Positions 1-43,823 of a stretch of DNA of 43,823 bases are shown one piece after another. A model generated the notes under the pieces. That model ran no database searches and was not told the DNA's origin. It was given only the letters and a program-made list of their open reading frames with translations. The stretch is from Octopus bimaculoides. Lineage: Eukaryota. Where the stretch lies: positions 58,785,880 through 58,829,702 of the forward strand of contig NC_068987.1 in the NCBI RefSeq assembly GCF_001194135.2, written 5' to 3'. The position numbers were made by a program, and so were the translations under genes. The first letter of the stretch is position 1, and the number at the start of each line of letters is the position of its first letter.

Positions 1-41
<41 letters not shown>
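1..41. repeat. (TA)n microsatellite
   Basis: Direct reading. Confidence 0.95.
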
Positions 42-44
<3 letters not shown>

Positions 45-328
45 CTGTGTCTTTGTATCTGTGTTTGTCTCTCACCACCGCTTGATAGAATAAGTACCAG
101 GATTTAAAAAAAATATGTTCTGATGTGGATTTGTTTGATTAAAACCCTTCAAAGCAGTGCCCCAGCATGGCAACAGTCAAATGATTCTGCTGCGGTCAAC
201 TTTGCCTCTCATTCTTTCAGGGTCGATGAAATAATTACCAGTCAAGTGCTGGGTTCAATGTAATCGACTAGTCCTCCCCTCCAATTTCAGGTCTTGTGCC
301 TACAGTAGAAAGGATTATTATTATTATT
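45..328 (+). mobile_element. SINE fragments: family B2 3' part, then family C 3' part with (ATT)n tail
   Basis: Recurring motifs gataGAATAAGTACC, cagcatggc and ctttcagggtcgatgaaat...aggattattatt found elsewhere in the window. Confidence 0.65.
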
Positions 329-603
329 TAATAGCAATGGTGAAGATGGATTATTGTATCCAGTTTTGCCCTGTAGTGTCTGAATTAACAATTTGCTATT
401 GATAACTTGCTTTTCCTCTCTTTAAAATCAGTAAAATGTTAATAATATATTAACCTTCAACTTGTTAACTGTAACTCTTTTTACAAGAAACAATGTTTTG
501 CTTAAGAAAATAGTGCCATTGAAAGAGTTAAGTTGTTTGTGACATTTAAGTACCAAATCAAGTACTTTCTAGCCATAGTTTTGCACCCTTCAAATTACTC
601 CAG

Positions 604-648
604 GAATCAGTAAAATGGATATCAGTAATGTACTGATATCAAAACAAC
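604..648 (+). CDS. Candidate 45-nt cassette exon of GFPT (phase 1-1), xISKMDISNVLISKQ
   Basis: Acceptor ttttgcacccttcaaattactccag|G and donor AAC|gtatgg. Length is a multiple of 3, and only the phase-1 frame required by exon 3934 is open. No recognisable homology. Confidence 0.45.
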
Positions 649-1189
649 GTATGGTGTCTCTTTTAAAAGATGGACTTGTGTGTTTATGTAAAATATTAAG
701 ATTACCAAAATAAAGAAATAAGAAAATAATAATAAAGATTTTCTATTCTTAGTAGTAAGCAAATACAAGATACTAGTTTCCCTTCTAATCAACTTTGCCT
801 TTTATATTTATATATATTAATGGGTGTGTATATATATGTGTGTATTATTATATGTACATATTGATATCATAGGCATTTAGAAACTTTGAGAGAATGTGAA
901 ATTTTTTTTTTTAATCTTTATGAAACAGTGGAACTTGAAATAATAAAGCTTTAAATGATAGTGTGTAGATATTGAGTTTCACTGTTTATAAAAGTCATCA
1001 CTTCATCAAGAAGGCATTTATTTGTTCTTTCCTTGTCTTGCAAAATTACTTGGCAACCTTACTCTTGCTGATGTCACAAAAGATGCTCCCACTACACACT
1101 GTAAAGTAATCTGCATTAAAATCCATAGAATCCATGCCAAAGCCAACACTAGAGCTCAATGCAGCCCTCTAGCTTTCTGGATCCTATCA

Positions 1190-1364
1190 AACCATCCAAC
1201 CCATCAAGGCATAGAAGATAGACGGTTGGGTGGTTGATATTAGGAAGGGCATCCAGCTGTAAAAACCATGCCAAAACAAACTGAAGCCTGGTGCAGTCTT
1301 CTGCCTAGCCAGCTCCTGTCAAATCATCCAACCCATATCAGCATGGAAAGCAGACATTAAATGA

Positions 1365-1408
<44 letters not shown>
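1190..1408 (+). mobile_element. RTE-type 3' tail element followed by (TA)n
   Basis: aggaagggcatccagctgta...ccaacccat...gcatggaaagcagacattaaatgatga tail, many copies in the window. Confidence 0.7.
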
Positions 1409-1411
<3 letters not shown>

Positions 1412-1526
1412 TTAATTTATGTATATATTAACATTATCTTGGTTGAAAAACTTTGATAATGCAAATATGTTAATAGTTATCAGGGTAGCAAAAATAACAC
1501 AAAAACTGGGATATCATACCCGGTTA

Positions 1527-1912
1527 NNNNNNNNNNNNNNNNNNNNNNNNNNNNNNNNNNNNNNNNNNNNNNNNNNNNNNNNNNNNNNNNNNNNNNNNNN
1601 NNNNNNNNNNNNNNNNNNNNNNNNNNNNNNNNNNNNNNNNNNNNNNNNNNNNNNNNNNNNNNNNNNNNNNNNNNNNNNNNNNNNNNNNNNNNNNNNNNNN
1701 NNNNNNNNNNNNNNNNNNNNNNNNNNNNNNNNNNNNNNNNNNNNNNNNNNNNNNNNNNNNNNNNNNNNNNNNNNNNNNNNNNNNNNNNNNNNNNNNNNNN
1801 NNNNNNNNNNNNNNNNNNNNNNNNNNNNNNNNNNNNNNNNNNNNNNNNNNNNNNNNNNNNNNNNNNNNNNNNNNNNNNNNNNNNNNNNNNNNNNNNNNNN
1901 NNNNNNNNNNNN
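1527..1912. other. Assembly gap
   Basis: Run of N. Confidence 0.99.
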
Positions 1913-1950
<38 letters not shown>

Positions 1951-3424
1951 ATAAGGCATTCATCAATATTGATACTGAAGTGTGATAATTGATAGTTTAT
2001 GTATTATCACCAGTCTTGAGCACCTAAACCTGTACTTCTCAACAACCCCAATAGTACATATTTGTAGCTGCATATATACTATGCATCGCTATAAATGCAT
2101 ACTGTTGAGTAATGAAGTTTATTGGGCAACTCTGAGCTTTGTTAGCCTTTGCAGAGCTGAATTTACTGTCATGTGAATGTAATTGTAAAGAGAGGTTTCC
2201 GATTAGCTGATTTGACATCTAACAATAACCTGAGCCTTTTGTAGTTCTCCTGTATTCCAAATGATTATGAATGTGTATCACTTAATATAAGTGACTTGAG
2301 TATAATATCCAAGCCAGTGAAAGAGCCTCTGTGTCAGGCATGGGCAACATTTTTCAAGAAGTGGGCCACATGAGACATAGTTCATCATCAGGTGGAGCCA
2401 CACTCCTAAAAAGATTTGAAGGTAATTATTCATTAAGCATGCCATTCAGAAAGTATTGCAGGCCACAGTTTGCTCATGTTTGTCCTCTGGTTGTTCAATC
2501 TGCTTGAAATAGCAGCTAAATTCCTTCACATCACACCACTACTTTCTTATGGAAGGAAGGGACACATTTCTTGATAGTGTTCTAGGTATCTCTTACAAAG
2601 ACGGGTTGGTCACTGCTGGAATTGGTCATAACTGTTAAATCACTGCTGACCTGAGGCTAAGCAACAAGGATTCCTGTATCATATTGAGGGATGTATGGCA
2701 ACATCAATTTTACTGGGATTTGTGACTTCTTTTAAGGGCTTTCAGATTTCTGTTCTATTTTCTTTCTTATAAGCAGATTTTATATCAGCGTCGGTTTATT
2801 TCATTTTCAAATGTTATTCTATTTGGCTTTGAACTTTCTTTGCTTATTTTTAATTTTTTTTTTTGTTTTTTTAATCTATTCTCTCAAGTTTTCAGTGTAA
2901 ACTGATTTACCATATTTAATGAAAAAATACCAATAATAATCTTCAGTTTTTGTGATGATATATTCCCTTCCTCAAATACTTTAAATGTAACTTTATACAA
3001 GTTGTCATTCATGGCCCAAGGAGTAGCAAATTTTCACCACATACTTTAAAAATTCATGCACATTTATATTTATTATCAGTATCATAGTTAATACAAATTG
3101 TTTTTGCATATGTCTAGTTATTCTTGTATCAGGAAACATGAAAATATTACTTTAACAAAAGAAAAAAATTTTATTTCTTTGTTTATATTTTGAATCAATA
3201 AAAAAAATGTTTGAGATTTTTCTGCCTCTCATTGGAATGGGGCTTCAGCTTTAACACTAATGCTTTTTTGTTGAACTAACAAATTATGTATACAATATTT
3301 ATTAAAAAAAATATTTATAAAAAAAAAATTATTTTTGTTAAGAAAAAGGATTCCATCCCTTTTTAAGTGGGCGGGGCTTATACTAACCCTTTTTCCATTT
3401 TTTTTAAAAATAAAAAAACAAGTG

Positions 3425-3853
3425 CTGATGTAACTATGTGGTTAAGGAATTTGCTTCCCAACCATATGGTCTTGTGGTCAGTCTCCCTGTGCGACACCTT
3501 GGGCAGGTGTCTTCTAAAATTCCAGGTCAATCAAAGCCTTCTGAGTAGATTTGGTAAGCAGAAACTGAAAGAAGCCCATAGTGTGCATGTACGTACATAT
3601 GTGTGTGTGTGAGTGAATGTACATACCTTATGTCTTGACATTGTCTTGGTTGTAAACAAGCACTACTGTCATACAAGTGATGTTGTTCATTTCCAGTCTT
3701 CCATGAAAAACATGTCTGGCCATGGGAAAATATTACCTTGCATAGAAACGGGTAAGGGTTGGCGACAGGAGGAGCATCCAATCATAGAAAATCTGCCTTT
3801 ACAGATTCCATCTGACCCATGCAAGCATGGAAAAGTGGACGTTAAATGATGAC
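3425..3853 (+). mobile_element. Composite SINE family B1 (tRNA-like head, core, (TG)n, RTE-like tail)
   Basis: Similar to 6560-6978 and, inverted, to 7902-8315. Confidence 0.75.
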
Positions 3854-3933
3854 GAAACAAAAGAAAATAAAAAAAAGAGAGAGATTGTTCTAATATTCTG
3901 TATTTTTTTTCATTTTTATTTGCCAATTTTCAG

Positions 3934-4042
3934 ACCACAGAGGTTATGTAGAACCAGTCCAAAGACCCACTGATGGTACGACTGAATTTCACCCTTCTGG
4001 ACCAAATACTGAAGTTGAATATTTTTTTGCTTCTGATGCCAG
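3934..4042 (+). CDS. GFPT: GFAT exon: HRGYVEPVQRPTDGTTEFHPSGPNTEVEYFFASDA(S)
   Basis: tttcag| acceptor, AG|gtaaat donor; EVEYFFASDAS matches the GFAT motif; phase 1-2. Confidence 0.93.
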
Positions 4043-4815
4043 GTAAATATGTTTCTGAAATAATATAAAATATTTCCTGCCTACACTTTTGCAACCTCCC
4101 CCCCCCACCACACCTTCCACTACTCCTCCTACCTGAGGCGCCTCCTGGACACCTCATCACCACTGTTTATCTCCTCGGAGATACCACCAATTCATTCTCA
4201 TTCTCTTTCCTAAATGTGAGCAACCATGTAGCTCTTCTACATGATGAACCTGCTTTATCCCAACCTCTTACTTCATACCTTAACTCCTATCTAATATTAA
4301 AACACAACACCTTCACCCTCTTTGTCTTTGTAGGTTTGTGAGCAATAAGGTGACCTCAATAGTGCCAGTGACATGTAAAAAGCAAATAGTATGCACTGTA
4401 AAGTGGTTGGTGTTAGGAAGAGCATCTATCTGTAGAATCGATGCCAAAGCAAACAGTGGAGCATTGCTGTCTCCAAACTTTTGTTACTGTATATACGTAG
4501 ATGGATGTGTGTTGAATGATGGTAGGAGTTTTGAGGGACATGTGAGGGTGGGTGGGTATCATGGATAGTGTCTTCATAGAAAGACTGTATGATTTTTCTT
4601 ATTGCTATATTTTATTGATATTTTTCATTTTATGACACTCTATACCTTTCATTCTTATCTCTTGTATGCCATAAGAATAAAGAACTCATCCATAGACACA
4701 CTTATTCTCACACACATAAATAATATCCATATACTTGTATGCACATAAATACTTACATACATGACTGGCTGTATAATTGTATACACACATACATACCCTT
4801 ATATGGATATGTATA

Positions 4816-5241
4816 TGAGGGGGTACTGAAAAGTTCCTGGCTTTGGGTAAAAGAAAATCTTGGAGGATTAGTTAATTATGATTTTATTCAACAGTACCAC
4901 CTGACTGGCCTTCGTGTTGGTGGCACGTAAAAGCACCCACTACACTCTTGGAGTGGTTGGCATTAGGAAGGGCATCCAGCTGTAGAAACTCTGCCAAATC
5001 AGATTGGAGCCTGGTGTAGCCATCTAGTTCACCAGTCCTCAGTCAAATCGTCCAACCCATGCTAGCATGGAAAGCAGACGTTAAACAATGATGATGATGA
5101 TGATGATTCCCCTCTCAAATTCGCACACTTATTGCAGCAGTCCTTCAGTTTTTATAATCTTTATAAAAGTATATTGTTAAAGACCTCCAACCAGACCTTT
5201 AGCGATACCCTTAAAGCCAGAAACATTTCAGTGCCACCTTA
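4816..5241. mobile_element. Mariner-type MITE interrupted by an RTE-tail insertion (about 4896-5107)
   Basis: TA|tgagggggtactgaaaagttcctggctt ... aagccagaaacatttcagtgccacctta|TA imperfect 28-bp TIRs; the insert ends in (GAT)n. Confidence 0.75.
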
Positions 5242-5249
5242 TATATGTA

Positions 5250-5590
5250 AAGGGTAAAGAGCTCCTTTAGTCATGAATGACCATGGGATTGCAGCTAGAA
5301 AATTACCCCTGAAATACAAGTCTGAATAAGGTTGTTTATTGAAGACTAGAAGTCACCCGTACATACTAGCCTCCCCTTTCCATGCTACCGATGTTATCCA
5401 AGAGAAAGGAAAAGGCTGTTACAGCTTGGTACCAGTGATGTCACAACTCATTTCTACAGATGAGTGAATTGGAGCAACATGAAATAAAATATCCTGCTCA
5501 AAAACACAACACACACCCGGTCCAGAAATCAAACTCACTACTGCATGATTGTGAGCCTGATGCTCTAGCCACAGAGCTATATGCTTTCAC
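5250..5590 (-). mobile_element. tRNA-headed SINE
   Basis: Reverse strand shows A/B-box-like head tagctctgtggctagagc...gagtttgatttc; related heads at 19995 (+) and 29050-29195 (-). Confidence 0.55.
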
Positions 5591-6074
5591 TTGTATATGT
5601 ATATTTACATACACTCACACTCTAGTCTACCTATAATGATTCCAGAGTATACAAGTTCAGGGTTTGTAGTGGGGTTATTGGTATATCTTCAATATTATTT
5701 TTATGTTCACCAATACATACTTTCTATCCTATAAGTCTGTAAGAGTCATTCCAAAATAGACACAGAGCTAAAACCAGGTGAAGTAGAGAACAGTTGACCA
5801 CATCAACCATGGTACCTAATTGGAACGTTTTCCATTGAACTCATACCTGGCTACATATGTGTACTGGCAGAAGGATTAATGTCTGTGTGTTAGTAGCAAA
5901 AGCAGTGATGTCGTTCTTATTTCTTACATATTGGTTGTTCTGTTACATGTATGGTTTCATATATCTCTCACAAGGTTGCATCATGTGGATGAGGCAACAT
6001 TATGAATAAGTGAACAGGAATCACACTCCAGTTCTCTTGTCAGACAAACACAGATGCAAAACACACACACACAC

Positions 6075-6287
6075 ACACACACACATGCTCAGTTGGCAAA
6101 AATGAGTAGTACCTGTATTTCAAAAGGCCAGCCTTGTCACACTCTGTGTCATGCTGAATCGCTCTGAGAACTATATTAAAGATAGACGTGTCTGTGGAGT
6201 GCTCAGCCACTTGCACATTAATTTCACAAGCTGGCTGTTCTGTTGATTGGATCAATTGGAACCCTTGCCGTAACTGACGGAGTGCCA

Positions 6288-6290
<3 letters not shown>
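6075..6290 (+). mobile_element. SINE 3' part sharing the family A tail
   Basis: gccttgtcacact...gtggagtgctcagccacttgca...gacggagtgcc. Confidence 0.75.
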
Positions 6291-6318
<28 letters not shown>

Positions 6319-6342
6319 CGTGCATGTGTGTGTGATATATAT

Positions 6343-6406
6343 NNNNNNNNNNNNNNNNNNNNNNNNNNNNNNNNNNNNNNNNNNNNNNNNNNNNNNNNNN
6401 NNNNNN
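6343..6406. other. Assembly gap inside a (TA)n tract
   Basis: Run of N. Confidence 0.99.
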
Positions 6407-6439
<33 letters not shown>

Positions 6440-6444
<5 letters not shown>

Positions 6445-6555
6445 GACAGGCTTCTTTCAGTTTCCATCCACCAAATCCACTCACAAGGCTTTGGTTGACC
6501 CAAGACTATAGTAGAAAACATTTGCCCAAGATACCATGTAGTGGGTTTGAGTCCT
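6440..6555 (-). mobile_element. SINE family B core, reverse orientation
   Basis: ttctttcagtttcc...ccaaatccactcacaaggctttgg. Confidence 0.7.
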
Positions 6556-6559
6556 CTGT

Positions 6560-6976
6560 GTGTGTAGGTATGGCTGTATGGTAGGAAGTTTGCTTCTCAA
6601 CCACATAGTTCCAGGTTCAATCCCACTGCATGGCACTTGGAGTATGAGTCTTCTATAGCCCTGGATCGACCATAGTCTTGGGAGTGGATTTAGTAGATGA
6701 AAACTGAAAGTCTGTTGTATGTGTGTGTGTGTGTGTGTGAATGTCTCCTTGTCTTGACATCATGCAATAGTTGTAAATGAGGAGTGTCACCATCATGCAA
6801 ACGGTGTCCTTCATTTCTCAGTCTTCTGTAAAAACATGACTATTCATGGAAAAATATTACCTTCCTTAGAAATGGCTTGGTGTTGGCAACAGGAAGGGTG
6901 TCCAGCTGTAGAAAACCCGCTACAACAAATTCTATCTGATCTATGCAAGCATGGAAAAAGTTGCTGTTAAAACGAC

Positions 6977-6978
<2 letters not shown>
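6560..6978 (+). mobile_element. Composite SINE family B1
   Basis: Head, core, (TG)n, body and RTE-like tail ending aaacgacga directly before the acceptor poly-T. Confidence 0.75.
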
Positions 6979-7013
<35 letters not shown>

Positions 7014-7020
7014 TCTACAG

Positions 7021-7184
7021 TGCCATAATTGAACACACCAACAAAGTGATCTTCCTTGAGGATGATGATGTAGCTGCAGTTACTAATGGTTGTTTAACTA
7101 TTCATCGTATTAAGCGCAACTTGGATGATAACAAGGTCCGAGAAGTGATAACTTTGAAGATGGAAATTCAAGAAATCATGAAAG
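7021..7184 (+). CDS. GFPT: GFAT exon: (S)[54 protein letters not shown](G)
   Basis: poly-T...ctacag| acceptor, AAAG|gtgtgt donor; [14 protein letters not shown] motif; 164 nt, phase 2-1. Confidence 0.97.
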
Positions 7185-7901
7185 GTGTGTAAAAGAAATT
7201 GCATCCACTATAGTGACTCTCTAGATGTACACAACTTTAAAATGGTATCTTTGGTGTCTTTGTTTCTTTCCCTGATTCTCTTTCTCAGTATGTCTGTACG
7301 ATATGTAAAGTAACTGTATACACTATAGTGGTCATAGATACATACAACTTAAATGGTGTCTTTCTTGCTTTCTCTCTTTCTTTCTCTGTACATCTATCTT
7401 GTCTCTCTGTGTTTGTATGTTCATAAATACCTTTCTCTTCTTTTATCCTCTATTTTCTTCTAGTAGAAGATTGTTTTTATAGAAAAATAAACAATAAATC
7501 AGCAGATGTCTTGATCAGACCCCATTCCACAAGACAATCTCGACATCCAACAGAGATAATTGGATGCAAATGGTCAAGTCTTCTTAAATCCTATTAAACC
7601 TTGGGAGAGGCATTATGCCGGTAATAAACACACTCACTGGTTCGGTCCTTTATTTATTTATTTATAAACAGTAATCCTTATCAATGTGGCCAGCTTTGAC
7701 TCTGTATTAAAGCAAATAAGACGTTTGTTGCAATCAAAACAATAATCAAATGTTCTTCCTGGGCCATAAGCTTATGAGGCTAGTTTCCCAAATTCTGTGA
7801 CATATTCAACCATTGGTCACAGGATTTCAAGAAATAATCTAACTATCAGAGGCACAACACTCTGACCACTAAGCTTTGCACCTCCACACTTGTGACAATA
7901 G

Positions 7902-8581
<680 letters not shown>

Positions 8582-8689
8582 TAATATTTCCACTGCTAGA
8601 TTTTCATTTGACTGAATTAAATGGCCAAATAATTAAAACCATTTTTTTTTACTCAATAGGCTGTTGTTACTGTTTCTGCCTCTCTGTCT

Positions 8690-9665
8690 CTTTGTCACCC
8701 TCTAACCTTTCATCCTCTGACATGAGTTCCCTTCTTCAAATGCCCTTGCCCCTCTCATAATTCCTTGTCTTGCAAGTTACTTGATGACCCTGCCAGTGCT
8801 GGTGCCTTGTAAAAAGCATCCAGTCCACACTAAAGTGGTCGGCATTTGGAAGAGCATCCAGCTGTAATAATCATGCCAAAACTAACTTTGCCTGTGCTAG
8901 TGCCATGTAAAAAGCACTGAGTCCACTCTACAGAGTGCTTGGTGTTAGGAAGGGAATCCAACCGTAAAAACCCTGCCAAAACAGTGGCATAGGGTAGTTT
9001 GTTTGTTTTTTACCTGGCCAGCTCCTGTGAACTGTTCATGCATGCATAGAAGATGGACGTTAAACGATGATGATGATGATATATATGTGTATGAATAGCT
9101 GTGTTTGAACAGCTAAGCTACATGGACTGTGACTACTGAAGATCTGTGAATGCTTGAAAGAAACAAAACCAGTATGCTCTGCTGGGAGGGTAATGTCAGT
9201 GTGCATATACAACAGTGTAAGTGATTTGATAAAAAAAAAACTGGGTATACGAGACATCAGATGTAGTGTGCAAGAGAGAAGACTGCACTGATACAGTCAT
9301 GTAATGCATATGAAGACAGTTGCATTAAAAGGTGCTGATCTTTAATTGTAGGGGGAACAAGTGGAAGGGGTAGAAACAAGGAAGATGTGGGACGAAGTGA
9401 TTGGAACTCACAGAGGAGATGACGGGGGAACTGAGATTCCTAGAGGTTTGCTGTGCTAGAGAAGACATGCCAAGCTAAGTAAAAGCGTTGTCTTTGCAGA
9501 GAGGCTTGTCCCCTGCGTCCCTCTCCAGCTGAGTATTCCTGATCTTGCAGGCTCATGGGTGCTGGTGCCACATAAAAAGCACCTGTACTGGTGCTGTGTA
9601 AAAGCACCCAGTACACCCTGCTGTTTGGAAGGGCATCCAGCTGTAGAAACCATGCCAAAACAAGA
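8690..9665 (+). mobile_element. Two successive RTE LINE 3' fragments (3' UTR with (GAT)n tail; decayed ORF2 end plus UTR)
   Basis: 9180-9400 is similar to the intact RTE C-terminus at 43587-43823 (gtgcaagagagaagactgc..., ggaaggggtaga). Confidence 0.7.
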
Positions 9666-9976
9666 CATGTTTAGAATTTTTCAGATGTTTTACCTCATTT
9701 TTTTTTTTTCCGGTATTTACATCTATACACATTTCAGTTTGTTTGAACTTTTGTCTGGTGTCAGTTGGATCAGAACATTTTAAACCTTAATTTAGAAATA
9801 AAGGCTCCTTGTTCAAACCTAGTTGCTGCTAATATATGCATGAATAAAATGTTCTGATGATCTGCAATAAAACTTATTGAAACACATGTTGACACTGAAA
9901 AGTCATTTCACTTTTAAAAGCTTTCAAATTCTGTCTTAAGTGTATTCTTACATAAGTCCTTTATATTGATTATTGA

Positions 9977-10177
<201 letters not shown>

Positions 10178-10504
10178 TGAATATTTTATGAAGATATTTA
10201 TATGTATATTGATTAAATGAAATATTTATTTCACCCACTCACTTCTGCCAATTTATGACTGGATTACTCCTCTAGTATTTACAAACCTAAACTTTGCTAC
10301 AATCATTTTATCAAAGGAAAAGTGCATTACTTCATACTGCTATTTATCAAAGCTCTAAAAAAAAAACAAAAAAAAAGCATTGAAACAATATTCTTTCAAG
10401 ATTCTTCTTGCCTGAAACATCACCACCAAAAATATCATTGTCGTTATTTTAAAGCCTACTTTTCCAAACATCCATTGTCAGACAGAATTTGTTGAGATAT
10501 ATTT

Positions 10505-10668
10505 TCTATGGCCAGATGCTCTTCTTGTTGCCAACATTCACCTTTTTTTTTCCCAAGCAAGGTAACGTTTTTCCATGGCTGGATGTGTTCTGTAGAATAC
10601 TGGAAATGAAGGTTCATCACCTGTATGATGGTGACACTCGTTTACAATTATTGCATGATATCATGAAG

Positions 10669-10700
<32 letters not shown>

Positions 10701-10850
10701 TGGTGGTGTTATTTTCAGTCCTCCATAGAAACTTGTCCAACTGGGGACATATTACCTTGCTTTGAAATAAGTGAGGTTTGATGACAGGATGGGCATTTGC
10801 AAACATGGAAACATGGATTTTAAAATGATGATGGTGGTGGTGCTGATGGC
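10505..10850. mobile_element. Family B1 fragments in opposite orientations around (CA)n
   Basis: Body motifs ccaagcaaggtaa (-) and atattaccttgct (+). Confidence 0.55.
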
Positions 10851-11169
10851 AACTATAATTTGTATGATATATGTAAACTAGCTAATAAATCTGTCATTTT
10901 GAATGCACCATACAATAAAATGCACTCGGTTCTCTCTGTATGGAGGTTGGTGAACAAATAGAAACAACATAGAGCAGAAAAGACTCTAGTCTTTTCTGAA
11001 AACAAAGGATATCAAATCATAGAATCCACACAAAAACTATCATGGAGTGAAATTTGATCCCTAGTCCCCTCTAAGAAGATAGTAATTCCAAATAAAAACC
11101 AATTTGATCCTTGACAACCCATCCAACTTATGACAACATCCAAAAGCAGTCATAAAATGATGATGATGA

Positions 11170-11391
<222 letters not shown>

Positions 11392-11934
11392 TAATGCAAA
11401 ATAAGGGTTTATTTCATTTATTACTGAAACTATAGATGTGCGTCGTAATGTTATACCAATAAACTAAGTTTATCTATGGTGGTCTGTACATGCATCAGGT
11501 CTATTTGCAGTGGCTTCATCTGCATGTAATTCTGACGAAAATGTATTACTTCCTTTTTAACTCCTCCTTTTAGAAAAAAGGTTTTACTTCTAGCATGACT
11601 TGATATCTTTTATTGTTTTCTACTTTTAAAGAGTGATAGAGCGATGAGATTGAGCTACAGATCTGCCTACATCAATTGTGTAATGTTATCTCAATTAGTG
11701 ACTTGACTTTAATTCTTTTCAAATAAATTATAACACTTGAACAATAGTATAGTTTAATTTATGTAATGTAAAAAAGTGATGTTTGTTAATCTCAGTGTTG
11801 TTCAAATGTTTAAAAGATGTGTTTCTAATCTAGTGCAGCTTAGTTTATCTACTATAAAAACAGTGATGTTTGCTGTTCTCAATGATATTCAAAGTTTTAA
11901 CTGTCATTTCAATTTCTTGATTATTGTTTTCCAG

Positions 11935-12049
11935 GCTTACACTAGCCAATTTATTGCATTAGTTATGTTTGGTTTGATGATGTGCGAAGACCGAATTTCA
12001 ATGCAAGAGCGAAGAAAAGAAATTATTCAAGGACTCAAAAAACTTCCTG
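11935..12049 (+). CDS. GFPT: GFAT exon: [38 protein letters not shown](E)
   Basis: ttccag| acceptor, CTG|gtatgt donor; AYTSQ motif; 115 nt. Confidence 0.97.
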
Positions 12050-12157
12050 GTATGTAAAAGAATACCTTATAAATGAATGTACTGAATAAAGCTTCAGGTT
12101 AATTTAGTTTTACTTATGCTCTACTAGGTGTTTCTAACCATTATAGTTCTGTTCTAT

Positions 12158-12269
12158 ATTTAAGAGATGAGGAATTATTTACATTTGACTGGAGGGTATA
12201 TCAGCCGAAACGTTGTGTTAACAACAAACAAGATGAGGAGAAATATCCGTCAAATGTAAATAATGTAAA
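12158..12269. mobile_element. Short hairpin-ended insertion with target-site duplication
   Basis: 16-bp perfect IR attatttacatttgac/gtcaaatgtaaataat; flanking duplication cattatagttct at 12139-12150 and 12270-12281. Confidence 0.65.
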
Positions 12270-12408
12270 CATTATAGTTCTATCTCATGAAAAATCATGC
12301 AGAAGTGTCAATTAGATTAACAACTGTTTAATCAATAATTATTGAACTGTAAATCAATCAGTCATGTGCAATTAATCATTCCCCAACTTTTTTTTTTCTC
12401 TCTTCCAG

Positions 12409-12536
12409 AGGATATAAACGCAGTACTTAAATTAAATGATGAAATTCATTCATTAGCCCAAGAACTCTACCAACAGAAATCCCTTCTTGTCATGGGACGT
12501 GGTTACAATTTCTCTACTTGTTTGGAAGGAGCTTTG
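12409..12536 (+). CDS. GFPT: GFAT exon: [42 protein letters not shown]
   Basis: ttccag| acceptor, TTG|gtaaga donor; MGRGY...LEGAL motif; 128 nt. Confidence 0.97.
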
Positions 12537-12664
12537 GTAAGAGAGATTTTGTTAGCAATTATTGTACAGAATAACTATGAAAATATAATTTTATTATTAA
12601 ATGTAATTAACTCAAATTACTTTTAAGCTGTTTTTCATTTTCATTTTTTTTTTTCTTTGTTTAG

Positions 12665-12841
<177 letters not shown>

Positions 12842-13329
12842 TGAGCATCGTGGAAAAACTTATTCTTTACATAGTGATAGAAAAGACTGTGACACTCTGG
12901 AGTTGTTTGTTGTTGTCTTCATCGAACCCCATTGGATTTCAATTCGGCTGTACAGATTAAAAGGGCATTCAGTTGTATTGTACTCCCTTTTGTTAAGGGT
13001 AATAAGCACTACTTTTTCATGGTATATATTTACTGTTATGTTGTGGGTTAAGATAATTAGTTAAATGTCTTGATCAGTGACATACTACAACAGTGGTTTT
13101 AGAATCAAGCATGGATTCTTCAGCTGGTGTTTTTGAACTTGCCAGACCCAAAATTCTCAGACATTATTAAAGTATGTAAACCCTGTAGATACTAAAAACG
13201 TTGCCATTGATTTTATCATGTTAATGTAGCTTAAGCTCCTCCTAGGCTTAGTTTTATAAAGGTGCTTGAACATGTTTAATATCAACTGTTTTGTTTCATT
13301 GTCAGTAATTAAGCTATTTAATTAGTATG

Positions 13330-13770
13330 AAGTAGAGTTAGCTGGGAGAGAAAACAGTATTGAATTCTATAATTTGTATGGAGCAGAGATACTTGGGAGA
13401 GGAAGCAGCTGAAATGAAAGATCAGTATATCTTGTTGAGTTCAGTGGGAACTGTGTTTTCTGTTAAAGAGAATAAAGAAAATGTATATGTGTGACAAATA
13501 TGGCAGATATGAGAATCAGTACAGTGTCAGGCAAATTTCCTTGCAGTGTTTACTTATATTCTGAGAAGAAAACCCACTGAAATTGATTGTTTTTGTCCTG
13601 AAATTACTACAATAAATACCCTTGTTATGGAGATAGTTTGATCACATCCCAATAAGGAAAATATCCTTATGTTAATGTCAAAGATTATTGTGTTTGGGAA
13701 GGCAAAACAAAAGCATGAGCACTGGATTAAACATCTAAAAGTAGTTAGTGTTGCTATATTCAAATCTCCT
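13330..13770 (+). mobile_element. Possible highly decayed RTE reverse-transcriptase fragment
   Basis: Broken frame LYGAE...SGKFPCSV...LKVVS resembles RTE LYADD...SGKWPCS...LEVV; many stops. Confidence 0.35.
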
Positions 13771-14137
13771 TTTAACATTCACCACCATAACTAATTTATG
13801 GTCTTATGCTAATCATTGTGTTGTTGTTGTTGTTGTTTAGTCTCATGTACATACTGATGCAACAGGTTTGTGATCAAAGATGTTCCATTTGCAGTACTTC
13901 CAAGATCATATTATCCAACGTGTCTTCCTCCTTTTTAAGAGAGTAGGGTGTGATTTGATGGCGGTTTAGCTGCTACTTATAGCAGGTTGTGCAACCATGC
14001 AGAGCTTTCTCATTGCCAATCATTAATTACTTGACTGGTATAATTATTTTGCTCTTCCTTTCATCTCACTCTGCTTCTCTTGCTGGTGTTCCAGTTTACA
14101 AATGATAATTTTATTTTTGTACTTTTCTTTATTTCAG

Positions 14138-14176
14138 AAATGCATGAACGCTCTACAGCAAGTAAAGGCACGACAT
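14138..14176 (+). CDS. GFPT: GFAT small exon: KCMNALQQVKARH
   Basis: tttcag| acceptor, CAT|gtaagt donor; matches KCxNALQQVxAR; 39 nt, phase 0-0. Confidence 0.95.
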
Positions 14177-14489
14177 GTAAGTAGTATGTCACCTCCTGGG
14201 TAGCATGTGTATTTTTGTATATTTTGTTTTCTGTTACAGTTATAGAATAATAGTGTCCTTGGTTATGTTTCTGGTGAGCCAGTCACTGGATCACTATATT
14301 TCTGATGGCCAAAGTGACAAAGGAGTGTCTGTAGTTCACTGTTGAACAAATATTTGAAGGGATTTCTCTTGATGGGCACGTTCTATGTGGTTTTTGTACC
14401 AATGAACATCAATGAAAGATTACATACAATATATAGATGTATGTGTTTCTCTAATGTCATGCAGTATTTGTTGTAGTTTTTTTGCATTC

Positions 14490-15250
14490 TGAGTTCAAAT
14501 CCTACTGAAGTCAAGTTTGCCTGTTGTGACTGAGAAAAACTACTAGAGTGATTTAATCAACTAAACCTCTCACCCCAAAATTCCAGGAAGAAGGCGGAAA
14601 GCTAGCAAAATCATTAGTATGCAGGATGAGATGCTTAGCAGTACTTTACCTGTCGCTACATTCAGAGTTCAAATTCCACTGAGGTTGACTTTACCTTTTA
14701 TCTTTTCAGGGTCAATAAAATAGGTACCAGTTGATGCAATCAACTCATTCCTTCCCCCAAAATTGCTGCCCTTGTGGCAAAATTTGAAACCATTATTATT
14801 ATTATGAAGTCAAATTCCACTGAGGTCGACTTTGCCTTTCATCCTTTCGGGGTCAATAAATTAAGTACCAATGAAACACTGAAGTCAATGTAATCCACTA
14901 GTCCGCTCCCCCAAAATTTCAGGCCTTGTGCCTATAGCAGAAAGGATTATTATTATTATTAAGGTGGCCAGCTGACAGAATTGTTAACATGCTGGGCAAG
15001 ATGCTTAGCAGTATTTTGTCTGTCTTCATGCTCTGAGTTCAAATTTTAATGAAATCAACTTTGCTTTCATCCTTTTGGGGGTCAATAAATTAAGTACCAG
15101 TGGTTGATGTAATTGATTAGTCCCTTCCCAAAATTTCAGGTCTGTGTCTTTAGTAGAAAGGATTATTATTATGAAGGTAGTAATCTAGTAGAATTGTTAA
15201 TATGCTGGACAAAATGCTCGACAAGATTTATCTGTCTTTATGTTCTGAGT
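14490..15250 (+). mobile_element. Head-to-tail run of 4-5 family C SINE copies
   Basis: Repeated ctgagttcaaat / cctttcggggtcaataaa units; the three internal units end in (ATT)n. Confidence 0.8.
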
Positions 15251-15471
15251 CTGTGCCATGGGCTTCGCAGATTTTCCTATACTATAATCAGATAGTGATA
15301 GACAACTGACAGTAATATATTTTCTTCACTGCTTTGCTGTAACATTTTCTGTAAGCTTTTGTTTTTTTTTTTCTTTTTTCTCATTCTTACTTTGTTTTAA
15401 TTTATTTTATATTATGTGGAATGTAAATGTTATTTCATTTTCTAAATTTGCTTTTATTTTGCGTTTTCTAG

Positions 15472-15633
15472 GGTGATTTGATTGTTATTTGCAACTCTGG
15501 TGACACAGAAACCCAAAGTCAGGTGAAGAAGTTCATTGCTGTACCACATACAATCGACTGCTTACAAGGAATTCTTACTATAATTCCCTTACAGCTTCTT
15601 TCCTTACATATTGCTGAAAAACGTAACTGTGAT
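15472..15633 (+). CDS. GFPT: GFAT exon: GDLIVICNSGDTETQSQVKKFIAVPHTIDCLQGILTIIPLQLLSLHIAEKRNCD
   Basis: ttctag| acceptor, GAT|gtaagc donor; DCLQGIL..IPLQLL motif; 162 nt, ends in phase 0. Confidence 0.97.
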
Positions 15634-16096
15634 GTAAGCCAACAATATTTTCTATTTAGATTCTGTTATTTTTTCTATTCAGCACAAACTGTGATATAAT
15701 CTAACAATATTTTACAGTTTCTAATTTTTTTTAGCTTGCTCCATATAATTTAATGCATCTAACACCTCTATAACCAAGCTGTTAACAATTCAGTTTTGGT
15801 GAACGGAAATGCAAACAAAAATTTGAACTAGAAGTTTTATCAGTGAGTCTTCCTGAAAAATGTCATTTGATCATTCATATACATTTTGGTTGTGATTTCT
15901 AGATTTTGCCTTCTACCATTTTTATTTAGGGCTACTAAAACAGGTCAACAATTCTCACTTGCAATGTCTTTATATTCTTGACAAAATAGATCCTCAAAAC
16001 TTCAAAATGTTGTGTAAAGAAAACTGAAAGACGTTAACCTGCATTATTGTCAGGAATGTGCTGCACACAAATCTGAAAACCCAGCTTTGATTTATT

Positions 16097-16264
16097 TAAA
16101 CTGGCAATATCCAGCCTAAATATTCTACCTGTTTTGTGTTCAAACCAGTCATATTTGGCCTCTCACACCTACCTTACGATGTCATTTTAAAAATAGACAA
16201 TCACATCATCAAAATCTCAAAGCTACAAAATAATACATGATTAACTGAAAACAATGCTATAGGG
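16097..16264 (-). mobile_element. Partial piggyBac-type MITE
   Basis: Ends ctatagggttaa; body as in 22194-22411. Confidence 0.6.
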
Positions 16265-17959
16265 TTAATCCTTAGGATAAAGAATATTACTTTAAAGTTC
16301 TACTGGCGGCCTTTGACTTTTTCTAGCCAAAGGAATTTTTAACCCAATATTTACAAGTTATTATTTATAGCTTATCTGGCTCAAGATCCAACACTCCCCA
16401 AAAACAAAGAACGAGGACTCTGAAATAGATTTGTTCGTGTGTGTGTGTGTAGTATTAGGTACAATTCATCATACAGTTTACATGTTATTATTCAGTGTTA
16501 ATGCATTATTTTATTGATACTAATGATGCCTTAATCAACGAAAAATATAGAGTTTAGGTATACAAATTGTATGAAACTAGTATGAATATGTTCTTATATA
16601 TCATGATACAGTTTGTTTGCTTTTTCACTGATTAACTGTACACTTTCTTTGAAAGTTATAGGCATTTCTGTTGCTATCAGAGCATAAATTGTGATTTTAT
16701 TCCAAGAAGATTTACTACTGTTGTCAAATTTGGAGTCTTCATTAATGCAGGTGGAGATTTGTTTGGAGTAAATTGAGATGTAGACAACTTGAGTTTTTGA
16801 AGCAATCTGAATTCTGAAGAGTTACCTATTACAAGAATGGACCAAGCCATGATTGGGCATGGGTGTTTGTATGCTGGCGATTTGGTATGGCTGATGGAGC
16901 ATTTAGCCTGTTTTGGTGGCAGTACTTTTTGGGACCAGTGGGAAACACACATGCACACTCTCATGCTGTGCAGAAATATACACATACAGATCAAGAGGAA
17001 GAGAGAGAGATTACAATTTATTAATTGAACACAACTGACCAAAGCATTTTCCGTTACCTCATATACATAAAGACAAGCATGCTCACACACATAAAGAGAG
17101 AGAGAGAGAGTCCGGGGAGAGAACAGGAGGAACATTCAAATATCAGATGTCCAATAAGTCAACTTTGAATTAGTAATAATTGGCAGCACCAGAACAGTTG
17201 GTACTAAAACATCTCAAATCCATTATCAGAACAGTTAAGCAAACACCATATTGCAATCTTTGTTGCTTTATAGGCTGTGTTACCTGAACTACAATGAAAT
17301 AACTACATAGCCAAAGGACAAACTAAATTCAGCTGCCTGTTTGCTTAGTCACTGAACCAAAGTTATCAAAGAACATACCAAAAATAGATTAATATTTTTT
17401 CCAGCTGTATAAAACATAGCATTAGATCAGTGGCTATTCTGATGTTTATGTATGATTCTATCCTTCCTCTGCATTGGCACATTGTTGTTCATAGACTTCC
17501 GGATAAGCAGTTTGACTACAAATAAACAGCCCACACAGTCCCTAATGTAAAAATAGTTACCCAAGATGGTGATATGGAGACTAAAGGCTGTGCTCCAGCA
17601 TGGCCGCCATCAAATGACTGAAACAAATAAAAGAATAATAGTTGCTACAGGAAGATGTGGCTTAGACTTTATACCTACAGGTTCTATTATAAAAGTAACA
17701 GTTTATCTCAAAATTCTTCTGGGGAACCTGTCATATTTTCATGCAGATCAAAAGCCATAACTAGTTGAAGAATGGTGGTACTCATGTTCACTGGGCAAAA
17801 ATACTGTCAAACAGTGGCTTCAGCAGGAACAAGTTCAAGCTCTTTTTAGGCAAGAGCCTAAAAAATGCTCAAATTCAAAAATTGTATAGTTTATCAATTG
17901 CTTATCAGTAAAGCACAGCTATTGAAAGAATATGATCAATAGTTTTAATGATCGTACAT

Positions 17960-18340
17960 GTTGGCACTCCATCGCTTACGATGTCGAGGGTTCCAGTTGA
18001 TCCAATCAACTGAACAGCCTGCTCGTAAAATTAACGTGCAAGTAGCTGAGCACTCCACTGACACGTGTACTCTTAACGTAGTTCTCGAGGATATTCAGCA
18101 TGACACAGTGTGACAAGGCTGACCTTTTGAATTACAGGCACAACAGAAACAGGAAGTAAGAGTGAGAGAAAGTTGTAGTGAAAGAGTACAGCAGGGTTCA
18201 CCACCATCCCCTGCCAGAGCCTCATGGAGCTTTGGGTGTTTTCGCTCAATAAACACTCACAACGCCTGGTCTGGGAATCGAAACCGCGATCCTATGACCG
18301 CGAGTCTGCTGCTCTAACCACTGGGCCATTGCGCCTCCAC
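17960..18340 (-). mobile_element. Full-length tRNA-derived SINE, family A
   Basis: Reverse complement of 20651-21017; 13-bp TSD atgatcgtacatg/atgattgtacatg with one mismatch. Confidence 0.9.
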
Positions 18341-18379
18341 ATGATTGTACATGATCTAAGGACTTTACTTGCATAAATG

Positions 18380-18640
18380 AAACTGTTTTCACAGAATACT
18401 GGAAATGAATGATACTGTTTGTATGATAGTGACACTCATTTACAACTGTCATATAATGTCAAGACAAGGAGACATGCATACACACAGTGAGCTTCTTTCA
18501 GGTTTGTGTATACCAATCCACTCACAAGGTTTGGGTCAGTCCAGGGGCTTTAGTAGGTGACACTTGCCTAAGTGAGACTGAACCTGGAACCATGTGGTTG
18601 GGAAACCAACTTGTTAACTACACAGCTACACCTGTACCTT
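18380..18640 (-). mobile_element. Family B1 SINE fragment
   Basis: Body and core motifs on the reverse strand. Confidence 0.65.
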
Positions 18641-18869
18641 GTTAGGATTTGAAATAACAAGCTTTCTAATGTTGCTCAGATGCTTTCTAATAGCTTAGCA
18701 ATGTGATATGAATTTCAAGCCATTATTGGTTTAACAGCAAATTGTTTGTAGTGAATATAAAACATTAATACTTAGGGTTTGTCATGTATAAGTAGCAGTT
18801 CAACATATAACCAAATGAAAAGAAAATTTCTGAGGGGATTTGCTTGTGAGATATTTAGGTCTTTAATCT

Positions 18870-19003
18870 CAAACTCTGAGGTCAACTTTGCCTTTCATAC
18901 TTTTGGGGTCGATAAAATAAGTACCAGTTGAACACCGGAGTCAATGTAACTGACTCATCCCCTACCCCAAAATTGCTGCCCTTGTGGCAAAATTTGAAAC
19001 CAT
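18870..19003 (+). mobile_element. Family C SINE fragment
   Basis: gaggtcaactttgcctttcat...ggggtcgataaaataagtaccag. Confidence 0.7.
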
Positions 19004-19994
19004 AAATGATTCTTCAAATTTGCTGGAAATCCAAACTAAAACATTTGAAAACAGCACTTCTTCTTTTGTAAACATTTCAGTTGACTTAAAAATATAAAAA
19101 GGCTATGATTACTATGACAAAATTGTCTTGGACAATATTTCATTATTAATATAACCCTCTAGACATATTTCCTCTTATTAGCTAACAAATATCCTAGTAA
19201 AGACATTCATCTCATTAAACTTTCTTGTTTGTGAATTGATGTTCCTATTGTATCTTAGTTAAGACAAAGAGAAATTAATTATAATATTGATTTCTTCTGG
19301 CTGTGTAGCTTTAATAATTTAGTACCATGGCAGATAGAGAGTTTATGTCATTCTTTTTACAAAGCAATAATAATGCAAATCAAATACAGTGTTTTCAGCT
19401 TTATATCAACACTATTTCATGGACTTTACATCTTAGTTTATACTGCTCACCAGAGGACTATCAAAATACAGTAGATGCAAACCTGATTATATATGATATT
19501 CCTCCAGCTTAGTTAAGAACACCAATAGTAATTAGAGTATTAAACAACAATGCATAAATCTCAAATTAATTTGTGCTCAGATGATTGTATTATCTTTTTG
19601 TCGAAGAGTTAAAATATCATTTTCATAGTTTTTGTACTTATTTAAAGTGAAAATTAAGTATAAAATTTTGCCCATAAGAAAAAACGATTTTTTTTTTTTT
19701 TTTTTTTTTGCCCGTTTGGTATACATTCATGCAACCTTGTTGTTTAACAGTTAAACAAGTGTCATATCAATTTGTTCAAAAAAAAGAAAAAATATATTAA
19801 AATTTATCTTGAATAATAAAAAAGAAAAATTTGAAATTAAAATTTTAATCTATAATCAAAATTCTATAAACTGTTGGAATTTAATTTCACCTCACATCAG
19901 TTTATAAAATCTTCAGTTTTATTGATTTTAGACTTAGACACCATTTTTTCCCCTGTTTTTTAATGCAAGATTTTAATCTAAATATATAGTCAAG

Positions 19995-20275
19995 AGTGAA
20001 GGTGCATGGCTTAGTAGTTAGGGTATTCAGCTCACAATTGTAAGGTCGCAAGTTCAATTCCTGACAGCACTTTGTGTCCTTGAGCAAGACATTTTATTTC
20101 ATATTGCTCCAGTTCACTCATCTGGCAAAAATCAGTAGTACCCATATTTCAAAGGGCCAGCCTTATCATACTCTGTGTCTTGCTGAATCTTCCCGAGAAC
20201 TACATTAAGGGTTCACTGTCTGGAATGCTCAGCTACTTGCACATTAATTTCATGAGCAGGCTGTTCTGTTAACTG
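19995..20275 (+). mobile_element. tRNA-headed SINE with a family A-like 3' half
   Basis: A/B-box-like head tggcttagtagttaggg...gttcaattcc; core gtgtccttgagcaagac. Confidence 0.7.
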
Positions 20276-20650
20276 GTTAAGAAATTGCTTTTCAAACTGA
20301 TACAACTCACCTCTTTCTTTTAAATTTTTTTGTATGTGTGTCCACCTCTGCCTTTGCACCTAATTTGTAACATGTTTCTTGCCCACAACTCTTCTTCCTA
20401 ACACACCCTCATCACTCTTCTGACTATGGTGCTATTCATACAACTATTGTAATTATATGACTGCAAAACTGAATATATTTCATCCCCAACCTTTTTGTGC
20501 TCCCAGTTACCCTCCTTACAGCCACTTTATTTCTCCTATTCTGTATCATCCTTTACCATCATATTTTCTTATGCGTGCCTCTTTCACTTCTAGCCTTCCT
20601 CATTACACCCATTCATTCTGCCAGTTTGGGTCCTTCTACTCATACTGACC

Positions 20651-21017
20651 GTGGAGGCGCAATGGCTCAGTGCTAAGGGCAGTGGACTCGCGGTTTTGAT
20701 TCCCAGGCCGGGCATTGTGAGTGTTTATTGAGCGAAAACACCTAAAGCTCCATGAGGCCCCGGCAGGGGATGGTGGCGAACCCTGCTGTACTCTTCCACC
20801 ACAACTTTCTCTCACTTTTACTTCCTGTTTCTGTTGTGCCTGTAATTCAAAGGGTCAGCCTTGTCACATTGTGTCACACTGAATATCCCCGAGAACTACA
20901 TTAAAGGTACACGTGTCTGTGGAGTGCTCAGCCACTTGCACGTTAATTTCACGAGCAGGCTGTTCCATTGATCGGATCAACTGGGACCCTCGACGTCGTA
21001 AGCGACGGAGTGCCAAC
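20651..21017 (+). mobile_element. Full-length tRNA-derived SINE, family A
   Basis: A-box-like tggctcagtg; perfect 13-bp TSD actcatactgacc (20638-20650 and 21016-21028). Confidence 0.9.
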
Positions 21018-21299
21018 TCATACTGACCACTCACTCCATTCCCCTCTATTCCCATCTCTATCCATTTGCCATTCTCTTTTCACACACTTATCAACTTATC
21101 TACCCATTCACTCTGTCTAATCTTCTGGGCCACTTCTCTTATGTTCATCTTCCTGTAACTTCCCTATCTTTTCTCCTTTTTCAACTGAGGTAGCTGTGTA
21201 TTTTCACTACTGCAAGACACCAGTTTCTGTCCCTCTATCATACTTTAATCCCTTTTCACCTGGCATAAAGCCACCCACCTCAATACTACACCTTTTCAG

Positions 21300-21540
21300 T
21301 TGAGGTGCCTTTTCTTGCAAGTCACTTGGTGACCTCACTAGTCCTGGTGTCATATAAAAAGCATCTAGCACCACTCTCTGAAATGGTTGGCATTAGAAAG
21401 GACATCCAATCATAGAAGCTATGCCAAAGTTGACACTGGAGCTCTTTGCAGTCCTTTGGCATGTCAGCTTCTGTCAAAACGTCCAACCCATGTTAGCCTG
21501 GAAAACAAATGTTAAACAACAACAATAATGATGATGATGA
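21300..21540 (+). mobile_element. RTE-tail element
   Basis: ggttggcattagaaaggacatcc...ccaacccatgttagc...(GAT)n. Confidence 0.7.
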
Positions 21541-22193
21541 ATATTATTTTTAGTGTTATTTGTTACAATTTTGTATGATATATATATAATTTTTTTTTTC
21601 ACTTAATGTAATTTTCTTTACATGCCCTTGAAATATTACTGTTGCTTTTGATCACTTTTAACTGCTTTGCTTTTAACAGCTGTGCTTACATAGAATATAA
21701 ATTTCTTCTTAACTACTGATATATTTGTAGATTTAATTCACCGTTTTTTTGGTTTTTTTTTTCTAAAAAAGTCTGTTCCAGACAGTATTACACAGTTACC
21801 ACACCTATTTAGGAATGATGATATATCAAAATTATGCAACCTTTATTTCTTATTCCAAATAACATTATCAATACAATCGAAATTATATCAAGGGCTCATA
21901 ATTTGCAAAAAATTTACTTCTTAGTCTATGGAGAAAGCCACTGAGTATATTAAAAAAAAAGGTATTACTGATAAGCATAACAATGATCTCTAACTTTGGC
22001 ACAAGGTCTTTATTTCAGTAGGAAGAATTTAGTTACTTTAAACCCTTTTTTACCCTTGAATTTACCAGACACATTTGATGACCCAGAGGAATAAAAGATT
22101 ATCTACTCTTGTGGGTTTTAAACCTTAGACCTGATTAAATAAATATAAGGTACTCAACAGTTTCAGAGAATCTACCACTGTTAATTATATTAA

Positions 22194-22411
22194 CCCTTTA
22201 GTATTTAGACCAGTTACATCTGGTCAAAATATTTTTTCCTGTTCTATGCTTAAACTGGTCAGGTGTGGCCTCGCACATCAACTGTACAATATCATTCTAA
22301 AAATCAAGTCAACTCATTAAGATTACAAAGGTACAAGATAATGCATGATTAATTTCAAAACATTGTGAATAAATAAGCATATCTTTTGACAGTAATGTGA
22401 ATGCTAAAGGG
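22194..22411 (-). mobile_element. piggyBac-type MITE
   Basis: TTAA|cccttt...aatgctaaaggg|TTA; CCC/GGG termini. Confidence 0.75.
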
Positions 22412-23089
22412 TTATTAATGAAAACAACCAACCAGCTTGTGGGTTAGCAGTATTCAGATTTGATTTTGCTAATCATTCCCTAAGTATTTAAATGATGAAA
22501 ATACAGTAATTCTTCCATCTTTGAAGGAAATGCTTTATGGGTGGTTTATGTATAAATTTAATTTTAAAAAATAGCATCGTTTTGATATTATTTGATTTGT
22601 TGCTTTCAAGCAATATAGTATCCAAATCACTATTTCAGTAACTGGATACCTCTGTTATATTTGTTGGCATCCAGTTGAATTTTAACAGATACTCGACTCT
22701 TTGACAGTGAAACTTACTAATGTTTCTATTCTGAATCAAAACCACTTTTCAAGATACAAAAAGAAAAAAAAGGTTCAGTTTGAATATTCTGTAAAAGAAA
22801 AATTATCCCTTAATCTTTGTAGATATGAAAATGTGCATGTTCATATGTATCATTATGTAAGAGCTATAAAATATATTTAAAATGTATTTTACATAGTGCA
22901 AACAACATCTGATATAAAACCCAAAACTTTGGGTAGGTTGGAAGGATAGACATGTTGACTATATCAAGCCACAGTTTACTCAGTGTTTCACCTGAGGCTG
23001 GACCATTGTCAACTGTGAAATTTGCAATTTGTAGAAAGGGTGTGTTACCTTATCTGCTTCACACATCCATATAATAATCCTTTCTACTA

Positions 23090-23275
23090 TAGGATCAGAG
23101 CCTGAAATTTTGGAGGAGAGGTCTAGTTGATTACATTGATCCCAATGCTTGACTAATACTTAATTTATCGACCACAAATGGATGAAAGGCAAAGTGGTAC
23201 TTGAACTCAGAACATAAAGACAAATGAAATAATACTAAGCATTTTATCTGGCATGCTAACAATTCTGCCAACTCA
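23090..23275 (-). mobile_element. Family C SINE, reverse orientation
   Basis: ataatcctttctact...tttatcgacc...gatgaaaggcaaag...gaactcagaac. Confidence 0.7.
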
Positions 23276-24230
23276 CCACCGTAACACGCATAATGGTGTG
23301 TGTATGTGTACACATGCATATATATATATATATGTATGTATATCTGATCTTCTTGTGTAGACATGACCTTTGTAGTATAAAAAATATTGGGGATTATGCC
23401 AGCATGGATAATGGACATTAAATGAAGATGATGATGACGATGATAGATCGGCCCAGCCATTTTTATACGGGTTAATACAAAAGTATTTGTTCCTCTCCAG
23501 AGGCAAAAAGAGGAACTCAAATTCAACTGATACATTTATTGACTATCATTCCAAACCCTACTGCATTTCACATGGAATAGTTGGTCCTCCAAAATCGTCT
23601 TGGTGTATATGTTGACCAATGATTTTTGGCTGTAAAGTTTGACCTAAAGAATTCCACTTGTATGCAGAAAAATGCAGTACTAAATGATGCAAGTGCTAAA
23701 GCTTTGAAAGACAATACAGTGGCTGAAATGATAATGCTGCGTTAATTATCTTTATAATATTTAGTTTTATTATTCCATATTCTAAGTTTTAATATCATAG
23801 CTATCCATTAAATAAGCACCAACATAGTACAAGTTATTCCAACCACATTATCCATCTTTGTGCTCCATTAAAAATGCTTGGAGTTACTGAATAAGTAGAA
23901 GAGTGGAAAATATGTCAAAGTATTGAGTTTTGTTTCTTAATGTTTTAAACTAAAATCACACTATTTTAGGTTAATAACAACTCCTAACATATAATACTAT
24001 TTCACTGTATCCTTCTTCTTTAAATATAATAATCCTTGTGCTAATGAGAGAAATTATTAACACCATTATTCATATTTTTATTTATTTAAAATATCAAATC
24101 AGAAGTTAATAAACACGTGTAAGCACAATTTGCTTTCTGTTGAGAAATTGGACATCTATATTCACTTAAGTTTTGAACTCGCCTTTAACTATTTAGTTCA
24201 AGGGAGATAACTACTAACTTTCTCTTCTAG

Positions 24231-24275
24231 GTTGACTGCCCCCGGAACCTAGCAAAGAGTGTTACAGTGGAGTAA
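24231..24275 (+). CDS. GFPT: GFAT canonical last coding exon: VDCPRNLAKSVTVE*
   Basis: tctcttctag| acceptor; invariant GFAT/GlmS C-tail PRNLAKSVTVE, stop TAA. Confidence 0.98.
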   Translation, partial: VDCPRNLAKSVTVE

Positions 24276-24295
24276 ATGATGCCTCAGAGACCAAT

Positions 24296-24301
24296 GTAAG
24301 C
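24296..24301 (+). promoter_or_regulatory. 5' splice donor 20 nt after the GFAT stop codon
   Basis: AAT|GTAAGC, the same hexamer as the donor after exon 15472-15633. Confidence 0.7.
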
Positions 24302-24317
24302 AGTGTAAATCTCTTAG

Positions 24318-24323
24318 AATAAA
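24318..24323 (+). promoter_or_regulatory. Candidate proximal polyadenylation signal
   Basis: AATAAA 43 nt after the stop, followed by U-rich sequence; the hexamer is common in AT-rich DNA. Confidence 0.45.
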
Positions 24324-25809
24324 ACTAATATATTTTAGTAATTTATTAGAGTCTTAAAATATTTATATTATTTCTTTTAGTTCATGTTTAGTGTATCTTG
24401 GCTGCAGTTTTAAATCTTGCTTTTGTTTCATTTCTCTTTTTTTTTTTTTTTTTTGCTTCACTATAAGCATTTCAAAAGTAACTTATACTTAAACATCATT
24501 TATACTTACCTCATGTTAAAAAAAAAAAAAAAAAAATTCTGAAAAATTCTCAACAATTTTTCTTTGTTCAGTTGACTTATGTCAAGACCCATTCTTTATG
24601 CCTTCCTTTTAAGAAACCTTTGTTCTAAAATATAAGCTTCAAAACCATAGAAAATTTAGTGCATCACATTTAGTTTTTTTAAAATTTTCTGCTTTGTTCC
24701 TCTGCTTATCTTTTACTTTATTGTCTGTAAATCTTTAATATCCTTCTATTTGTTTCACATCATCAAAGATGTGTGAAATAAATTATCCCTTACTTGAAAA
24801 AAAACAAAAAAAAACAGGTATGGTTAGCTACAGGAAGGGTATGAAGCTGTAAAACAATGCCTCAAGGATATAAACTTCTAACTCCTGCTTGCATGGAAAA
24901 ACAGACATAAAACAAATGATTGATTTTTCAGTCATTTATGCCATTTCCATATTGCCTTGTTATTCCCCACTCAGATTTCTTTGCATTTCTATAATACCTC
25001 GGTGTTTTCCAGGATATATATATATCTTCTTAACTTGCTTCCTGTATCTTTTTAGAAATATATTCTCCTTAATTTGTAGGCAGTAAAAGGTCTACAACCT
25101 AAAATGTATCTCTGCTTGTCATACCTCCATTTCAGTTGTGACACATCTCTCAGTCTGCTTTTTTAAATGAAGATTGAAATTTTTGCTTTTTTGTTTGTTA
25201 ATTTTGTTCCACTTCCCCTCTGTAGGAGGCAATGTTGTCTAGGTTCTTTTGTCCATGAATCTTAGCCTCATCTGATTACATGGGTGTGTAATGTTATACA
25301 TGTGTCTGTATCTGCTTTATATAATTGTAAAGCAATAGATTCATTTATTGGCAGTCAAAACACATGCATGTAAAGCTGTGGGGAAGGCATCCCTTCTAGG
25401 AGAGTGATATGTACTAGTCATATTGTTTAAGTGCATATGTAAATATATGTGCATAACTATCCAGATATATTCTTTTACCCTTCTAGATAATAGTTGTTTA
25501 ATTCTGGATCAGGCCAGATTGAACTGATCTAAATTCAAAAACAAATGCAACCTTAACCTTTCGTTGAACACCTTACCTCACATGCTCCCTCCATAGATTG
25601 AAAATTATTTTCATTTATAGAAACTTGTTATCTCTACTACTGTTGTTAGTAATTTATAAAATAAGAAATAGTTCATCTTATATCAGTACAGGTAAAAAAT
25701 ACAGAATTAGTTTGTCTCCTTTTTCTCTTCTCTTATGTACCACTGGAAAAAAAAATTGTTTACATCTGATTTGATTGGCTTCATACTCTTGCTTGATGGA
25801 GCTAGGGTC

Positions 25810-26010
25810 ATTCTAAGTTAGTGGTCCCAGAGACATCATCATGCATAGAGCTGACCAGATCCACCAGCTCTCACCATTGCTGGTGGTCTTATGCCAGCCC
25901 CTCTGCATCTTCCAAGGTGACATCGATCCTCTGGAGATCTTCCCCAATCATGTTCAGCCATCTGGTGCAGGGCTTGTCACAAAGGCCTCTTCCACCCTGC
26001 TGCTGCTGCA
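25810..26010 (-). mobile_element. LINE (RTE-like) ORF C-terminal remnant
   Basis: Reverse frame WLNMIGEDLQRIDVTLEDAEGLA*DHQQW*EL resembles the RTE RT C-terminus. Confidence 0.55.
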
Positions 26011-27398
26011 TCAAACGACATATACAAATCTTGTAACAACCATACATATCTGGATCAACAAATTGATGAACTAGTTGCTATAGCAATTGAACTGTAATCT
26101 GAGAAAAGTAATACTGAATTTGATTTTGATTGCATTCTAATTTCACATTTGATCAGTTCTTACTTCTGCTTTCCAATCTTAAATCTCTGGGTTAAACCTA
26201 TTCCTCTTCTGTAACTATATCCACAAGTTACTATTTAACTTTAGATCTATTAGTTTTAGCACTGCTTTTGACAGCACTTTTGCTGTTCATTTTTTCTTTC
26301 AAGCTTATATTACTCTCTGCTGCTGTATTGCATTCTTCTACATGACATTCTCTCCTATGACACCTAAACAGTCTTTTAAAATTCATTTTGAATTGAAGAG
26401 AGAAATTCTCCCTCTCTCTTGAATAGTTTTTAAGAATTGTTTCTAATTGTATGGGATTGTCTCTTTACCAAAAACATAACATCATTTAAATTGTGGTTCT
26501 ATTACTTGAGTCATCTGAATAGATAGGTTTTTATTTTATCTGTTAATTCAGAGATGCATTCTGTTCGATTCTTTTGTTTCACAAAAATCTTAGTAAAAAC
26601 CACAAAGACCTACTGAAACTACATTTTATATTTTTCCATTAATTCATCTATTTCATTTGGTTAGCTTGTTTCATCGCTATCATTTATTTGTGTATATTCG
26701 TCCACGTATTATTATTATTAATAATAATGAGTGTATTGACTGCAGTGCTGAGTTGCACTGCAGCTCCTTGGAAAAGAGTAAAAGAAGGGGGCAGAAAGCA
26801 GCAGTAAGTCACATTGTGAGTTCAAATCCTGCTATGGTCGACTTTCCTTTTTATCCTTCTGAGAGTAAAATATACAATCAAATGTTCTCCTCTCTCCAAA
26901 TTCCTGGTCTTATACCAATAATTATTATTCCACTTGAATTTATGTGACTTTGTTTTTGCTCCTCCCTGTGGTTGTGACTTTTGTGTCTAGAGCAAACTGG
27001 CTGAGTTGTTAGAGTATCAGATAAAATGCCTCTCAATATTGTGCTCAGGGTTCAAATATTACTGAGGTCAACTTTGCCTTTGCAGGAAAGTGGGGGTTGA
27101 TAATAAATACCAATCTAAGGTGGCAAATTGGTAGGACTGTAAGAACATTGGACCAGATACTTTGTGGTGTTTGTACCAACTTGTTACCATTCTGAGTTCA
27201 ATACCCACCATAACCTACTTGTATGGTAGGCTTAATCTGTTGCCCTGTTTAACATCACTTTAGTGGAATCCACTCTGTTGCAAGCTCCCAGGCCACGTTT
27301 CCAGTTTGAAGATACCTTCCATCCTTCCTCCCCAACTACTGACTAAAACAGATTTTTAAAAAAAATGAATGGGCCTATCACAGCAAATAAAGCATTAT

Positions 27399-27762
27399 TC
27401 ATCATCATCATCGTTTAACGTCCGCTTTCCATGCTAGCATGGGTTGGACGATTTGACTGAGGACTGGTGGACCAGGAGGCGACACCAGGCTCCAATCTGA
27501 TTTGGCAGAGTTTCTACAGCTGGATGCTCTTCCTAACGCCAACCACTCTGAGAGTGTAGTGGGTGTTTTACGTGCCACCGGCACGAGGGCCAGTCAGGCG
27601 GAACTGGCGACAGCCACGCTCGAAATGGTGTGTTTTACATGCCACCTGCACAGGCGCCAGCCCATCGGCACTAGCAACGATCTCGCTCGAATGTCTTTTC
27701 ACGTGCCAGGGAGGCGACGTTGGTAACGATCAACGGCCACGCTCGAAATGGTGCATTTTACG
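27399..27762 (-). mobile_element. CpG-rich RTE 3' UTR element with internal tandem subrepeats
   Basis: (TCA)n tail, ccatgctagcatgggttggacg, repeated gccacgctcgaaatggtg. Confidence 0.8.
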
Positions 27763-28156
27763 TTGACTGTTAACTTCGTTATGGTGTTTAGTTCTTTGCA
27801 TGCTTTCATTTCATTGACATTGACTTTCATCTCTTTAGAATCACTAAAGTAAGAACTAGTATTATATTTAAGGGTTAATTACATCAATTACCCCATTATC
27901 CAGCATACAGGTCGATGTAGTACATAGTATAAATATGTAGTGTAAACATTCAAACCTCAACACTATCTTTCCAAATCTTGATGCATTTCAAATGGAATTT
28001 TGGGGCCTCATCTTGGTGTTTAAATCAACCTATGCTTTTTGGATGTAAATTTTGGTCTAAAAAATTTGATTATTTTGCCAGAAAATATGGTGTCCACTGA
28101 TAAAAGTTGGCCTTGTGCCTTATCACTATGCTTTACATGTTTGAGATATTCCTTAA

Positions 28157-28352
28157 CCTTTTAGTGTTTAAACCAGCAATATCTGACCCAAATATTCTAC
28201 CCATTTTATGTTCAAACTGGCCAGATCTAGCTTCTAAAACATAAACAATCACATCATTAAAATGTTGAAGTTGTGAGATAATGCATGATTAATTCCAAAC
28301 TATGTGAATAGATAAGCATTAGATTTGAGAGAGTAATCTGAGTGCTAAAAGG
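28157..28352 (-). mobile_element. piggyBac-type MITE
   Basis: TTAA on both sides (28153-28156, 28353-28356); cctttt...aaaagg termini. Confidence 0.8.
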
Positions 28353-29223
28353 TTAAGAGATTTGTGGCAAGAATATGAATGACATACTTCAACATGCACA
28401 GGTATAAGTTAAAAGCATGTTTGTTTTGTATATGCATGTACTTTAAACTTGCCGTCACCCATAAGCAAATATAACTTGCTAACATGTACCATGCTTTCAC
28501 TAACTGTTTTTGATGCCTATTCGGGCATGAGCAGATGTAGATACCCTCTTGACACATCCATCCTTTGACCCAACAGTACATTCAGAATCTGACAGCTGGA
28601 GTTGGTGAGAGCTTCACCAACACTCACCACTTGGGCAATAGATCTGTAGTAGGATTGAGTCGACAGCTTGGGAAATGTGTGCGTGTGTGTGTGATTGTGA
28701 TTATGTTTTTGTTTGTATTACTTTCTAACACACATGGATATATTATTGCTTCTATTTATGTATATGTCTATGTGTGTGCACATTATGTAGGAGTTTCTGT
28801 GTATGTAGACTTTCTCGCATTAACACCTTATCCTTTGATGGGCATAACTACAGAGTTGTACCCAAGTCTGGTGGGTACAACTCTGTAGTTATGCCCTTTG
28901 ATGTTCCCTTTGTGTATAGAGGTTATTGGTAGTCTCCCCGAGTCTGAGAAAGATGTTTCTGCAATTTCTTGATAAACAACATCCACAGATGATTTGATTA
29001 TCATCAAATGTTTTGTGCTCATTCTCGCCATCAAATCGACATTACTTATACAGGCGCACTGTGTGTCAAACATCAGATGTCAGAGTGATGGCAAAGCAAC
29101 ATGAAATGAAGTGTTTTGCTCAAGAATACAACGCACCACCGAGTTCAGTAATCAAAATCACTATCTCAACACCCTAACCACTTGGCCACACACCTTAGTG
29201 TGAATGTGTGTGTGTGTGTGTTA

Positions 29224-29754
29224 GGAAGTTAAAAGTTATGGTAGGTCATAGATTGACCATTGGTTTTGCACCTACAAAACGCTTAGCAGTATAGGTGACT
29301 CGTGAGATTTAAATTACAGAAGGCGCTTAACTTCTCTAGAACTGGAGGTAGAAATACGTAACTGCCTGTTGGTTTTGTAAAAAAAATAAAATAATTGTCC
29401 ATGCTGTGGGACGGAGCCGATCACCCTTAGATCGGCTTCCGCTATAGTGATATTCGAAGGAGCTGTGATGGGACTGTTCAATGAATGGCGAATTCCTTTT
29501 GTTGAACAGTCCCATGTCGATGTAAGGGGGATAACCCCGTCATGCAGCATGGACAATTTTTTTTTGTTTACAACACCAACTGACCATTATGTATTTCTTC
29601 CTCCAGTTCTAGAGAGATCATGTGCCTTCAGCCATTTAAGTCTGACGAAGCGCTTATAGATGCAAAACAAATGGTCTCTCTGTGACCCACTTATACCGCT
29701 TTATAGGTGCGAAACCAATGATCACTCGATGACTGGCCATAACTTTTAACTTCC
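29224..29754. mobile_element. Non-autonomous TIR DNA transposon, TA-flanked
   Basis: Perfect IR ttaggaagttaaaagttatgg/ccataacttttaacttcctaa, extending imperfectly to about 60 bp. Confidence 0.8.
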
Positions 29755-29805
29755 TAAAAAATACATTATTGCTCTAATGTCTTGGAGTGTGCTTTTTTTT
29801 CCACC

Positions 29806-30470
29806 CTGTGTGGCTTTGTGGTAAGAAGCTTGCTTCCCAACCACATGGTTCCAGGTTCAGTCCCACTGCGTGGCACCTTGGGCAAGTGTCTTCTACGATA
29901 GCCCAAAGCCGACCAAAACCTTGAATGAATTTGGTAGACGAAAACTCAAAGAAGCCCATCGTGTGTGTATGTATACATATATAGAAGGTTGGAAAGGAAC
30001 ACACGAGTTGATATATATATGGAAAAAAAGTCAAGGTAGAAAATGCTAAAATAATTTTATAAAAAAACATTTCAGTACCAGTTTCGGTCATTGAGACTTT
30101 TTCAACTGTAAGTATGGAAAACAATTAAATTTTGGAAAAATTAAATGAAAAATATTTTAAAAGAATATTTGTATTTGAACACTATGCAAATATTCTTTTA
30201 AAATACTTTTCATTTAATTTTTCCAAAATTTGTTTTCCATACTTACATTTGAAAGGGTCTCAATGACCGAAACCGGTACTGAAATGTTTTTTACAAAATT
30301 ATTTTAGCTTTTTCTACCGTGACTTTTCTTTCCATATATATAAGTGTGTGTGTGTGTATATATATATATATTTGTGAGTGTTTGTTCCCCCACCACTTCT
30401 TGACAGCCGATGTTGGTGTGTTTATGTCCCTGTAACTTAGCGGTCTGGCAAAAGAGGCCGATAGAATAAG
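29806..30470 (+). mobile_element. Family B2 SINE split at its central microsatellite by a palindromic insert
   Basis: Head and core at 29806-29975, 3' part at 30345-30470. Confidence 0.7.
30012..30342. repeat. Long imperfect palindrome (about 160-bp arms, about 10-nt loop)
   Basis: cagtaccagtttcggtcattgagac versus gtctcaatgaccgaaaccggtactg; arms end in (TA)n. Confidence 0.9.
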
Positions 30471-30609
30471 TTTGACTTATTGTTTTTTAAACTAATATAT
30501 TTTTTTTTCTGTTCCTCTAATATTTGCATGTATGCATCAAATTTTTCCCATATTAAATTCATCTTTCCTTATTTATACTGTGATTATTATTATCATTCAT
30601 CAGACAGCA

Positions 30610-31108
30610 AACTGTTAGAAACAGCAGCACAGTGGCAAAATGCTTAGTAGTATACTTCCAGTTCTTTGTTCTGAGTTCAAATTTTGCCACGGCCAACTTT
30701 AGTATTGGGTGGGGTCAATATAATCGACTAATCCCTGCCACAAAATTTCAGGCCTTGTACTTGTAGTAGACAAAATGCCTAGCAGTATTTTCTCCATCTC
30801 TACATTCTGAGTTCAAATTCCACCAAGGTCAACTTTGCTTTTTATCCTTTCAGGATTGATGAAATAAATACCAGTTGCATACCCTGCTGTACTCTTTCAC
30901 CACAACTTTCTCTCACACTTTCTTACTGTTTCTGTTGTGCCTGTATTTCAAAGGGCCGGCCTTGTCACGCTCTGAATCTCCCCAAGAACTACATTAAGGG
31001 CGCACGTGTCTGTGGAGTGCTCAGCCACTTGCATGTTAATTTCATGAGCAGGCTGTTCCGTTGATCAGATCAACTGGAACCCTCATCGTCGTAACCAACG
31101 GAGTACCA
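30610..31108 (+). mobile_element. Family C copies followed by a 5'-truncated family A SINE (30881-31108)
   Basis: Motif matches to other copies. Confidence 0.7.
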
Positions 31109-31141
31109 CTGTTCACGCACTTTTGGCTATCGATGCTATCT

Positions 31142-31352
31142 CTCTTTAGCATTGCAAATGACTCTTCCAAATGCGGTGCTTGTGTATTCACATTGTTTTG
31201 AATTAATCATGCATTATTTCATAGTTTGGAGATGTTGATGGTGTGTTTTTTAGAATTAAATTGTAGGGTAAGTGTGAGAAGTTAGACCTGACCAGTTTGA
31301 AATTATAGATAGAATATTTGGGCTGGATATTATCAGTTTGAATGCTAAAGAG
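31142..31352 (+). mobile_element. piggyBac-type MITE
   Basis: ctttagcatt...aatgctaaagag|TTAA. Confidence 0.7.
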
Positions 31353-31444
31353 TTAATTGCTTTCATTTCTATTTTTACTGCTTTCTGTCTTCTTCCAATC
31401 TGTTGTAGTGCACCTTTGGACTGTATACAATAAGTTAATTGTTG

Positions 31445-31725
31445 TCATTGTATAACTGACTTAGTAGACACCCACAAGATTATCCACCATCTTTCCAACG
31501 ACAACCTGAGGCATGGGCATCTTTTTGAATTCCATATGTCAAACACTCATGGACATGCTTACAAAATCAAAAAGTAACACAGCACCTATAACTTTCGGAA
31601 ACATTTTTTCATGCTCAGAATTGTTGAAGCATGGAATAAACTATCTGAATCAGTTGTTAGCTGTCGAGATACTACATCCTTCAAAACTTTCATGTGTCCT
31701 GAAATCCGCTAACATTACACCTGGT
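31445..31725 (+). mobile_element. CR1-type LINE 3' end remnant
   Basis: NTHGHAYKIKK*HSTYNFRKHFFMLRIVEAWNKLSESVVS...SFK resembles the CR1 RT C-terminal TRGH...FF..RVV..WN.LP motif. Confidence 0.75.
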
Positions 31726-31801
31726 GGCTTTTCTTTTTTTTTTTCTCCTTAGTTTTAGAGCACCAGAGCACTGTACACAACAATTTCTTTCATTATATAT
31801 A

Positions 31802-33018
31802 CACCCAAAAGCACGCTAATAGCTTAGGAGTGAAATTTAGGATTTCTCATTTTTCTGTGAATCAATTTTGATAAAACTTTCCCCAACTGGTCTACACAGT
31901 GTGAACCGTTGTTATGTTGTCATTATTCTGTGTAATGTCCTTTTTTTATTTCAGATTCTTCAGTTTTGGGGTGAACCACACTAATAGCTTTTGAATGAAA
32001 ATAGCCCATCTAGACAATTTTCTTTTTTCAGAAAATGAAGGGTAATAATACGTATTAAGCATACATTGAGTATATATTTAACAGCAAACCATAATATTAG
32101 AACATTTATTGACATAATGAATTGTTTAGCCACATAAGCACCATTTTGACGGATAACTTCAAAAATCCTGTAAGTCATAGAATCTGTCAATTTCTTAATG
32201 GTAGCAGGTTGGACTGCCTCTGCTGCAGCTTTGAGAGGTTGCCCATAAGACATTTTTCGACATAAACATCTTGTTTAATGATGGACCAAAGATTTTCGAT
32301 AGGGTGAGATCTGGAGGTGCTGGTTGCCACTCCATCAACCTTTCACCTTGTATGCCATAAGACCCTAGTAATGTTTGGGTGGTCCTAGCAGAGTGGGAGG
32401 GAGCATTGTTATGCTTGAATATGAGATTCCTTACAAGTAACAGCAGCATGTTATCTAGCCAGGGATCCAAGACCAGTAGGTGGTTGCAGTCATTTTAACC
32501 CCTTCAAGCACCCTGACTGGACCAACAAGTCCACAACACGATCCCTCTACCCTGTTGTTGATGGTGAAAATGGCTTTGCTTTTTTGTTCAGGTTTCCCAT
32601 GTAACCTGCGACCAGTATTCCTGAAATCCCTAGCTGTCACAGTCTTGGGGGTCCCATTAGATCATTTCTTCCTTGGGGAAGGGTCCTTCAGGAATTGTTT
32701 GAACGTGTCCACAGGAGCTGACTTCTCCAAGGTGGCATGAAGAGAGGTGCCTTTAGCACTTTTCTTGATGATGACAGACTTTTTTTTCATCATTAAATCC
32801 TTTTCCATGTCCCATTGTTCTTAGAGAGGAAAGACGCTATTAGCGTGGTTCACCCAAAAACTAAAGAATAAAAATGGATCTTACACGGAATAATGAAAAC
32901 ATAACTATGGTGTTCCCATAGTGTGCAAACCAGCTGGATAAAGTTTTACCAAAATTGATACTCAGAAAACCGAGAAATCCTAAATTTCACTCCTAAGCTA
33001 TCAGCGTGGTTCTGGGTG
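31802..33018 (-). mobile_element. Tc1-family transposon, internally deleted and frameshifted
   Basis: TA|cacccaaaagcacgctaatagcttaggagtg...cactcctaagctatcagcgtggttctgggtg|TA with about 100-bp TIRs; transposase remnants NNAPSHSAR, W(Q)PAPPDL, IKKLTDSM. Confidence 0.9.
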
Positions 33019-33249
33019 TATATATATAACTCACTTTGACTGTCATCTCTTTGGTCATGAGTGTAAAGTTCCTAAATTCTATTTCTTGCTTATTCAGTCA
33101 ATTCTAACTTGCAGTCATCAAAATTGGCCTCATTTCTCATGCAAGGAATGATTATAATGCTTTTTCATTTTTATTATTTTACTTTTAATATTATGTAGAA
33201 TTTTTCATTTAAATATTTCTTGACTTAATGAGATCAGTAAGCAATAAGT

Positions 33250-33580
33250 CTGTTTCTTATTCTATAGTTCTCTTTTGCTGAACTGCTATTGTAGGGAGAC
33301 ATGAACAAACCAGCACCAGTTGTCAAGTGGTGGTGGACAAACATGCAATTTTTTTCTTTTCTTTCAATCTGAAGCTGAGTGTTTTGTCTGCAACTTCAGT
33401 TTCATGCCTCTCATGTAGATATTTACAGTGGGCTTACAGTTTCCATCTACCAAATTCATTCATAAGACATAGATCAGCCCAGGGCTATAGTAGAAGACAC
33501 GTGCCCAAAATGCTGTGGAGTGGGACAGAACCTAAGACTACGTGGTTGAAAAATGAGCTTCTTAACCACACAACCATGTC
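33250..33580 (-). mobile_element. Family B2 SINE, reverse orientation
   Basis: Motif match. Confidence 0.7.
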
Positions 33581-33794
33581 TGTGTCTGATTATTTTCCTT
33601 TGAAATAATGGTTTCTGATTTTGGCACAAGACAAGCAATTTTGGGGATTAATTTTACTGATACTTTATTTTAATGACCTCGGAAAGGCAATCCTCAGCAG
33701 GATTTGAACTCAGATCATAAAGAGCCAGAACAAATACTGTAAGACTTTTTTTTTCACACTCTAATGGTTCTGCCTGTTCATTAACAACTTTTAT

Positions 33795-33982
33795 CCCTTT
33801 AGCATTCAGATTACTCTGAAAAACTATAATACTTATTTATTCACATTGTTTTGAAACAAATATGCATTATCTTGAAGCTTTGAGATTTTGACGATGCAGT
33901 TGTTTATTTTTGGACTGGTCAGTTTGAACATAAAACAGGTAGACTGTTTAGGCCTGATATGGTCAGTTTAAATGCCACAGGG
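33795..33982 (+). mobile_element. piggyBac-type MITE flanked by TTAT
   Basis: TTAT|ccctttagcatt...aatgccacaggg|TTAT. Confidence 0.75.
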
Positions 33983-34244
33983 TTATTTTCCTTGAAAATA
34001 ATGAAAAATACATTAACTTTTGTCAAAAAATTCAGCTGATACAATGATAGCACTTATTTATTTAAGCAAGCTCTGTGGCTCCTTTTGATAGTCAGTAGCA
34101 AACTATTAAATTAGACAGCTAGCCAAATATGTTCTTTTAATAAGTTTTCAGCCTGTTATAATTTTGCATTCCATAGATCACTATTTCTTACACTATAAGT
34201 TATTGCAAATGCTAACAATATTCTCATTCAGTAAATATTCATTG

Positions 34245-34725
34245 GCACAGACATGACTGGATAATGAAGTGCTTGCTTACTTCCCCACCACATAGTTCTG
34301 GGTTCAGTCCTTTTACGTGGCATCTTGAGCAAGTGTCTTCTACTATAGCCCTGGGCCAACAAAATCTTGTCAGTTGATTTGGTAGATGGAAAGTAAGAGA
34401 AGCCTGTCATATACTAAGAACATTTTGATTCAGCTCCATGCAGCTGAGTTTCATAGGCTTGTCATAGAAATTTAGCTCGGTTTGTAATACAAAATGTTAA
34501 GTTGCATGGAGCCAAATCAAACTGTTATTAATAGATCTTATATGTAACTCCTATCAAATGTGTTGAGTGATTGTTTTTTTTCGTTTGTTCGCTCGTGTAT
34601 GTTCTATTTGTCCCCCACCCACTTGACAATGGGTGTTGGTTTGTTTACATCCCCTTAACTTAGCAGTTTGACAAAAGAGAACAATGGATTAATTGTCTTT
34701 CAAGGCAGTAGTCCAATGACTGAAA
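34245..34725 (+). mobile_element. Family B2 SINE interrupted by a small IR element (34415-34530)
   Basis: Head and core at 34245-34410, 3' part at 34585-34725; IR taagaacattttgattcagctccatgcagct/agttgcatggagccaaatcaaactgttatta. Confidence 0.65.
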
Positions 34726-34878
34726 GAAGTGAAAGATAAATGATAAAAACTATCTCTTATACTATAAGCTATTGTGAATGCTAACAATAATTTTGTTCAG
34801 TAAATATTCAAACGCATTTTTTTTATGTTATTCGGTTTTATAATGTTTCTCTTTTTTTCTTCTTTTTCCTTCCAACAG

Positions 34879-34920
34879 ACTGACCAGCCACGACACTTAC
34901 TGAAGAGCTACACACACTAA
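34879..34920 (+). CDS. GFPT: Alternative GFAT terminal coding exon: TDQPRHLLKSYTH*
   Basis: Long polypyrimidine tract ending ccttccaacag|. The phase-0 frame shares D-x-P-R-x-L-x-K-S-x-T with the canonical tail. Confidence 0.85.
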   Translation, partial: TDQPRHLLKSYTH

Positions 34921-36800
34921 AGGCTTTAACAGAAATGAGCTTTTTTCTTTTTTTATCTTGTTAAAGGAACTCCTCTAACCTAACATCTAGTAATTCTTGA
35001 TCGGCTTACTGCCCCATATATATATATATGTATTCCAGATATGGACAAATTATTTTTTTGCTATGAGTTTACATCTAACCAGTTCTCAAATTCGGTAATT
35101 CATTAAACCTTGGAATTTATATTGGTTTTTTTTTTTTTTCTGTCTTTTAGAAAAAAAGGGAAGGATAGGAATTTATTATCATCAGTGTAGCTTTTGGATG
35201 CAGAGCTTGATTTCTTTGGCTATTATGTGGCTCACTGTTCTCTTGTGCAGATGTTTTCATCCAATAGTAAAGTGAAAAATTCTTTAACACTTTACTTGAT
35301 TTCAGATGTCAAATGAATAACCTTGTTTTTCTGTTTCCAAACTTATGGACGTTAAACACTAATGAGAAGCTCTTATAACGTTAGTCTTTATTTTTTTACC
35401 AGGTGAGAGTGTACATGGTTGCTTGATAGCTTAGAAATAGCAGCCAAACCTCCGTTGTGTCACCAATGCAATGACGTGAAACACATTTTGACAGATAAAC
35501 ATGAGACATGTAACCTTGTGTATGGTCGCTTGACTTGCTAGAAATAGCAGTTAAATCTCCTTCAAATCCCACTACTGTCTTACAGAAAGGACACATTAAA
35601 TAATGTAGTCCTACATGCTCTGTTTCAATAAAACATAGGTCACAACTAGAATGCCTTTTACCCACTGGCTTCCTTGATAAAGGTTGACTTGGGATGACTA
35701 AACAACTGTCAAAGTCAAAATATATGGAAATGGTACATACTGTTGCTCATGGTATCCTATCAAGGGTTTTGTGTTTTTTTTATTCATTTCTTTATTACTT
35801 ACCCACAAGCATAAAAATTGACTAAAATAAAAGGAAAAAAAAAACTTTTTTCCCCTCCCCTCAAAGTTTGATTTGGTTTCTACTCATATGTGAGTATGGT
35901 TTCCATATTCACATACATCTTATAAAATATGGTTCTGTAACTACAAATTTTTTTCTTCATAGCTAATGGTGACCTCTTACTTCTTTTCAAATGTGCGTTA
36001 ACTTTAAACCTATACACATCAATGTTTTCAGTACCTTTTAAATGTTTTTGTATCAAGAAATATAAATATATATAATGTGATTTAATTTAGGGGACCAAAG
36101 TGAATACATTAAATTACTAAGACTTACCTTAGTTATATACTGAATATATATACATATATATACCTTAAACTACTGTATACTATTTAATTTATTATTTTGG
36201 ATGCAAAGTGGAGTTTGAATTGGTTATATACAATACATACAATCACATGTCTACATTGTCAACTGTTAAATATTTTTGTGTGTGGATAATTAATTTCTTT
36301 TGACTTATACTAAACTGTTGATAACTGCTTTCTGTTAAAACTGTTTTATGGTTTATGTGTGTTTCTTTGTAACAGTTGGTTTTATTTAATTGTCTATATT
36401 TGTTTTTTGTTGAAATTTTTATTTTTATCTTGAATGTTGCTCGTCAACCTTCACAAACTTCAATCAAGTAAATTATTTACTCACACATATTTCCACATGG
36501 GTCATATAACATATCTGCTAAAATTCGGCTTCAATTTTGGTTTTGTTTGTTTTTTTATTTTTTGTATCCCTCTGTCCATTTTATCAATCTATCATAGTTT
36601 CATTTCATGCAATTTGACTAAATTTGGAACCATACTTTTGTAAATAATTTCCTATTTGAATTTGTGATGGTATAAAAGCATACATTTACTTTTGAGGATT
36701 TTTCTTTTATTTACAAAAAGAAAAGACAATTTCTATATGATTCCATCCTGAAGTAACGCAATGATCTATATATAATGAATAAAATTTATTGATAGAAAAT
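34921..36800 (+). other. Probable long distal 3' UTR
   Basis: AT/U-rich and repeat-poor; AATAAA at 35627-35632 and 36778-36783. Confidence 0.55.
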
Positions 36801-36879
36801 ATTTTTGTTGTCTTTCACACGGTTTTAAGTACTCATCATGAAATGTTTAATCTCATCTTATGTTTGTCATACTGGAGCA

Positions 36880-37200
36880 GCATCTTGAAGGGTAAGTCAA
36901 ACAAATCAATGCCAATACATATTTTATTCTGAGCTTGGTATTTATTCTATCAATCTGTTTTGCTGAACCACTAAATTATAGGGATGTAAACAAACCAACA
37001 TCTGTTGTCAAGCAGTGGTGGGGGAAAGGGGCAAAACAAAGACACAGACACACATGACAGGCTTCTTCCACTCACTAGGGACAGGCATAGTAGGAAATTT
37101 GCTTCCCAACCATATGGTTCCAGGGTCAGTCTCACTGTGTGACACCTTGGGCAAAACGTCTTGTGAGTGGATTTGGCAGACAGAAACTATATATATTTAT
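36880..37200. mobile_element. Adjacent family B fragments in opposite orientations
   Basis: Reverse B2 part to about 37075, then forward head and core. Confidence 0.6.
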
Positions 37201-37538
37201 TATTATTATTCAAAACAGTTTGATTCAGATTCCATGCTACTTCAAGTTTTGAAGGCCCTAATGGGGCCCTTCTCATCAGGCTGGCAATAATTTGAATGAC
37301 TGGAGAGGTTCAAGATAGTTACTGGTAGATGGGCTGTAATTGGTCAAGGAAGGTCACATGATGTCATGGTTGATGATATTGCTAAATAAGTGACAGCAGT
37401 TACATGGGTGAAGAGTTTCTTTGGCCACTTGGTTAGATAGGAAATTAGAAAAAATAACTTTGTCATTTATTAAATTGGGGCTTGGAACAGAAATTAACAT
37501 GAAATTTTGGTGTAAGGTTTTAATTTAGATCACATTGA

Positions 37539-37757
37539 CCTTTTAGCATTTAAACTAGCTGCCATGTCTGGCTCAAATATTCTACCAGCTTTGTTCAAAC
37601 CAGCTAGATCCTACCTCTCCCACCTACTCTACAATGTTATTCTAAAAATAAACAATCACATCATTGAAATCTTTAAGTGATAAGACAATGCATGATTAAT
37701 TCAAAACAATATGAATAAATAAGCATTAAAGTTGACAGTAATAAGAACACTAATGGG
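37539..37757 (-). mobile_element. piggyBac-type MITE
   Basis: ccttttagcatttaaac...aatggg|TTAA. Confidence 0.7.
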
Positions 37758-38701
37758 TTAACAGATGGAGAGGAAATCACTGCCAGTTTAACAGGTGACT
37801 TTAGAGGCACTGTATAAAAACAAAATCTTTCATGGTTGCCCTACTAAGCAAGAGTTGAGGGAACTCATCACTGCTTAAACATAACTCTCAAACTAGGTTG
37901 TATTTTGGTCACATATTTCTCTTATAGCAAATATTTCTGTCAAGAAGTGGTATTGGTGTCTGCTTCCTGCTGCTGGAGATCATTATTTTTTGCCATATTC
38001 AAAAGAGAAATGTCATATCATTTGACAAACTGAGATCTGCTATGATGTGTAATATGAAAACCCCAAAATGTGATATTTCAGCAGTTAAACTTTAATTAAA
38101 ATGTTTCTTTGAGCCAAAGTGGGCTTGAGAAAGCAGTGCTTTGATCGAACTCTACTAGTATTAAGGAGGTAAGAGTAAATATATAAGCATTACATTTGAC
38201 AGAGAAATTTGAATGCTAAAGGGTTAAAACAGGAAGTTTATATCATAGAACAGCGGACTATTTCAGATGGGTTAGCATCAAAAGAGTTAAACAATGTCAA
38301 GTTTTAATACTGAAATGACCAGTATTTTTTTTTTTTTTTTTTTTCTTGTGACCCAGGTGCTGGAAATATATTTTTTCAGTCAACACTTCTGCAACAGGTA
38401 ATGATCTAAAGAGTGTTCAACTGAGTTGTTAGTGTTCTGACCTATTAACTAATGGATCAACAATGTGTATGTTGTTAGAGACACCACACCAACAGCAAAC
38501 ACACTGAACTTTCAATAGCTCACTTAATTTGGGTGTATCTTAAAGAACACTAGCATCACTGACGACTACTTGTTAAATTTAGTGTTGCAGTCACCACTTG
38601 TCAAGAACTTATGTTTTGCATTACAGGGTTGAAAAACCTAGTTATTATTAGAGAAATAAGCTGACTATGATCTGTTGTATATACAATATCTAAGCAACAG
38701 A

Positions 38702-39079
38702 GTGGAGGCGCAATGGCCCAGTGGTTAGGGCAGCGAACTCGGGGTCATAGGATCGCAGTTTCGATTCCCAGACCGGGTGTTGTGAGTGTTTGAGCGAAAA
38801 CACCTAAAGCTCCATGAGGCTCGGGCAGGGGGTGGTGGCGAACTCTGCTGTACTCTTTCACCACAACTTTCTCTCACTCTTACTTCCTCTAGGTGTTGTG
38901 CCTGTAATTCAAAGGGTCAGCCTTGTCACACTGTGTCACGCTGAATATCCCCGAGAACTTTGTTAAGGGTACACGTGTCTGTGGAGTGCTCAGCCACTTG
39001 CACGTTAATTTCACAAGCAAGCTGTTCCGTTGATCGGATCAACTGGAACCCTCGACATCGTAAGCGACGGAGTGCCAAC
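38702..39079 (+). mobile_element. Full-length tRNA-derived SINE, family A
   Basis: A box tggcccagtgg, B box gtttcgattcc; TSD aagcaacaga (38692-38701 and 39080-39089). Confidence 0.9.
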
Positions 39080-39439
39080 AAGCAACAGAGAAGGAGGAGA
39101 AACAAATGCTGCATATTGTACATAAGTTTGATATGAAACAAAAGAGCATGTCATTAGGCCAAACGCTTGTAGCATTGTAATTCTTACATAGAGGACACAG
39201 AAGAAATTTGACATCAGAATATTACTTTTATCTTTTGTTTCACTCATTGAACAGCAGTCGTGTTGGACCACTTGATAGGGTTTAGTCAAACAAGTACCCC
39301 AGTAATTAATTCTTTAAGCTTGGTATCTATTCTACTGGTCTTTTCTGTCAAACCACTAAATCACAAGGAGGCAAACTAACCAATCCCAGTTGTCAAGCAT
39401 TGATGGGAAGGAAACAATTTATCTTCTTTTTTTTATATC

Positions 39440-39815
39440 TTTTACTTGCTTCAATCATTAGACTATACCCATGCTGGGGTACCACCTTGAAGAATGAATC
39501 AACCCCAGTACTTATGTCTTAAGCCTGGTACTTATTCTATCGGTCTCTTTTGTCGAACTGCTAAGTTACAGGGATGCAAACACACCAACACCAGTTGTCA
39601 AGCAGTGGTGGAGATAAACACAGACATAAAGACACACACCCACTCATATATATGTATATGACGGACTTCTTTTCAGTTTCCATCTACCAAATCCACTCAC
39701 AAGGTTTTGGCCAGCCCAAGGTTATAGTAGAAGACATTTATCCAAGGTGCCACACAGTGGGACTGAACCCAGAGCCATGTTGTTGGGAAGCAAACTTCTT
39801 ACCACACAACCATGC
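39440..39815 (-). mobile_element. Near full-length family B2 SINE
   Basis: Motif match on the reverse strand. Confidence 0.75.
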
Positions 39816-40689
39816 CTGGAAAGTTTGTATCATAGAATCAGGGCGATATCGGGCAGATTGGCATCAAAAGACCTAATCTTCAAATCTTTACCTAGTCATT
39901 TAATTATTGGCCCTGTAAAAGTAATTGAAAGAGGTAATACCTCTCACTTGCAATTTATTAAAATATTTTAGGGTAAAAAAAATTAGGCTCTACTGCCAGC
40001 ATGACTATCTGGAAAATAAGGGATTATTTCAACTTTAGGTACAAAGGTACAAGACTACAAACTTCAAAGAGTAGTGTACAGTTGATAAAATTGATCCTGC
40101 ATATTTTACTAGTGTTTATTTTATTGATTCCCACTCCACTACTTCAAAGAATGAAAAGCCAAGGTAGCCTTAGAAAGATATGAACTGAGAACATAAAGGG
40201 ACATAACTAGATAGTATGAAGTGTTTGATTTGGTCCTTTACTAAAAGAGAGAGTGAGTGAGAGAAATAGTAAGATGAAATAATGTCACTTGGTTAGAAAT
40301 AAAATATTCATTATAAAATGAATAAAAATTATGACCTCCTTCAGAATTGATATATATTTGTTAATGAAATACATTAAAATAGAAAAGAGCAAATCTGGAT
40401 ACAGTGAATTAATATTCGACTTCAAAATATATAAAGTAGGGAAAAAAATAAAACTATTGTAAACTATCAGATTATTGTGATTAATAAAGAAAATGTTCAG
40501 TGAATTAGTAGAATGTTTCGTATTTAGTTTCATATTTTATCAGTATCACCTCTGCTTTTAATACTTCTGGCACTAATAAAATGAAATATCAGCCAAATAT
40601 TTGCTGATTAAATTGGCTACCTACCTCAAGAAATTTGATCAAGTGCTCATGTTAGAAAACATTGAGTTTATATATATATATTTATATAT

Positions 40690-40811
40690 NNNNNNNNNNN
40701 NNNNNNNNNNNNNNNNNNNNNNNNNNNNNNNNNNNNNNNNNNNNNNNNNNNNNNNNNNNNNNNNNNNNNNNNNNNNNNNNNNNNNNNNNNNNNNNNNNNN
40801 NNNNNNNNNNN
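40690..40811. other. Assembly gap inside a (TA)n tract
   Basis: Run of N. Confidence 0.99.
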
Positions 40812-40844
<33 letters not shown>

Positions 40845-41039
40845 CTTGCCATTGATATGGAAGATAAGAAAGTGGTATGGAAGTGCTATTACAAGAAGCT
40901 ATTGGATGAGATGAAGAGAGTTACCTTGTGCTGACCCTACAAAAGGACCAGTAATTCAAGTTGACAGCAGCATAGCAGAAAAGATGATCAAGGACATAAA
41001 GAAAGGGAAAGATGCAAGTGTCTATCAAGGATAGTTGCA

Positions 41040-41200
41040 GAGATGTTTAAAATATCTGGTAATAGAGCAGTACAGGATTATCACTTTTCTCCATCCTATT
41101 CTTATTCTAGCAATTACATTGTCTGTACACCCTCTTCTACTGCTAATTAGATCACCTAGGTAGCAAAAATTATCTACAACTTCCAGAGAGCTGCCAAGAC
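41040..41200 (-). mobile_element. RTE RT fragment
   Basis: LEVVDNFCYLGDLISSRRGCTDNVIARIRIGWRK. Confidence 0.75.
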
Positions 41201-41320
41201 ATTTGGATAGATAGATAGATAGATATATAGGGCAGGGAATCATCAATTAGTAATAAAATTAATAATCAACAATTTTGACGGGTAGCTCAGTATGAAAAAA
41301 CCTTTATCGGTAAAACCATT

Positions 41321-41465
41321 TATAATCATAAATATACAGGGATTAGCAGTAGCCTGCTTCTCCAACATACTGAGAATTCAGAAATAGTTCTTTGACTGCT
41401 ATTTCTGAATTCTCAGTATGTTGGAGAAGCAGGCTACTGCTAATCCCTGTATATTTATGATTATA
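41321..41465. repeat. Perfect inverted repeat, 67-bp arms, 11-nt loop
   Basis: 41321-41387 is the exact reverse complement of 41399-41465. Confidence 0.95.
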
Positions 41466-41524
41466 TATATATATATATATATATGTATATGTATGTATAT
41501 ATACATATATATATATATATAAGG

Positions 41525-41860
41525 AGTGAAGTTTGAGCCTGATCGTGCCATTTTTCTTTCTGGCTTTATACTGTAAGCATAGCCACTAGCAATGTGCACC
41601 AAAGAAGAACAAAGAGCAGTGATTCGAGAGATGGTAATGTTGAACCAGTTCACCATTACCATCTCTCGAGCTTGCTGAATCTTTTTGTCAGTGATGAAGG
41701 TTGACAGGTGTCCTGCTCCCTCTTCAAGTGTCATGTATGTTTGTCTGGCCATTTTTAAACTTCTTGATCCACTCATACACCAATCGAGTTTCCAGATTAT
41801 CCTTACAGTTTTGGCCAATTACACTCGAGACTGTTCAAAGCTGGCTAGCCCCAAAAATCT
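41525..41860 (-). mobile_element. Mariner transposase N-terminal (HTH) remnant
   Basis: Frame ...LEEGAGHLSTFITDKKIQQAREMVMVN..ITI resembles mariner EDxxRSGRPSTxxTxxxIxxxxxxVxxNRRITI. Confidence 0.6.
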
Positions 41861-42048
41861 AAGCTAAGAGCATGAAATATTTTGAGAGAAAGCAAGTGAA
41901 TGTGTATGACTGCAAAGACAAAAAAAAATGGAGAAAATGTTACACAATTACAAATAAAAATAACAAGAAAATAACAACAGGTGTCTTTCGACTAATAGAG
42001 ATGAATCAAGCTGAGATGATGTGTGAAAGAGTAAAAGGTTTGAGGCAA

Positions 42049-42321
42049 GAACATAAGAGATGAAAGTCATGAGACAGGAATATAAGAGATGCTTCACAGT
42101 CAGCAGTCAAGCCAAGAAAGAAAGATTATGCCTGGCTGAACACTGATCAGGTGGATGGAAAATAGAAGAGATAGGGGGCAGGAGGATTGAAGAATTAGGG
42201 GAAAAACAACAGAGAAAATCAAAGGGACACAGGGAAGGTACAAGGGAGAGATAAACGAAGAAAAGTAGGTAGATTAAGCATCCCTTATATTCCTGTCTCA
42301 TGACTTTCATCTCTCATGTTC
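42049..42321. repeat. Inverted repeat, 46-bp arms, 181-nt spacer
   Basis: 42049-42094 versus 42276-42321, 2 mismatches. Confidence 0.9.
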
Positions 42322-42785
42322 ATCCATGTTCCTGCCTCAAAGCTTTTACTTTCACATGCCTGTTTAATTTGATTTGTCTCTATTAGTTGAAAGACACCTG
42401 TTGTTATTTTCTTGTTTGTATTTGTATGTAACATTTTCTCTGTTTTTTTTTTGTTTTTTTTGTTGTACGTATTCGCTTGGTTTCTCTCAAAATATTTAAT
42501 GCTCTTAGCTTAGATTTTTGGGGCCAGCCAGATTTGAACAGTCTCAAGTGTAATCGGCCAAAACTGTAAGGATAATCTGGAAACTTGACTGACAAGAGAA
42601 GGCCACAAATGACCCATCCTTGTTTTACCCAATCCATCTTTTCGTTGTTTTACCTGTCTGTCTTTGTCTCGTCTATCTGTCTGGATGTTTTATTGTCATC
42701 TGTTGCGTTCTTGTTCCATTTGGGGGGATTTATATATACATATAGTGGCGTACATACACTTTTGCTCACCTTATATATATATATT

Positions 42786-42954
42786 TATCAATTAGAAAAT
42801 GGAGGATAATATGCTTAACCCAAAGACTTGCAGACAGTGTATCCCGTTGAATTCATTAATTTAATTCATAGCTAAAGTGATAAAAAAAACCATCGGGATA
42901 CACTGTCTGCAAGTCGTTGGGTTCAGCATATTATCCTCTATTTTCTAATTGATA
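42786..42954. repeat. Inverted repeat, 61-bp arms, 47-nt spacer
   Basis: 42786-42846 versus 42894-42954, 3 mismatches. Confidence 0.9.
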
Positions 42955-43124
42955 TACAAATTTAGGGTAACCACCCCCATTTACCCGCTCCCATTTATTG
43001 CACCTGGTATAACACTAGTGTAACAATAATTGGGTACCATCCCAGCAGTATATTGGATAGATACTATCCATTAGTGGGTTGAATCCTAAACCCCTAACTC
43101 TCTCGCATTATATATATATATATA

Positions 43125-43295
43125 TATATGCATACGATGAATTTCTTACAGTTTCAGTTTCTCAAATCCACTTGCATGGGTTTCATCAGTCTGGGGCTTT
43201 AGTAGAAGACACTTACCCATGGTTCTATATAGTGGGACTGAATCGAAAACCATGTGGTTGGGAAGCAAATTTCTTACTGCACAGCCACCCCTGCA
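43125..43295 (-). mobile_element. Family B SINE head and core
   Basis: Motif match on the reverse strand. Confidence 0.65.
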
Positions 43296-43586
43296 CCTAT
43301 ATATTTATTTTTCTTTTCAAAAATGTATACCAGAATAATTTCCAGTGTTTTATACTCCATGTCATTTTAGTACATGGTTAAAAGGAATGCCATTTCCTCA
43401 AATAATATACATATAAATAATAATAACAAACCTTGAATATGGTGATGCATCTTATCAGCCAACAAATACTGGAAGTGTTTACAAATGTTTTATACATTTC
43501 ATTTCATACACACACATGCACATCACATCATATACTATATAAACATGCCAGCTTTGCTGTAGCAACAGTCTTGATTTAATTTAATC

Positions 43587-43823
43587 CAGGACATACGTAA
43601 GCTCGCAAGGAATGAAGCCAGTATGCTCCGTTGGATGTGTAATGTCAATGTGAATACCCGTCAGAGTGTAAGTATCTTGAGAGAAAAGCTGAACATTAGA
43701 AGCATCAGTTGTGGCGTGCAAGAGAGACGATTGCGCTGGTATGGACATGTGGTGAGAATGGAGGAGGATAGCTGCGTGAAAAAGTGTCACACCCTAACAG
43801 TTGAGGGAACCCGTGGAAGAGGT
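43587..43823 (+). mobile_element. 5'-truncated RTE-clade LINE, intact ORF2 C-terminal segment running off the window
   Basis: Stop-free DIRKLARNEASMLRWMCNV...LREKLNIRSISCGVQERRLRWYGHVVRMEEDSCVKKCHTLTVEGTRGRG; RLRWYGHV and GxRxRG are RTE motifs. Confidence 0.9.

Follow-up and report, generated by a model that had tools for sequence, protein, structure and literature searches.

GFAT (glutamine:fructose-6-phosphate amidotransferase) controls entry to amino-sugar and chitin synthesis, and its C-terminal tail is, to our knowledge, among the most invariant peptide motifs known. The stretch of Octopus bimaculoides DNA analysed here, 43,823 nucleotides long and referred to below as the window, holds, on its plus strand, the 3' half of a GFAT gene, and a first-pass annotation had proposed that a duplicated, diverged tail exon at 34879-34920 offers this enzyme a second C-terminus, to be swapped for the first by exon skipping. 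This raises the question of whether the second tail is a genuine coding exon or an accident of sequence and, if it is genuine, what the exchange might do to the enzyme.

The window starts inside the gene: the first GFAT exon is seen near 7046, and the exons of the N-terminal class II glutaminase domain, with Cys1, would lie upstream of the window. Splicing of the exons present gives a 361-residue C-terminal half that aligns end to end with the isomerase domain of human GFAT1 (E 2e-181) and in which Pfam recognises two SIS stretches (E 8e-67). The features of the locus are as follows.

Near 7046-7186, 8366-8563, 10040-10162, 11200-11358 and 11932-12048, plus strand: GFAT exons.
Near 12402-12536, 12665-12793, 14129-14170 and 15472-15633, plus strand: GFAT exons, continued.
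15472-15633, plus strand: last shared GFAT coding exon (GDLIVICNSGDTETQ...LHIAEKRNCD), ending AAC TGT GAT in phase 0, with donor GAT/GTAAGC.
24231-24295, plus strand: putative 65-nt cassette exon with the canonical tail VDCPRNLAKSVTVE, a stop codon and a 20-nt spacer; donor AAT/GTAAGC from 24296.
24296-34878, plus strand: putative 10.6 kb intron separating the cassette from the terminal exon, filled with repeats and with no other GFAT-like exon within it.
34847-34878, plus strand: terminal-exon acceptor, AACAG after a 30-nt pyrimidine tract (18/20 pyrimidines).
34879-34920, plus strand: coding sequence of the alternative tail TDQPRHLLKSYTH and its TAA (34918-34920), coding if the cassette is skipped and 3'UTR if it is included.
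34921-35130, plus strand: presumed start of the 3'UTR of the terminal exon, with the first poly(A)-signal hexamer, ATTAAA, at 35102-35107, then a T-rich stretch.

The canonical tail at 24231-24275 reads GTT GAC TGC CCC CGG AAC CTA GCA AAG AGT GTT ACA GTG GAG TAA (VDCPRNLAKSVTVE and a stop, the TAA at 24273-24275), is preceded by ...ttctcttctag and is identical to the animal consensus (xDxPRNLAKSVTVE, with the Lys603 equivalent present). Direct reading of 34879-34920 on the plus strand bore out the second tail behind its strong acceptor: ACT GAC CAG CCA CGA CAC TTA CTG AAG AGC TAC ACA CAC TAA (TDQPRHLLKSYTH and a stop) follows directly on ...tttctctttttttcttctttttccttccaacag. Each copy starts straight after an AG, with the codon of residue 595 (E. 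coli numbering) and in phase 0, and the preceding exon ends in that phase as had been claimed (GAT/gtaagc at 15633). The canonical tail has 14 residues and the alternative tail 13, seven of which are identical; the alternative tail retains D, P, R, L and K and loses the N, A, V, V and E of the canonical one. The octamer ATGTAAGC has only two occurrences on the plus strand, the 15632 donor and the cassette donor, and the latter has T at -1, as in the proven 15633 donor. More poly(A) hexamers lie at 35595, 35627 and 35826, although they are weak evidence, since such hexamers average 2.2/kb across the window.

The introns hold a SINE-like repeat of about 130 bp, present in many copies on both strands (e.g. 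6440-6540, 29828-29956, 33433-33546, 34277-34414 and 39654-39793), besides other dispersed repeats. Just upstream of the alternative exon's acceptor lies a 62-bp direct repeat (34180-34241 and 34749-34810, 85% identical); this pair brackets two SINE-like pieces (34277-34414 and 34607-34692) and looks like a local duplication around insertions. In self-BLAST the alternative exon and its acceptor region fell within a segment (34811-35535) that has no second copy in the window and is flanked by repeat copies; the exon itself is not part of a repeat. An open reading frame at 32198-32494 on the minus strand (...NNAPSHSARTTQ...) resembles a mariner/Tc1 transposase remnant, and another at 43575-43823 on the plus strand (...RRLRWYGHVVRM...) resembles the C-terminal end of a LINE ORF2; neither of these transposon-like frames had a Pfam match at E <= 0.01. 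Three runs of N (about 1560-1940, 6340-6410 and 40690-40840; 572 bases in total), amid TA-rich microsatellite, are gaps in a draft assembly.

A resemblance of this size could arise by chance, if an arbitrary open frame happened to stand behind an arbitrary pyrimidine-rich AG. Of Markov-shuffled windows, 11% contained a stretch that matched the GFAT tail in register at 7/13 residues, and tblastn with the whole GFAT C-terminal half against the window did not rank the alternative tail above noise. The window also contains three unrelated 6/13 tail matches. The first-pass annotation had counted seven of 13 residues identical in register, four of them through different synonymous codons, and had taken the latter as a sign of protein-level selection. 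Both counts are correct, but the argument is invalid within one species, where a chance match looks alike, since identical residues with arbitrary synonymous codons and 15/18 differing bases in the non-identical codons are the pattern that chance produces. What chance does not readily supply is the combination of features: 7/13 identity without an internal stop and with a stop within three codons was seen in 1.3% of shuffled windows, and with the addition of an AG at the exact codon boundary and a pyrimidine tract in 0/300. Strong acceptor-like sites (at least 18/20 pyrimidines, an AG-exclusion zone and Y at -3) number only four on the plus strand downstream of 15633, the alternative-tail acceptor among them, and the joint chance expectation of an alternative-tail exon is near 1e-6 to 1e-5. 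A PSSM scan of the window gave two matches only, at 40.3 and 18.9 bits, the next best scoring 10.6. No other GFAT-like relic exon was found in the window by tblastn, which excludes another copy of the gene as well as a processed pseudogene or retro-copy. The 7/13 similarity alone is weak; the question of chance was settled by orthologous alternative exons in other genomes and in cDNAs.

With the spliced C-terminal half joined to the alternative tail as query, a protein search returned 120 animal GFATs, the longest of 631 residues and none from a cephalopod. Nearly all of these end ...PRNLAKSVTVE, and two carry the alternative tail. The first is XP_064595082.1 from the chiton Liolophura, annotated by NCBI as 'GFAT 2-like isoform X2' and ending ...KGYDTDQPRHLLKTYTIKDD; its end reads ...VLKGYD-TDQPRHLLKTYTIKDD and is 11/13 identical to the alternative tail of the window. 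For the chiton alone, where the evidence is this isoform X2, the tail may belong to a separate paralogue that bears no other. The second, P0007, ends ...AELRKCD-VDQPRGLLKIYSEGD and derives from a 2-kb, intron-less, cDNA-like contig (L005) in which ...AELRKCD, the end of the penultimate exon, is joined directly to VDQPRGLLKIYSEGD and its stop, with a 776-nt UTR after it that does not contain the canonical tail. The 90%-identity cluster of P0007 holds four alternative-tail products (one of them full-length, 695 residues) and two canonical-tail products; the sequences upstream of the tails are identical, so one organism expresses both forms of a single GFAT gene. Two canonical cDNAs, from two other species, carry the alternative tail untranslated, in another frame of the 3'UTR: L009 contains VDQPRALLKTHTAFE and a stop 29 nt after its stop codon, and L008 contains VDNPRSLLKVHNTMVH and a stop 25 nt after its own. 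The 377-nt UTR of L006, a related cDNA with the canonical tail, lacks the alternative one.

The same arrangement is present in two further genomes. In the bivalve Solemya velum the canonical exon (L010:43227) is followed 2.6 kb downstream by ...ttgtag/ATT GAT CAG..., which encodes IDQPRHLLKTYATST and a stop; in the annelid Capitella teleta the canonical exon (L011:14457) is followed 300 nt downstream by ...caccag/GTG GAC CAA..., which encodes VDQPRGLLKVHTH and a stop, a tail of the same length as that of the window. In Capitella a 20-nt spacer also lies between the canonical stop and GTACAG. The D.PR.L.K pattern matches only the canonical and alternative sites in each of these two loci, and in both the second copy is preceded by an AG acceptor at the codon boundary seen in the window. 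Between the cassette and the terminal exon the window has 10.6 kb, Solemya 2.6 kb and Capitella 0.3 kb. The alternative-tail consensus is [TIV]D[QN]PRxLLKx[YH]. In a rough neighbour-joining tree the JGI cDNAs group with the lophotrochozoans (Solemya, Capitella and the window), and the chiton sequence sits on a long branch.

It can be seen that the window's alternative tail is nearer to those of chiton, bivalve and annelid (9-11/13 identical) than to its own canonical tail (7/13), so the two tandem copies appear to have arisen before the annelid-mollusc split. The duplicated, diverged tail exon of the first-pass annotation is thereby upheld, and frame-preserving conservation in related species, whose absence it had counted as part of a refutation, was found in all three groups. 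Chance is countered by the identity to the tails that occupy this position in Solemya, Capitella and Liolophura, and by the same class of sequence in cDNAs; we regard it as extremely improbable.

Other searches added no further alternative tails. In Nematostella and Ixodes none was seen within 10 kb downstream, a weak result since the copy of the window sits 10.6 kb downstream. The protein searches reached no further than proteins about 1.75 times as long as their query, which left full-length GFATs out of range: a 67-residue query (penultimate exon plus alternative tail) gave three short genomic-ORF fragments only, of 63-99 residues, and a 43-residue tail-focused profile gave proteins of at most 81 residues and no further alternative tails. 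Nor did any turn up when representatives of 50%-identity clusters were searched exhaustively with a profile, as was to be expected where isoforms collapse into one cluster. A degenerate DNA pattern for the alternative tail, run on metagenome contigs, picked up three bacterial contigs, which were rejected as chance matches.

The phase-0 intron just before the tail (...D/V-D-x-P-R) is shared in its position by vertebrates, molluscs, an annelid, a tick and a cnidarian (Nematostella L012 1100; Ixodes L013 18918; read-through ORFs P0150-P0234), and genomic ORFs read ...YD-VS... into GTAAGT at this intron. Since the 14-codon tail is a separate mini-exon across animals, its duplication would be easy. 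Some vertebrate GFAT entries, including P0104 (Chiloscyllium isoform X3), P0082 and P0064, have unrelated ends after ...RGYDV; most of these look like intron read-through or mis-prediction, and none resembles the alternative tail.

Conservation of an element that lies in the 3'UTR of some mRNAs could reflect a signal in the RNA, in which case the mRNAs that translate it would be splicing noise, and the element is indeed untranslated in the canonical mRNAs L008 and L009. The pattern of substitution is different from that expected of such a signal. Across the first 12 codons of the alternative exon in six taxa, identity is 0.65, 0.80 and 0.41 at codon positions 1, 2 and 3; at the third position the canonical exon has the same value (0.41). 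Two to four synonymous codons serve for each of the residues that never vary in the alternative tails (D, P, R, L, L and K), including exchanges between CGN and AGR for arginine and between TTR and CTN for leucine, which alter the RNA and leave the peptide as it is. Frame, codon-boundary acceptor and nearby stop are kept in all taxa, and four of the six cDNA products of one organism use the element as coding sequence. Purifying selection thus acts on the alternative peptide and not on an RNA motif, and we consider a purely RNA-level role highly improbable.

These observations suggest the following model. The last 14 codons of GFAT encode the C-tail, or C-loop, by which the sugar site is closed and which contains the catalytic lysine; they are present in two tandem copies. 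The canonical copy would lie on an internal cassette exon of 65 nt (24231-24295), its stop codon 20 nt before the donor, and the terminal exon from 34879 would open with the diverged copy TDQPRHLLKSYTH and its stop, at the same codon boundary and in the same phase. Inclusion of the cassette would place the canonical tail in the enzyme and leave the second copy as 3'UTR; if the cassette were skipped (15633 to 34879), the reading frame would enter the second copy and the enzyme would acquire the alternative tail. Since L008 and L009 carry the alternative-tail sequence 25-29 nt past the canonical stop, we infer that the cassette of the window is likewise an internal exon, with donor 24296 and acceptor 34878/34879. 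The junctions 15633 to 34879 and 24295 to 34879 are also inferred to be used in the species of the window.

In related species, cDNAs and genomic loci together demonstrate a short stop-bearing canonical exon (tail, stop and 20-29 nt) spliced to a terminal exon that opens with the alternative tail, and skipping that joins the phase-0 end of the previous exon in frame to this tail. The anatomy is the same in three genomes (window, Solemya and Capitella), both mRNA forms occur in other species, and the swap by skipping of the canonical exon that had been proposed for the window is thus seen in their cDNAs. The distance from the stop to the junction is 20 nt in the window, 25 nt in L008, 29 nt in L009 and a predicted 20 nt in Capitella. 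In mammals, junction-dependent decay is avoided if the stop lies less than about 50-55 nt from the last junction, a rule that may not hold in molluscs; under that rule, the short distance would protect the canonical mRNA from decay. An AATAAA is found at 24318, 22 nt past the cassette donor (24296), and in view of this hexamer and of the UTR of L006, which lacks the alternative tail, some canonical mRNAs may end without splicing to the terminal exon, giving two kinds of 3' end, one spliced to that exon and the other ended or extended locally. The tail copies are not strictly exclusive at the RNA level, L008 and L009 containing both, and since both are in the canonical mRNA the event is one of cassette skipping, not classical mutually exclusive splicing.

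It could be argued that the exon functions in other lophotrochozoans and has become a relic in this lineage, surviving here only as 3'UTR or intergenic DNA. The intron has grown to 10.6 kb by repeat insertions, a poly(A) hexamer follows right after the cassette exon, and the evidence from the species of the window is genomic. Neutral decay, however, would have broken the match to the chiton tail, which at 11/13 identity spans a very deep divergence; the acceptor, frame and stop are all intact, and every residue on which the other alternative tails agree throughout (D, Q, P, R, L, L, K and the aromatic or His) is retained. We therefore think it quite improbable that the exon is a relic, and a conserved, spliced and coding alternative tail very probably exists at this locus.

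We next consider what such a tail might do. The C-loop covers the sugar pocket, its Thr679 participates in glutamine hydrolysis, and activity suffers when tags are placed on the C-terminus (PMC7000685); a catalytic residue of the isomerase site is Lys603 (PMC9272926). Trp74 and residues of the C-tail form a hydrophobic channel that prevents leakage of ammonia, and in hGFAT2 the equivalent tryptophan touches the Leu-Ala pair of the tail (PMC7948480). Conservation was scored over 247 canonical tails, from bacteria to vertebrates, in E. coli numbering. Asp596, Pro598, Arg599, Leu601 and Ala602 are invariant in 247/247, and the other positions are nearly so (Val605 in 246/247, Lys603 and Thr606 each in 245/247, Asn600 in 243/247). 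The seven alternative tails without exception retain D, P, R, L and K, have Leu602 and Tyr or His at 605, lack Asn600 and end in variable sequence in place of VTVE.

On residue roles taken from the bacterial, fungal and human enzymes, the alternative tail would keep the anchoring and isomerase-site residues Asp596, Pro598, Arg599, Leu601 and Lys603. The changes, Ala602 to Leu, Val605 to Tyr or His, loss of Asn600 and replacement of the VTVE-COOH end, would fall at positions concerned with packing on the glutaminase-domain tryptophan, lining of the ammonia channel and communication between the domains. Since the residues of the sugar site are kept and the domain-coupling part is consistently rewritten, altered coupling between glutamine hydrolysis and sugar amination, or altered regulation, might be expected of the alternative-tail enzyme, an expectation that we hold tentatively and at less than even odds. 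The effect could take the form of a lower or leakier synthase activity, or of different regulation, and splicing would then tune the supply of hexosamine and chitin precursors. The alternative tail could also be used and yet be functionally equivalent to the canonical one, given that the catalytic lysine and the DxPR anchor are kept. This we consider unlikely, since A602L and V605Y/H occur in all lineages at positions that are otherwise 247/247 and 246/247 conserved, which suggests a distinct constraint and not tolerance, and since the altered residues are those tied to channel sealing and inter-domain communication.

Returning to an altered enzyme, a more specific and speculative reading is that lophotrochozoan GFAT possesses a splicing switch, older than the annelid-mollusc split, between a normally coupled enzyme and a 're-gated' form. 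In the latter, a bulky Leu and Tyr or His would take the place of two small channel-lining residues and the VTVE-COOH end, required for communication between the domains, would be gone; such a form might carry out glutamine hydrolysis and/or Fru-6-P isomerisation while aminating inefficiently, or might serve as a modulatory subunit in mixed tetramers, so that exon skipping would set UDP-GlcNAc flux. This is a possibility that we hold to be less likely than not.

The positions involved have a precedent in laboratory mutants. Channel mutants of E. coli GlmS were made by Floquet et al. 2007 (as cited in PMC7948480), and deletion of four C-terminal residues of Candida Gfa1p is described as disrupting domain communication (as cited in PMC3224219). 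Engineered changes at these sites affect the same positions as those altered in the natural alternative tail, whereas the latter is natural, conserved and, on the model, selectable by splicing. The GlmS mutants reportedly included A602L and V605L.

The mechanism itself belongs to known kinds, tandem exon duplication and a stop-bearing penultimate cassette exon. Tandem-duplicated homologous exons are used alternatively in, for example, PKM (exons 9 and 10) and tropomyosin (the C-terminal exons). As in those genes, there are two adjacent homologous copies with the same splice phase, one of which contributes to each protein; unlike them, the GFAT copies are not mutually exclusive in RNA, the distal copy always being in the mRNA, as coding sequence or UTR, and the choice is between including and skipping the stop-bearing proximal copy. 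Exon 18 of Drosophila Mhc is a stop-bearing penultimate cassette exon that switches the C-terminus in the same manner, inclusion giving one C-terminus and skipping letting the frame enter the last exon; however, the Mhc C-termini are unrelated in sequence, whereas the GFAT tails are ancient duplicates of a catalytic motif. Within GFAT itself, the muscle-specific vertebrate form GFPT1-L is made when the 54-bp exon 9 of GFPT1 is included (PMC10514471). This too is a short cassette exon whose alternative splicing yields two isoforms of the enzyme, but it places 18 extra residues between the domains and leaves the C-tail untouched, whereas in the lophotrochozoan case the catalytic C-tail is exchanged for a diverged homologous copy; it is found in vertebrates and the tail swap in molluscs and an annelid. 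Exon 9 of GFPT1 was the only GFAT splicing event that our literature search found; the search turned up no GFAT work on alternative last or terminal exons or on an alternative C-terminus, and nothing on splicing of the GFAT tail in molluscs or annelids. The earlier statement that no GFAT with alternative C-tails had been described therefore stands, although the automatic annotation of NCBI already contains the chiton isoform, and the alternative tail is accordingly undescribed rather than unseen.

The finding means that two versions of the GFAT tail are possible in these animals, for a tail thought to be nearly invariant. A tail in which 'untouchable' positions are changed alike in molluscs and an annelid is a natural experiment on active-site coupling and offers enzymologists concrete predictions. 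Genome annotation is affected too, in that the 3'UTR intron of these GFAT genes is not an artefact. For the animals themselves, the switch would be an extra layer of control, across a large clade of animals, on the step that limits the rate at which hexosamine and chitin precursors are made; if the 're-gated' reading is true, the flux of UDP-GlcNAc into chitin, shell matrix, chaetae and glycoproteins would be set by exon skipping, besides feedback inhibition and phosphorylation.

Follow-up and report, generated by a model that had tools for sequence, protein, structure and literature searches.

The C-terminal tail of GFAT (EC 2.6.1.16; glutamine:fructose-6-phosphate aminotransferase) sits at the junction of ammonia channelling, sugar binding and interdomain signalling. 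The enzyme carries out the first step in making amino sugars and chitin. Two mutants of E. coli GlmS, A602L and V605L, were reportedly built to probe the walls of the channel. The C-loop of human GFAT1 (residues 670-681) lies over the sugar pocket and packs against Tyr35 and Trp96; Thr679 has a part in hydrolysing glutamine, and activity suffers when tags are placed at the termini (PMC7000685). Trp74 and residues of the C-tail form a hydrophobic channel that prevents leakage of ammonia, Trp93 of human GFAT2 contacts Leu675 and Ala676, and the human enzymes are only ~50% efficient in ammonia transfer (PMC7948480). The C-tail of Candida Gfa1p is also part of the channel, and binding of UDP-GlcNAc changes the dynamics of the C-tail in simulations (PMC3224219). 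The part of that paper that cites Olchowy 2007 reports that the last four residues of Gfa1p, Val709, Thr710, Val711 and Glu712 (VTVE), are crucial for interdomain communication and that their deletion disrupts it. The nearest known counterparts of the tail described below are the canonical C-tails of E. coli GlmS (residues 595-608), human GFAT1 (670-681) and Candida Gfa1p (695-712).

Vertebrates make a muscle splice variant of GFPT1, GFAT1-L, which carries an 18-residue insert in a loop of the glutaminase domain and has altered kinetics or regulation. Here we describe a natural variant of this well-known enzyme that has a different C-tail and stems from a real, ancient alternative last exon. 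As in GFAT1-L, alternative splicing of GFAT would yield a variant of the enzyme. The two cases differ in that the cassette exon of GFAT1-L lies in a flexible loop, at a distance from the C-tail, whereas in octopus the terminal exon itself would be swapped, by an alternative last exon combined with alternative polyadenylation.

Two terminal exons in one GFAT gene

The window (the whole stretch of Octopus bimaculoides DNA that was analysed, 43,823 nucleotides) is AT-rich, and its introns are long. A GFAT gene runs along its + strand, with the 3' two-thirds inside the window. Exons were mapped from GT-AG boundaries and by tblastn with homologues, which gave 10 coding exons at 3934-15633; the exons for the N-terminal glutaminase domain lie upstream, and none was seen inside the window. 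The mapped exons are as follows.

3934-4042, + strand: GFAT coding exon, the first in the window, ..DHRGYVEPVQRPTDGTTEFHPSGPNTEVEYFFASDA-; splice model and match to XP_014778461.1
7021-7184, + strand: GFAT coding exon; tblastn and splice model
8367-8560, + strand: GFAT coding exon, in which SIS domain 1 starts; splice model and Pfam
10040-10160, + strand: GFAT coding exon; tblastn and splice model
11201-11358, + strand: GFAT coding exon; tblastn and splice model
11935-12049, + strand: GFAT coding exon; tblastn and splice model
12409-12536, + strand: GFAT coding exon, SIS domain 2; tblastn and splice model
12665-12793, + strand: GFAT coding exon; tblastn and splice model
14138-14176, + strand: GFAT exon of 13 codons, KCMNALQQVKARH; tblastn and splice model
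15472-15633, + strand: penultimate coding exon, type A, ..PLQLLSLHIAEKRNCD; ends in phase 0 and is followed by the donor GTAAGC

Downstream of these exons lie two alternative ends of the gene.

24231-24275, + strand: canonical terminal coding exon, VDCPRNLAKSVTVE and TAA; isoform X1, XP_014778460.1
24318-24323, + strand: AATAAA behind the canonical exon, putative proximal poly(A) signal, inside a block conserved in Argonauta
34846-34878, + strand: polypyrimidine tract (34846-34873, 28 nt) and AG acceptor (34877-34878) of the alternative exon
34879-34920, + strand: alternative terminal coding exon, TDQPRHLLKSYTH and TAA; isoform X2, XP_014778461.1
36633-36792, + strand: conserved non-coding island, 160 nt, AT-rich, collinear with 70697-70868 of the Argonauta locus L003 (76%, E=4e-27)

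The penultimate exon, 88% conserved between the window and Argonauta, ends at 15633 with AEKRNCD followed by gtaagc, and this donor is common to both terminal exons. Its end in phase 0 lets either terminal exon follow in frame. A branch-point-like TACTAAC and an acceptor lie directly upstream of the canonical exon, and the block 24200-24370, which comprises this exon and the start of its UTR, aligns with Argonauta. Another 10.6 kb downstream lies the alternative exon. It has its own 3' splice site, is in phase 0 like the canonical exon and has its own stop. Its codons are ACT GAC CAG CCA CGA CAC TTA CTG AAG AGC TAC ACA CAC TAA, that is, 13 codons and a TAA at 34918-34920; the last eight codons (HLLKSYTH) and the stop occupy 34894-34920.

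Possible poly(A) signals (ATTAAA or AATAAA) follow the alternative exon at 35102, 35595, 35627, 35826, 36108 and 36778. The last of these, an AATAAA, falls within the conserved island, 1.7 kb downstream of the alternative stop. This island probably represents the distal end of the 3' UTR and the poly(A) site of the alternative isoform.

In the spliced product of the window, Pfam SIS (sugar isomerase, PF01380) was matched in two stretches (E=1.6e-66), as expected of a C-terminal isomerase module with two SIS domains. Spliced to the alternative tail, the product matches RefSeq XP_014778461.1 with 100% identity across 452 aa; this protein has 677 aa and is named 'GFAT 2 isoform X2 [Octopus bimaculoides]'. 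The X2 protein also matches GATase_6/7/4 of Pfam. Isoform X1 (XP_014778460.1, 678 aa) has the canonical tail and starts with MCGIF, in which the initiator Met is followed by the Cys of a class-II (Ntn) glutaminase; apart from the C-tail, X2 does not differ from X1. Both are present in UniProt. The alternative GFAT tail proposed by the initial annotation thus corresponds to an isoform that is already in the databases, where the sequences are public and machine-annotated. Literature searches for this isoform in molluscs turned up no account of the alternative tail or of its conservation, and the tail is absent from a 2025 review of GFAT (PMC12847842). What is a real addition to the existing annotation is the depth of conservation of the exon.

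RefSeq and other annotation models join the penultimate exon to the alternative exon in many species. The full-length Logan transcript contigs that we inspected (from cuttlefish or squid, and from oyster) all carried the canonical tail, so that the alternative isoform might be a minor one or confined to certain tissues. A profile search focused on the tail, run against 5.8 billion proteins, gave just two ORFs, both genomic read-throughs of the penultimate exon and neither of them informative. A 40-position profile of the alternative tail, run against 1.84 billion cluster representatives, gave no tail of the alternative type among the best 150 matches; because isoforms are hidden within 50% clusters, this result is uninformative on the distribution of the tail. 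The representative library did contain a 93-aa fragment (P0446) with another non-canonical tail, ..VDQPRALSKIVTSE (A602S, S604I, V607S).

The alternative and canonical tails share 7 of 14 residues. A shuffling test gave an expectation of 0.19 matches of at least 7/14 per shuffled window, so that the similarity alone makes a weak case. That the match is non-random follows from the combination of the same strand, the exact exon boundary, the phase, the homologous stop, conservation across species and the identity with XP_014778461.1.

The locus is one gene with two alternative ends, not two genes: the window holds a single set of GFAT exons and two terminal exons. It is extremely improbable that the alternative exon belongs instead, as its last exon, to a neighbouring GFAT paralogue or pseudogene outside this transcription unit. 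Searches by tblastn with several GFATs found no other GFAT-like exon at 24.3-43.8 kb or in the rest of the window, the RefSeq models join the exon to the shared upstream exons, and in oyster and annelids it comes only 0.3-0.9 kb after the canonical exon (see below). Subfunctionalised paralogues are conceivable, as sacoglossans have a fast-evolving locus with the alternative exon only, but for this window a separate paralogue is effectively refuted.

The window also contains repeats. A 62-nt direct repeat (34180-34241 and 34749-34810, 85% identity) flanks a SINE-like element directly upstream of the alternative acceptor, and inverted arms lie nearby at 33477-33558 and 34275-34356. Related SINE-like copies are spread across the window in both orientations. 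Three ORFs, at 32198-32494 (- strand), 41402-41818 (- strand) and 43575-43823 (+ strand), look like possible remnants of mariner-type transposases and LINE reverse transcriptases; none of them had a significant match in Pfam.

Residues of the alternative tail

The chains of E. coli GlmS in PDB entries 1JXA and 2J6H (608 residues) end in ...VDQPRNLAKSVTVE, residues 595-608. The alternative tail aligns with residues 595-607, with its lysine at position 603. In GlmS numbering, the octopus tail has N600H, A602L, V605Y and V607H, keeps L601, K603, S604 and T606, and lacks E608. This is the residue mapping that the initial annotation had given, and the PDB chains bear it out. A review that uses E. 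coli numbering likewise lists Leu601, Ala602, Lys603, Ser604 and Val605.

The octopus tail resembles the canonical one in position, in length (13 versus 14 residues), in its exon boundary and in being attached to an otherwise identical enzyme. The context of the catalytic Lys603, D-x-P-R-x-L-x-K, is present: D596, P598, R599, L601 and K603 are shared with the canonical tail, in octopus together with S604 and T606, the latter corresponding to T679 of human GFAT1. The residues of the canonical channel and of interdomain communication, A602, V605, V607 and E608 (in the motif LAKSVTVE), are missing from the alternative tail, whereas the canonical exon of the same octopus gene has the full motif. 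The alternative tail thereby changes or loses three of the four VTVE-equivalent residues, as well as the Ala that contacts the gating Trp. Among the animal sequences examined, the canonical tail does not vary, and that of E. coli GlmS is nearly the same.

The initial annotation had placed A602 and V605 in the ammonia channel. This agrees with the literature cited above, which puts the C-tail in the channel, where it closes the sugar site and packs on the equivalent of Trp74. Structure prediction did not discriminate between the tails: AlphaFold2 models of X2 and X1, built from 53-sequence alignments, had mean pLDDT values of 64 and 70, respectively, and the tail scored below 50 in both.

Conservation and taxonomic spread

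In Argonauta, the penultimate exon is followed by the canonical exon and, 5.2 kb later, by the alternative exon. The alternative exons of Octopus and Argonauta differ at 3 of 42 nt; all three changes are synonymous and none is non-synonymous. Upstream of the exon, the introns of the two species are unalignable except for the pyrimidine tract and the AG. When the 3' regions of the two species were compared by blastn, only four collinear conserved islands appeared. Three of them are exons (the penultimate one, the canonical one together with the start of its UTR, and the alternative one); the fourth is 36633-36792. Changes that are exclusively synonymous, amid intron and UTR flanks that cannot be aligned, show purifying selection on the alternative exon.

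The tandem order, canonical and then alternative, recurs in Argonauta, in the oyster Crassostrea angulata and in the annelids Ridgeia and Capitella. The oyster and annelid loci have two penultimate exons, A and then B, followed by the canonical and then the alternative terminal exon; the alternative exon comes only 0.3-0.9 kb after the canonical one, and in Capitella it is without annotation. Annotated alternative tails were found in Octopus sinensis, O. vulgaris, a chiton, Patella, Pomacea, Littorina, Babylonia, Gigantopelta (a neomphaline), Biomphalaria, Bulinus, Arion, Elysia and Plakobranchus, in the bivalves Pecten, Magallana, Mercenaria, Mytilus, Dreissena and Mya, and, in divergent form, in the brachiopod Lingula. 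By group, they cover octopods, a chiton, patellogastropods, caenogastropods, a neomphaline, heterobranchs and many bivalves.

Among ~25 distinct alternative tails, D596, P598, R599, L601, L602 and K603 are invariant and residue 605 is always Tyr or His; for K603 and for D596, P598, R599 and L601 the invariance extends over molluscs and annelids, and Lingula departs from it. Position 600 is variable (H, S, A, G or N), as is position 604 (T, S, V or I). T606 is mostly kept, V607 is replaced by His, Ser or another residue, and Glu608 is usually absent. Two claims of the initial annotation bear on these positions. It had stated that S604 is kept, which holds for octopus and fails for the exon family, in which T, V or I also occur. 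It had also singled out 602 and 605, and these turn out to be the conserved differences from the canonical tail, so that selection is acting on residues that it named.

Between phyla, synonymous sites are saturated, and D596, P598, R599, L601, L602, K603 and Tyr/His605 persist. The canonical exon has no amino-acid change in any pair of animals; the alternative exon has 0-5 per pair, all outside its own invariant core. The pattern of substitutions indicates that the alternative exon is constrained to a consensus of its own. Frame, acceptor, phase and stop are intact at all seven loci compared (two cephalopods, two gastropods, one bivalve and two annelids), and the exon shows none of the features of a pseudo-exon: frame disruption, loss of splice sites or neutral divergence.

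These data leave it very improbable that the exon lacks a function in octopus, whether as the decaying remnant of a former exon duplication or as an artefact of annotation that is spliced only as noise. Such an origin would account for the Logan contigs, among which the alternative tail was not seen, for the match of just 7/14 to the canonical tail, and for a brachiopod copy that has lost K603: the alternative tail of Lingula anatina isoform X4 (P0289), IEHPGGLLEVHTS, carries K603E and R599G. It would not account for the intact frame, acceptor, phase and stop at 7/7 loci, for the synonymous-only changes between Octopus and Argonauta beside unalignable flanks, for a conserved signature of its own (L602 with Tyr or His at 605), or for independent annotation by several projects. 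The substitutions in Lingula suggest either that the conserved role may be non-catalytic there or that the exon is decaying in that lineage.

Outside Lophotrochozoa, no alternative tail was present among the annotated isoforms seen, which came from ticks and a scorpion (at most 15 cluster members each), from horseshoe crabs (three members) and from insects; the absence is one of annotated isoforms only. Three nemertean isoforms were all canonical. In Priapulus, the locus has one penultimate exon, with no terminal exon found within 10 kb, and is thus uninformative as an outgroup. Given the canonical isoforms of ticks, scorpion, horseshoe crabs, insects and nemerteans, the alternative exon looks lophotrochozoan, and it apparently predates the split between molluscs and annelids.

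Lophotrochozoan GFAT genes have a second exon pair. Tandem alternative penultimate exons encode type A (..LS[LM]HIA[EQT]..) and type B (..LSFHIAVLRG[YF]D) versions, with coordinates, for A and B respectively, of 31264-31425 and 31826-31987 in locus L005, 36648-36809 and 37457-37618 in L004, and 13712-13873 and 13977-14138 in L006. Octopus (window 15472-15633) and Argonauta have type A only, and a search of the window found no type-B penultimate exon. A decapodiform transcript (P0489) contains type B, Lingula has three penultimate variants, and the Ridgeia model P0174 wrongly contains the A and B copies in series. Like the terminal pair, the A and B exons belong to the same gene, originated by tandem exon duplication and occur in the same taxa; unlike it, they are mutually exclusive internal exons and encode the last helix of the isomerase domain. 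In Pomacea, all four combinations of A or B with the canonical or alternative tail are annotated.

Isoform X1 of O. sinensis differs in yet another place. A 9-residue insert, GSAKDSDSP, lies between ..VLYSK and DHRGY in a loop of the glutaminase domain and is independent of the choice of tail. We take this to be the region in which vertebrate GFAT1-L carries its insert. A matching micro-exon was not found in the searched part of the window (1-3933, with an N gap at ~1540-1900).

Coupling of the two active sites

We consider the best overall explanation, with a probability of about 0.6, to be an alternative last exon that has been kept by selection and gives an isoform with altered coupling. 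The terminal exon would have been duplicated in tandem in a lophotrochozoan ancestor and maintained since then under purifying selection. To form X1, the donor at 15633 would be spliced to the proximal acceptor at 24231, with polyadenylation at 24318. To form X2, the canonical exon would be skipped and the presumed proximal poly(A) site bypassed, and the same donor would be joined to the distal acceptor at 34879. With the scaffold of D596, P598, R599 and L601 and with K603 retained, the X2 tail should still close over fructose-6-P. The residues lining the channel and packing on the glutaminase domain are replaced (A602 by Leu, V605 by Tyr, or by His in other taxa, and V607 by His, with E608 lost), so that the Trp74-gated ammonia channel may form differently and the coupling of glutamine hydrolysis to sugar amination may be altered. 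The likeliest outcome would be an isoform of lower flux or with different gating, which could also form mixed assemblies with canonical subunits.

Altered coupling is plausible since the C-tail lies in the ammonia channel and its last four residues are needed in Candida Gfa1p. Because three of the four VTVE residues and the Trp-contacting Ala are changed, and because these changes are conserved, altered coupling of glutamine hydrolysis and sugar amination is, on our analysis, the most likely consequence. The same residues are perturbed by A602L and V605L in GlmS and by deletion of the last four residues of Gfa1p (Olchowy et al. 2007, Biochem J 404:121). Those are laboratory mutants, whereas the alternative tail is a naturally selected replacement of several residues at once. 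The kinetic change could go towards better or towards worse coupling. GFAT is tetrameric, and effects in mixed oligomers are therefore possible.

A stronger version, which we regard as doubtful, is that the tail makes GFAT a functionally different enzyme or subunit, in which Leu602 and Tyr/His605, together with His600 and His607, plug or re-line the channel. Three modes of action can be envisaged under this reading: a flux-damping subunit in mixed tetramers; an enzyme that is mainly an isomerase or a glutaminase; or a synthase that uses free NH4+/NH3, for which the His-lined pores of Amt/Rh channels offer a loose analogy. If this were true, the synthesis of hexosamines and chitin would have, in this exon, a control point specific to lophotrochozoans.

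The alternative tail is of interest as a natural experiment on the coupling of two active sites in class-II amidotransferases. Molluscs, annelids and a brachiopod keep a second tail beside the canonical one, and the conserved differences between the two fall on residues that line the channel or serve communication. Animals with shells, radulae, beaks and chaetae might have in it a further, unrecognised means of controlling the flux into hexosamines and chitin. Should the isoform prove kinetically ordinary, the finding would be that of an annotated splice variant and no more.

The alternative-tail isoform could instead be a fully competent GlcN-6-P synthase, with coupling unbroken, in which the tail alters regulation or efficiency; we hold this to be possible, if on balance unlikely. 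Examples would be a tighter seal with less leakage of ammonia, altered inhibition by the product or by UDP-GlcNAc, or sensitivity to pH or metals through the His and Tyr residues, and such an enzyme might be used where the demand for hexosamine or chitin differs. The invariance of K603, D596, P598, R599 and L601 in molluscs and annelids is in keeping with full competence, as is T606, mostly kept and equivalent to the human Thr that takes part in glutamine hydrolysis. An efficiency of ~50% in the human GFATs leaves room for a better-sealed variant, and the shift in C-tail dynamics upon UDP-GlcNAc binding in simulations would suit a regulatory role. Three of the four interdomain-communication residues are nevertheless changed or lost, and a canonical tail that is invariant in the animals examined and near-identical in E. 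coli suggests little tolerance for change.

Sacoglossan loci also speak for a competent synthase, as they have this tail only. The GFAT loci of Plakobranchus (L001, 14666-16480) and Elysia (L002, 8952-10468) contain a terminal exon of the alternative type, and, small N gaps excepted, a canonical exon was not found in the last intron or in the 10 kb downstream at either locus. If such a locus is the sole GFAT of sacoglossans, the enzyme with the alternative tail must make GlcN-6-P there, which would argue against strong uncoupling. The sacoglossan protein is 77% identical to those of other heterobranchs, compared with 88-89% among those heterobranchs, and has changes in an otherwise invariant 12-residue motif; being so unusually divergent, the gene may be a specialised paralogue.
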